Shown in pieces: positions 1 through 64,000 of a stretch of DNA of 64,000 nt (position 1 is its first letter; every line of letters begins with the position of its first letter). Source of the stretch: Rhynchopus sp. YZ270_cl-10 (Eukaryota); assembly GCA_964035575.1 (NCBI GenBank), contig OZ037839.1, positions 992,001-1,056,000 of the forward strand. The letters are read 5' to 3'. Under the pieces are notes generated by a model that was not told the DNA's origin, did no database searches, and saw only the letters and a program-made list of their open reading frames with translations. The position numbers and the translations under genes were made by a program.

Positions 1-1850
1 CCGTCTACACAACTCTGCAACAACGAAGATGCACGGTCCTTGGAGAGAGCACCCGCGGTACTATGTTCAATGTATGAATCAAAGGGCTGAGGTTGGGGGT
101 TTTTTGTATTTTTACTTTTTGGAGTGGGGTACACGTTACCAGTCTGTCTTTTCGTGGATAAAGTTTTCTTCAGTCGTCTCATGAAATGAAGGAGGAAATA
201 CAAACAAAGCATTTTGAACAGACTTTGCGGTTCTGGGGACGAACCGCGCTGCAGAGCCACTCCTCACCAAACAGGTGTGCGTTTCACCACAAACCTTGGG
301 GTTTTTGTGTGATGAGTGTTAAGTTTCTATTTCCCCCTTTTTTTTGATAAATAGTTAGAACAGCACTGCCACCTGTGCAAGATGCACTTTATAGAGCGAG
401 TCTAGATATCTTTCTTTCTACCCTTCTCCCTGCAGGTCCGTGCACACCTTCCTGCAACAGAGTCCATCGGGCTTTCTGCGGAGCTTCGCAACAAAACTGG
501 GGGACAGGTATGGCACGATCCAGGAGCGCAAATAATATATGTTGCTTTTTGTTTCAAATATCAGGCCCCCGGCAATAAGAAGCAGACAACCACGTACGGT
601 GCACCTCCCCTTTTGCAGTTTAGAAGTTTACAGTCACTACATTCACTATTTCAGTGGGGGGAAAAGAAGAGCGGTAAAGCTTTTCATCAGCACTATCTGG
701 CTTTGTGTACAGCCACCATTGTCTCCTGCACGCAGGAGGGTTTTTGCACTTTACACTTCTGTTTTTCCTCCTTTCCCCCTCCCCTCCCACAACCTGCTCC
801 CTTGCTACAGGCGGTGCAGAGCAGTGTCTTTGATCATTGGGCGTTGTACCCGGGTGACCCGCTTGCTCTTGAGACACCGGCAGCGGACATGGTACGTCAG
901 ATACGCGTGCGCAATGGCCTTCCAGAGACACTGGAAAGCTTCCACGACGCACGAACATGTGTGCTGTAGAGAGGGGGTGCACACAAGCCTTGCTGTTGGT
1001 CGTTGGGGTGGGGGTGGTTGCAGGCGTTCGGGTCCACTACTGCTCTGTATGGTGAGTTGCTGAGGCGAGCAGTGTCACTTCCATCGGGTAATTGTCTTTA
1101 TGGCGTCGAGTGGACAGTGCTTGACTTGCCTGGGTTGGAAGGGGTGGTGCCTGTTGGACATTGGTTGCTTTCGCACTGCAGCGTGTTGACACGACCGGAC
1201 GTATCTACGTGGTACGGTGTCAGAGGTTGGGAAAGGCTTCCTCAAGCTGCATCGCGTTGGAAATAATTGAATAGAATTGTCACTGTTTTGGCGGTGTTGG
1301 TGATATGCGGGAGTGGTGTCCTTCGTGCACAGGGTTGACGTCCCTCTATTGCCATCACTTCGCAGTGCCAGACGTATTGATAGCTGGTTCCTTTCGCACT
1401 GCACGACTAGCTTTGGAGACAACAGCCTCTCGGGCACACCGCTGACGCACCCTGGAAGCGAACAACAAACAATCTTAGTTTTTCTCCTCCCACTTTGCAG
1501 TCTTTTTAGCAAACAAAAATTAAAGAGTCTCTCGAGCATGTTGTCCCCCCATTTTGTTGTATCTTGCCTCCCTCCTCCTCCTTCTCAACACTCACCCCAC
1601 AACAGAGCAACACTTCACTCGAAACAATGGAACTGTGTGTGCAGGGATATGATGAAAACAAATTCGTGATAAAGGGTTAAAGAGGAGCCAAGTGCTCCGT
1701 GAGATTAGAGATTTGTGGAAAAATGAAGAATTGTTAGAAAACTCTGCCAAGTGGGTTCGTAGTGGGCAATGGAGAGGACAGAGATAGAGGGTGTGTGGAG
1801 TGGAGTGCATCCTCGGGTGTCTGCACACACAAAAAGGAACTAATAGAGGA

Positions 1851-1912
1851 AAAATGCTCGAGAGACTCGTTCCTCTTTGCTTGTTGCTCAAAAGACTATA
1901 AACGGGGGGGAA
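1851..1912 (-). repeat. Terminal-repeat end of the YR retrotransposon family at 9912-16233 (partial or related copy)
   Basis: aaaatgctcgagagactcgttcctctttgcttgttgctcaaaagactataaacggggggg matches 10283-10341 and 16173-16231. Confidence 0.7.
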
Positions 1913-1920
1913 TATCTATT

Positions 1921-2084
1921 TATTCGACTTTTTATACAGTAGTTTTATTTTGCGATAATTTCACGCTAATTTTCGATGCGAGTGCGGTTAATTTGCCGAG
2001 CGAAGCGAGGCAAATTGAGCTCACGAGCATCGAAAATTAGCGTGAAATTATCGCAAAATAAACTACTGTATAAAAATTCGAATA
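1921..2084. mobile_element. Palindromic MITE-like foldback
   Basis: tattcgactttttatacagtagttttattttgcgataatttcacgctaattttcgatgc is mirrored by gcatcgaaaattagcgtgaaattatcgcaaaataaactactgtataaaaattcgaata. Confidence 0.7.
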
Positions 2085-5000
2085 GGTGATTTTAATTTGC
2101 GTGTTACATAAAGTTCTAGTGGGGGCTCTGTTGGAAAAGGGTAACTTATTTGTTGTGCAATCCATTAATGCTGTTTTTCCTGTACAAAAATACAGTGAAA
2201 AAAAAAAAAAAAAAAATCACGCCACTGGCAGGGCTATCGGTAAGAAGGGGTTTTGGGGGGCATCATATATCATATTTCATATTTGGAGGGTGTTCAAATT
2301 TCCCGTTTTTCCCTTTTCTCCCGTTTTTCCCTTTGTCTTTGCCATTTTTTTTTTTTTGACAAGGCAATTTTCAGGTGAAAAAAAATTTTTTTTTCGCAAA
2401 ATTTTTGGCCCCCTGGGGTGGGTCTGGGGGCACCGAAAAATGCCAAAAAACGCAAAAATCGGGTGTTTTGACCATCTGTGGTTACACCAAATACACGTCT
2501 CTGAAGAAGCCTATACTATACCCAAAAGTGGCTAGGCAAGGCCGTGTTTGACCAAAAAAAAAATTTTTTTTTTCAAAAAAACCGAGTTTTCGTCACCTGT
2601 GGGTGGTCGTAGGATCGAAATTTGTGAAAAAATTTCACTTTTTTTTTTTGACCCAAAAAATTTTTTTTCGACAAGGCAACGGGAAAAATGACTAAGGGGA
2701 AAGGGGAAAAAAGGGAAAAACGGGAATTTGGAGGATCCTCTATTTTGAGGATCATTTTCACAGTCACATTTTACCTTAGCAAAATCTGAAAAAAAAAATT
2801 TTTTTTTCGAAAAATTTTTAGACCCCTGGGGTGGGTCTTGGGGCACCGAAAAATGCAAAAAAACGTAAAAATCGGGTGTTTTGAGCATCTGTGGTTACAC
2901 CATATACACGTCTGTAACCCCACATAGGACCATTACCATGGTTTCGTTAGCCCTTGTGGCATGCCCTCCTGCAGTTTCCTGCTCATCGGCGGCCTCTAGT
3001 CCGTGTGGACTTGGGCCACTTGGGCCACCAGCTTCCGGAGGAGCGACGCTCACGTGCGACCGTCGGACCGGTCACTGCTCTGGGTGCCATGTGCTCTAGC
3101 CAATTCTTGACGAGGATGGGGGTGCAGACCGCCAAGTCCGGACGGTAGGAGGGAACCTTCCCCACCACACGTCAGTTCTCCTAAGCTCCTTGTGACTTGA
3201 CTCGTGCCGGTGCTGGTGTCTACAAGCTTCAACCCCTTCTTGTGACCCACCGAGCACGCAGCCAACAGTGCGTCAAACCCTCAAGATCCTGTAGCACCGA
3301 GGGTGTGTGGCCCCAAGCGTCTGCGCCAGGACATACGCCGTCTGCCATCAAGCGGAGGGTGCTCCAATACTCCTCAGACACGAAGGAGCAATCACAGCGA
3401 TCACGAATCACGCGATTGAGGCGGTTTCACAGGTGGTCAGCGGGAGGCTTCACAAAGCAACACCGCTTCCGGAGATGACCGGCTCCCCTCTTCCTCAACA
3501 CGCACCAGAGCCCTATTTTTCACAAGCGGTCCCGAAACCTTAAAGTTTGCGCAAGCCCTGGAGTCATCCGATGACGCAAGGCAAGTCACTCTCCCAAAGC
3601 GATGGCATTGGATGGCAGTATCCGAAGTCAGACCTCCGGGTAATATTGAATCCTTAATGGACGACTTCAATGTGATCGCTGCCTTCTCCCTCTACGCCCC
3701 ACACTTCAAGAACACGGAGACTCGCAAGCTACAAGTAATTTGAGTTTGTTTCTGCGAGCCGAAACCGTTCATCTTCGGAGATATGTACAGTGTGCGCACT
3801 ACTTTCCGCAGGAAGAACGGGCCTTTTTGGGCTCCGACCTCAGAGGCCGTTTTCGAGGACAGCTACAATGAGATATTTCGGTTTCCTCAATTTTTTGTAA
3901 AAAAGCGAAAATCTGCCTATGTGCTTGAAAAATGCTGTGCATTTTTGGTAGAATTTTTTAAAAATTGCTATACTCCCCTATGACTGGACCCAACTCCCCT
4001 CACTCTTTTTTTGGTCAAAAACACCCCAAATTTTTCTACCTTTTTTTCCATTTTTTCCATTTTTGACCTTTTTAGACACCCTCCTTTCAAAATCATATTT
4101 CAAAAAAAAAAAAAAAAACACGAGTTTACGCAGGGTTCTAGGTCCAAAAAAAAAAAAAGGGAAACGGAAAATGTGTTTTGAAAAAAAATTTCCGCGCTGC
4201 GCGCGGAAAATTCCTACCCCACAACAGCCCCAAAAAATTGATGCTACCCATACGTAATGTCAAGTCGAGGACATCCTTCGCATAATGGAGAGGGATAACC
4301 CGATTCCCAACGAACTGCCGGACAATCTCCTCGGGGAGATCATCCAAGAATGTGTGGCACGAAAGAATCGTGCACCCGAACCTCACCCCTATGATGATGA
4401 TGATCTGTGACAGTCGACTAGAAAAGCGACACAAATATACACTTTGTATTCTTTTTCAGGAGCAGGGGGCCTATACAGGTTCGCCCAAGTTCCTGGCGAA
4501 GCCACGGTACGCAACATTTATAAAAATGTTGACATAAAATGGCACGGTCGCTAGTAATTCTCATCAGTTTCCGTAAATTTTACTTACGTATTTTGCCAAA
4601 ACGAAAGTTTCTGGCGAAGCCACGGTACGCAACATTTCCAAAAAATACGCTTAAAATTGCACTTTTTTTACAGCCAAACTATGTCATGGGAAGGGTTGTT
4701 GTAAGCTTGCGCCGCAGGCGCACGGTACGCTACTTTTTTTCTTTCGCCATGATGCATGCTTCCTTTTCCTTCTGAATGCGAGCATTTTTGTATGGGAAAT
4801 TGAGATTTTTTTGGGTAGCAAAAAATTCTGTTGTGAGTGAGTGTAGGAGGGACCCACGGTTTCTGGGATTATTTTTTGGGGGGCACCTGGGTACTACCCC
4901 CCAAAAAAAAGAAATCCCCCCAAAAAAAAAAAAAAAACCGGATTTAACGGAAAATGTGTTACACATTTTCCGTATACTATACCTAGGACCCTGGTTTACG

Positions 5001-7149
5001 GGCAAAAACCCATTAACGGCCCCGGACGTTGGCGGGGCATCTCCCCTCATATGTGGATATGTCCGGAAAATTTTCAGGAAAGTGCCGGGCAAAAACACAT
5101 CAAAATGGGTCCGGACATATCCACGGGGGGGATTAGGGGGAGCAGTGAGACCCTTTTTTCTGTCACACCCCCCAAAAAATCATGAAAAAGTGTAAAAAAA
5201 ATATCCGAAAACACAAAACCACCCCAGAAAACACATTTGTGGGACTATTTCTTACGTTTTGGTGCCTTTTTGGCACTTTTTGGCACTTTTTTTCTCGATT
5301 TTTCGACACTTTTTGTCGCGTTTTCACCCAAATTCCCCCTTTTCAGAGGGGATTTGATACAAGGCGATTTATCAAAAAATTCAAAAATTTGAAATAGCCC
5401 AAAACAAGAGGAAAAGTGGTTTTTTCCAGTCATATGTGTGCACGGAGTGATTTCCGTGGGGTTTTGGAGCCAAAAGTCCAGTTTTTTTCATGTCTTTGCT
5501 GAAAATTTTGAATTTTTTTTATACACAAAAACCACATTTTAGCCGGGAGGAAGAAGTGTGACAGAAGTGTGACATCTGAGAGGTTTCGAGCCAGAGGTCA
5601 CCAAAATGGGCAAAACCATCTGAAAACAATTTTTTCCACCCCCAGTGGGGTCCGGCAATCACTTTCGAGTGGTTTTGGGGACTTATGTGAACCTGTGGAC
5701 AATTTTTTTGGGGTTTTTATGTGTGTAAACATGCTAAGAAGTGAGGGCAGTACTGCTTTTTTAAGTGTTTCAGACACTACAGAATACATCTGGGGCCCAC
5801 ACAGGACCCCTAAAAGCTGCAAAAACCATACATTTCCACCCTGGGACCCCACCGGATGTGGACCGAGGTGGTTTTCGGGTGCTTAGAAGGCCTAATGTCT
5901 CCTCAAATATTTTTTTTGAAAAGTGTTGAAAATTGACCCAATAGCGTTACGCGAGCGTTACGCATTTTTGGCCTTTTTTTCACAAAAAACCGATTTTTTT
6001 TAATCAGGAAAGTCTCTGTAGAGGTTGTCAGGTGGTTTAATGGGATATTTGGGTGATCCCCAGGGCGATTTGCGGCCAGGTACGACCTTTTTGGTGGATT
6101 TCTTCACCTAAATTTCAAAAAAATGGGTTTGTGACAGTATTTGTACAGGGATTTAGACGCCACTGACCCCCCTAACGGGGGGGATAGGTACTTAAAAAAT
6201 GGAATTGAAAGCCGTGTTCAAAATCTTTCAATTGCGGCCAGGTACGATCAAACATTTGCATCTGGGGTCCCTTTACCGGTTGGAAAGTCCCAAAAACCAA
6301 AACTCAAAAGTGGGTCCAGGGATTACGCAGCTCCCCCAGAAATAAAAAAAAGTACGTATGGATTTTCAACACGTACAATTCTAAGCAAAAACAATTCGCG
6401 CTTCGTGCGCGCTCTCCCTGGCAAAGTTAGTTGAGAAGGGCTGTGAAAGTTCGAAGAACTGGAGAAATCATCAGTCATGGCACTGGCGAAGCCACGGTAC
6501 GCAACATTTCTAAAAATTGCGATTAAAATTGCCTACTATGTCACGGGAAGGGTGTACTGCAATCTAGCGCCGCAGGCGCACGGTACGCTACTTTTTTTCT
6601 TTCGCCATGCTGCACGCTCCTTTTCCGGAAAAATAGAAAATTGTCTCCTACAAATAGGATTCTGTAGGGGGTAGGTGAGAGGTGGGGGCGGAGCCCCACC
6701 CCTCACCTACCCCACCCCAGCCCCAATCCAAAACCCAAATTACCTAAGTATGGACACGTATGGATTCCACCTTTTCAAAAACAATTCACGTATGGATTTC
6801 CATACGTTCCACACGTGGAGCGTAATCTCTGAGTGGGTCCAAAAAACGGCTTGGGGTCTAAGGGGTTACTGGGGGGGGGCGAATAAGAGATGTGGCATCT
6901 CTTATTAGGCGAACGGACAAGTCAAAAATAAGAATTTTTTTTTGGGGGAAAAAAAGCAAAAAGACATTTTCGCCGGAGGCGAAAAATTTTTTTTGACCAC
7001 TTTTTTGCCAGATCGGGTAGACAGGGTAAATTTTCAAAATGTTTTTTCAAGATAAAACCCTGTTGCATGCAAAAAAAAAAAAAAAAAATACCCCCAAAAT
7101 CTCAACCTGATCTCTTATTCGCCCCCCCCCAGTAACAAAAATTTAAAGT

Positions 7150-7487
7150 TTAAGGTGTACCTCTGCGAGCGTAGCGAGCGGAAAATTTTTAAGGTGTTAC
7201 TTCCGCGAGCGAAGCGAGCGGGAAAAAAATTGAAGGTGTACCTCCGCGAGCGCAGCGAGCGGGAAAATATTTTAAGGTGTACCTCCGCGAGCGTAGCGAG
7301 CGGAAAATTTTTTGAAGGTGTACCGCCGCGAGCGCAGCGAGCGGGAAAATATTTTAAGGTGTACCTCCGCGAGCGTAGCGAGCGGAAAATTTTTAAGGTG
7401 TACTTCCGCGAGCGAAGCGAGCGGGGAAAAAATTGAAGGTGTACCTCCGCGAGCGTAGCGAGCGGAAAATTTTTTGAAGGTGTACAT
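7150..7487. repeat. Tandem ~59-bp minisatellite (aaggtgtacctccgcgagcgtagcgagcggaaaatttt)
   Basis: About 9 imperfect units of the gcgagcg[t/a/c]agcgagcg module are directly visible. Confidence 0.8.
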
Positions 7488-8149
7488 TAAACTTTAAACA
7501 AGGGGGTACGCCCACTTTTGTCGTCATCCTAAAATACCCGAAATTGAGCCCAATTGCATTTCCGGATCGATTGCGGAAAGTGGTAGGGTAAATGAACAAC
7601 ACCAAATACCTACGCCCCCCCGTGCATATGTCCGTGTTGGTCGAGGCTCGGACATATACACATACTCAGTTCAGGTAGTATACTACAGTGTACAGCGGCA
7701 AAAACCCATTCCGAGCTTTCGGCTCCGCACGTTGGCGGGGCATCTCTGATCATATTTGGCCTGGTAAAAAAAAAAAAAAAAAAAAACAAGTAATTGCTAC
7801 AGGCTATTTCCTAAATCTGAGTTTCGATTTTAGGATTTGAGATTTTGGAAATGCCGCACTTTTTTTACCGACCAAATTTTCCCGGTTGCCGCACTTTTTT
7901 TTCGCCTAAGGGGAAGGTAGGTAGGGCACTTCTGTCTGGGAAAAAGTGACCAGGGAAAAAAATATTGGGGTCCCGTGCTCCCAAATGTGCGAAATAAGCA
8001 AGAAAAAAGTATTTTTGCGCACATGTGTATAAAAAAAAATTCGCCTCGGCGGGGTTCGTTTTCGAGGGTTTTCAGAGATCTCACGATATGAGGATTCCTT
8101 AAGAAACCATTGAATCTTATTTCAGAATAATAGTACCTTAGAGTGTTTT

Positions 8150-8775
8150 TGGACACATATGACCCCACCGTGGAGAGCAATCGGCTCGTTCAATCAAAAG
8201 TGGAGAAAAGGTACAAAAAAAAAAGTTGGGTACCGTGCGCCTGCGGCGCTTCTTGTTCCCTACCAGTTTCTACAGGCAAACACTTGCCCCCTTTACCTTA
8301 CACTGACAGATTTTGACCAAAACCAAGAACTTGTCCATTTCGGCAAATTGACCCCACCACACAACGCACGGATTCCGGAAATGCAAATGCCGGTGTTTTC
8401 GGGCATTTTCATGTTTCAAGACGTCAGGATCAGGGAGAGAAAATTTGGTTGTGGGATTTACCTTGGCCCTCTTTACCCTACATGGATTTTGACCAAAACC
8501 AAGAATTTGGCCATTTCGGCAAAGTGACCCCACCACAGCGCGGGCGGATTCCGGAAATTCCAATCGCGGTATGTTTTCGGGCTGAAAACCCACTGCTTTT
8601 TTTCAGGGGAAAAATTGCTTCCAAATGTCGGAATTTTCCGAATTTTCCTGAAAATGACCCTTGTTTACGAGTATGGGTTCATATTTTGCGAAAATTTAAG
8701 TCACTAAATTTTTGTCCATTTTTCCGAATATGCCCCACCACAAGCCGGGATTGGCTCGGAAATGCAACAAAACGC
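8150..8775 (+). repeat. Dispersed repeat; inverted copy at ~14578-15215 and fragment at ~41131-41210
   Basis: Near-identical sequence (spurious ORFs 8159..8527 and 8449..8904 mirror 14858..15220 and 14491..14898). Confidence 0.8.
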
Positions 8776-10021
8776 CCTCTTGGGCGGAAAAAAACCTCAC
8801 AAAAATGCCGCACTTTTTTTGCATTTCTTTTTCGAAATTTTGGAAAAAACGCCCCAGAGTTAGGAAATAGCCTGAATTGCTATCGGAAAAAAAACGGGGT
8901 GTGATGTGGAACTCCATCCTGTAGAAATAATCTACAGCACGTCCAGCATTCTGCTCTTCTGCAGGTATGTTAACGCTCTTCGTACGCTGCCAGATCCACT
9001 GGGACGCCAGCATCTGAAACGTTCAAGAAGGGGCGCTGTCCTCTCCGTCCAGCACCATCTGCTCGATAGCGTTGTTGGACGTCGGCTCGGCAGGCTCGGC
9101 GTGTTCCAGCTCGTTTTTGTCCACAGGCTCCCCACATTGTCGTCGTCGTTGGAGTGCGGAAGAAGCACAGAATGCACAGACTACAACACATCGATCACAC
9201 CAGGCACATCAGCACCTCCAGCAAATCGCCAGGATGCTACGGTGGTTTCGAAAATCGCGCGGGGTTTTCCACAGCACACCCCGTTTTTTTCTTAGCAATT
9301 ACTTGTCCTTGTTGTTATTGTTGTTTTCAACCACCTTCCTTCAACCCTTGTGGGATCAGTCGTTATTTTTTCGCGAAAACATGAAATTACACATTTCAAG
9401 AGAACAAATTAAAAAGGGTACTTATTTGCATTTTTGGGCTCCGCCCGTGCAGTGGTGGGGTCAATCTCGAAAATTGGACAATTTTTTGACCACTTAAATT
9501 TTGAGAAATATGAGCCCGGTTGCTTATACGTGGGGCCCATTTTCGGCTAAAATTTTCCTCAAAATCTGGTTTTGTAAAATTGACCCTTTCCCCCCCCCCA
9601 CATCGATTTCAATACTATACCTTACTTCACCTACGGTTGCCCTTACAGGGGGGGTGAAGGAAGGTAAGTTGAAAATTTTTAAAAAAAGGCGATCATATTT
9701 CATATCTCTTACCGATAGCCCTGCGCCACTGGCGTGGAAAAAAAAAAAAAAAAAAAAATCACGCTCCTACGTATTTTCCCACAGAAAATAAAAACACAAG
9801 TGAAAAAAAGTGAAAATACAGTAGTTTTATTTCCACAGAGACAAATTATCGACAATTAAAATTACCCTTTTCCAACGGAGCCCCACTAGAACTTTATTTA
9901 ACAAGTGAATTAAAAAAAGTAAAAGTTGTTTGTTGTTCGCTTCCACACCACTTCTGCACTCAGATTCAAGTCTTTTGGCTGTCCTTACAAGCGCCTGCCA
10001 AAACGCTCGCCTCGTGGGTGT

Positions 10022-10057
<36 letters not shown>

Positions 10058-10423
10058 AAAACTTGGTTGTATTAGTGTAGACACCCGAGGATGAACTCCA
10101 CTATACTTTTTTTTCTTCTTCTTCGACTTGATTTACGATATGGTTGTGTTTGCCTGAAGTACAGAAAGTGTCGTGGAGCACAGGGGGGAAAAGAGGGGGA
10201 AACAAGCGGGGAGCGGGATACGCAGACGCGCGACTTTTCACGAGGGTCTCGAGCATTTTGTCAAATACTACGTGTTTACTAAAAATGCTCGAGAGACTCG
10301 TTCCTCTTTGCTTGTTGCTCAAAAGACTATAAACGGGGGGGAAAAAAGTAAAAGTTGTTTGTTGTTCGCTTCCACTCCGAACCCTTTTGCCATGAAGGGG
10401 ACGCAGCGCGACGTAAAGCTGTA

Positions 10424-12230
10424 TTAGAATACCCTATCACAATCGTTCACACACAGCAACACTACATCTTCCACAGCAGCCTTCTTCCCTCGGGTGAAAA
10501 CGTCGGCCTTTTGCTCTTCGGAAGGTACCCAGGAGCAGGAGATTTGGAGGTGACGAGCCTCTGCAGTCTCGAACAGGCTCTGCAGAATGCGGTTCGCACG
10601 GTACTTCGTCGAGTGACCGTTGACGATGCATTTCACCGCGGGAAGGTTGTCCACGAACAGGTGTAGCTTCACGTTGGACGTCAGGGATGCTGCCAAGGCC
10701 ACCGCCTGGTGTGCGGCGTACAGCTCCTTGTAGAAAATATGTTGAGGTGACCATGCACTGTTGAATATGCCTTGCGCTACTTTCATAAAGTCACCCTCGA
10801 CCAACGCTGCCCATTCGCGGGAGGACGCATCTGACCACGCTGTCACACGGGGCACATTCTGCTGTGGGTAAATCCAGTTGTTCACGTTCATCAGTGCGGT
10901 TCTCTCAATGGTTTCTGTTCGTGTCGACGGGCGAAGCGGTACGGGTATGTCCCAGTTGAGAATGTCGGTAGCAGTGAAAGCTGCAAGTTCAGCTATGAAG
11001 GAGAGAGAGGCGGCTAAAAAACAGAGGCGTCTGTTGGTAGTGTAACAATGCCACACAATGGATCCAAAAACTGTGAAGAACTCTCGTGGGGTGATCTGTG
11101 CCGTATGGAGCCTGTCGCATTCCTCCTTTTTTGAAAATTTTTCGAGCCATTTTGGATCTGATTTGTAGCGTTGATGTGTAAGGTCGAAAGCAAGCCCAAG
11201 GGTGGTGAACTTTTGTGTGGCAACCCCGTATACCTCCCCGTCCGCGTGCATGGTTGCATTCACGTAAGCGCATCGGTTCAGAAATTTCTTGTAGTTTGCT
11301 TCCACTCCCTCACGTGTTTGGGACAGTAAGATGAAGTTGTCGACCCATGTAACACCCTCCTCGTCAGGTAGAAGCGTGCGCGCAGTCCTCTGTGCCAAAC
11401 ATGGGGCGAACGACCAGCCCATGCATAAAACCTTTAACCACGCATGGACAAAATCGCCACGAGCATTCCCCACATTTATGCCGAAAAACGGCCGTATGTC
11501 GCTGTGGAGTGGGAACTGGTAAAACCAGCTTTGTCCGTCAGTGAGGATGGTCCATCTCTGTATCAGAATTCTGCTGATCACGTCAGTAATGAGTGGTAGT
11601 CGCATTTGGGGAGGTCGCACCATGAGGTCGTTGAGCTTTCTCCCATCCATGACGAATCTCAAACCCCCGGATGATTTTTTGACTGTGAAACCGTGCATCA
11701 CTACAGACTGGGGACCGGATGCCTTTTCTAGGACGTCGTATTTTTGCAGGTCTTCAAAATGGGAGCCCATGTGTCGTGATATGCGGTTTTTGAGACGTGG
11801 GTCGGCTGTAAGTTTGGAGAGGGCATCTTCTCTGAAGACTTTGCAGAAGACAGTTTTTGTGGAGATAATGTCTAACAAGTTGTATGGTTCTCCTGCTTCA
11901 CCCCTTAATTCGCCCCTTATGTCAATCTCTTTGAGCTTTTGGATGTCGATTCGGGTCATGCATATGGGAGCAATTCTGTCAGAGCCTGGGGATCGTGTCT
12001 TCGATGTGGGGTTTCTGATGGTACGGTCTCTGAAGTGGACAGCAATAGCTTCATCGTATAGCATTTGCAGAGGACCGAATTCTTCACCTTCAGGGGAAGA
12101 GGACGGGAGTTGTACATCTGGAACATCTTTGTTTATATCATGGATCGGTGGAGGGGTCAGGGCTGTGTCATAGTTGGAGAAAAGCGATGGGCCAAACTGT
12201 TTTTGGGGAAAACATTTCTGGACGTTCAGT
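10424..12230 (-). CDS. Reverse transcriptase-RNase H of the YR retrotransposon (functional part of ORF 10424..13054; start uncertain)
   Basis: LRFVMDGRKLN, TDGQSWFYQFPL, LCMGWSFAP, WVDN (YxDD position); RNase H motifs WSDAS, KELYAA, VDN, ADVFTR. Confidence 0.9.
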
Positions 12231-13440
12231 CGTCTAATTTTATGCGTAGGGCCTGTGACAGTGATGCTGTGTCCGCAACTCTCCTTATCCCCGCCGCCGG
12301 CAGGTATCGCAGCAACCCCTCTATGGTTTTGTGTCTGGACACCTTTTGTATTTCCTCCAACGGCATTCCTTCCTTCAGGAGCTGGTAGCACGCTCCTCGC
12401 CTCAACGAGTGCGGGGTGAGGGTGGGGTTCACTTTCTTTAGTGCGGTATTGATGTGTTGGAACGTCACGTCTTTGAAGATGAGTGTGTCTCGTGACCTCT
12501 TCGCCGTCTTGAGGAGCTTCTTTAGGGTGAGAAAGGAGGAGTGTTCGATGTTCAGACCTGTCTGTTGGCCGATACGGAAAGGATCGGATTTCGTGGTTAC
12601 CCAGTTCACGCTGGTGACTCCGTCCTCTCGGGTCACCACCTCCTCCGCACGCAGCCGCAGCACATCCGATGCCCTTGCCGCACCCAGCCAGCACATGCTG
12701 ATTGCCAGCTTCAGCACGGGGGAGGGAGTCTGGCGGAGTGTCTCCTCTACCTCCTCTGGGCATGCCGGTACTGCCTGCTGTTTCGGCTTCAACGCCCCCA
12801 ATCTCTTCAATGCCCCCCGGTAATCCTCCAACAGCATTGAGAATGCCATTTTGTGGTAGGCCATTCGTTGCAATGCGGAGACGATGTCGTAGGAGTACTG
12901 GAGGGCGCTGCTGTTGGCGATGCAGTCCATCTCTCGCAAGCGCTAGACCCACAGCACAATGGCCAGATCCATCTCCAGGGGGTTTCCGGTGCAGGCCTCC
13001 CACTTCTGCTTGAACTCCAGAAACCTCCGGAACAGGTACAACAGGTTCTGCCATCTGTCTCTCGAGAGGGATTTCTTCAGGGTGTCCTTCACGCAGGACA
13101 TCAGTGCGGCTCTTTGGGGTTGGGACAAAATTGGTTCGACTTTCAGTGGGCGGCCTCGTTTTTTCGGTTTGGGGTTCAAAAGGTTTGGAAAGAGTGTGTG
13201 TAGGGGGAAAAACAGAAAGAGGGGTGGTTTGAGTTGACTCGAGGGGGTGGAGTCAGTTCCCCCCCTTTCCCGCCTTATCGTTCTTGGGCCCCTCACGGTT
13301 TGCATCACGGTTGGAGTCGCGGTTGTATTCGCGGTTTGTGTCTCTCTGGCGGTCCCGGTCTTCTCTGTATCCACCCCTGTCTCGCGAGTCCCATCCTTTC
13401 CCCTTTTTGCCTCCGGAAGACTTTGAGGCGCGGTGGGCAT
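12226..13440 (-). pseudogene. Tyrosine recombinase interrupted by an in-frame TAG at 12943-12945
   Basis: ORFs 12943..13440 and 12226..12939 are in the same frame; catalytic set R(ASDV)...HSLRRG...SRH...LRY; 5' boundary uncertain. Confidence 0.85.
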
Positions 13441-14329
13441 CGTCGCGGGTTTTCCTCTTTTTGTCGAAAGCCTCTTTCCCCTTTGCCTTCATTTCTTCGA
13501 GGAGTCGCTTCATGATGTGTGGTTCAAATTTTTCGACCTTTTGCGCCTTCGCCTTCACCTCGTACTCGAATCTCACTTCCTTTCCGTAGACTCCCAGGTG
13601 AATGAGAGAAGTGAGCTCCACAACGGTGGTATGGAGAAGTTTAATAGTGGGTGGATGAGAGGTCTTGTCATCAGTCAGTGTGTCTATCGTCAAGAGTAGG
13701 CTGTCGATTTTCCGTGCTCGATCGATCTCGTAATCTGGGGCATCACTTAACTCTGCAGGTATCGTCGCCGTTTTAAAATGGGCGCGTACCGCATCCTTAA
13801 CCAGCAGTCTCATCTTCTTATCCTCCAACTTTGTCCATGTGCACACCACGTCGGCTGCAAAGTTTAGAGGGAGGGTTAGGTCGATTCGTTGTTCCAGAGC
13901 GTCTATCCTGGCTGACATCTCGTCCAGCTTGTACATGATTGCTTGGAAAGAGTGTTGCGAGGTGGTGTCTGTGTCTGTAACGGCGTTGTTTCCTGCATTG
14001 GTCTCCTCCTCGGACGATGCGTCGTCAGGGTCAATTTCCTGTGTGGGTGGGGTGGGGGTGACGTGTTTCTTCCAACAACACTCCGGGCATCGGAATGTGT
14101 CGGCGGTGAAGTTATCTAACACCACCTGCCTGATATGTGCCGGTACGCACTTCTTCAGGCAGGTCACCGACGACGCCTTTCCACAATCGCGGCATCGTGC
14201 CCCCGCATGTTGCTGCGTGCAGGTGCCAAAGCTGCATCCTGGGACATCGTCTGCGCGGGGGTCGTCCGCCTCCACCGACAAAGGGATCGCGTCCCAGTCC
14301 ACCGCGTCAATGCCGGGGTAGTCGGACAT
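13253..14329 (-). CDS. Gag-like ORF1 with an N-terminal PHD-like Cys cluster and a coiled coil
   Basis: 358 aa, ATG start; CSFGTC..CRDC..C..C..FRCPEC; heptad KLDEMSARIDALEQRI; basic C-terminus; first ORF of the element. Confidence 0.75.
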   Translation of the reverse strand: MSDYPGIDAVDWDAIPLSVEADDPRADDVPGCSFGTCTQQHAGARCRDCGKASSVTCLKKCVPAHIRQVVLDNFTADTFRCPECCWKKHVTPTPPTQEIDPDDASSEEETNAGNNAVTDTDTTSQHSFQAIMYKLDEMSARIDALEQRIDLTLPLNFAADVVCTWTKLEDKKMRLLVKDAVRAHFKTATIPAELSDAPDYEIDRARKIDSLLLTIDTLTDDKTSHPPTIKLLHTTVVELTSLIHLGVYGKEVRFEYEVKAKAQKVEKFEPHIMKRLLEEMKAKGKEAFDKKRKTRDDAHRASKSSGGKKGKGWDSRDRGGYREDRDRQRDTNREYNRDSNRDANREGPKNDKAGKGGN

Positions 14330-14479
14330 TAGGAGGTAGGATAGGTGCGAGGTTAGATTTTTTTTTTTTTTTTTTTTTTTGTTGATAGGTTTCGTTCAAT
14401 CTTCGATTCTAGCTCTCAGGCCGGTATTTTTGTTGATAATAGGTTTCGTTCAAGGCTCGACGGTCGGATTCGTTGATAG

Positions 14480-15353
14480 CAGTGGTCGCGCTAATTATGG
14501 GAAAAAATGGGGAAAAAATGGATTTCGGGTACGGAAAAACGTTCCTTGAAAAGGTTAGCTGGGGAGGCCCGGAAACCCCGTTTTGTGGCATTTCCGGGCC
14601 AATCCCGGCTTGTGGTGGGGTATATACGGAAAAATGGACAAAATTTTAGTGACTTAAATTTTCGCAAAATATGAACCCATACTCGTAAACAAGGGTCATT
14701 TTCAGGAAAATTCGGAAAATTCCGAGATTTGGAAGCAATATTTCTCCTGAAAATCAGTGGGTTTTCAGCCCGAAAACATACCGCGATTGGAATTTCCGGA
14801 ATCCGTCCGCGCTGTGGTGGGGTCACTTTGCCGAAATGGCCAATTTTTTGGTTTTGGTCAAAATCCATGTGGGTAAAGAGGGCCAATGTAAATCCCACAA
14901 CCAGATTTTCTCTCCCTGATCCTGACGTCTTGCAACATGAAAATGCGCGAAAACACCGGCATTTGCATTTCCGGAATTCGTCCGTTCTGTGGTGGGGTCA
15001 ATTTGCCGAAATGGACAAGTTCTTGGTTTTGGTCAAAACCCGTCAGTGTAAGGTAAAGGGGGCAAGTGTTTGCCTGTAGAAACTGGAAGGGAACAGGCAG
15101 CGCCGCAGGCGCACGGTAACCAACTTTTTTCTTTTTTTCCTTTTCTTTTTTCTCCTCTTTCTTTTGACTTTCCGAGCCAATTGCGTTCCACGGCGGGGTC
15201 ACATGTATATGCAAGTCCACTATGTGGTGGTCTTACTCAACAATATTAGAACTTCTGGTTTCTTAATGAAATCCCCGTACTGCAAAAAAAAAACGTTCCT
15301 ACCAAAACCCCCAAAAATCCCGGGATGAGGGATGGACTTTAGCGCGAGCTCTG
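14480..15353. mobile_element. hAT-like MITE nested in the YR element 5' region
   Basis: TIR CAGTGGTCGCGCTAA / TTAGCGCGAGCTCTG; 8-bp TSD GTTGATAG (14472-14479, 15354-15361). Confidence 0.8.
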
Positions 15354-15402
15354 GTTGATAGGTTCGTTTTTTTTTTTTTTTTTTTTTTTCTTCTTCTTCG
15401 AC

Positions 15403-16009
15403 CAGCGGATAAGTTAGCTTTTTTATTTTTCGCCAAATCCCGGTTTTTCCGGTTTTTTCCGGTTTTTCCCACCCACACAAAAATAATGATGAAAAGTCAC
15501 AAAAAAATGCCAGCGACCCCAAAATTCTACCAGGTCTAAACCCACCAGCTCTTTGAACGACTTTTTCTGACTTCCATAGCCAGTGTTTGTGCGGCACAAA
15601 GATCCGCCAGGGGGAGGTAACTGAGGCGTCGCTCTTCGCCAATAAACGCGTTAATATACTCCTCACAGCTGTGATATAAAATCGAACATTTTCACAGCCA
15701 AACTATGGCATGGTAGGGCTACTGCTCATAAATTTTGGCTGCGCCACAGGCGCAGCCACGGTACGCTACTTTTTTATGATCGCCGATCCCTTATTCTTGC
15801 TCGATATGAGGAGGTTGGGCTGCTGGGGGGGGGGGGGGGGGGGGGGTGGGTGGGAACCGGACTTCCTTCAGGTCCGGTCCAGGTCTGGTCCAAAAAAAAT
15901 TTTTTTTCAAAAATCCCGAATCTCAATTTTTTTTTTTTTTTTTGAAAAAACCGGAAACCGGGAAAACCCGGTTTTCAAAACCGGAAAACCGGGTCAAACT
16001 TAACCCCTG
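15403..16009. mobile_element. hAT-like MITE nested in the YR element terminal repeat
   Basis: TIR CAGCGGATAAGTT / AACTTAACCCCTG; 8-bp TSD TCTTCGAC (15395-15402, 16010-16017). Confidence 0.8.
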
Positions 16010-16749
16010 TCTTCGACTTGATTTACGATATGGTTGTGTTTGCCTGAAGTACAGAAAGTGTCGTGGAGCACAGGGGGGAAAAGAGGGGGAAACAAGCGGG
16101 GAGCGGGATACGCAGACGCGCGACTTTTCACGAGGGTCTCGAGCATTTTGTCAAATACTACGTGTTTACTAAAAATGCTCGAGAGACTCGTTCCTCTTTG
16201 CTTGTTGCTCAAAAGACTATAAACGGGGGGGAATATCTATCTTTATTGAAATAAAAGAGGGGGTGGTGTGCTTTTTGTTTCAGTGATGATTGGGAGCATT
16301 GGGTGGGCGTCTGCGCCCGCATCTTCAGGACGAAGGGAAATTGAAAGAAGGACACAGCAGTGCATACTGCGACCCCACCACTGCCGCCCCTGCCGCCGCC
16401 CTGCAGTTGTAAGAACAGTACTCCCTACTCACAGTCTCCTTCTTGACAGCAAAGACAAGTCTGCTCTGCCGTAGCTTTGGCACAACTTTTTGGGTTTTAG
16501 CGCCAGGCTTTTTAGCACCAGCTTTGATAGCAGCCATGTTAAGCTTCTCAGCTGTGTTGTTTGGTAGAGGTAGCCAAGGGGTATCTGCTTTTTTCATTGT
16601 ATGCGCTACACAGTGATTACAGTGCCGCAGTTGGAACATGTAATAGAAAGTGCATTTTTCTGTTGGTTCACTTTTCCCCCCCCTCCCCCAAAGTTAGCAT
16701 TAGGCCTGGATACAACCCACCCGCAGAGATACATCAAGAGACACATAAA

Positions 16750-18126
16750 ATGGAGCTGACTATTCAGGGATTGGGGAAGGACTTCGTGATTGAGGTGGGT
16801 GAGAACGACACAACGGAGACCATGCGGGAGAAGGTGGCGACTGCAACAGGGTTGTGCGAAGACAGCTTCCGCATGGGCTTCGGAGGGAAGGAGGAAGGAG
16901 AGGACATCACAGAACTGAGTGCTGGAGACACAGTCGTGTTGACGAAGTCGACGAAGTACGAAGCCATATCAGCTCTTCATGCATTGGGTGAGACAAACAT
17001 CACAGCAGAAAGGTTGCAGCAGGTGGAGGATCCGAAGGTGGCCAGCTTGCTTCTTCAGGCAGAAGTTGCGACTGAGATTCCATACGGCTTCTTCTCACGT
17101 AGTGACGTAACGCGCATTGGTTTCAGTTGCGTACCCAATGTGGATGACAACTGTGGCATCACACTGCACCTGCCTGCATTACCCTGCGTCACCACGATTG
17201 ATGAAAGGTTTCTCTCCAACTGCACAACGTTGTCGAAAGTGGACTTCACCGGCCTGCAATCAGTCACCACGATTGGTGACAATTTTCTCTCCTACTGCAC
17301 AACGTTGTCGAAAGTGGACTTCACCGGCCTGCAAGCAGTCACCACGATTGGTGGCGGGTTTCTCTCCAACTGCACATCGTTGTCGAAAGTGGACTTCACC
17401 GGCCTGCAAGCAGTCACCACGATTGGTGGCGGGTTTCTCTCCAACTGCACATCGTTGTCGAAATTGGACTTCACCGGCCTACAAGCAGTCACCACGATTG
17501 GTTACAGTTTTCTCTCAGAGTGCACAACGTTGTCGGAAGTGGACTTCACCGGCCTGCAAGCAGTCACCACGATTGGTCACGGGTTTCTCTCCTCCTGCAC
17601 ATCGTTGTCGAAATTGGACTTCACCGGACTACAAGCAGTCACCACGATTGGTGACAGTTTTCTCTCAGAGTGCACAACGTTGTCGGAAGTGGACTTCACC
17701 GGCCTGCAAGCAGTCACCACGATTGGTCACGGGTTTCTCTCCTCCTGCACATCGTTGTCGAAATTGGACTTCACCGGACTACAAGCAGTCACCACGATTG
17801 GTGACAGTTTTCTCTACAACTGCACAACGTTGTCGGAAGTGGACTTCACCGGCCTGCAAGCAGTCACCACGATTGGTGACAATTTTCTCTCCTACTGCAC
17901 AACGTTGTCGGAAGTGGACTTCACCGGCCTACAAGCAGTCACCACGATTGGTGACAGTTTTCTCTCAGACTGCACAACGTTGTCGGAAGTGGACTTCACC
18001 GGCCTGCAAGCAGTCACCACGATTGGTGATTATTTTCTCTCCTACTGCAAAATGTTGTCGAAAGTCGACGGAATGGACAAGTGTAGCAACGTTGTACACA
18101 GCAGACTAGGTGACGTTGGTTTTTAG
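16750..18126 (+). CDS. Ubiquitin-like domain + BspA-type (LRR_5-like) leucine-rich-repeat protein, intact, 458 aa
   Basis: ATG at 16750 (MELTIQGLGKDFVIEVGENDT..., Ubl-like); about 12 near-identical 24-aa/72-bp repeats CTTLSxVDFTGLQAVTTIGxxFLS. Confidence 0.85.
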   Translation: MELTIQGLGKDFVIEVGENDTTETMREKVATATGLCEDSFRMGFGGKEEGEDITELSAGDTVVLTKSTKYEAISALHALGETNITAERLQQVEDPKVASLLLQAEVATEIPYGFFSRSDVTRIGFSCVPNVDDNCGITLHLPALPCVTTIDERFLSNCTTLSKVDFTGLQSVTTIGDNFLSYCTTLSKVDFTGLQAVTTIGGGFLSNCTSLSKVDFTGLQAVTTIGGGFLSNCTSLSKLDFTGLQAVTTIGYSFLSECTTLSEVDFTGLQAVTTIGHGFLSSCTSLSKLDFTGLQAVTTIGDSFLSECTTLSEVDFTGLQAVTTIGHGFLSSCTSLSKLDFTGLQAVTTIGDSFLYNCTTLSEVDFTGLQAVTTIGDNFLSYCTTLSEVDFTGLQAVTTIGDSFLSDCTTLSEVDFTGLQAVTTIGDYFLSYCKMLSKVDGMDKCSNVVHSRLGDVGF

Positions 18127-18596
18127 GGGCAGTAAAGAAAGCGGGAGTGGGAATTGGGGTGTTAGGATTATTCTGTGTGTTTGGGCGGGTGGAGTAGTGT
18201 TTTGTTGAGTGAGCAAGAAATCATCCCCACTGTACCACCCACCTTCATTGGACACTTCTTTGGGGTCGGATCAAGGGCACAGTTCCTCTTGTGCTCTCTG
18301 TGTGTCCTTCACTTCACTTCACATTCCGCTTGCATGCTTCACACCATTCCACTTTGCTATTTCCATATTTTTCACTCCATCCCACACAAAACATCCATTT
18401 CTTTTACCCCTCCGCCAGGTTACACATATGTTCCGCACTTTCGACAGTGTTCTTTCACTTGCCAACACTTCCTTGAGGATACACGAGGGCCTTACCTGTG
18501 TGCGCAGCTAGGTATAATCATCTCTGAGGCTGTGCTATACTGCAGGGTCCTAGGTATAGGGAACGGAAAAGGTGCGGCACCTTTTCCGTTAAATTT

Positions 18597-18632
<36 letters not shown>

Positions 18633-19486
18633 GGGGATTTTTTTTTTGGGTCCCCCCAAAGAAAAAAATCCCAGTAACGGGGGTCCCTCCTACACTCAGC
18701 TCACAACAGAATTTTTTGCTACCCAAAATCTCAATTTCCCATACAAAAATGCTCGCATTCAGAAGGAAAGCGCTCGCGAAACCCGAGGGGGCTCAAGGGC
18801 ACACCGTGGGAGAACTCGACTCAATTGTCAAACGCCGAAGGAAAAGGAAGCATGCAGCGAAGCGAAAGCAAAAAAGTAGCGTACCGTGCGCCTGCGGCGC
18901 AGGATTGCAACTCACCCTTTCCCATGACATAGTTTGTCAGTAAAAATGTGCAATTTTAAGTGATTTTATTGACGTGCAATTATAGACTCTTCACAAAATC
19001 CTTCTACAGGCGTGCAATTTGAAATCCACAATTTAACGGCCAGGGTAGAATTAAGTACCATGCGTGTAATTATAGATCCTGTTACAAATGCACGTAAAAT
19101 GTGGCCGTTTAATTAATGATCTATAATTACACGCCTCCCAAATGCGTGTAATTATTTTTCTGTACAAAATGGGTGGGAAATGTGTGCGTTTAATTAAGTA
19201 TTTATAATTACACGCCTCCCTCAGACAACACATTTTTTTGAGTGCAGACCCTAAGTTCCCCAAGCGGGTCCTTAGGCGAGTGCACAACTGAGACTGAGGC
19301 ATCTCTGCGTGCGATGATCCCGTAAATATACTGGAAGTGTGAACCTCAGAACGAACAGAAATGCCCCCCAGAAGAAGACCACGTCGTTGACTTCCTGACC
19401 AGCATGCGGTCTGATGGGATGAAGGGCCGTGGACTATCTGGAGTCTTCTTACCTCCACCCTCCACTTCAACTCCACCAGCACTACA

Positions 19487-19717
19487 ATGGTGGGTGAGAA
19501 CGACACAACGGAGACGATGCGGCAGAAGGTGGCGTCTGCAACAGGGTTGTGCGAAGACAGCTTCCGCATGGGCTTCGGAGGGAAGGAGGAAGGAGAGGAC
19601 ATCACAGAACTGAGTGCTGGAGACACAGTCGTGTTGGCGAAAACTACTAAGTACGCATCTGTTGAGGAACTTCGTGCCTTGGGTGAGACAGACATTTCCG
19701 AAGCGAGGTTGGCGACT
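19487..19717 (+). pseudogene. 5' half of a Ubl-LRR paralogue split by retroelement insertions
   Basis: MVGENDTTETMRQKVASATGLCEDSF...ETDISEARLAT is highly similar to the 16750 gene; joins in frame to 27842 if 19718-27841 is removed. Confidence 0.85.
19699..19717 (+). repeat. 19-bp target-site duplication CGAAGCGAGGTTGGCGACT (copy 1; also 20444-20462, 27823-27841 and 63512-63530 on minus)
   Basis: Exact 19-mer flanks each insert. Confidence 0.95.
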
Positions 19718-19837
19718 GGATTCGGCCATACTCTGGTGAATACACCTCATCCCGCCTGATTTGAGAAGTTAAGCACCAGCAGGCCTGGATAGTACTGGCG
19801 TGGGTGACCAGCTGGGAAGTCCGGGTGCTTGAATCCT
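19718..19837 (+). rRNA. Full-length 5S rRNA sequence (120 nt), forming the head of a retroposed unit
   Basis: GGATTCGGCCATAC...GAAGTTAAGC...TAGTACT...GGGTGACC...GGGAA...GGTGCTTGAATCC; termini GGATTC/GAATCC pair (helix I); box A and box C-like motifs; resembles euglenozoan 5S. Confidence 0.93.
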
Positions 19838-20443
19838 TAAAACCCGACGGCGGACCGCCCCCCATAGCACATTTTTGCGGTGCACGGGCGTACGGGATTA
19901 GTATCTTTTTTTGAGAGAACCCAAGAGCGGCCAGGTCCTGGACAAGTACGTTGTGCTTTTAGACCTACAAACTGTCTGGGGTGGTGGGACCTCGGGGCGA
20001 AGGGTGCTTCCCGGGACCCCAATATCCTACCACAAGGAGCTCGAGTCGTGCATGGAAAGCAGGGTACTCTGAGCCGATTACTTCCACAACTCCCAGATCC
20101 CAAGACCTCCACGGGGGGCAGGCCTCCACGGAAACCCGCGACCGCCGACACCTTAGCTCCGTACTGCCTCTGTCTGTAACCTGCCGGTCCCCCACCTACC
20201 TACGCTTTTTGTGGTGTCTTTTTACGACGGTGGACCAAGGGGCTTTGCAGTGCAGTCAACGCCGACGGAGCGAGACTCGATTGTGACCGGGTGAAAAGGG
20301 AACCTTAGCCAGCGCTAACCAGCGGCAGTTTTGACTCAGGGAGGAGTTTCTCACCGCAGACTGGCGACACACCCCCACTTTTTCGGGGTGGCTGCATTCC
20401 TCTTCGGAACGGGGTGTTCCATCCTATTTTTAAAAACGTTTAG
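19718..20443 (+). mobile_element. 5S-headed non-autonomous retroposon (SINE3-like or 5S template-switch chimera)
   Basis: Bounded by the 19-bp TSD; last 59 nt (20385-20443) are 55/59 identical to the LINE 3' end (27764-27822). Confidence 0.85.
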
Positions 20444-20462
20444 CGAAGCGAGGTTGGCGACT

Positions 20463-20529
20463 GGGGTTTTTACCGAGCACCTCCACGAGGTGACCCCGGG
20501 CAACGCAGAGGACTGCGGCAAAGACTCGG
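20463..20529 (+). ncRNA. HDV-like self-cleaving ribozyme at the exact LINE 5' end
   Basis: P1 GGGGTT/GACCCC, P2 CCGAG/CTCGG, P3 ACC/GGT, L3 TCCACGA with P1.1 CC/GG, P4 GCAG-AGGA-CTGC, J4/2 GGCAAA with candidate catalytic C; folded by eye. Confidence 0.8.
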
Positions 20530-22022
20530 AAGAAGAAGAAGAAGAAAACGACGAAGAAAAAAGACAGATTTTTGTGCGAACGCTTACTGGAAAGACAGTG
20601 ACAGTGGACGTCAGCGACGCGGACTCGGTGGCTGACCTGAAGGCGGCAGTGCGAGCGAAGACAGGTGGACGCAGAGACGTGCAACGCCTTACCATCAACG
20701 GAAGGGACATGAGCGACAAGGAGTCGCTCCGGATGTGCAGGACGCACTGCAACGTGTGGGAGCTGGGTAGGCTAAGGGGAGGAAGCAGCGGCGACACCCC
20801 GGAGGCTATGGACGACACCCCCCCATTCACACTCGAGATACCCGACAGCAAGGCAACGAACTCCGCCGCCCGGGTATACGACCTCAGACCTGTCCCACCC
20901 CAGGCAACCAGAGCGGACTGCGTCACCGCATTGAAGGCGATGCAGTGGGAGGGGGCGCGGGTGGTGACGCTGCTCAACAAGGGCAGAACGGGGGAGAAGA
21001 CCCTCGTGGTGCGTGCGGAGTCCCAGCCCCCACACCGCAGCATCAAGTGGCAAAACGTTGTGGTGTCAATCTTCCCCGCAGAAGCAAAGGATACTAGTAC
21101 CACCACCACCACCAACCACAACCACGCCCCCAAGAGAGTCCCCGACCCCACGGTGAGGAACCGCAAGGATAAGTATACCATTGCAGAGTTCAGGCAGGAG
21201 TACGGGGCAGCCAGAGGCAAACTTCTCTTCGAGGAAGGCACACAGCTGGAGCTGGCATGGCTGCAGCGCAAGGAGCAAAGATCCCATCACCAACAGACCT
21301 TCACCACACCTCAGAACCTCGACCCGCTGCTCTCGGTGGTGCAGCAGAACGCGGCCGCGCTGACACAGCTATCACGCACAGGCCAGGAGACCACGGCTGC
21401 CCTTCTGCACATGGGCAGGGGAGTCGAGGCCATGAGCATCGGGGTGGAAGGGATGGGCAAGGGCATCGAAGCCCTGCTGGAACGACAGGCGTCGCAGCAC
21501 GCCGAAACGACGGCCGTGCTACACGGCATGGATGGGCGTCTGCAGAGCATCGAGGCTCGGCAGATCTCGACGGAGGAGTGCCTGCAGCACATCCTGAGGG
21601 TGGTATCCGCCAACACCAGCACCAACACCAACGCCAACGCCACCACCGCCTCACAGCCCAGCTCCCCACGACCCCCATCACCACTCCCTGACGCAGAGTC
21701 GCTGAAGACTCCGCCGCAGGCACCCACGCCGTCTCCCGCGGAGACAAACAAGGGGGCAAAGACCCCACTTGCAAAGGGAAGGCGGGAAAGGGGAAAGGGG
21801 GAACCACCGCCCCGCCATCCGCGGCCGCCTCCCTCGACGACATCTTCTCCGCGTCGCCGCTGGCGGGGAAGAAGGGAAAGGGAAAGGGAAAGGGAAAAGA
21901 CGACCCAGGGAAAAGCCAAGGACAAGCGAACCTGCTCGACTTCAACCTCGATCTCTGAACTCTCCTTCCCCTATCCCCTGGAAATCAACTCCCGACCCCC
22001 TCTTAGAATTAGAACAAACTAG
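20463..22022 (+). CDS. LINE ORF1: acidic leader, ubiquitin domain (20562-20783), coiled-coil and Pro-rich regions; no ATG before the ubiquitin domain
   Basis: RQIFVRTLTGKTVTVDV...DVQRL...LGRLRGG vs ubiquitin MQIFVKTLTGKTITLEV...DQQRL...LRLRGG; heptads around MGRGVEAMSIGVEGMGKGIEAL. Confidence 0.85.
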   Translation, partial: GVFTEHLHEVTPGNAEDCGKDSEEEEEENDEEKRQIFVRTLTGKTVTVDVSDADSVADLKAAVRAKTGGRRDVQRLTINGRDMSDKESLRMCRTHCNVWELGRLRGGSSGDTPEAMDDTPPFTLEIPDSKATNSAARVYDLRPVPPQATRADCVTALKAMQWEGARVVTLLNKGRTGEKTLVVRAESQPPHRSIKWQNVVVSIFPAEAKDTSTTTTTNHNHAPKRVPDPTVRNRKDKYTIAEFRQEYGAARGKLLFEEGTQLELAWLQRKEQRSHHQQTFTTPQNLDPLLSVVQQNAAALTQLSRTGQETTAALLHMGRGVEAMSIGVEGMGKGIEALLERQASQHAETTAVLHGMDGRLQSIEARQISTEECLQHILRVVSANTSTNTNANATTASQPSSPRPPSPLPDAESLKTPPQAPTPSPAETNKGAKTPLAKGRRERGKGEPPPRHPRPPPSTTSSPRRRWRGRREREREREKTTQGKAKDKRTCSTSTSISELSFPYPLEINSRPPLRIRTN

Positions 22023-25000
22023 AAACTGGCTGGACGCAAAGGCAGACCCCACTAGATTAGATACGTACTTAGAATCGCACGTAGAACCGGGGATAGGTAG
22101 GAGCGCCTACCCCAAAAACAACGACAATCCCGTGAACCCACTGAGGGCCATCACCGACCACAAGGAGTGGTTGGACGCAACAGCCCGCAGTATCAACTCT
22201 ACAAGGATAGCAGTAGCGCCAGACGGGGACTGCCTATTCACTGCCATAGCTGAGCAGAGCGAGGGGTGGACAACGAACTCACTGCGACAACGGGTGGTGG
22301 ACGTACTGCAAAACGACGACAGTGACCTCTATGCTGACAGCTACTCTCCTGAGGCAAACGAACCTCCCACCTACACGCAACACCTAGCCAAAATGAGAAT
22401 GCAAGGAACGTACGGTGGAGAACGTGAGCTACAGACTGCGGCAAGCATACTCGACAGGGCCATCTGGGTACTGGATGCCAGAGCGAAACGGTTTAGCCAC
22501 GTCGGCGGACCACCTACATCGAACCCAGTTGTGCTCACGTACAGGCCCGAGCACTTCGACCGCCTCAAAGCAACCGAGGGGCTGCTGTCGCTGATTGCAA
22601 CGACGCAGGCAGAAGGCAACCGCTGTGTCACGCTGGAGAACCTGGACACGAATATCGCAGTGTCTCGCTCACGGAAACGTACCAAGACGGAGAGAAAGCG
22701 ACGCCGCGCTGCCCGGGCCACTCCAAACCTGTCCATACGTACTGCCAACATCACCTCAATGAATGCTCACCAGGAGGAGGTGTGGAGTTGGGACAACGAC
22801 ATAGTCGCACTGCAGGAGACTCGGCTCACACAGAAGAAACAGGCCCAAGCTTCCCGAACGCTGTATGAACAAGGCTGGACAGGTCTCTGGGGGTGCCCAG
22901 TAAAGTTACTTCCAAATGCAATACAACAGAGCTACGGAGAGCACAAGGGGGTGGGCCTAATGGTGAAACGAGGCATACCAGCAAGTGTGGTCAGGAGAGA
23001 TACTGAACGAGCAAAGAGACTCTGGGACTCAAAGCGTTACCTGCACGCAAAGGTGGCACATGGGGCAGGGAACCATTTTCTACACCTATTCGTGATATAC
23101 GCCAAAGTCGGCAACTCCCCGCAAGCAAAGCAAGAGCGCGAGAGCTTCCTATCGGATGTATTTGCAGAAGCAGAGATAGGGGACGTACCAGCGATTATCC
23201 TCGGGGATTGCAACAGCCACCCAGAACCCAGCTCAAGCGAAGCAATATCCCTAGCCATCAGCTCAGAACGATGGACGGACTGTGCCGAACGAGCCGCGGG
23301 CTGGGCCAACCAAGAGCCAGAGCACACCCACATCGGTAAGAGCACAAAGTCTGAAGCCAAAAGTGTGTGCTCACGAATTGACATCATACTGGCCAACCAA
23401 ATCGCGGTGCTTGCGCTGGCAGGGTGCAAAACGGGGACGGCCGGAATACCTTCACACATCCCCCTGGACGCGACATTTAAAAATATGACGTACCGGCAGC
23501 GTGTGCTCAAGCAGGAAAGGCCCCCTATGCTACAACAGGATGAACTGAGCAGGAAGAAAACGAAGGCAGACCTTGAAAAGGAGGCTGAAGAGATCTGCGA
23601 TGGTTCCAAAGCACAATGGCACGCAAGCACATTGGTAGAGGACAAGTGGAAAGCATGGAATGAGGATGCGACCAACTTCTGGGCACGGCAGGGAGACGAC
23701 AACTCAGCAGCATGTTTTCGCAAAGGCCGACCACCCAAACTGCGACGCACCTGGCTGTGCAGCAGACAGTCTCGCGAAGGCGACGCAGGAGAGACCCTCA
23801 AGATGACGCGCATCCGGAAGACGATCCGCAGACTAACTGAGGTCGGCAACACTCTACGCACCAAAGGAGCCCTCACACCCAGCGCACGCAAGGCGTGGGA
23901 CAAAGCGAAGGCAGGGCTGGTGAGCATTCTCGACGCTACCCCAGAGGAGGAGCCGCAGGCCAGCACGACACTGGAGCTGATACAGCGCCTGCACCAGAGA
24001 CTCGAAACTGCCAGAAAGAACCTGGAGAGGGACAGGGCCACGCAAAGGTACCGCATGATACGCACGCAATGGCACACCACACCAGGGCTCATCTACAAGC
24101 GCCTCAACGGAGCCAAAATGCGGTGCAACACGATGAAGCGCGGGACGGAAGAGACCGCGAATGTGGAGGACATGGACACGTGGTTGCGTGAGGCATGGCT
24201 TCCCATACTTCAAAAGCACAACACCCTGAGTGACACACCCACGTGGGAAGCGTTCGAGGAAAGGTTTGGCACACACATACCTCAACGGCCGATGCACGTA
24301 GAACCCCTAACCGGAAGGATGCTGAAAGCCGTGGCCGAGAGCATGCCGAAGGGGAAGGCCCCCAGCACAGACGGATGGCACCCAGAAGAACTTGCGCTTC
24401 TCCCAACGGGGATCTTCGACAGGCTGGCATCAATCCTCAACCAAGTAGAAGAGACGGGCGTATGGCCAGAAGCTCTCCTCCACGCGACCGTGAGCATGAT
24501 CGCCAAGGTGGAGGACCCACAACCACTCGACCACCGACCAATTTCCGTGATGTCGGCGGTATATCGGCTATGGGCAAAGACAAGGTTGACGAGCCTAATG
24601 GTGTGGCAAGAGACATGGGCACCGGAATCCATGCACGGCTTCAGGACTGGGCACGGAACACGTGACGCTTTTTACCTCACCGCACTCCTGGTCGAAAAAG
24701 CAATGGTGTCGGGGAACACGCTGCGAGGAGTATTTCTGGACATTAAGAAATGCTTCGACACCATACCGTGGGACATAACCTTCAGTCTTGTGGAGAAAAT
24801 GGGGATCGACATGAAGATCACGCGGCCCCTCAAGAGCATGTACAGGGACCTGAAGAGGCGGTTCAAACTGTACGGTACGGTCGGTGAGGAGTTCAAAGCG
24901 AACAATGGCATTCTGCAGGGATGTGCGCTGAGCATTATCCTGCTGAACGCCCTCCTAGCAGTGTGGGAGGCGGCGGTTCGGACGGAAACCAGATGTCGGA

Positions 25001-27393
25001 CAAGCCTGTACGCGGACGACACCACCATGACCTCGAACAACACCGCACAATTGAGGAAAGGCCTCACAGTGTCCCACGACTTCGCCACCAAGACCGACCT
25101 CACGTACGGAAGTAGTTTCTCCTTCTCGACAGCCAAGACCGAAAAGCTGGAGCTCATGCTCGGAGACACCCAGCTGAGACAGGAGAAGAAGGAACTGGAC
25201 AATCTCGGCGCAGTGATCAGACTGGCCGTAGCCAAGAAAAAGGAAGCAGCGACAAAGCTGGACAAGCGAGTGCGCAAAGCTGAGACATGTGCGCGACGTA
25301 TCCCTCACCTCAACGTCCCCTTTGAAGGCAGAGCCGAACTGGTGGCGACAAAAATAATGCCCATGGCACTCTACGGCTGCGAGACGTACGAGCCGCTGTC
25401 CACCACCGCTGGAAGGCTCACCAAAGCAGTGACGGCGGCGATTTGGAGGGGCCTACCTAGCAGATGCAGTGAAATAGTGAGGGGAGTGCTGAACCCGCTA
25501 CACCGGACAGACCCAACATCTTACCTCAAGTACCAACGCCTGCTCGCGCTCTACACCATGGGGAAGAACCAGGAGATTAGAACCCTAATAGACGAGATCC
25601 GTATCCTGAAGCGGACGTCGAGAGTAAAATTCTGTGGACCGGTAGACATCCTCCTCCGCACCACCCAATCCATGAACTGGCGCTGGGAGAACAACACCCT
25701 ATTGCCCCCGCACACAACACAGATGAACCTCGACGAACCCGAGGGTGACCTTCTTCGACACCAACTCCGAGACGGTATCAGGGACGATTTCTGCCGTAGA
25801 CTCGAGACAAGGAGGGAGGACATGCAAGGGGTTAAAGATGGCATCGATTATCGCACGATCAACGCCGTGTGGAACAGCTACAAGAACACAGATCCACTGC
25901 GTGCAGGGTACATGAGGAACATTCTTGCAGGAGCGGAGCTCACACAGGACAGGCGCAAAAGAATGAAGATGAGCACCAGTGACACGTGCGAGCACTGCGG
26001 CACAGGTGTGGAGGACTTTGAACACATGTGGGAACAATGCAGCCACACCGCACACATACGCGAACAGCACAAATACGCAAGAGTGTCCGATCCAGCAGTA
26101 AGAGAAAGCTGGCCGAAATGCCTGCGCCTCAACGCCATTCTCCCCGCCGGCTTCCAGATGATTCCGGAAGTGCCGAACAGAGAAGCCCTAGAGCTGCTGC
26201 TTCTCATGTACTCAGACATCGCCCTAGAGAGGGAGGACAAGAGAAAACGCGGTACCACTACAACGAAGACGAGCCAAATGGACAATTTTCCCTGGACATG
26301 GGAACCAGAAGGCCCATACGAGACCTACATAGGAGTACTTCCTGACGAGGTGCCAGACGCGTGGCCGTACAAAGCGGAAGGATACCTCGCACTCAAGGAG
26401 TGGCTGGAAAGCCTAAAGTGGCCGACGGTGTCCAATGGGAAATCACAGCACGTCTCGCACCTGGAGCTGGCGCTGGACTTCGAAGCGCACACAGGAGCAA
26501 AGCTCACCACAGAGGAACCCAATTCCCGAGAGAGCTCCATGATCACCGACAAAATCACCTGGTTCAGCAACTGGATGGCTAAGGCAAAGATAGTGGCAGC
26601 AAACGCGTACCTCTTCTCGGGCACCATCTACCCCAAGAGCAAAGTGTTCGCCCCATTAGACCTAGGCATCAAGTGGGGAACCCTAGCGATCACGAGACGA
26701 CCCATCCTCACCGAACCAGCTGAGGTGCTCAAGACGATCCGGTCCCTGCCAACCCTCTGCAAAGGGAACAAATCCTGGACGAACACAGAGCTCCCACCCC
26801 TAGAAGAGGACTGCAAACAGGAGAGAGCAGACAGAATTGCGAAGCACATCCGCTTGGCTGCTGAGCAGAAGCAGCAGAAGCAGGCTCGACGAAAACCAAA
26901 GAAACCCACCGGACACACTCGCATCTTCTTCGGCGGATACTGCAACGTGAGGCAGCCGGGGGCGAGGGTGAAGAAAAACACTTGCCAGGGATCGGGCGCA
27001 GGTGCACGCCTCGAGATAGATGGCGAGGTGCGGTGGACAGCCAGCAGTCGCCTGGCGGACACAACCCTGAACGTCGCGGAGTATGAAGGACTGCTGATGT
27101 GCCTCGAATACCTGAAGAGCGACACAGACACCACACCACTGAACATCTACGGATCCAGTAGAACCGTGGTTGACCAGGTGAACGAGCACTGCAGACCATA
27201 CGCGGCAGTCGCCCACCTCCAGAAAGAGGCGCGGGGTGAGCTTGACAAGCTGAGAGCGACCCGAAGCATCACGTTGGTGCACATCGACAGCAGTAACAAC
27301 GTGAACGCCACAAAGCTCGCCTGCACGGCCGTTGAGAAGCTTAGTGTGGGCGAGACAACGAAAGAGGACAAGCTAGGACAGCACCCTCTGTAG
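21769..27393 (+). CDS. LINE ORF2: OTU protease - AP endonuclease - reverse transcriptase - CCHC knuckle - RNase H-like
   Basis: OTU DGDCLF..YGGERE..HF; APE TANIT, LQET, GDCN, RIDI, SH; RT KAPSTDG, RPIS, LDIKKCFD, QG, YADD; CEHC..EH..C; C-terminal NVAEYEGL. Confidence 0.95.
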   Translation: MQREGGKGERGNHRPAIRGRLPRRHLLRVAAGGEEGKGKGKGKRRPREKPRTSEPARLQPRSLNSPSPIPWKSTPDPLLELEQTRNWLDAKADPTRLDTYLESHVEPGIGRSAYPKNNDNPVNPLRAITDHKEWLDATARSINSTRIAVAPDGDCLFTAIAEQSEGWTTNSLRQRVVDVLQNDDSDLYADSYSPEANEPPTYTQHLAKMRMQGTYGGERELQTAASILDRAIWVLDARAKRFSHVGGPPTSNPVVLTYRPEHFDRLKATEGLLSLIATTQAEGNRCVTLENLDTNIAVSRSRKRTKTERKRRRAARATPNLSIRTANITSMNAHQEEVWSWDNDIVALQETRLTQKKQAQASRTLYEQGWTGLWGCPVKLLPNAIQQSYGEHKGVGLMVKRGIPASVVRRDTERAKRLWDSKRYLHAKVAHGAGNHFLHLFVIYAKVGNSPQAKQERESFLSDVFAEAEIGDVPAIILGDCNSHPEPSSSEAISLAISSERWTDCAERAAGWANQEPEHTHIGKSTKSEAKSVCSRIDIILANQIAVLALAGCKTGTAGIPSHIPLDATFKNMTYRQRVLKQERPPMLQQDELSRKKTKADLEKEAEEICDGSKAQWHASTLVEDKWKAWNEDATNFWARQGDDNSAACFRKGRPPKLRRTWLCSRQSREGDAGETLKMTRIRKTIRRLTEVGNTLRTKGALTPSARKAWDKAKAGLVSILDATPEEEPQASTTLELIQRLHQRLETARKNLERDRATQRYRMIRTQWHTTPGLIYKRLNGAKMRCNTMKRGTEETANVEDMDTWLREAWLPILQKHNTLSDTPTWEAFEERFGTHIPQRPMHVEPLTGRMLKAVAESMPKGKAPSTDGWHPEELALLPTGIFDRLASILNQVEETGVWPEALLHATVSMIAKVEDPQPLDHRPISVMSAVYRLWAKTRLTSLMVWQETWAPESMHGFRTGHGTRDAFYLTALLVEKAMVSGNTLRGVFLDIKKCFDTIPWDITFSLVEKMGIDMKITRPLKSMYRDLKRRFKLYGTVGEEFKANNGILQGCALSIILLNALLAVWEAAVRTETRCRTSLYADDTTMTSNNTAQLRKGLTVSHDFATKTDLTYGSSFSFSTAKTEKLELMLGDTQLRQEKKELDNLGAVIRLAVAKKKEAATKLDKRVRKAETCARRIPHLNVPFEGRAELVATKIMPMALYGCETYEPLSTTAGRLTKAVTAAIWRGLPSRCSEIVRGVLNPLHRTDPTSYLKYQRLLALYTMGKNQEIRTLIDEIRILKRTSRVKFCGPVDILLRTTQSMNWRWENNTLLPPHTTQMNLDEPEGDLLRHQLRDGIRDDFCRRLETRREDMQGVKDGIDYRTINAVWNSYKNTDPLRAGYMRNILAGAELTQDRRKRMKMSTSDTCEHCGTGVEDFEHMWEQCSHTAHIREQHKYARVSDPAVRESWPKCLRLNAILPAGFQMIPEVPNREALELLLLMYSDIALEREDKRKRGTTTTKTSQMDNFPWTWEPEGPYETYIGVLPDEVPDAWPYKAEGYLALKEWLESLKWPTVSNGKSQHVSHLELALDFEAHTGAKLTTEEPNSRESSMITDKITWFSNWMAKAKIVAANAYLFSGTIYPKSKVFAPLDLGIKWGTLAITRRPILTEPAEVLKTIRSLPTLCKGNKSWTNTELPPLEEDCKQERADRIAKHIRLAAEQKQQKQARRKPKKPTGHTRIFFGGYCNVRQPGARVKKNTCQGSGAGARLEIDGEVRWTASSRLADTTLNVAEYEGLLMCLEYLKSDTDTTPLNIYGSSRTVVDQVNEHCRPYAAVAHLQKEARGELDKLRATRSITLVHIDSSNNVNATKLACTAVEKLSVGETTKEDKLGQHPL

Positions 27394-27841
27394 ATATTTT
27401 ACCTTGTTCTTCTTGTTTTTCATGCATTTCAATCTTCCTCAACGACATTCTTGTTTTTCATTGTTTTTCAGTTGACACAGCGACGCATAAGTCCATTTGG
27501 CACTGTTGTTGAACCCCAAGTTCAAACCGGACGGCTATCCCAGCGTAGATGGCAGCAGACGTGTACGCCACGCCTGAAACCGGTAATTTTAATATTCATT
27601 GCTTTTCTTTACAAGTTGACACAAGATTCTAGATTTTAAGTTGGTTCAACGTCGCATGAGACCAGTTGGCGCAGTCGTTGAACCCTCAATTTTTCATTTT
27701 TTTCTGGTTTTGGCCCGTGAAACCCTGTGTTACATCAACGCTGGGTTCGCGAGCCTGAAGCCAGGGGTGGCTGCATTCCTTTTCGGACCGGGGTGCTCCA
27801 TCCTATTTTTAAAAACGTTTATCGAAGCGAGGTTGGCGACT

Positions 27842-29053
27842 GTGAGGGATCCTGAGGTGGCTTCTCTGCTTCTTCAGGCGGAGGTTGCGACTGTTATTCC
27901 AGGCTTCTTCTTGTCGCAAGCATCATTTACGAGACTTGATCTCTCTGCTGTGTCTGGTGTGACACGAATTGAGGACGGCTTCCTCTCTGGGTGTGCGTCG
28001 GTGGAAACTGTTGACTTGTCGGGATTGTGCAACGTTACGCACATTGGGCATGACTGTCTCTCTGGCTGCACATCGTTGACAAGCCTTGACGTGTCAGGGT
28101 TCACTGGTGTGACGGTGATTGGGGAGTCGTTCCTAGGAGGAAGTGGCGTCACAAATCTTGACTTATCCGAGATGACGAGTGTGACGAAAGTTGGTACATA
28201 CTTTCTTGCCTACTGCAAGTCGCTGAAAAGTCTAGACATCTCAGGATGGCGCAGAATCACACACATTGAGGACGGCTTCCTCCATAACTGCACCTCGTTG
28301 GCAACCATTGATTTGTCAGCTTTTTGCAGTGTCACGAAGATCGGATCCAAGCTTTTCTTCAACTGCTCGTCGTTGACCACCATCAGCTTTTCAGGGATGA
28401 CAAATGTGACGGAAATTTGGAACGAGTTTTGTGCGTACTGCACCTCGTTAGAAACGATTGACTTGACAGCACTGCACAGAGTTGTGAAGGTGGGTAACTG
28501 CTTTCTCTGGGGCTGCACTTCGCTGAGAAGTATCGACCTTTCAGCTTTTGGCAGAATCGCACACATTGAGGACGGCTGGATGCAAGAGTGCTCCGCGTTG
28601 ACAACAGCAGACTTCTCAGGAATGAGCAATGTTCGGCGGATTGATGCTAATTTCCTGCAAGAGTGCACGTCCTTGACGACGCTGGACATGTCAGGCTTTG
28701 ACAGGGACACAGAGATCCATCACTACTTCCTGGACAACTGCAACGCACTCACAACAGTCGTCTTGCCAGGCAACATCGACATTGACGAGATGTTGTCTCT
28801 CCCGAATGGAGACCCACCCCTCTACGACAAGCGGACCTTACGTGAACGTATGCGTGAGATTTACGAAAGGTTTACGGAACAATTCAGAGGTGTGCGGATA
28901 GAAGCTTTTGAGGCAGTACGAACAGACGTGTCTGGAAGTGCACGGCAATGTATTGCATTGAAAGCAGGACACGAGAGAGAAGGGATTGATGCAAGCACAA
29001 GAGGACGAAAAAGAGGAACAAAAAGAGGATTTGGAGAGTTGGGGGCAGCATAA
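27842..29053 (+). pseudogene. 3' (LRR) half of the split Ubl-LRR gene; frame still open
   Basis: VRDPEVASLLLQAEVAT matches VEDPKVASLLLQAEVAT of the 16750 gene; 24-aa LRRs CTSLxxxDLSxxxxVTxIGxxFL. Confidence 0.85.
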
Positions 29054-29915
29054 ACAGGCGCAGGACAAGCTGGATGAACAGAGGGGTTTGGGGGGTTTGG
29101 TGATTTGTGTGAAGAACACTTCGGTGAACCTATTGAACTGCATTTTTGGGTACACTTTTGAGAGCTGGGGTAAAATATTTGGCAGGTTTGGTGCACAACT
29201 CTGACAAACTGGAGTGTCCCCACCACTTTTTATGAACAACCTGTCAGCCCAAAGTCTTTTCCACTCCACATATGTGTCAGGCTGGGGATGAGTGAAAAAC
29301 AAACGAGAAAGCTATTTTATTGCCTCCAAATATTGTGCCTCAAGCCAAAATGCTTTAGGGGGGCAGGAAATAAAGTAGGTTTTTTTCCCTGCATTTTTTA
29401 GCCGTAAATGGCTGGGGTGAGGGAAAAAAAGTAAATTTGAGCAGGGAATAAATAGTAAATAGCCGGGAACCCCAGCTAAAAAGGGGCAGGGAATAAAAAG
29501 TCTATTTTTCCCTGCTGTTTTTTTGATTTTTTGCCTTCTAAGGTGCGCCTCCGTACTAACTAGACTCTCGAAAATTTTTTTGGTCACACCCCTAAAAGTG
29601 CCCAATTTTGCAATTCCAGCAAGAATTGAGCAGTTTTGAGCCTTTCTAGGGGTCTAAAACGCGTTTTTGAGGTTTTTTTCCACCCAAAAAACTTCCCAGA
29701 GGGATTTTAACGTCAAAACCACAAGATCATGCCAAGGACTACCAAGAAGCAGGCCACAGATATCTATGAGGATGCTCAGAAGAAGGCGCCCACAAAAGAA
29801 ACCCATGACATCGCTTTGCAAGGATTTCTGAAATTGTCGAAGATCAAGTCCCGCAAGCCACGTGAGAAGATTACACCGCTACTTCGATCACTTGCACAAA
29901 GAACCACGGGTTGCC

Positions 29916-30050
29916 TACGATCGTAGTACGATCGTTTACGATCGTACCAAAAAACGATCGTAACGATCGTAAAATATCGTACTACGATCAACTACGATCG
30001 TACTACGATCGTAAACGATCGTAGTACGATCGTAGTACGATCGTAGTACG
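29916..30050. repeat. ACGATCGT-rich palindromic repeat cluster
   Basis: Repeated tacgatcgta units. Confidence 0.7.
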
Positions 30051-31519
30051 TTTGCCAAACGAAATAACGAATATCGCTTGAAATACCGTTCGATATTCCT
30101 TGCATGGTGTGCATGAAGCACACACAAGGTATATCAAACGATAATCAATCAGATAAAACGTTACATCATTGGAAAATTGTTGGCACCGCCGCCCTGTCTT
30201 CGTATTTATTACGTCGACAGGCCAAACAACGTTGGGCTCAGAAGAAGCAGTGCTAGACAGTCACTGGGGATCAACATGAGAACCAACTCCCAACAACACA
30301 GGCTACCGAAGTAGCAGGTGGGGTGTTGCGGGTGTTTGGGGTGAAAGAAAATCGATTTTGGTAAGTTCCAGCAGAAAATTCTTAAGTTTGCACTATTCGA
30401 GAAGGGTTACCACTGCTCACCGAGCGGTGCACCCATTTAAGGGTGGAGAAGCGTGACACGCACATACAAGTATGCACGTTACTTCAACAAAGGCTGAATT
30501 CTGGTAATTCTAAGGGATGTGAATTACAGCCACCACATGGTTGTCATTAGGTTACTACCTTCGTCGTAAACGTATACAAAGGTTTCGCCCCCTTCTCTTT
30601 CATGCAAACTTAAGAAAATCCTGAAGTAACTACAACCTGGCGTGCGGGTACAGATGCATTGCTTTGTTCTTTCCTCAAAGTCATGTGTGATCTCTCGGGT
30701 CTGTACTAAAGTCAGTGTTTAGATAAGCATCCACTTGACTCGTTCTAACAACCGTTGAAATCTAGAACAAAACAATACACTGCCCCTTCTCACACCAAGC
30801 CGCCATGCTTCAAGAGCATGCCCTGGGCAAAAATTACTGTGACAAAATTAGTTTTCTGGGGGAACGCAATATTTTATTGTGCCCAGTCCTCCGCAAGCAG
30901 AGGACAGACTTTCCGGATCCCGAAGTCGAATTTCTTGCACTAGCTATGCTCCCTGGGTTAATGGCTATAGCAGTGACTGACAGAGTGTTCCCACTCCCCT
31001 TTCCACCCCATATGTTCGCTCGTTCTGCACAGTTGGTTCTCGATGTTGCACTCGCGATACCTGTTTAAAAGTGAAGTTGTGAGTGGTGGGGAATTTAAAG
31101 AAGGTGATTTCTTTAAAAAATAAGTTGGCCTGAGGGTGTAAAATATTGTTATGGAGACTTTTTGGAGGAAATACGAGTCGACGGCCTTATTTTGTTGAAT
31201 ATTCACCAGAAAGTTAAACATATTTACATACCTTGTCTTGCGCCTTCGCTGCTGTCAAGGTGCCTTCTCTGGGTACCCAGTACCCAGTACCCATAATACC
31301 CAAAATAATTTAGGATAATACCCACTGGGTATTATCCTTTTTTTTATTTGTTTCAATACTCCAAGGCAGGGATTTTTCTAATTCTGGATTGGGATTGGGA
31401 TTTCGGAAAAATAAAAAAATTCCCTGAAAAAAATTCCCTGTTTTTCCCTACAGCAATTTCAGGTATATTCTACTCCACCCCACCCCCAGAGAGTTTCGCC
31501 TGTGGGATGCGATCGATCA

Positions 31520-31719
31520 NNNNNNNNNNNNNNNNNNNNNNNNNNNNNNNNNNNNNNNNNNNNNNNNNNNNNNNNNNNNNNNNNNNNNNNNNNNNNNNNN
31601 NNNNNNNNNNNNNNNNNNNNNNNNNNNNNNNNNNNNNNNNNNNNNNNNNNNNNNNNNNNNNNNNNNNNNNNNNNNNNNNNNNNNNNNNNNNNNNNNNNNN
31701 NNNNNNNNNNNNNNNNNNN
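31520..31719. other. Assembly gap (200 N)
   Basis: Run of N. Confidence 1.
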
Positions 31720-32647
31720 AAGCTACCGTGAATGTGGTGAAAAACGTTGCTGGACACGCCATCGCTGGTGAACAAGGTACATTGAGACACCAACGATGCC
31801 GAGGAAAAAAAAAATATAAATTGGGGGTATCTTTTTTGACAATCTCCCTGAGCACCTACCGCTGGGGGAGTAGGTAAGCTAGGGTCTGTACTCAATGTTG
31901 GCCAAAGCCTTTCTTTTTTTGAAAACTTGGTTGTATTAGTGTAGCCACCCTAGAGTGTGCTCCACTATATAAACTTTTTTTTTGTACAGAAGGTTTGAAA
32001 CGTCATTCGTCCTCGGGCCTTTAAGGCAGTTTTTATGAGAGGGAAAAAAAATTAGATTCATATACTTTCAGTTCACAGAATTGAAAGTATATGCCGAGAA
32101 AAAATAGAAACTGACTTCCGGTTCTGAATAAAAAGAAAACAATGAAAAACAACTTTTTCGTTTATCGCGAGAAAAAAATAATGAGTGAGAAAACACAAGC
32201 TGGCGGGCACGCACCTTCCGTCGTTTCTATTTCCTATTGTCAAGTACCTTGATTTACAAAAAAAAAAATTATTATTGGCAAGAAGTCGGTAATACAACTT
32301 CGCGTCTTTATGAGGGGGAAATTGTTTCATATACTATCTATTCCACTGCATAGAAGGTATAATAGGGTGCACTAAATGTACCCAAAAATAATAAAGAAAT
32401 CCTGATATCGAGACAATCCGTACATGAGTGTTTTTCACTTTTGTAAGGCTACCTGCAAAAAAGGAGGTCTTTTGTGGGTCACGATTGACCACCCTAATTT
32501 TGAAGGGGGGGAAAAAAATGGGAAAGGGAGAAGTGGGCATTGCATTATTTTTTCCTTTTTTTGATAAATTGTTGGAGTAGTAGTTGCCTCGGTTGTGTTG
32601 CCACAGTTGTGCAAATATCCACTGTCTTTCCCCCCCCCCCCCCCCCC

Positions 32648-33836
32648 TAGGTGGGGGCAAAACCTTCAGGACGGGTGAGGCATTTTGACTTTTTTGGACT
32701 TCCGCGCAAAGTACGTACAAACCACCCCTCATACCCACCCAGAAATGGGTCAGAAACACCCTGTGACCCGAAAATCCATGCTAAGGGCGACTCAGAATAT
32801 GAAAAAATGCAAAAAAATAGTGAAAAAGTGGCCTTTTGACGGTTTTGGCCATGTTGGGTAAAATGGCCATTTTTGGACAAAAAAATCAAAAAAACAGCAA
32901 AATTTCGACGTCATGACAGCTGCTTGGGCACAAACCTACCCCAGGGAGGTCCTGTGAGTCCATTCCGACCTGTTTTGGACACTTTAGGTACTTTTTTTGG
33001 CCGTTTTTTGGTGTTTTTAGGTCAAAAAATACCCTGGACTTTACCCTGGACGTCCCTGGGCCGCGACTTGCGCCCTGCTTTTGGACCCACTCTGGGCCAA
33101 AAAATGGGTGAAAACCCCCGAAAAAGCACTCCGGGAACCCAGATAGTTCCAAATATCCACCAGAAACCCACCCAAACACCTCAAAAACATGCCAGAAAAA
33201 TATTTTCAAAAACACACTTTTTTCAAAAAGTTCATCTGGGCAGGTTCCATAATGACTTATTTGAAAAAGTGTGTTTTTAAAAATATTTTTCTGGCATGTT
33301 TTTGAGGTGTTTGGGTGGGTTTCTGGTGGATATTTGGAACTATCTGGGTTCCCGGAGTGCTTTTTCGGGGGTTTTCACCCATTTTTTGGCCCAGAGTGGG
33401 TCCAAAAGCAGGGCGCAAGTCGCGGCCCAGGACGTCCAGGGTAAAGTCCAGGGTATTTTTTGACCTAAAAACACCAAAAAACGGCCAAAAAAAGTACCTA
33501 AAGTGTCCAAAACAGGTCGGAATGGACTCACAGGACCTCCCTGGGGTAGGTTTGTGCCCAAGCAGCTGTCATGACGTCGAAATTTTGCTGTTTTTTTGAT
33601 TTTTTTGTCCAAAAATGGCCATTTTACCCAACATGGCCAAAACCGTCAAAAGGCCACTTTTTCACTATTTTTTTGCATTTTTTCATATTCTGAGTCGCCC
33701 TTAGCATGGATTTTCGGGTCACAGGGTGTTTCTGACCCATTTCTGGGTGGGTATGAGGGGTGGTTTGTACGTACTTTGCGCGGAAGTCCAAAAAAGTCAA
33801 AATGCCTCAAAAAAATAGGGGTTTTGCCCCCACCTA
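32648..33836. mobile_element. 1.19-kb foldback TIR element
   Basis: Ends TAGGTGGGGGCAAAACC / GGTTTTGCCCCCACCTA inside a poly-C tract; ~550-bp near-perfect inverted arms (~32677-33228 vs ~33260-33808). Confidence 0.85.
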
Positions 33837-33979
33837 CCCCCCCCCCCCCCCCCCTCTGGCTCCTTCGACAATTTTCAGGGATATTGCTAACCATCGACCA
33901 TCGCCCCACTGAATTTGGGGTTCCCCCCCTTTCCATAAACCATCGCACCATCGCCCCACGGTAACTAGTGCACTAGTGC

Positions 33980-34152
33980 ACTATGGTACTATGGTACTAT
34001 GGTACTATGGTACTATGGTACTATGGTACTATGGTACTATGGTACTATGGTACTATGGTACTATGGTACTATGGTACTATGGTACTATGGTACTATGGTA
34101 CTATGGTACTATGGTACTATGGTACTATGGTACTATGGTACTATGGTACTAT
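33980..34152. repeat. (TACTATGG)n microsatellite
   Basis: About 21 perfect 8-mers. Confidence 0.98.
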
Positions 34153-36945
34153 GCAATTGGTCAAGCGCCGAAGGAAAAGGAAGCATGCAGCATGGCGAAA
34201 CAGAGACAAAAAGTAGCGTACCGTGCGCCTGCGGCTCAAGCTTGCAACCCACCCTTCCCATGACAGAGTTTGGCAGTAAAAATGTGCAATTTAAATCGCA
34301 AATTTTAGAAATGTTGCGTACCGTGGCTTCGCCAGGAACATTTGGGTACCACGACCACCGTTTCTTTTGTAAATGTACTGAGGTTACTGATAATTCGTGT
34401 GCCCCGTCTGCCTGGTGTAAATATCAGTGAAGTGCCGAACTCCGCAGTTGGACAACGACGGAATTCTTACATTCCGCCGGAGGCCCCCAACTTGAGCTAA
34501 GGTGGGGACCCGGGCGCGCGAAGCGCGCCCGGGACTGGAAAAAAAAAGTCAGCACTCCCCCCCCTTTTTTCGACCATCGCCCCACGAAATCCCAAAATCC
34601 CGAAAGTTAGCAATATCCCTGGACAATTTTATCAGAACTGGGAAAACAACAGAGGAAAATAAAAACTGGTATCTGAGTTTAAGCTAGTCTGATAAAGAAC
34701 GGAGCGAAATCAGAAAAAGAACTTTTCGTTGATCGCACCGGATTTTTGTGGAGTGGGACAAAATCAAAAACTTTTCTGTGGATAAGTTGTGTCGTGTTGA
34801 CATCGCTCACACCAAAAAATTCGGGCACAACTCAGATATGTTTTCATTTCCTCCCCTACAACCTTTGCAAGGCAGTTGTCTCAAAAAAAAATGCAAAAAA
34901 AGGGTGGATGGGGCAGAAATATAGGGGTGAGAGGCTAGATAGAAGGCGGGAAAACAACGTCTCCCTTTCTCCTCTCGCCTTGTATTGGGTGGAAACACGT
35001 CAGGAATAACACAAAAGTTGTATGTTTCCTTCCTTCAAAACTTCACACACAACGCTTTTGGTTTTTTTTTTTTTTTGGGAGACACACAAGGTGCCGAATT
35101 CTATGATGTGCACGGAACCACCCTGCGACTGTTTGTCATATTGCTTCCCGTGCAATACATGGGGAAACGTTTTCGCTGTCGAAACTAGGGCGAAAGTTGA
35201 CGTACAAAGCCCTCTCGTGACAGTGTGCCTACATGAACATTCAGGCCAACCCAAAAAAACCCCCCCTCGAACACGATATAGCCGCCCACTGATTAATGAG
35301 AATTTTGATGAAAATAACGCTAAAAAAAAAAAAAGGACAAATGTTGAGGGTGGCTGAAGGGGGGAGATTCGCTCTTCTTGCGTACTTTGTGCATCACCTC
35401 AAATCCCCCATGCGGTCACATAAATCAACCATGAAGTACTATTTTCGTTGAAACGCAACCCTTACACATTGACCTTTAAGCTCCGTGTGTGGCGCAAAGC
35501 GAGGAGTAAAACAAAGAAGAAGAAACCAAAATGTGTTACCAAATCGTTAGCTTTTCTTATCGGTTGAAAATCACACAGCGTAAATGCTCCTAAAAATGGG
35601 TTCTCTGCTGTGGAAGAGGGTTGTAAATGCTTTTTTGTTTTGAAAGTGCTTTGTGCTCTGTTTTAATTTTGCTTAGTGTTGTAGACTGTTTGCGGAAGAG
35701 GGGAGCGGTCCCACACTGCCGAATCCAATATTAAAACCGCCGTAATAACGAAGGCATGGCTGTGCCCTGAAAATTATATCTCAATGATAGTGTTAATAAA
35801 GCAGGATAACGTTCGTAAGATGGGCCGGTGCCTTATGAACCTCGTCACATAAAGGGGAGGGATTGTGAAAAGAAAAGTAGACTTGAAATACAAAGCCCTC
35901 TCATAAACAGCGTACCTTTGGTACAATGACCGTGCTGGACACCCCAACCATGCAGTCCTACAATCCATTTTTTTCGTGGTTTACATCTGCTATGTGCTAC
36001 TCCCGCTTCCACTCATCAGATGAACGGAGATCATTGCAAACACAAGGACATGGATCCTATATAATGTAGGGTCCGGTTGGGGTCCTCTGCCCGTTTCAAA
36101 AGGTTGACATTGCTACTCGTGGGTGGCAAATTGTTTTTAAGTAGGGCTTCGGGGAAACAGGGCTATCTTAGTCATCTTATTTTGAAAAGAAGTTGAAAGC
36201 GGAACGTTAAGGACGCCACCATGATCTTGAGAACACGACTAGGAAAGGGAAGAATTGTTTATTTTCGTTGAACGCAGCCAAAACAGTGAGAGATCTGAAT
36301 TGGCGCAATGTGATTTAACAGGAGGGAGAAGGGAGGGGGGTTATTTTATTTCTTTGATCAAATAGAAGTGAAATTCTATTATTTCAGGCACGATGCCACA
36401 CAAAAAAACGGGAGGAGGGGGGGGGTGGGAAGAGAAAATAGTCGGTATCAGGCGATCAAAACGTTGGCTATTATGGTATTCCGGTATTTAATACATTGCG
36501 TAAAGAAATATCAAAATGTATGATTGGATCTTTGTTTTTTTTGCTTTGGCGCTGTGTTTTGATCCATGCCTAAAGTGATGTGCAGCACATTATATAAAAA
36601 GGGATTGCGTTAATGGTTGAAAAGTAGTCACCAAAAGGGGGCGAATAAAGCTTGAAAGATAAATATGCTTCCCTGGGGTCTCATCTTTCAAAAGAGCCTT
36701 TTCGTGAGTAAACTTTTTTTTTTTGGAAAGTGGAAATTTGCACAAACTGTGGCAACACAAACCCGAGGCAACTACACTACTCCAACAATTTATCAAGGAA
36801 AATAAAAATATGTTGGTGTATGATGATGGCTGTTCGGGCATCTTTGAGAAAATATCTACTGGTAGAGGAGATACACAAGGGTACCAGGTGCACCTATGAA
36901 CACACAGTACGGAAAACATTGGTTGTGCACAAAATAACATAAAAT

Positions 36946-39220
36946 GAGGGAGTCAGTCATACCCTACCCTATTTTGAAATGGTCAGATATACCCGAAAAA
37001 ATAAGTTAGGAGGTACCCTAAATTGGTCAAAAATGGTAAAAATGGTAGGAATTTTGGGGGCTTTTTTCGGGGAAAAAAAGGGTGAGGGGAGTTGGGTCCA
37101 GTCATAGGGGGTATAGCATATTTTTTGGAAAATTCTTCAAAAAATCAAGGATTTTTGCTGGGCACAATGAAAATTTTCAGAAAAATCCCAATTTTCGGCC
37201 AAATTTGGAGCAAATTATGGCCCACCCACCCCGATTTTGGGTCAAAAACCGACTTCATTTTTGCACAGGAGTGCCTACGATTTCGTAAACCAGAGGTCCT
37301 CTGGATGCATGCATTGATAAACACAACACTGGAAATTGCAAGGAACGGGTCTGCATGTGCGTGTTCTCTAGCCACCACAGTCACAGGGTATGCACAAAAT
37401 GACCGAAGTGCAATGGCGATAATGGAAAGATAGATGCCGGCATTGGTGAATTGCTGGAGTTCTGCACAGGAAGTTAGCATGACGTAGAATCACTGTGTGA
37501 ACAAAATGACCGTATTTTGGTTGAAAATTTGACTTGAAAATTTTTTTCATAATTTGCCCAATCGAAGGTTTTCCTTGGATTTTTTGGGCCATTTTATGAC
37601 GTACCACGCCCGATTTTGGGCGAAAAAAAAATTTTTTTTTGGTCAAAAATCGCCTTGTATTACCACTGTATTGGTGTAGGCTTGTACACAGAAGTGTGTT
37701 TTGTGTAACCACAGATGGTCAAAACACCCGATTTTTGCATTTTTTTGCATTTTTTGGTGCCCAAAGACCCACCTCAGTGGTCGAAATTTTCCCGAAAAAA
37801 AAATTTTTTTTTTTGAGATTTTTCGATTTTTTGACAAGGCGCTGGCCCATACAAAGTGCACTGGTGGTGCAGAAAATGGCTGGGGAATAAACTCTAGATG
37901 CCACGTATGGCAAATGATAATTTATTATGAGATCTCATAATAAATTATGAGATCATTATGCGCTATTATGCGCGCTCATAATAATCGCATAATGCATAAT
38001 AGCGCATAATAGCGCATAATAGCGCATAATAGCACATAATAGCGCATAATGATTATGCGCTATTATGTGCTCATTATGTGCCCTACCCCAATGCCCCAAA
38101 CCAGAAAATACCACCCTCAGATGTCCAAAAATCCATCTGCGCCCGGTTTTGAGCAGTTTTGAGCCTCAAGAAGCCCCGTATCTGCTTTTTTCAAAAATGT
38201 ACATACAACTTGTACCTGCCCACCCCTCGTAGATAGAGCAACTCACACATTCATCACGCCTCAGTGTGAGCCAGGGGCCAGAAAAGCCCCCAAAGCCACA
38301 TATTTTCACCCCAGAACCTATCCCGAGGGGTACCCAGGCGGTTTCGGGGTGTTTAGAGGGACTTGGTGGAACTTAGAACCATGTTTCAAAAAGTGTCAAG
38401 CACCTGGTACCAAAGGTTTTCCCACCCAAGGTATCTTAAGCCGTCAAAAAACGTGAAGTAGGTAATAAATCAAAGAAACCCCCCTGAAGTCAATAAAAAC
38501 CACACCATAGGCCCATTTGTACCCCAAAATCGAATTCCGCCCGGTTTTGGGCACTTTTGACCACTTCTGAGCGACTTTTTTTGGGTGGGGGGGTGGGGGG
38601 TACGGCACATAATGAGCGCATAACGCCGCATAATTGGCGCATAATAGCGCATAATAGCACATAATAGCGCATAATAGCACATAATAGCGCATAATATCAC
38701 ATGTATTATGAGATCTCATAATAGCGCATAATATATTATCATTTGCCATACGTGAGATGCTCAAAACAGCCCAATTCTTGCTTTTTTGGACTTTTTGGTC
38801 CCAGAAGGGTACCCGGGGTGTAGTGAGCAGGCCTCAAAAGCACTTGTGAAAAAAAAAAAAATTTTTTTTTTTTTTGAGATTTTTGAAAAATCGGCCGATT
38901 TTGCGACCAATTTTGGCTGGGGAATTTCGGCACCACCAGGACCTACCTGGGGAAAAAAACGCGAATTGGCGCGAATTTCATACCCTAATCGTGTCGCGCC
39001 AATTCGCGCCAATTCGCGTTTTTTTTCGCGAAAAAACGGCTAAGTACAAAACGCGAATTGGCGCGAATTGGGGCAACCAGGGGCGAATATTAGGGTACCT
39101 CCTTAAGATATAGTCAGACCCCCCTAAAATTCCCCTAAAATCTGACTATATCTGAACTTATTTTTTCGGGTATATCTGACCATTTCAAAAATAGGGTAGG
39201 GTATAACTGACTATTCCTCA
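36946..39220. mobile_element. Non-autonomous TIR element with nested repeats
   Basis: ~60-bp TIR agtcagtcataccctaccctattttgaaatggtcagatatacccgaaaaaataagtt, inverted at 39155-39211; internal (GCGCATAATA)n blocks. Confidence 0.7.
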
Positions 39221-41234
39221 ATGAAATAAAAAACAAGACAAGACAAAATCACACTGTTTTATGGGAGATTCTCCCATAGTAACGAAGGACCTACCTGATG
39301 GAGCGGTCGAGATGATAACACGATACATACAGCATCCACACGACAATGTGTGCGAAAGCGTCAACGCATCAAACAACAAGAAAAAGGGGGAGGGTTCAGA
39401 ATAAGCAAAAGAAATACAGTTCTTTTGCATTTAAAAGGAGGTGTGAGGGAACGGCAAATGACGCGTTTCCTTCACAAAATGGTGGGGTGTAGAATAAGTA
39501 AAATAGGCTGATTGACGCCGGGCTTGGTCGGTGGTAATCCATGGTGATCCATGGTGGTCGGTGGTGGTCGGTGGTGATCGGTTTAAATCAGTGGTAAAAA
39601 GTAAAAAAATGGGGCATGCCAGGTCCACGTCAATCAGCCTATAAAATAACTACATTTATTTTCATTTAAAAGGAGGGAACGGGCAAATTACGCCTTTCCT
39701 TCACAAAATCAACGGATTTTTTTTTTTCATTTTGATTGATTTATTAGACCACTATACTAAAACGGGATAGTGGTCTCACTTTTTCACAGAATCCATAAAA
39801 AGAGAGCCAAAGGGAGCAAAATTCGCAGAGCACATAAGGAGATGGGGGAAAATGGAAAAAAAAAAAATCCCCTTTTTGGTCTTCTTACTTTTCTACAAAG
39901 AATCCTGAACCCGAATTGTTTTGTAAAGCCTCCGAGAGCCACATGGGGGCTTTTTATGACCACCTGTGGAAGTACAGACACCATCGCAGCCAGGACACGT
40001 TGGATGAAACAGGTCAACCGAGCGATAGCACACAGACTTGATCTGTGTGCAAGTCCGCAGGAGGATCTGCCCTATCAGCTTTTGACGGTAGTGTAGCCCT
40101 GAGGCTCTTTACAATGATGAGAATATTAACCAAAACTCCATGCTAAGTGTAACTCTCTCTCACTCACATCTCTGGTGGGGCGCACTTCGGCACGTGCCTG
40201 TAAGGGCTGCCCTGATTGATCTTTGTAAAAAAAAAAAAAAATAATAATAATAATAATTTCAACATCTGCATTGAACACATGGATAGCATTTAAAAGAAAA
40301 GTTGGCAAGGATGCAACGTGAACCTCCTACGCTTGTACCCAGTCAAAACGGGGAGGGGGTTAGTAATGTTTGTTGAAAAAGGTAGTTATTTTTGCATTGT
40401 TCTGCTTTGCGTCGTGCTCTTTGTGTTTAGACTCAAGAAGCAGACGGATTGTTTTGGTATTTGCTTTTAAGACATGTGTGTCAATCAAAAGGGGTATAAC
40501 GGGACACCCAACCAACCCAATGCACAGAACTGTAGTAACCACTGAAGGTGTATGAGTGTCTGTCGGTCGCTGTTTCCATGCTCCGAGCAACAAAAAACAA
40601 AAAAAAAAAAAAAAAAAAAAAAAGCGTAATATTTGCAAGGTAACCCCAAGGTTAACCTCTGAGCCACCTTCACCTTCTGCCCACAAATAATCGATAGTTG
40701 CTTCACTATCATCTGAAGAAGAAGAAAAAAAAAAGGGGGGTTTGTGATGTGGCTGAAGAGGGCTGATTCGCACTCCTTCCGCACTTTTTGCGCCGCCCCG
40801 TTCAGCCACACCAGTTTGGTGAAAGACAGTGCGATGACGTGAAAAGCACTCCCAAACATCTCAAAAATCGGAGAAGCATTTGCATCTACAATCGCCTACT
40901 CGGTAGGTTGCATCAATAATTAAAATAAGACACATGGTGATCCGGGAGGGGTCGATATTGACAGGTCGCTGACAGGTCGTTGGCAGATTTCCCACAGCAC
41001 CAATAAATGGTGTGGCACCGGTACAAATTCCCCGTGGTTCTCCCGTATGTCTCCCGTGGTTACACCAGGCTGGGGGGTACCCTGTTTTATTTTTTTTTTT
41101 CCGGGTTTGCGGGAATGTGAAGGAAAACGCTGGCATTTGCATTTCCGGAATCCGTCCGGCCAGTGGTGGGGTCAATTTGCCGAAATGGACAAGTTCTCGT
41201 TTTTGGTCAATTTCCGCAGTATACACAGTATACA

Positions 41235-42198
41235 CAGTACAGTACAGTACAGTACAGTACAGTACAGTACAGTACAGTACAGTACAGTACAGTACAGTAC
41301 AGTACAGTACAGTACAGTACAGTACAGTACAGTACAGTACAGTACAGTACAGTACAGTACAGTACAGTACAGTACAGTACAGTACAGTACAGTACAGTAC
41401 AGTACAGTACAGTACAGTACAGTACAGTACAGTACAGTACAGTACAGTACAGTACAGTACAGTACAGTACAGTACAGTACAGTACAGTACAGTACAGTAC
41501 AGTACAGTACAGTACAGTACAGTACAGTACAGTACAGTACAGTACAGTACAGTACAGTACAGTACAGTACAGTACAGTACAGTACAGTACAGTACAGTAC
41601 AGTACAGTACAGTACAGTACAGTACAGTACAGTACAGTACAGTACAGTACAGTACAGTACAGTACAGTACAGTACAGTACAGTACAGTACAGTACAGTAC
41701 AGTACAGTACAGTACAGTACAGTACAGTACAGTACAGTACAGTACAGTACAGTACAGTACAGTACAGTACAGTACAGTACAGTACAGTACAGTACAGTAC
41801 AGTACAGTACAGTACAGTACAGTACAGTACAGTACAGTACAGTACAGTACAGTACAGTACAGTACAGTACAGTACAGTACAGTACAGTACAGTACAGTAC
41901 AGTACAGTACAGTACAGTACAGTACAGTACAGTACAGTACAGTACAGTACAGTACAGTACAGTACAGTACAGTACAGTACAGTACAGTACAGTACAGTAC
42001 AGTACAGTACAGTACAGTACAGTACAGTACAGTACAGTACAGTACAGTACAGTACAGTACAGTACAGTACAGTACAGTACAGTACAGTACAGTACAGTAC
42101 AGTACAGTACAGTACAGTACAGTACAGTACAGTACAGTACAGTACAGTACAGTACAGTACAGTACAGTACAGTACAGTACAGTACAGTACAGTACAGT
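41235..42198. repeat. (CAGTA)n microsatellite, ~960 bp
   Basis: Perfect pentamer array. Confidence 0.99.
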
Positions 42199-42497
42199 CT
42201 GTAGGGGTTGAAAAAAATTTTCCCCGAGAAAACCACTTTTTTGGGATAATTCAGCGCATTAGAAAATTTTGCGACCCCGCTCGGTTAGAACCGTGACTCT
42301 GTGTGACCCTTACCACCGTGAGAGTAAACACCAAAAAACGGGAAAAATAAAAATAAAAAGGGGTACCCCCTCCAGATTCCCCGTGGTTCGCCCGTATGTC
42401 TCCCGCGGTTGTACCGCGTACAACGGTTCACACCAATAAAGGTAACAGTTTATAAGACGAATCTAAGCCTCTCGTGCTCAGTCAACTTCATAAATAG

Positions 42498-42700
42498 TAC
42501 CGACCCTCCCCTGTGAAATTGTCCCCCCCCAAAAAAAAAAACCGGTATTTTTCCGCCAGGGACAATTTCAAGGGAGTCGCGGGGACAACCTTTGCTCTCC
42601 CTTCTTCACATCAAAACGGCCACCCCCCTACAGTACGAGAAATTGTCCCCCCCCCCTCACCTTTTCCCCCAGGGGACAATTTCACGGGGGAGGGTCGGTA
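42498..42700. mobile_element. MITE with TA ends
   Basis: taccgaccctcccctgtgaaattgtcccc / ggggacaatttcacgggggagggtcggta. Confidence 0.75.
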
Positions 42701-43569
42701 AAGGTAATACTAAGGTTAGGTATGGTATGGGTGCAGCTCTTTTGAAAGAATTGACTGGGAATTCAAGAGGGGTGGAAAGTGAGAAGAGAGTGAGGACAAG
42801 CGCACAAAAAAAAATCAACACAAAATTGAAGGGTGAAAGTCAAATGTATACACATATACACAGGGGTTTTGTCAGATCTATGCACACAAAATAGTCAGAT
42901 CTATACACACAGTGTATAGAAATTGCACAGATTTGACCATTTGGTGTACAATCCAAACTTTTTTTTATACTCAGATCGATACAATTTTTGTTTAAGTTGT
43001 ACATTCATGAGGGAGGTTGCACACGCCGTACCCAGCGCACCTGGGTACCCAGGTACCCAGGTGGTCCATATATTTTACGGTTACGGTATGGAACAAGGTG
43101 AGAGGGGAGGAAAACAAAAAGCACGCCACACTGACAACAATTACAAAAGATTTTGTTTGCTCATAGACCACTGCTCTAAGATGGCAGCTACAAAAAGTTT
43201 TGTGATTTTCAAGAATGATTTTTAGACCACTATAGAACAGAGAGAGCAGCCAAACGGAAAAGGCGAGGAGAAAACCCCCCCTGAGCAACCGTGAATAATA
43301 CACATCTGTAAATAACACACATAAAGCCAGGGTATTAGGGTGGTTAAAAAACTGGTTTTGAAAACCAGTTTTTCCAAAAACTGGTTTTCATACAAGTAAA
43401 ACGGACGTCACGGAAATGAAAAAAAAATGCTCGACCCACTGCCGTCGTTGCCGTGAAAAATAAAAAAAAACGGCCGTGAAAAAAAAGCCCCTTTCTTATG
43501 TACAAAAATTTCACGGCCGTTAAAAAAAAACAACGGCCGTGAAATTTTTGTACAGGTCTTTGAAGGAAC

Positions 43570-44117
43570 ACACAGTACACAGTACACAGTACACAGTACA
43601 CAGTACACAGTACACAGTACACAGTACACAGTACACAGTACACAGTACACAGTACACAGTACACAGTACACAGTACACAGTACACAGTACACAGTACACA
43701 GTACACAGTACACAGTACACAGTACACAGTACACAGTACACAGTACACAGTACACAGTACACAGTACACAGTACACAGTACACAGTACACAGTACACAGT
43801 ACACAGTACACAGTACACAGTACACAGTACACAGTACACAGTACACAGTACACAGTACACAGTACACAGTACACAGTACACAGTACACAGTACACAGTAC
43901 ACAGTACACAGTACACAGTACACAGTACACAGTACACAGTACACAGTACACAGTACACAGTACACAGTACACAGTACACAGTACACAGTACACAGTACAC
44001 AGTACACAGTACACAGTACACAGTACACAGTACACAGTACACAGTACACAGTACACAGTACACAGTACACAGTACACAGTACACAGTACACAGTACACAG
44101 TACACAGTACACAGTAC
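43570..44117. repeat. (CACAGTA)n microsatellite = (TACTGTG)n tail of the adjacent LINE fragment
   Basis: About 78 perfect 7-mers abutting the 3' end of the minus-strand LINE relic. Confidence 0.97.
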
Positions 44118-45067
44118 CATCTGTAATCTTCTGGTTTCAACACTGCCTTCCAGTTCTGCATACTGAATTCGCAGCGTCCCAAGCGTCTCACAACCTCTTA
44201 TTACAAGGATGTGTGTGGACTCACTCAACCCCGTTCATCACTCTTGTGCCAAAGAAAACATCGGGCAAACAGTACAAGTTCACGGGAGCAAAAGGGTGGA
44301 CCCCTCCCTCTGCGCGTATCTCGCCAACGTAGCGAAGAAGATCCAGAGGTGTGCAAAACGTGATGCGGTCTATTTTCCGACAAAAAAGACGGAGGATAGT
44401 TGTTCAATGGTGTGCTGATTCTGTCGGAAGATTTTGCACTGGAAGCTGAAGAACACCGCAAATGGTTCAACACAGATGAGGTTCGTCTCACAGTATTGAT
44501 GTGTGCTCCACAACGGAAAGCCCATCAAATGTGAGAAGAGTACTTTGCTCAAGAACCGGTTGCAGTGCTGAAACACGAGAAATATGCTACTCTGAAGAAC
44601 CGGGAGCGCGTACAAGTGCTCAGAAATGCCACACGCTCCAACTACAATTAACAGTAGGGTGAAAACGTGGGCGGGCAGCGGGAGACCAGCGCAGTGAGGA
44701 GAGCCAGGAGCGCAGGGCACGCAGGTGATGGTTTGGATAAGTCCATTTCCTGTGGGAGTGGAATCCGGTCGAAGTCATAGTGGGGGCGGAACAAAGTTTG
44801 CAGCTGAGCTGTTCTCCAGGCGTGAGTGGCAGATTGTTGATACGGAGGCTGTTGTTCAGAGACAACCGGTGCAGACGCTGGAGGTAGCATCAATATTGTC
44901 CTTCAGGGCAGTAGGGATAACTCCACAGTTCGACACACAGTTAGGCCACGGCGACCTGTCAGCAGTTGTGACAGAGTGGAAACTAGGATCTGAGCGTATA
45001 GCATCGCAGGCAGGGCAGGACCACCATAAGTGCTCATTCGTGTCTTCAGCTTCCCGATCGCAGTGAG
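44118..45067 (-). pseudogene. Degenerate 5'-truncated LINE fragment related to ORF2 of the 20463 element
   Basis: HCDREAEDTNEHLWWSC...SPWPNCVSNCGVIP aligns to HCGTGVEDFEHMWEQC...ESWPKCLRLNAILP; KWTYPNHHLRALRSWLSSLRW aligns to AWPYKAEGYLALKEWLESLKW. Confidence 0.75.
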
Positions 45068-46666
45068 GCCGAATTTTTTTGCATTTTTTATGTTGCTTTT
45101 ACCCCCACAAGAATGACTTGGGAGGGATGGGAAAGGGGGTTGGCCCTGTCTATGAACGAAAAAGAAGAAACAAGCAAAAAGCGTGGAAATATTTCACGTC
45201 CGTGATCAATGCAAAATTTCACGGCCGTTAAATTTTTCAGATTTTCTTCACGGCCGTGACCTCCCCGACAAAAAAAATTTTTCCCCGTCGTGACGGCCGT
45301 TATACTTGTATGGGTTTCAGGGGTGGAGGTGCGTCTACTGACCCGGTTTCAAAACCGGGTCAAAAAAAAAAAAATGGGATTTTGGCGAAAAACCCGGTTT
45401 GGAAAAAAAAAAAAAAATGGGATTTGCCAATTTTGGGAGAAAATCGATTTTTTTTGGTACCTCGCACGAGCCTCTGAGAGTGACCAGAAATGGCCTCATG
45501 AACAAAGTGACCCCGTCACAGCCAGAACGCGACTCAATTAGTCAAACGCCGAAGCAAAAGGAAGCATACAGCATGGCGAAATAATAAAAGTAGCGTACCG
45601 TGCGCCTGCGGCGCAAGCTTACAACCCACCCCAAAATGTACAATTTAAGCGCAATTTTTTTGAAATGTTGCGTACCGTGGCTTCGCCAGGAACCTTTGGG
45701 GCATGACCGCCGAGAAATCCACTTTTGCCGAGTGCGCGAAGTTCGGTGTGCTGAACAAAGGGGGAACATGGACCCTACTCCCCTTCATCAAGGCACAAAC
45801 GCTGTTGCGCAAGTTCCCCGCCAAAGAAGTGTAACAACCAGGTCGCACGTGCCAGTGTCATTTCGCGCGCAGCGCGAAAAAAAATTTTTTGACCCCAAAA
45901 AGCTCAGACCGGGTCAAACCGGGTCTTTTTTGAAAATCCCAAATCTATCTCCATCTCTGATGGGTTTTCAAAAAAAAAAAAAAAACAGAGAAATCTGGAG
46001 GGGGAAAAAAAACCGGCACTTTTCACCAGGCATTTCTGTAAATGTCGTCCCCAGATTAGGGCGGACTCGATTTTTTTCCCTGCATTTTTTCCCCGTCTGG
46101 TAGAACCGTGGTTGAACCACGGGAGTGCCTTTGGGAAATGGCTGTTCCTTGATTTTTTTTTGCCTGCGGCGCCATTTTTCATTTTTTGCTCCGCAAAAAA
46201 GGGTTCGTTGAGTGGCTCTGTGGTGTAAAAAGCTACATTTTTACACCGTACCCTCAAAATTTTTCGCCTGCGGCGCCATTTTATATTATTTTTTTGCTCC
46301 GCAAAAAAAAATACCGTCCCTATGTTCCCAATGGTCAGCAGCGCCGAAAAATATTTTGAGCAAAAAACAAGCTGACCTCCCCAATCTTGAAATCTGGATT
46401 CCTGGATAAGACACTGACCCCGAAAAACCCGAAAAAGGTGACTGTGTCCGTCAACGGTGGAGGTTTTTCGCCGGAAAAACTAGTTTTCGCCACCCAGGAG
46501 AGAAAACCAGAAAAACCAGTTTTTTCCGGAATTTTGGATTTTCACCCTAATACCCTGCATAAAGCTGTTGCCATGGCTCTCGCCGGGGGGTGATCGGGTT
46601 TAAAATCACCCAAAAAAAAATTTTTCAAAAAAAAGAGGGGTGATCCGGGTTTCGGATCACCCCTCC

Positions 46667-46698
<32 letters not shown>

Positions 46699-47268
46699 GG
46701 TTGAACCACGGGAGTACCATGGGGAACTGGGTTGCTGACCGCATCATCCAGTCTGTACCTCAATTTTTTTTTGCCTGCGGCGCCATTTTTCCTTTTTTGC
46801 TCCGCAAAAAAGGTTTCATTGAGTGAGTATGTGATGTAAAAGCTACCGTACCTTAATTTTTTTTTCGCCTGCGGCGCCATTTTGTATTATTTTTTTTTGC
46901 TCCGCAAAAAAAAAGCACAGACATACAGTTCCCAATGTCCCTGGTCAACAGTGCTGAAAAATTTTTTGAGCATAAAAACAAGCTGACCCCAAACGAGGGG
47001 AGAAAAGCGCCTCGCCTCCCTGCACTGGCAGGGAGTCGCGCGCGCGACCGCTTTTACGGGGGGAAAGCTCGGGGACCCCAAATCACCCCCCATTTTGGCC
47101 AAAAGGGGTGATTGGCGAGAGCCCTGGCTGTTGCAAAAAAAAAAAAACAAAAGAAAAAAAGTATCAGCAAACGACACGAAAGCACGAAGACACTCTGGAG
47201 ATAACAAAAGGCTGAGGGACATTGCATTCTGATCCAAAAAAACATTTTTTTTTCGAAAACTTTTTTTA

Positions 47269-47771
47269 CACGGGTCGGGAAAGATCTTTTTTTTTTTTTT
47301 TTTTTTCGAGAAAAAAAATCCTCTTCTCCCGAAAAAAAAAAAAAAAAAAAGATTTTTGGGAGAAAAAAAAAAAGAGAAAAGATTTGAAAATCCTGGGAAA
47401 ATCCTGAAAAAATCCTGAAAAATCCTGGAAAAATCCATGAAATTTCATGAAAAATCTCGAGATCTTGAGAAATCTTTGAAAAAAAAAAAAAAGATTTTCA
47501 AAATCTTTTTTTTTTTTTTTCCCAAAAAGATTTTTCAAAATCCCAAAAATCTTTTTTATCTTTTTTTTGAGAAAAAAAAGATTTTCAAGATCTTTTTCAT
47601 CTTTTTTTCTCTTTTTTTCCTTTTTTTTTCAGGATTTTTCAAAGATCTCAAAGATCTCGAGAGATCCTGAAAAAAAAAGACAAAAATCCTGAAAATCTTG
47701 ATTTTTTTTTTTTTTCTCCCGAGATTCTCGAAAAAAGACAAAAAAAGACAAAAGATCTTTCCCGACCCGTG
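47269..47771. mobile_element. AT-rich MITE
   Basis: TIR CACGGGTCGGGAAAGATCTTT / AAAGATCTTTCCCGACCCGTG. Confidence 0.75.
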
Positions 47772-48176
47772 TTTTTAACCATTCCTTTTATTAGGGAACG
47801 GAGCATCGGTCCTGGAAGCTCCAAGAGAAAATGGAGTCAGCGGGCTTAATAGGAAGTTGCCTTTCCTAAACGTGCACATAACTGGCAAAAAGGGGAGGTG
47901 TCGTCACTCACCTATATCATCATTGAAAAACCATTGCTTACCAATGGTACACTCCGATACTGTTGCCCCTGTTCTTCATTTTTTTTTGATAAATTATTGG
48001 AGTAGTGCTGTTGCCTCGGTTGTGCAATATCCACTGTTTTTTTTTTTCTTCTTTTTTTTGCGATTTTCTACCAAACTCTCAGGGACTCTCCAACAAGCTC
48101 AATGGATGATCTGATACCCTGTTTTCTGCCACAGAACCGCCTTCTTCTTACCCCTCTCTCTCTCTCCCTTCCCCCC

Positions 48177-49346
48177 TCACGCCTCCTCCGGCACACTGAT
48201 CAGACTTTCTACACGCAGTCGCTGTGCCGCCCCTCTGCCTTCCCCCGGGGGAGCTACCTCTGGCGCTATCACCCTCCCAGAGCAAGGTGACAGCTCAAAG
48301 TTCCAGAACAGGCTCGTCCAATGATCCATGATCTCTCCCGATGAAATGGCCCACTGTTTGAGACATGAGTCGCCAACCTGGGGGCCCACCCCGCTGGTCA
48401 CCACATACTTCCCGCATGGGGTGAAGCGAACCCTCCGCACGCAGTGGCAGTGCCGTAATATCAACGTCGTCTCCCCGGTGCCGAGGTTCAGGACCCGCAC
48501 GTTGTTGTTCCCTCTGCAGCTTACGAGGACAAATTTGAAGCAGGGCGATACGTCGATGCACAACGGCTTCTCGGAGAGCTGCACCTCACGCACTTGTTCT
48601 CCTGTTGTGATGCGCCAGATGCGTATCAAATATCCGCCGGAAGTTGCCAAATACTTCGAAGATCCGGTTAGTTTACATTCAAAACCCTCACCTCCATGAG
48701 GGATCCACGAACGCACCAGACCTCCAGTCTTAGCAGAGTGGATGTTCAGGGAGAACACATCTTTGTCAGAGGTCACCGAGACCACAGAGCGGTTGCATGC
48801 TGTGACAGACACATTGTAGGCTTCATGCCGTGACAGCGTTGTTACGTCTTCGCTCTCAACATCGATACGATGCACGCCAGTCTGCCCTGCATGGTACACC
48901 CATTTGAGACACGGGCTGGAGGCAACCGAATAGAGCCCAGGGTCGTTGCTGCGGAGGGTTTTGGTGCAGACTGCTGTTGATGTGTCCCAGATTTCGATGT
49001 GAGCTGGGGTGCTGCTTACACCGATGATGCAGCGTGATCCGCAGGGTGATAACGCAAGCGACAGACTGCGTCCCTGCACGGTGTATGTCGTAGGGCTGAG
49101 GATGTTGGCGAAGGTGCGGGTCGCAAGGTAGATTGTGTCGCCGTTGCTGATGTGCACATCCGCAACGTTGTTGGCGTTGTCAAGAAAGGTCTGATCTGCA
49201 AGCAGCAGCTCTGTGCTATACGCAGCCGTTTTGCGCCGTAGGTGTGCCCGGCAGGCCTTCCTCTTGAGACTCCACACTGTCTCCCCATCGGAGACCTGAA
49301 GAACGCAGATACTCCCCGTTGAACGCAAGACGCAGCGTATTTCCAT
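48177..49346 (-). CDS. Ubiquitin-like domain + WD40-repeat protein, 389 aa
   Basis: ATG at 49346; MEIRCVLRSTG...ETVWSLKRK...ISNGDTIYL (Ubl-like); WD blades LALSPCG..IEIWD, LATSGGYLIRIWR, VRFTPCGKYVVTSG..LKQW. Confidence 0.8.
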   Translation of the reverse strand: MEIRCVLRSTGSICVLQVSDGETVWSLKRKACRAHLRRKTAAYSTELLLADQTFLDNANNVADVHISNGDTIYLATRTFANILSPTTYTVQGRSLSLALSPCGSRCIIGVSSTPAHIEIWDTSTAVCTKTLRSNDPGLYSVASSPCLKWVYHAGQTGVHRIDVESEDVTTLSRHEAYNVSVTACNRSVVSVTSDKDVFSLNIHSAKTGGLVRSWIPHGGEGFECKLTGSSKYLATSGGYLIRIWRITTGEQVREVQLSEKPLCIDVSPCFKFVLVSCRGNNNVRVLNLGTGETTLILRHCHCVRRVRFTPCGKYVVTSGVGPQVGDSCLKQWAISSGEIMDHWTSLFWNFELSPCSGRVIAPEVAPPGEGRGAAQRLRVESLISVPEEA

Positions 49347-49815
49347 TCTGCGTAGTGCACAACAATAATTTATAAAAAATGCAGCACAACGCAGTTCTGT
49401 TATAAAAAGTAGAGGGGAAGAGGGGGAGGAGAAGGAGGAGAAGGGAAAGGAATGGAGAAGGGATTTTTTATCCAAATGAAAAGGGTCTTTATTTTGAGAA
49501 TCTGTCTTTTTTTTTTTGAAAACTTTGTGTGGCAGAACAATTTTGTCCCATGCACTCCACTTTTCTACCTTTTTTGTTTTGTTTTCTTTTTTGCTTTTTG
49601 AAAACTTGGTTGTATCAGTGTAGACACCCGAGGATGAACTCCACTAGTTTTTTTTTGGTGCGAGCATACATGCCCGAGCATTGTATGGATACGAGAGGGG
49701 GGTATTTTTTTGAGAGGGAATACGATCTACTGAGAAACAAACAAACAAAAAAAACATGGGGGGCACTCTGAGGGAGGGGTAATGTGGCTACAGGGGGTGG
49801 GGGTGTGCGACTACA

Positions 49816-50090
49816 TACACGACGGGACCCAATGACAAGTGACAAGTGAATCACTTGTCATATTTATGACAAGTGAAATGACAAAAAAGTCACTTGTCAA
49901 GACAAGTGAGCCACTTGTCATGACAAGTGATTTTCTATTGGGATATAGGCTATTTACTTGTCATGACAAGTGACTAACTTGTCATGACAAGTGATTCACT
50001 TGTCATTCACTTGTCATTTACTTGTCACCCATTTCACTTGTAATTCACTTGTCATTTTCACTTGTCACTTGTCACTGGGTCCCGTCGTGT
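49816..50090. mobile_element. MITE built of ACAAGTG/CACTTGTC units
   Basis: TIR tacacgacgggaccca / tgggtcccgtcgtgta. Confidence 0.75.
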
Positions 50091-51088
50091 AGCTCTCGGC
50101 TACTTATGAGAGCGGCCTTGCAAACAACAGCAACAGTTACAACAAACAGCACAATGGGGCCATCCGTTCTTGGTTCGTTAAAGCGGAGCGGGAAGAGTGG
50201 GTGGGGGAGGCTAAGTGAAACGAGGTGTGAAACAGCGGGAGAAAACAAATAAAAAACACTACACAACGGGTGTCTACACTAATACAACCAAGTTTTCTAT
50301 ATAAAAAAAAACTGTGGGCAAGGGAAGGAGGGCAAGAAAGAGTTTTTTTTTTTTCCGGGGGGGCTCGCCTCACTACGCCTACCTTCTTTGGATTGTTATG
50401 GATTACGTGGTCTGATACCCCGCATCGGTACTGGGAAGGATAGTGCCCCGCTTTTTTTTTTTTCCCCCTTTTTTTTTTGAAAACTTTGACAACGTGTACC
50501 CGGCAATCCACGTTCCTTTTCTTCTTTTTTTGAAAACCTCGTATTGTATTAGTGTAGACACACCCGGTGTGTTGGATCAAATGAAAGGGGAAAACTATAA
50601 AATATGTTGAACAACAGTCAAAACTGATGTTCGCCCCATTTTCACATCACAGCTCCCTCTCTTCCACACCCCCCATCACCATTTATTGCCTTCATTTCGA
50701 AGGCACCCCCTTCCCTTGCTACCTCGTGGGAGTACGATTACCGCCAGAGTAGCATAACATATTTTTTTAAAAAAAATATGTAGTTATTGATTGGATGCTC
50801 CAAAGTACCCTGCAGCCAACAGAAGGTGTAAAAAAAATGTAATGGCTTCCCGCACCGTAATGTAATGCAAAATTATTACGCATCCAGTCCACGTTTGGAT
50901 AAAGAAAACCAGAGACGAAAGGGGGGTTTGGAGGGAAGAGTTAAATTCTTGAATGCATCCCCACACTCAGTCATACTACGTTAATAAGAACCCAAGCTTC
51001 TCTGTACTCGCCGTCGCCCTGCAAAAATAAATCTCATGACGTCCCCACCCACATATTTTCCTCTTTTCCCACTCCCTTTTCACTTCTC

Positions 51089-52527
51089 TTATTGCCCCGA
51101 AATCGAGAGCGCAGCCAGCTGCCGGAGTGCATCCAGGCTTCGTTCTTCATCTTCGTATCGGGTGTGGGAGCCGAGGGAGTCGCTGCGCTTTCGCTTTTTC
51201 CTTGGGGCAGTGGAGGGGGCGTGTGGTGCGTGGGGTATGTCTGCGTGGAAGGGTGGTGGTGGTGTCTGCAGTGCTGCGAAGTAACGCCCGGCGCGGAGCT
51301 TCCTGCGTGCTTTCTCGTCCTTGGTCTCAAGGATTGAGGACACAACGTCGCTGGCGATTTTCCCGCAGCCTAGGTCGTCGTCATCGTCATCGTCGTCGTC
51401 TTCTGAAGCACTCTCGCTCCCTGTAGCCTCACCGTGTACGCCAAGGCGTATGAGCTCCTGTAGTTGTGGTTATGGTTGTGCCTAGGTAACGTCTTAAAAG
51501 TAGTGGTCGTAATCGTAAAAAAATGTTCGACCGTAAAAAAAGGTACTTCCAGAAAAATCCTGAAAAGGTCGAACATTAGTGCGGTCGATAATTTGTACGA
51601 ATAGCGTTGTTGGGGGCACCTCCCGGCACTTTTACGACCTGAAACCACAGAAAAGGGAAAATCGAGACAATGTTTGGCATCGACCCTTATTTGAACTCTA
51701 CTTTAACAAAATAGTTGGCATTAAAACAAAACACCTCTTCGCACAGACACACATACCTCACGCCAGAAGGTTGCTTCATGCCCTTTTTGTTCGTTCTCAA
51801 TGTCTTCCTCTTCTCGGCGTTGTATCTTCTGTGCCTCTGCCCGCCAGAGGTCTGGGTCTTGGTCTGCTGTCCTCCGTATGACTTCCCGGCGCCAATGGTC
51901 AGGATCTGCGGCTTGCGCAGCTGCCTTTTGCCGCTTTTTTAATCTCCCTCTGCAATGTCTCTTACGTGACCGTGATGCCAACGCCTTTTGCCTTTCCTGC
52001 TTAAAAGCTTCTAGAACAGCTTTCGGGTCTGCACGAAGGCGCTCGACTGTACCAGGATGGGACAACAGGTCATATCGGCGTACACTCTGTTTGAATTGCA
52101 ACAAACGCTGCGAAAAGTCTCGTTTTGACACCCTAGTGGGGTTGGGTGTCAGCGCAAGCCCGTATGGGGGGTCCGTTCCAGCTAGGATGAAGGACAAATA
52201 GTTGAGGTACCCCGGCAGCATCAAACCCATGAGGACGTGTTTTCCGTTTTTGCGCATCCGGCTTGCAACGTTTGCACGGACACGTGCAGTGTCGGGGACA
52301 ACGCCAACCTCGCTGCGGTACTCTGCGTCCCACTCAGCAAGCAGCGCGTGGTACACCTCCTCCCAAGGGGGCGGCAGCGACGCCAGGAAGCATCGGATGC
52401 GTTCCTTCTCCGCTGCCTCGTCGCAGGCGTCCTCGAGTGCGGGCAGGCCTTCGCACAGTGTGTCCTGTGCCGCACCACCCTCATAGTGTTCAGGAACACA
52501 CCATGGGTCAGTTGCAATGTGCCCCAT
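51089..52527 (-). CDS. Two-exon gene (52527-51757, 51457-51089), ~379 aa, with a divergent SLBP/histone-hairpin-binding-like domain
   Basis: GAG|GTATGT donor and CAG|GAG acceptor give a 299-bp phase-0 intron with both exons open; motif GYLNY...TPNP..SKRDF...FKQSVRRYD resembles the SLBP RNA-binding domain. Confidence 0.6.
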
Positions 52528-52538
52528 GGGAAAAGGCC

Positions 52539-53754
52539 TGAGGGAAGTGGTGAGGGAAGTGAGAGGGAAGTGAGGGAAGTGAGGGAAGTGAGGGAAGTGA
52601 GGGAAGTGAGGGAAGTGAGGGAAGTGAGGGAAGTGAGGGAAGTGAGAGGGAAGTGAGGGAAGTGAGAGGGAAGTGAGGGAAGTGAGGGAAGTGAGGGAAG
52701 TGAGGGAAGTGAGGGAAGTGAGGGAAGTGAGGGAAGTGAGGGAAGTGAGGGAAGTGAGGGAAGTGAGAGGGAAGTGAGGGAAGTGAGGGAAGTGAGGGAA
52801 GTGAGAGGGAAGTGAGGGAAGTGAGAGGGAAGTGAGGGAAGTGAGGGAAGTGAGGGAAGTGAGGGAAGTGAGGGAAGTGAGGGAAGTGAGGGAAGTGAGG
52901 GAAGTGAGGGAAGTGAGGGAAGTGAGAGGGAAGTGAGGGAAGTGAGGGAAGTGAGGGAAGTGAGGGAAGTGAGGGAAGTGAGAGGGAAGTGAGGGAAGTG
53001 AGAGGGAAGTGAGGGAAGTGAGGGAAGTGAGGGAAGTGAGGGAAGTGAGGGAAGTGAGAGGGAAGTGAGGGAAGTGAGGGAAGTGAGGGAAGTGAGAGGG
53101 AAGTGAGGGAAGTGAGAGGGAAGTGAGGGAAGTGAGGGAAGTGAGGGAAGTGAGGGAAGTGAGGGAAGTGAGGGAAGTGAGGGAAGTGAGGGAAGTGAGG
53201 GAAGTGAGAGGGAAGTGAGGGAAGTGAGGGAAGTGAGAGGGAAGTGAGGGAAGTGAGAGGGAAGTGAGGGAAGTGAGGGAAGTGAGGGAAGTGAGGGAAG
53301 TGAGGGAAGTGAGGGAAGTGAGGGAAGTGAGGGAAGTGAGAGGGAAGTGAGGGAAGTGAGGGAAGTGAGGGAAGTGAGGGAAGTGAGGGAAGTGAGAGGG
53401 AAGTGAGGGAAGTGAGGGAAGTGAGGGAAGTGAGAGGGAAGTGAGGGAAGTGAGAGGGAAGTGAGGGAAGTGAGGGAAGTGAGGGAAGTGAGGGAAGTGA
53501 GGGAAGTGAGGGAAGTGAGGGAAGTGAGGGAAGTGAGAGGGAAGTGAGGGAAGTGAGGGAAGTGAGGGAAGTGAGAGGGAAGTGAGGGAAGTGAGAGGGA
53601 AGTGAGGGAAGTGAGGGAAGTGAGGGAAGTGAGGGAAGTGAGGGAAGTGAGGGAAGTGAGGGAAGTGAGGGAAGTGAGAGGGAAGTGAGGGAAGTGAGGG
53701 AAGTGAGAGGGAAGTGAGGGAAGTGAGGGAAGTGAGGGAAGTGAGGGAAGTGAG
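52539..53754. repeat. (GGGAAGTGA)n satellite with GGGAAGTGAGA variants, block 1
   Basis: Direct reading. Confidence 0.99.
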
Positions 53755-54478
53755 GGGGGTCTCTTTAGGATAAAATATGGGGGGAAAGGTCTTTTTTGGT
53801 TAATAGCGCCGAAAAAACGGCAGCGAGGTATGTGGTCATGAGGGCGAGACTGGGGAAACACAACACAAAATACTGATGAAGGTGGTGGTGAGATTTCCCC
53901 GTAACGTCCTCAACCAACCTTGCCGAAGCAAGTGGTAAGCAATAACAACAAAAGGGCACGTAGCAATAGAGAAATGGTACGCGCAAAAAAAAAATATATC
54001 CATAGCGAAAAAGGGGGAGGGGGAAAAGACTTTCTTATTCGCGACATATTTTATCCTAGAGACCCCCCTGGCGTAGCAAAGCTACTTAAACAAGTTTACA
54101 GTATGGGGGTCTCTTTAGGATAAAATATGGGGGGAAAGGTCTTTTTTGGTTAATAGCGCCGAAAAAACGGCAGCGAGGTATGTGGTCATGAGGGCGAGAC
54201 TGGGGAAACACCCGTCGCTCGTGCCCTGACCTGTGCCCAACTTTGACGCCACACTGAGGTAGCGTTCTCCACGTGAGAAGCATAATCTCCAATACTGTCT
54301 CATGACAGAAAACAACTCCGAACACAAAAAATATGGCACGAAAAAACGTAACGTAGGTAAAAAACAGCCCCACGCGAAACACACGCACGAAACATCAAAA
54401 ACAACAACCTTGACTCGACCATTCGCACTCCGACGACCAGAAAAAACAAAGCCACACCCTAGAAAATAGAAAAAACAT

Positions 54479-56200
54479 CTACTGCAGGACATCGTCAGAC
54501 ACTCTCCTCCCCGACGCCTCCTCCACGACGTGACCAAACCTGTTGGGACTCAAACTCACGCCCTGACCTGCCAGCTTCTGTCGGGACCCCCAGTCGGCGG
54601 GCATCTCGTCGGTCTTAATCCACCTGATGTGAAGGTGTGCCTTCGCTGCGGAGAGTCGCGTGCTCATCCTCCTCAGAATGGAGTTGCCCAGGCGGGTGCG
54701 GGAGTGGCCTCTCCTGAGGACATACTTCACCGCCTCGTTGTCCACGAAAAGAACGATAGCTGTGTGGCCGCCCTCCAAAGCTGCTGCCATGCCCTTCTCA
54801 GCCGCACGCAGCTCCAACACAAACATCTCTCCAGAGGTGTGCGTCGATTCCCACCGTCCGTGCCTTTCGACGCCAGAAAAAGAGTTCTGCAGCTTCGACA
54901 CCCAGCCCCAGCCTGTCGTGGACGCGTCGGTCCATACTGCGATGGAGAAATGTATCGGGGGCGGAGAGGGGAAGGGAACCGTCACACAAGTCTGAATGTT
55001 CGCCACAGCGAAAGCTGCCAACTCCTCCTTCGTCGCAACGTGCATGGCCACGTCGTCATCCCATGACAGCTTCTTGCGGGAGACGAGTTGTGCTTTACTG
55101 CGCACGAACTGCAAAGTGTGGCAAAGAAAACATAGCTTGAAATCCAGGACGTACGCGGCTCTGAACACAAGTCCGCATACCTTCCACCATTTTCGTAGGG
55201 AACAGGTCTCCAGCTTCAGGGTGTCATGAATGATGCGTGATGACTTTAACCTCCACTCCTCTGGTAACGAAAAAGATTGCAACGGAAGGTTCCACACTAT
55301 GCCGATGAAGTCAACGACTTCAGCCGGTTTAGCCATGGACTTCTTCACGTTTACCTCCGCACCCGCACGCTGCAGACGGTCACGCACAAAAGCCGTCTTA
55401 GCCGCCGCCTCAGCAGGATATGCACCCCACACAAAAATGTCGTCAAGGTACACAACACCCCATTTGTTCAGAATGGGGCCAAGAAAAATCTCAGAAGTGT
55501 TCTGCGCGATGTACGGCGCGTACGCAAAACCCATGGGTAGACGCGCCCATCTAAACCAACGTCCCCCAGCCTGCACACAAAAATATTTGGACACCTCGGG
55601 TGAGAGGGGGAACTGGTGGAAATACCCCTTTAGGTCGGTCTGTTGAGCAAAGCGTGCGTTTGACACCTTAAGCATTGTTGCAAGCTTGTGGGGGTTGACC
55701 AGGGAGAAAGGCTGTGGCTTGGCGATCCTTTTGTTAACAGGACGTCCATCCACCACTAGCCTCCGCAGTTGCGGGTCACTCTTCGGGACGTCAAAAACGC
55801 AAACTGCGCCCTTCTTGCGGTCAGTCCGAGCAAGAGGAATCAATACCTTCGACTTCACGCACTCCGACACAAAAGAATTTGGGATTTTTGACTTCGGGCC
55901 AGGGAGCGGGATCGGTCCAGATAAAGCATCTGCAATCTTACGTCCGGAAGTACACCACTGCAGGAAATCAGAGTCCTTCCCTACCTCCTCAGCCATCCTG
56001 CGCACGGCCTCCAACACGATTAGGCCCGTGGGGAAAGAATCAAGGCTTTTCTTTATGATGGGGGGGGGCTTGCAGAGCCCCACGGGGAAGTAGTCGGGGT
56101 CAGGCACCTCTATCCCCTCGTCGCAGACTGGTAGGGGATATTTCGCCCCGTTGATCAGTGCAGCAACTGCAGGGTCTTCAGCTCCTCCGTCTCCCTCATC
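54479..56200 (-). CDS. Reverse transcriptase-RNase H (functional part of ORF 54479..57724; start uncertain)
   Basis: RLVVDGRPVN, DLKGYFHQF, LPMGFAYAP, YLDD; RNase H motifs WTDAS, LELRA, VDN, PADWGSR. Confidence 0.92.
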   Translation of the reverse strand, partial: DEGDGGAEDPAVAALINGAKYPLPVCDEGIEVPDPDYFPVGLCKPPPIIKKSLDSFPTGLIVLEAVRRMAEEVGKDSDFLQWCTSGRKIADALSGPIPLPGPKSKIPNSFVSECVKSKVLIPLARTDRKKGAVCVFDVPKSDPQLRRLVVDGRPVNKRIAKPQPFSLVNPHKLATMLKVSNARFAQQTDLKGYFHQFPLSPEVSKYFCVQAGGRWFRWARLPMGFAYAPYIAQNTSEIFLGPILNKWGVVYLDDIFVWGAYPAEAAAKTAFVRDRLQRAGAEVNVKKSMAKPAEVVDFIGIVWNLPLQSFSLPEEWRLKSSRIIHDTLKLETCSLRKWWKVCGLVFRAAYVLDFKLCFLCHTLQFVRSKAQLVSRKKLSWDDDVAMHVATKEELAAFAVANIQTCVTVPFPSPPPIHFSIAVWTDASTTGWGWVSKLQNSFSGVERHGRWESTHTSGEMFVLELRAAEKGMAAALEGGHTAIVLFVDNEAVKYVLRRGHSRTRLGNSILRRMSTRLSAAKAHLHIRWIKTDEMPADWGSRQKLAGQGVSLSPNRFGHVVEEASGRRVSDDVLQ

Positions 56201-57510
56201 CGTGCAGATACGTTCGTCGCGTTCAGGTATGCCGCTGTCTGCCCCACGTTGCTGTGTCGCAGGAGTAGACGCATTCTTTCGTTTGATGCCCCCTGCAGTT
56301 GAATCGCTTGCGCCGCTCCTCTCTTGAATGAGTGCATCCACGTCCCCTTTGGCATGACCTTGCGAATGCGCTCCATCAGCGACTCGAACTCTCGTGTGTT
56401 GCCCCCCATCACGGTGTTGTGGTGTTGCACAGTTCTCCAAAAAGACACCGCGATTGCTGTTAGAGGACCCGGAGGAAGATAGATGGGGGGGCGAGCCACC
56501 AGGACGCCCTTCTCCTTCGCAAATAGTTCTGCTCCTACCTTGATCGGCGACTCCCCTGCACAATGAATCTCGCGCCAATCCGATTTGTTCAGAAAACGTA
56601 GGTCTGGGACGCGGGACCTCGTCATGTAGGACATCGCAGCTAAAGCGGCGGCATGTTGGTCTCCGGCCTTGACAAGCTTGTTCACGCCGGTGATGACATC
56701 GGAGGGAGGAAGAGGTGGCGCCTGTCTCGGACGTACCGCCGCAGATAGTCTTCTGAGCGCCTTCTTTGCCCCCAATACACGGACCGTTGCGACCCCTCTG
56801 ATCCCTCGCCGCTTGCACTCTCGCAGGATCTTGCACATGTAGCCTACTACGGAGCGGGGGGCCGCCGTACGTAGCCTGCGGTGCGCGAACTGCAGAAGAT
56901 GCACTTCCTTGCTCAGATGAGGAGCAGTTGCGCAGCCCCTCAGGAAATCGCTCCACACTCGTTGCACCTCTCCTTGGGTCGTTGGGGCAGTCGCGTGCAG
57001 GTGCAGTTCGTCCCACGGAATCCTCTCGTGCATCGCCCTCCCCAGGGCCTTTCCATCCCTGATGGAGAAAAAGTTGTGGTCGACCAAATTGCGGGGACCT
57101 CCTTTCGCTCGTGGTAGCCGCGATGCGAATCTTGTCGTTGGGGAAGGTGGTGGAGACAGATTTGGAGGAGGGCATACGCCCCATCGTAGTGGTGCCGGCT
57201 CTTCTTCCGCTTGGTGCAGGCCAACGTGTAGGCTGTCTGGGCGCAAAGCTGCCTTGTTGTTCTTGTTTTGGCGCAAAGCTGCCTTCTTGTTGTTCTCTTT
57301 TGGGCGCAAAGCTGCCTTGTTGTTTGGGCGCAAAGCTGCCGAATTGTTGACCTTTTTGTCTTTGTCTTTTATCAGGCGCGAAGCTGCCAAATTGTTTTTG
57401 TCTTTGTTGTTGTTGTTGTTGTTGTTGTTGTTTTTGTTCTTGTTTTTGATTTTGATTTTGTTTTTTCTCAGGCGCAACGAAGCAGCCGATGTTTTTTGTC
57501 CCAGGTGCAC
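56155..57510 (-). CDS. Tyrosine recombinase
   Basis: R(VPDL)...HSFKRG...LRH...AAY catalytic set; low-complexity N-terminus; start uncertain. Confidence 0.88.
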   Translation of the reverse strand: MHLGQKTSAASLRLRKNKIKIKNKNKNNNNNNNNNKDKNNLAASRLIKDKDKKVNNSAALRPNNKAALRPKENNKKAALRQNKNNKAALRPDSLHVGLHQAEEEPAPLRWGVCPPPNLSPPPSPTTRFASRLPRAKGGPRNLVDHNFFSIRDGKALGRAMHERIPWDELHLHATAPTTQGEVQRVWSDFLRGCATAPHLSKEVHLLQFAHRRLRTAAPRSVVGYMCKILRECKRRGIRGVATVRVLGAKKALRRLSAAVRPRQAPPLPPSDVITGVNKLVKAGDQHAAALAAMSYMTRSRVPDLRFLNKSDWREIHCAGESPIKVGAELFAKEKGVLVARPPIYLPPGPLTAIAVSFWRTVQHHNTVMGGNTREFESLMERIRKVMPKGTWMHSFKRGAAQAIQLQGASNERMRLLLRHSNVGQTAAYLNATNVSARMRETEELKTLQLLH

Positions 57511-57569
57511 TGAAGCCGCTGGTTCGCTCTCCCACTTCCATCTCTCTCTGGTCAGTGGTGCCGTAGTTA

Positions 57570-58671
57570 CTACCTGCGAGGGGCGTAGGAATGGTTCCGA
57601 AAAAACCAGTTCGGGCGTTGGTTGGCACCTCCTCTGGAGTGCCGCGGCTTGTTTTCTGTTCTCGGACGCTTAGGTGCCCTTCCTCCCTGTGCATGAGATG
57701 TCGGAGCCTTTCTCTTCTGTCCAACCCCTGCTGCTGCCTTCAGGGCGGCTTTCCTGTCCGAGGAGACCCCGTTTGAGGCGGTCATGGATTTGGAGAAGGC
57801 CTGGGCCGCCTCCCATCCTTCCTTCGCCCGGATGCCTAGGTGCATCACAGAGTTGAGGAGACCGGACAGGATGTCGTTCGGTGGGGAACCTTCCAAGATG
57901 CTGAACATGATATCCATGCTCGCCTTGATGGCATCCCTGGCGTCCCCTTGCTCCCTTGGCAGGTACATCTCGGTGAGGCGGTTGCGGAGGGTAAGCAGCT
58001 GTACCTCCGAGAGCTCGTGCCATTTGTCCGGGACGAGCAGTACATTGTCCACTGTGAGCTTCTTGGTAGGGGCGGAAGCCTCGCCTTCGCTCTCGCTATC
58101 CCCGATGCTCGCATCCTTCTTCTCATCCTCTGACTTGTCCTCATGTGTAGGGAGGGGGGGGGGCAGGGTGTTGTGTGTTGGAACGAGGGGTGAAGTGCAC
58201 GGTGAGGCGTTCGCGCTCCTCGTCCCTCTCTGCGTCTCTCACGCTCTCCGCCGCAAACGCTTCAGCAACGGTGTTCACGGAGGCGGGAGGGGTAGGCACT
58301 TCGGGGGAGTGAGGCAGCTCGGCGTCGCCCTCCCTCACGACAGCTCCAAAAAGCTCGTCTCCCAGCCTCTTCCGGAGGACTCCAAGGAGCAAAAGAAGAC
58401 GCAGACAGGGAACATCTGTCCAGTCCGAGGGCACAGTTCCCGTGACGCGTGCCAACGCAGCGCGCACGTGTTCCTCCCCGAAATCTTCCTTCTCCCCCCG
58501 GAAATCCTCAAACGTCCGGACGCACAGCGCGCCCGTGACGGACTCCCAGGCGTTTCCCAGTGCAGACTTCACGGCGTCCGACGAATCCGCAACGATGTTC
58601 GCAACATCTCGCGACATCCGGAACGACCGTGACCCACTCTTGGCCCTGAGCGACTCCAGCGCTTCATCCAT
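57570..58671 (-). CDS. Gag-like ORF, with one frameshift in the poly-G at ~58155-58163
   Basis: MDEALESL... joins HEDKSEDEKK...VDNVLL (ORF 57570..58052) if the homopolymer is one base shorter. Confidence 0.7.
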
Positions 58672-58823
58672 AGTGGTCATGAGGGCGAGACTGGGGAAAC
58701 ACAACACAAAATACTGATGAAGGTGGTGGTGAGATTTCCCCGTAACGTCCTCAACCAACCTTGCCGAAGCAAGTGGTAAGCAATAACAACAAAAGGGCAC
58801 GTAGCAATAGAGAAATGGTACGC

Positions 58824-58865
<42 letters not shown>

Positions 58866-58975
58866 TATCCATAGCGAAAAAGGGGGAGGGGGAAAAGACT
58901 TTCTTATTCGCGACATATTTTATCCTAGAGACCCCCCTGGCGTAGCAAAGCTACTTAAACAAGTTTACAGTATGG

Positions 58976-60062
58976 AAGTGAGGGAAGTGAGGGAAGTGAG
59001 GGAAGTGAGGGAAGTGAGGGAAGTGAGAGGGAAGTGAGGGAAGTGAGGGAAGTGAGAGGGAAGTGAGGGAAGTGAGGGAAGTGAGGGAAGTGAGGGAAGT
59101 GAGGGAAGTGAGGGAAGTGAGGGAAGTGAGGGAAGTGAGGGAAGTGAGGGAAGTGAGAGGGAAGTGAGGGAAGTGAGGGAAGTGAGAGGGAAGTGAGGGA
59201 AGTGAGGGAAGTGAGGGAAGTGAGAGGGAAGTGAGGGAAGTGAGGGAAGTGAGGGAAGTGAGGGAAGTGAGGGAAGTGAGGGAAGTGAGGGAAGTGAGGG
59301 AAGTGAGGGAAGTGAGGGAAGTGAGGGAAGTGAGGGAAGTGAGAGGGAAGTGAGGGAAGTGAGGGAAGTGAGGGAAGTGAGGGAAGTGAGAGGGAAGTGA
59401 GGGAAGTGAGGGAAGTGAGGGAAGTGAGGGAAGTGAGAGGGAAGTGAGGGAAGTGAGGGAAGTGAGGGAAGTGAGAGGGAAGTGAGGGAAGTGAGGGAAG
59501 TGAGGGAAGTGAGGGAAGTGAGGGAAGTGAGGGAAGTGAGGGAAGTGAGGGAAGTGAGGGAAGTGAGGGAAGTGAGGGAAGTGAGGGAAGTGAGGGAAGT
59601 GAGAGGGAAGTGAGGGAAGTGAGGGAAGTGAGGGAAGTGAGAGGGAAGTGAGGGAAGTGAGGGAAGTGAGGGAAGTGAGGGAAGTGAGAGGGAAGTGAGG
59701 GAAGTGAGGGAAGTGAGGGAAGTGAGAGGGAAGTGAGGGAAGTGAGGGAAGTGAGGGAAGTGAGGGAAGTGAGAGGGAAGTGAGGGAAGTGAGGGAAGTG
59801 AGGGAAGTGAGGGAAGTGAGGGAAGTGAGGGAAGTGAGAGGGAAGTGAGGGAAGTGAGGGAAGTGAGGGAAGTGAGGGAAGTGAGAGGGAAGTGAGGGAA
59901 GTGAGGGAAGTGAGGGAAGTGAGAGGGAAGTGAGGGAAGTGAGGGAAGTGAGGGAAGTGAGGGAAGTGAGGGAAGTGAGGGAAGTGAGGGAAGTGAGGGA
60001 AGTGAGGGAAGTGAGGGAAGTGAGGGAAGTGAGAGGGAAGTGAGGGAAGTGAGGGAAGTGAG
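58976..60062. repeat. (GGGAAGTGA)n satellite, block 2
   Basis: Direct reading. Confidence 0.99.
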
Positions 60063-60430
60063 GGGGGTCTCTTTAGGATAAAATATGGGGGGAAAGGTCT
60101 TTTTTGGTTAATAGCGCCGAAAAAACGGCAGCGAGGTATGTGGTCATGAGGGCGAGACTGGGGAAACACAACACAAAATACTGATGAAGGTGGTGGTGAG
60201 ATTTCCCCGTAACGTCCTCAACCAACCTTGCCGAAGCAAGTGGTAAGCAATAACAACAAAAGGGCACGTAGCAATAGAGAAATGGTACGCGCAAAAAAAA
60301 AAAAAAAAAAAAAAAAAATATATCCATAGCGAAAAAGGGGGAGGGGGAAAAGACTTTCTTATTCGCGACATATTTTATCCTAGAGACCCCCCTGGCGTAG
60401 CAAAGCTACTTAAACAAGTTTACAGTATGG
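60063..60430 (-). mobile_element. Solo A+B terminal repeat of the 53755-58975 element
   Basis: Matches 53755-54106 apart from poly-A length, with the same satellite junctions. Confidence 0.92.
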
Positions 60431-61675
60431 AAGTGAGGGAAGTGAGAGGGAAGTGAGGGAAGTGAGAGGGAAGTGAGGGAAGTGAGGGAAGTGAGAGGGA
60501 AGTGAGGGAAGTGAGGGAAGTGAGGGAAGTGAGAGGGAAGTGAGGGAAGTGAGGGAAGTGAGGGAAGTGAGAGGGAAGTGAGGGAAGTGAGGGAAGTGAG
60601 GGAAGTGAGAGGGAAGTGAGGGAAGTGAGGGAAGTGAGGGAAGTGAGGGAAGTGAGGGAAGTGAGGGAAGTGAGAGGGAAGTGAGGGAAGTGAGGGAAGT
60701 GAGGGAAGTGAGAGGGAAGTGAGGGAAGTGAGGGAAGTGAGGGAAGTGAGAGGGAAGTGAGGGAAGTGAGGGAAGTGAGAGGGAAGTGAGGGAAGTGAGG
60801 GAAGTGAGGGAAGTGAGAGGGAAGTGAGGGAAGTGAGGGAAGTGAGGGAAGTGAGGGAAGTGAGGGAAGTGAGGGAAGTGAGAGGGAAGTGAGGGAAGTG
60901 AGGGAAGTGAGGGAAGTGAGGGAAGTGAGGGAAGTGAGGGAAGTGAGGGAAGTGAGGGAAGTGAGGGAAGTGAGGGAAGTGAGGGAAGTGAGGGAAGTGA
61001 GGGAAGTGAGGGAAGTGAGGGAAGTGAGGGAAGTGAGGGAAGTGAGAGGGAAGTGAGGGAAGTGAGGGAAGTGAGGGAAGTGAGGGAAGTGAGGGAAGTG
61101 AGGGAAGTGAGGGAAGTGAGGGAAGTGAGGGAAGTGAGGGAAGTGAGGGAAGTGAGGGAAGTGAGGGAAGTGAGGGAAGTGAGGGAAGTGAGGGAAGTGA
61201 GGGAAGTGAGGGAAGTGAGGGAAGTGAGGGAAGTGAGGGAAGTGAGGGAAGTGAGGGAAGTGAGAGGGAAGTGAGAGGGAAGTGAGAGGGAAGTGAGGGA
61301 AGTGAGGGAAGTGAGGGAAGTGAGGGAAGTGAGGGAAGTGAGGGAAGTGAGAGGGAAGTGAGGGAAGTGAGGGAAGTGAGGGAAGTGAGGGAAGTGAGAG
61401 GGAAGTGAGGGAAGTGAGGGAAGTGAGGGAAGTGAGAGGGAAGTGAGGGAAGTGAGGGAAGTGAGAGGGAAGTGAGGGAAGTGAGGGAAGTGAGAGGGAA
61501 GTGAGGGAAGTGAGGGAAGTGAGGGAAGTGAGGGAAGTGAGGGAAGTGAGGGAAGTGAGGGAAGTGAGGGAAGTGAGGGAAGTGAGGGAAGTGAGGGAAG
61601 TGAGGGAAGTGAGGGAAGTGAGGGAAGTGAGAGGGAAGTGAGAGGGAAGTGAGAGGGAAGTGAGGGAAGTGAGGG
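60431..61675. repeat. (GGGAAGTGA)n satellite, block 3
   Basis: Direct reading. Confidence 0.99.
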
Positions 61676-62374
61676 GACGCTTGGTCAGAACGATTGCCCT
61701 AACTCACGAGCGGGTACATGCTCATTCAGTGCGGAATTTTTGTCGTGTTTTTGGTGGTCACATGCTGCAGGCCCAAGGAGATGTGGGGAATTGAGACGAG
61801 GTGACTATTCAGCCGGACGGTTCCATGAAAGTGAAAGCACACAGTAACCTTCGCGAGCAAAGTATTGGGAATACACCAAGTGCACACTGCTCCACGATTC
61901 CAAGCAGAGCACCGTGGGGAATAGAAAGTACTTGTCTGAAGAAAGCAAATGAAAGATAGGAGAAGGAAAGAAGAAGAAAGTTGTACAAGGCGGGAAGTGG
62001 GTTGTCTGGGGATGCTGTTCTGTTCTTTGCCAAGTCTTATCATGCACAGCGATGTGATCAGATATGGCGGAAAAAGGGGGGTGTTTCTATTATGATCACC
62101 CGTGGTGGTGTGGAACCACTGGGGCAGAATATTACTACGTAAAACATCTTCCACACCAAAGTGTGGATTCGTGTTATCCTCGTTCGAGAAAAGGTAATTA
62201 AGATTCTTCCCAAGTGTTCACAGGTGTATCCAAAAATGCAGTTCAATAGGTTCACCCAAGTGTCGTTCACACAAAATCACCACACCCCCCAAATCCTCCT
62301 GCTTGCGTTGCCCCCGCTTGTCCTGCCCCAAACCCCCCAAACCCCTCTGTTCATCCAGCTTGTCCTGCTCCTGT

Positions 62375-63511
62375 TTATGCTGCCCCCAACTCTCCAAATC
62401 CTCTTTTTGTTCCTCTTTTTTGTCCTCTTGTGCTTGCATCAATCCCTTCTCTCTCTTGTCCTGCTTTCAATGCAATACATTGTCTTGCACTTCCAGACAC
62501 GTCTGTTCGTACTGCCTCAAAAGCTTCTATCCGCACATCTTCGAACTGTTCCGTAATAAACCTTGCGTAAATCTCACGCATACGTTCACGTAAGGTCCGC
62601 TTGTCGTAGAGGGGTGGGTCTCCATTCGGGAGAGACAACATCTCGTTAATGTCAATGTTGCCTGGCAAGACGACTGTTGTGAATGCGTTGCAGTTGTGCA
62701 GGAAGTCGTCCTCGATCTCTGTGTCCCTGCCAAAACCTGACATGTCCAGCGTGGTCAAGGATGTGCAATCTTGCAGGAAACGTTTATCAATCCGACTAAC
62801 ATTGCTCATTCCTGAGAAGTCTGCTGTTGTCAACGCGGAGCACTCTTGCAGCCAGCCGCGCTTAATGTGCATGATGCTGCGCAACACTGATAAATCAACT
62901 GTTTGCAATGATGTGCAGTCAGAAAGAAACTCTGGCCCAATGGCTGCGACCCTGCCAAAAGCTGAAAGGTCGATACTACCCAGCGAGGTGCAGCTCCTCA
63001 GAAAGCCGCTACCTACCTTCGCAACTCTGTGCAGTGCTGGCAAGTCAATGGTTGCCAACGAGGTGCAGTTCTGGAGGAAGCCTCTCTCAATGTGTGTGAT
63101 TCTGCGCCATCCTGAGATGTCAATCCTTTCCAACGACTTGCAGTCGCAAACAAAAGCTGCACCAACCTTCGTCACACTCGTCATATGGGATAAGTCAAGC
63201 TCTGTGACGCCACTTCCTGCGAGGAACCTGTTCCCTATCACCGTCACAGTGAACCCTGACACGTCAAGGCTTGTCAACGATGTGCAGTAAGAGAGACAGC
63301 CATACCCGATGTGCGTAACGTTGCACAATCCCGACAAGTCAACAGTTTCCACCGACGTACACTCGGAGAGGAAGCCGTCCTTAATTCGTGTCACACCAGA
63401 CACAGCAGAGAGATCAAGTCTCGTAAACGATGCTCCCCACAGGAAGTAGTCCGGAATAACAGTCGCAACCTCCGCCTGAAGAAGCAGAGAAGCCACCTCA
63501 GGATCCTTCAC
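62375..63511 (-). pseudogene. 3' (LRR) half of a third Ubl-LRR paralogue, interrupted at the same site
   Basis: VKDPEVASLLLQAEVAT + LRRs; C-terminus nearly identical to 27842-29053; preceded by the 19-bp target at 63512-63530. Confidence 0.85.
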
Positions 63512-63530
63512 AGTCGCCAACCTCGCTTCG

Positions 63531-64000
63531 ATAAACGTTTTTAAAAATAGGATGGAGCACCCCGGTCCGAAAAGGAATGCAGCCACCCCTGGCTTCAGGC
63601 TCGCGAACCCAGCGTTGATGTAACACAGGGTTTCACGGGCCAAAAACCAGAAAGAAAAATGAAAAATTGAGGGTTCAACGACTGCGCCAACTGGTCTCAT
63701 GCGACGTTGAACCAACTTAAAATCTAGAATCTTGTGTCAACTTGTAAAGAAAAGCAATGAATATTAAAAGTTACCGGTTTCAGGCGTGGTGTACACGTCT
63801 GCTGCCATCTACGCTGGGATAGCAGTCCGGCTTGAACTTGGGGTCCAACAACAGTGCCAAGTGGACTTATGCGTCGCTGTGTCAACTGAAAAACAATGAA
63901 AAACAAGAATGTCGTTGAGGAAGATTGAAATGCATGAAAAAAACAAATGCATGAAAAAAACAAGAAGAACAAGGTAAATCTCTACAGAGGGTGCTGTCCT
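63531..64000 (-). mobile_element. 3' end of a second copy of the Ub/OTU LINE (runs off the window)
   Basis: Reverse complement matches 27375-27822 (ORF2 end GQHPL* and 3' UTR) with a few substitutions and indels. Confidence 0.95.

What the first reader, a model, noticed from the sequence alone, without database searches (positions are those of the whole stretch)
19487..29053. Sequence-specific retrotransposition into a Ubl-LRR protein-coding gene family
Seen: the same 19-mer CGAAGCGAGGTTGGCGACT flanks two tandem inserts (19699, 20444, 27823), and a second LINE copy abuts it in a different paralogue (63512-63530). Removing the inserts restores a 480-codon Ubl-LRR ORF. Known site-specific LINEs mostly target rDNA, SL RNA, snRNA, tRNA or telomeric repeats. 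A multicopy protein-coding target for an APE element is unusual. Two different elements at one site argue for real specificity, although the 63-kb copy could be a post-insertion duplication.
Basis: partly seen in the sequence, partly recalled or inferred. Interest (0 to 1): 0.88.

Follow-up and report, generated by a model that had tools for sequence, protein, structure and literature searches.

The report
Retrotransposon pair targeting one host codon
A retrotransposon and a small 5S-rRNA-headed partner sit at the same codon in several diverged copies of a large protein-coding gene family of a likely diplonemid protist, and the retrotransposon's first protein, which has no AUG ahead of its ubiquitin-like part, is likely made as a fusion with the host gene and would be cut free at a ubiquitin-like tag.

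Summary
Confirmed and extended. The 19-mer is a true target-site duplication. Insert 1 (19718-20443) is a 5S-rRNA-headed SINE sharing a 59-nt 3' hairpin tail with insert 2, a LINE (ORF1 with a ubiquitin-like domain ending RLRGG; ORF2 OTU-APE-RT-zinc finger-degenerate RNase H). The host family has at least 341 protein clusters. Proteins from other contigs show the LINE at the same codon in paralogues only 51-83% identical (6 of 6 readable 5' junctions among 18 listed), with different bases at each junction, which rejects one duplicated insertion. A full tally was impossible: 4 of 10 LINE-bearing contigs were unreadable and 7-11 long-flank contigs per run are unresolved, one not target-like. ORF1 has no AUG before its ubiquitin-like domain and is in frame with the host N-terminus, suggesting expression as a host fusion released by a deubiquitinase (untested, about 45%). 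Verdict: new variant of a known kind, in an apparently undescribed diplonemid LINE lineage.

The parts
1627..1671 (+). 15 codons matching the missing N-terminus of host gene A, 17.8 kb upstream of the rest
   Evidence: tblastn 12 of 15 identical to P0097 residues 1-15; junction read; belonging to gene A is inferred
16750..18126 (+). Uninterrupted Ubl-LRR paralogue B (458 aa) with an empty, diverged site near 17005-17023
19487..19717 (+). Host gene A, 5' half (Ubl domain), ending in target-site copy 1
19699..19717 (+). Target-site duplication copy 1 (19 nt)
19718..20443 (+). Insert 1: 726-nt SINE3-type element; 5S rRNA head 19718-19837, body, LINE-like tail 20385-20443
   Evidence: Rfam RF00001 89.3 bits, model 1-120; tail match and hairpin
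20444..20462 (+). Target-site duplication copy 2
20463..21958 (+). LINE ORF1: acidic leader, ubiquitin-like domain (about 20568-20783, ending RLRGG), no ATG before 20709; frame continuous with the host frame; one base missing after 21775 in this copy or assembly
22000..27393 (+). LINE ORF2: OTU (Cys motif at 22222, His motif at 22549), APE (22744-23460), RT (about 24529-25200), zinc finger (25987), RNase H-like domain (about 26968-27321) with three acidic motif residues replaced
27394..27822 (+). LINE 3' UTR ending in the hairpin tail 27764-27822; no poly(A)
27823..27841 (+). Target-site duplication copy 3
27842..29053 (+). Host gene A, 3' half (BspA-type LRRs)
   Evidence: Pfam LRR_5 114.7 bits
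62375..63530 (-). Paralogue C, target site and 3' half
63531..64000 (-). 3' end of a second LINE copy, cut by the window end
   Evidence: 441 of 447 aligned bases identical to 27375-27822

Best explanation
An APE-type LINE and a 5S-rRNA-headed SINE that shares its 3' hairpin occupy the same codon position in several diverged members of a large Ubl-LRR gene family, likely because the LINE protein cuts that position and copies either RNA into it. Shown: anatomy, duplications, fixed host-side breakpoint 12 nt after the start of the R-L codons, tandem stacking, diverged hosts around near-identical elements. Inferred from LINE biology: target-primed reverse transcription from a bottom-strand nick about 19-22 nt upstream, ORF2p binding the shared hairpin, and each new duplication offering a fresh target (about 85% for repeated targeted insertion; about 60% that most young copies are on target; about 65% that the protein, not RNA pairing, sets the site). 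Further inference (about 45%): the element has no start codon ahead of its ubiquitin-like domain, so ORF1 is translated from the host gene's AUG as host-Ubl/linker/Ubl/ORF1 and released after RLRGG by the element's OTU or a host deubiquitinase. The large family makes loss of single genes tolerable.
For: Duplication and empty sites. Of 18 listed LINE-cluster proteins (15 of 19, and 3 of 3) 6 reach past a 5' end and all 6 join at the same codon: AEKLES, AERLES, PERLEE, AERLVT x3; P0185 adds EARLAT. Frame-independent DNA junctions agree: both loose ends upstream of the LINE start in run X1 are host-like and a truncated SINE joins a further paralogue in X4 (table 5c). 3' junction peptides P0061-P0063 are 3 of 3 host-like. 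Truncated copies share the host breakpoint, which points to the nuclease. Hosts 51-83% identical, AU p=0.00026. Tail hairpin z -2.9 and -2.5, with all 3 internal differences in the loop or G-C to G-U. Fusion: 82 stop-free codons before the first ATG, 3 and 1 stops in the other frames; 3 of 5 variants there synonymous (expected 0.23, p=0.09); P0027, P0030, P0035 are continuous host-ORF1 frames; OTU Asp/Cys/His motifs align with solved OTUs.
Against: No genome-wide tally: 4 of 10 contigs carrying listed ORF2-cluster members had no readable junction, and P0023 and P0034 start inside the element. In one search, 8+3 contigs (X1) and 6+1 (X4) leave the tail into long flanks with mixed consensus (agreement 0.53-0.63); the 8 and 6 are only partly target-like, the 3 are unclear, the single X4 one is not target-like, and 8 rows were not shown. 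Junctions read from proteins favour in-frame, hence same-site, cases. P0021 and P0026 share one truncation and deletion on two contigs, so some copies probably spread by duplication. The 125-row tree test did not reject one clade. In-frame joining is one 1-in-3 draw, not six; P0185 is out of frame by one T; a GTG at codon 10 could start ORF1. The SINE has T5 36 nt after the 5S end and T7 at 19906, awkward for a full-length Pol III transcript. A distant LINE (33%) is fused to a host Ubl at another codon (P0237), so the family also collects other insertions.
Confidence: 0.75

Rival explanations
1. Relaxed, ingi-like preference: the LINE favours a short degenerate motif anywhere in the genome, and the Ubl-LRR family is a hot spot because hundreds of copies conserve the motif and their loss is tolerated.
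For: Site bases vary between paralogues; unresolved long-flank contigs and one non-target flank; precedent RHS; P0237 shows another LINE in the family.
Against: 6 of 10 LINE-bearing contigs on target and none shown off target; exact host breakpoint in all clear young junctions.
Confidence: 0.2
2. The site is chosen mainly by RNA: read-through transcripts carry host sequence that pairs with the nicked target, as read-through 28S sequence helps R2.
For: 3' junction offset varies by about 3 nt; no poly(A); co-transcription with the host is plausible; read-through annealing raises R2Ol efficiency (PMC6530143, passages).
Against: 5'-truncated LINE and SINE copies share the same host breakpoint without upstream homology; the three window duplications match the recipient subfamily.
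Confidence: 0.15
3. One or two ancestral insertions were spread among paralogues by duplication, crossing-over or gene conversion.
For: P0021/P0026 share a truncation; recombination is invoked for RHS pseudogenes; inconclusive; winA and P0026 not separated (p=0.30).
Against: The bases directly beside the element differ between loci on both sides; two ORF1 types, a SINE and truncated copies share the site; tandem stacks; LINE 1.3% against host 7.6% divergence, Fisher p=2e-7 (about 5% at fourfold sites in the clearly collinear parts); AU p=0.00026.
Confidence: 0.05
4. Insert 1 is not a Pol III SINE family but a 5S gene unit or chimera mobilised inside host Pol II transcripts.
For: Intact 5S fold; T5 and T7 runs soon after the 5S end.
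Against: Starts exactly at 5S position 1 with no terminator at the 5S end; shared LINE tail; further copies at the P0016 locus and in X4; body variants in contigs.
Confidence: 0.15

Closest known systems
ingi/RIME (Trypanosoma brucei) in RHS genes
   Same: APE-RT-RNase H LINE plus non-autonomous partner, hot spot in the 5' coding region of a protein-coding multigene family, one or more elements between two gene halves, in Euglenozoa (PMC7563717 and PMC12278014, passages).
   Different: Different host family; two ORFs with Ubl and OTU; no poly(A); partner has a 5S head and shares only the 3' tail; nearest named relatives are diplonemid elements at about 30-34%.
R1- and Tx1-clade target-specific APE elements (R1, SART, TRAS, Keno)
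   Same: APE endonuclease, fixed position in a multicopy target.
   Different: [quoted passage not shown] Clade membership untested.
SINE3 (5S rRNA-derived SINEs)
   Same: 5S head, body, LINE-derived tail, target-site duplication.
   Different: Described from vertebrates and insects with CR1, I or RTE partners (PMC7245038, passages) and Aspergillus (PMC5063351, search listing); here euglenozoan, site-specific, with internal T runs.
NeSL and Utopia-1_TSP (Ulp1 protease-bearing site-specific elements)
   Same: A ubiquitin-family protease at the N-terminus of the RT protein of a target-specific element (PMC4640811, passages).
   Different: They use a restriction-like nuclease, Ulp1 rather than OTU, and target SL or U2 genes; no Ubl-headed ORF1 appears in the passages seen.

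Membership tests
SINE3 | 5' head derived from 5S rRNA | tested here: met
   RF00001 19718-19837, 89.3 bits, starts at insert base 1
SINE3 | 3' tail shared with a partner LINE | tested here: met
   59-nt tail, same hairpin
SINE3 | Non-coding, flanked by target-site duplication, multicopy | tested here: met
   only short chance ORFs; duplications; further copies at P0016 locus and X4 joint; copy number not measured
SINE3 | Full-length transcription by Pol III | not testable with these tools
   no run on record as RNA; T5/T7 runs are a concern
Target-specific APE non-LTR retrotransposon | APE plus RT with catalytic motifs | tested here: met
Target-specific APE non-LTR retrotransposon | Independent copies at one position of a multicopy target | tested here: met
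Target-specific APE non-LTR retrotransposon | Most genomic copies on target | tested here: inconclusive
   6 of 10 contigs on target, 4 unreadable; unresolved flanks
Target-specific APE non-LTR retrotransposon | Endonuclease cleaves the target specifically | not testable with these tools
   needs biochemistry
R1 or Tx1 clade | RT phylogeny inside the clade | not tested
   no clade reference RTs were at hand; solved L1 and R2 proteins are only distant (E 3e-13 or weaker)
Ingi clade | poly(A) tail | tested here: not met
   3 of 3 window 3' ends finish in the same short non-A tail; feature from PMC12278014
Ingi clade | Pr77 signature at the 5' end | not tested
   no reference sequence fetched; the 5' end here is open coding frame
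Ingi clade | RNase H domain | tested here: inconclusive
   RVT_3 hit 25.1 bits but FGG/GSS/NAT where relatives P0363, P0368 have FDG/GDS/DAD

The most novel reading that the evidence does not exclude
A LINE that has given up its own start codon and lives as an in-frame C-terminal extension of a host protein family: it cuts one codon boundary, borrows the host gene's transcription, trans-splicing and AUG, and frees ORF1p through its own ubiquitin-like tag and OTU protease, with a site-specific SINE3 riding along.
Probability: 0.4. Interest if true: 0.9.

Novelty: new variant of a known kind. Interest (0 to 1): 0.74.

Why it matters
It gives a second, apparently independent case (after RHS) of an APE retrotransposon aiming at a protein-coding family, here at a degenerate site, so what the nuclease reads can be dissected from natural variants. 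It extends SINE3 to Euglenozoa as a site-specific partner. If the fusion reading holds, it shows how a retrotransposon can be expressed in a polycistronic, trans-splicing genome without promoter or start codon, and gives a testable role to element-encoded ubiquitin-family proteases. It also offers a steady route of pseudogene formation in a large LRR family.

Tried and rejected
No whole genome is held, so flanks were read from predicted proteins and Logan contigs. The shared tail found 0 matches in metagenome contigs. No RNA holder listed. The ESM Atlas gave no result. Earlier findings: none in 3 look-ups. Rescue of the host 3' half from an ATG in the LINE 3' UTR: in frame in window copies A and C but out of frame in P0062 and P0063; rejected as a general feature. 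A canonical-phase slippery heptamer at 21892 lies in a Gly-Lys repeat; only a lead for ORF2 expression. Summed contig depths were not used as copy numbers. The 125-row tree was under-searched; the 24-row set was chosen afterwards (4 inserted, paralogue B, nearest three of each, rest random; P0027 left out as too short). Host-like stretches were sought in 225 related or other-family LINE proteins: 1 hit, at another codon. No structure or complex prediction was run. Literature searches with no paper holding all terms: OTU in non-LTR elements, Ambal clade, in-frame host fusion; searches listed nothing on this element by title or abstract start. Bringaud 2002 is not held and is cited through PMC7563717.

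Full report
Observation. The 19-mer occurs at 19699, 20444 and 27823 on the plus strand and at 63530-63512 on the minus strand; the last three follow the same tail motif. Removing both inserts and two of the three copies gives 480 open codons with a weak ubiquitin-family hit in the 5' half and strong BspA-type LRR hits in the 3' half. An uninterrupted paralogue lies at 16750-18126. The restored frame lacks the family's first 15 codons; a matching piece lies at 1627-1671, so gene A is probably broken a second time, and the window's LINE could not now be read from it.

Insert 1. Its first base is base 1 of a complete 5S rRNA match (RF00001, 89.3 bits, the only Rfam hit in the window). Its last 59 nt match the LINE's 3' end and fold into the same hairpin (z -2.9 and -2.5); the three internal differences fall in the loop or turn G-C into G-U. 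This is SINE3 anatomy. Runs of T5 (19872) and T7 (19906) would by general knowledge stop Pol III, so how the full-length RNA is made is open.

Insert 2. ORF2 holds OTU, APE, RT and zinc-finger domains and an RNase H-like end whose acidic motifs are replaced relative to relatives. The OTU Cys and His motifs align with solved OTU enzymes (best E 1e-4). ORF1 starts at the element's first base as open frame, with a ubiquitin-like domain ending RLRGG; the first ATG (20709) is inside that domain. Three of four laid runs carry an extra G after 21775, which gives the C-terminus seen in P0023 and P0027. Named relatives are from Diplonema papillatum, D. ambulator, D. japonicum, Rhynchopus euleeides and Flectonema neradi at about 30-34% identity, so the host is likely a diplonemid (inference). 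OTU was hit in 6 of 28 long relatives scanned, 3 above Pfam's cut-off.

The target family. The host N-terminus found 341 protein clusters among 737 candidates; the 120 listed are all from ENA, on contigs whose lengths overlap those bearing the LINE. In these the region around the site is conserved as E-R-L-x-x-V-x-D-P with the two x codons before V highly variable, and several carry SEARLAT once.

Is it specific? Among 18 listed members of the two LINE clusters (15 of 19 and 3 of 3), 6 extend past a 5' end; all 6 join after R/K-L-x-x (P0016, P0021, P0026, P0027, P0030, P0035). P0185 does too, out of frame by one T in a run. The three listed proteins that begin in the LINE 3' UTR all run into the host site (P0061-P0063). 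Told apart by length, 10 contigs carry listed ORF2-cluster members: 6 have an on-target junction, 4 have none readable, none is shown off target. Protein evidence favours in-frame cases, but DNA junctions from Logan contigs agree: both loose ends upstream of the LINE start in X1 are host-like and end at the same codon, one loose end after the tail reads as a further paralogue, and a truncated SINE joins yet another paralogue in X4. Against this, 8 and 3 contigs in X1 and 6 and 1 in X4 leave the tail into long flanks; the groups of 8 and 6 have a variant tail and a mixed consensus (agreement about 0.54) containing a target-like stretch at the expected offset, the 3 are unclear, the single one is not target-like, and 8 rows were hidden. 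These may be older or sister families, partly off target.

Independent events? The four interrupted N-termini long enough to compare are 51-83% identical, and gene A's is 96% identical to an uninterrupted gene, while the first 100 ORF1 residues are 94-100% identical across 6 copies. The window's two LINE 3' ends differ at 6 of 447 bases and the host halves at 73 of 956. A careful 24-row tree rejects one clade (p=0.00026); the quick 125-row tree did not (p=0.69). The codons touching the element differ between loci, which crossing-over upstream cannot explain. P0021 and P0026 share a truncation and deletion, so duplication of inserted loci probably also occurs.

Mechanism. By established LINE biology ORF2p binds the 3' hairpin of either RNA, nicks the bottom strand and primes reverse transcription; the top-strand break is fixed 12 nt after the start of the R-L codons, while the 3' junction offset varies by about 3 nt. 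Truncated copies share the fixed break, which favours the nuclease over RNA pairing (inference). Each duplication re-creates a target, which explains the stacks in the window and, from junction peptides, on a 146.5-kb contig (P0016, P0021). For expression, six full-length 5' ends begin at the same base (window, P0016, P0027, P0030, P0035, P0185); 82 codons before the first ATG are stop-free in the host frame only, and 3 of 5 variants there are silent (p=0.09; 4 of 5 at third positions, p=0.045). The Ubl is only 33-41% identical to ubiquitins yet keeps RLRGG. The simplest reading is translation from the host AUG and release by a deubiquitinase; a GTG start or a dispensable Ubl remain possible, and no RNA data were available.

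Comparison. The closest system is ingi/RIME in RHS genes: a hot spot in the 5' coding region of a multigene family, giving pseudogenes with one or more retroelements between two halves (PMC7563717, passages). Target-specific APE elements are otherwise placed in the R1 and Tx1 clades, and NeSL and one Utopia carry a Ulp1 protease (PMC4640811, passages). SINE3 is described from vertebrates and insects (PMC7245038, passages). The D. papillatum genome paper lists retroelement annotations but defers a rigorous analysis (PMC10161547, passages and a search of 7 supplement files). Also seen as passages: PMC12278014, PMC3747384, PMC1874656, PMC6530143. Searches for OTU-bearing non-LTR elements and for in-frame host fusion returned no paper with all terms, within an open-access library only; from recall, OTU domains have been noted in some Repbase non-LTR families, so the domain alone may not be new.

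Verdict. Real, repeated, position-specific insertion into a protein-coding family by a LINE and a SINE3 partner; it works like ingi/RIME in RHS but fails the ingi poly(A) test and is not filed there. New variant of a known kind, interest 0.74; the host-fusion and ubiquitin-release reading has probability about 0.4 and would deserve 0.9.

Noticed in passing
window 1672-19488: A 17.8-kb block separates the first 15 codons of gene A from the rest; it holds paralogue B, an RT-bearing element and many repeats; no duplication or terminal repeat was evident at its ends.
   Followed up: partly
window 10424-14329 (-) and 54479-57694 (-): Two other RT-bearing elements (Pfam RVT_1) that look DIRS/TATE-like by recall; a 63-70 nt repeat near the first recurs at 1850, 10281 and 16171.
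   Followed up: no
window 52550-53756 and 58974-61675: Long arrays of a 9-nt purine-rich unit flank the second RT element; perfect 5-, 7- and 8-nt microsatellites at 41234, 43570 and 33980.
   Followed up: no
P0237: A host Ubl N-terminus fused in frame to a truncated LINE of a different family (33% identical), at a different codon.
   Followed up: partly
P0197 and P0209 clusters: Two more young OTU-APE-RT families (7 and 17 members) on contigs whose lengths match this assembly; their targets are unknown.
   Followed up: partly
window 20396-20406, loose ends: Several other sequences share the same 3' hairpin tail but have different upstream bodies, suggesting more families mobilised by this tail.
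   Followed up: no
window 19815, loose ends: All 4 runs hold a 5S-like sequence that leaves the head at 19815 into a different AT-rich sequence: another 5S-derived repeat.
   Followed up: no
window 20884-21958 against P0016, P0034, P0035: Two ORF1 types share the first 100 residues at 94% but diverge after the RLRGG region, as if the body was swapped behind the ubiquitin tag.
   Followed up: partly
window 48177-49346 (-): An intronless WD40 protein gene.
   Followed up: no
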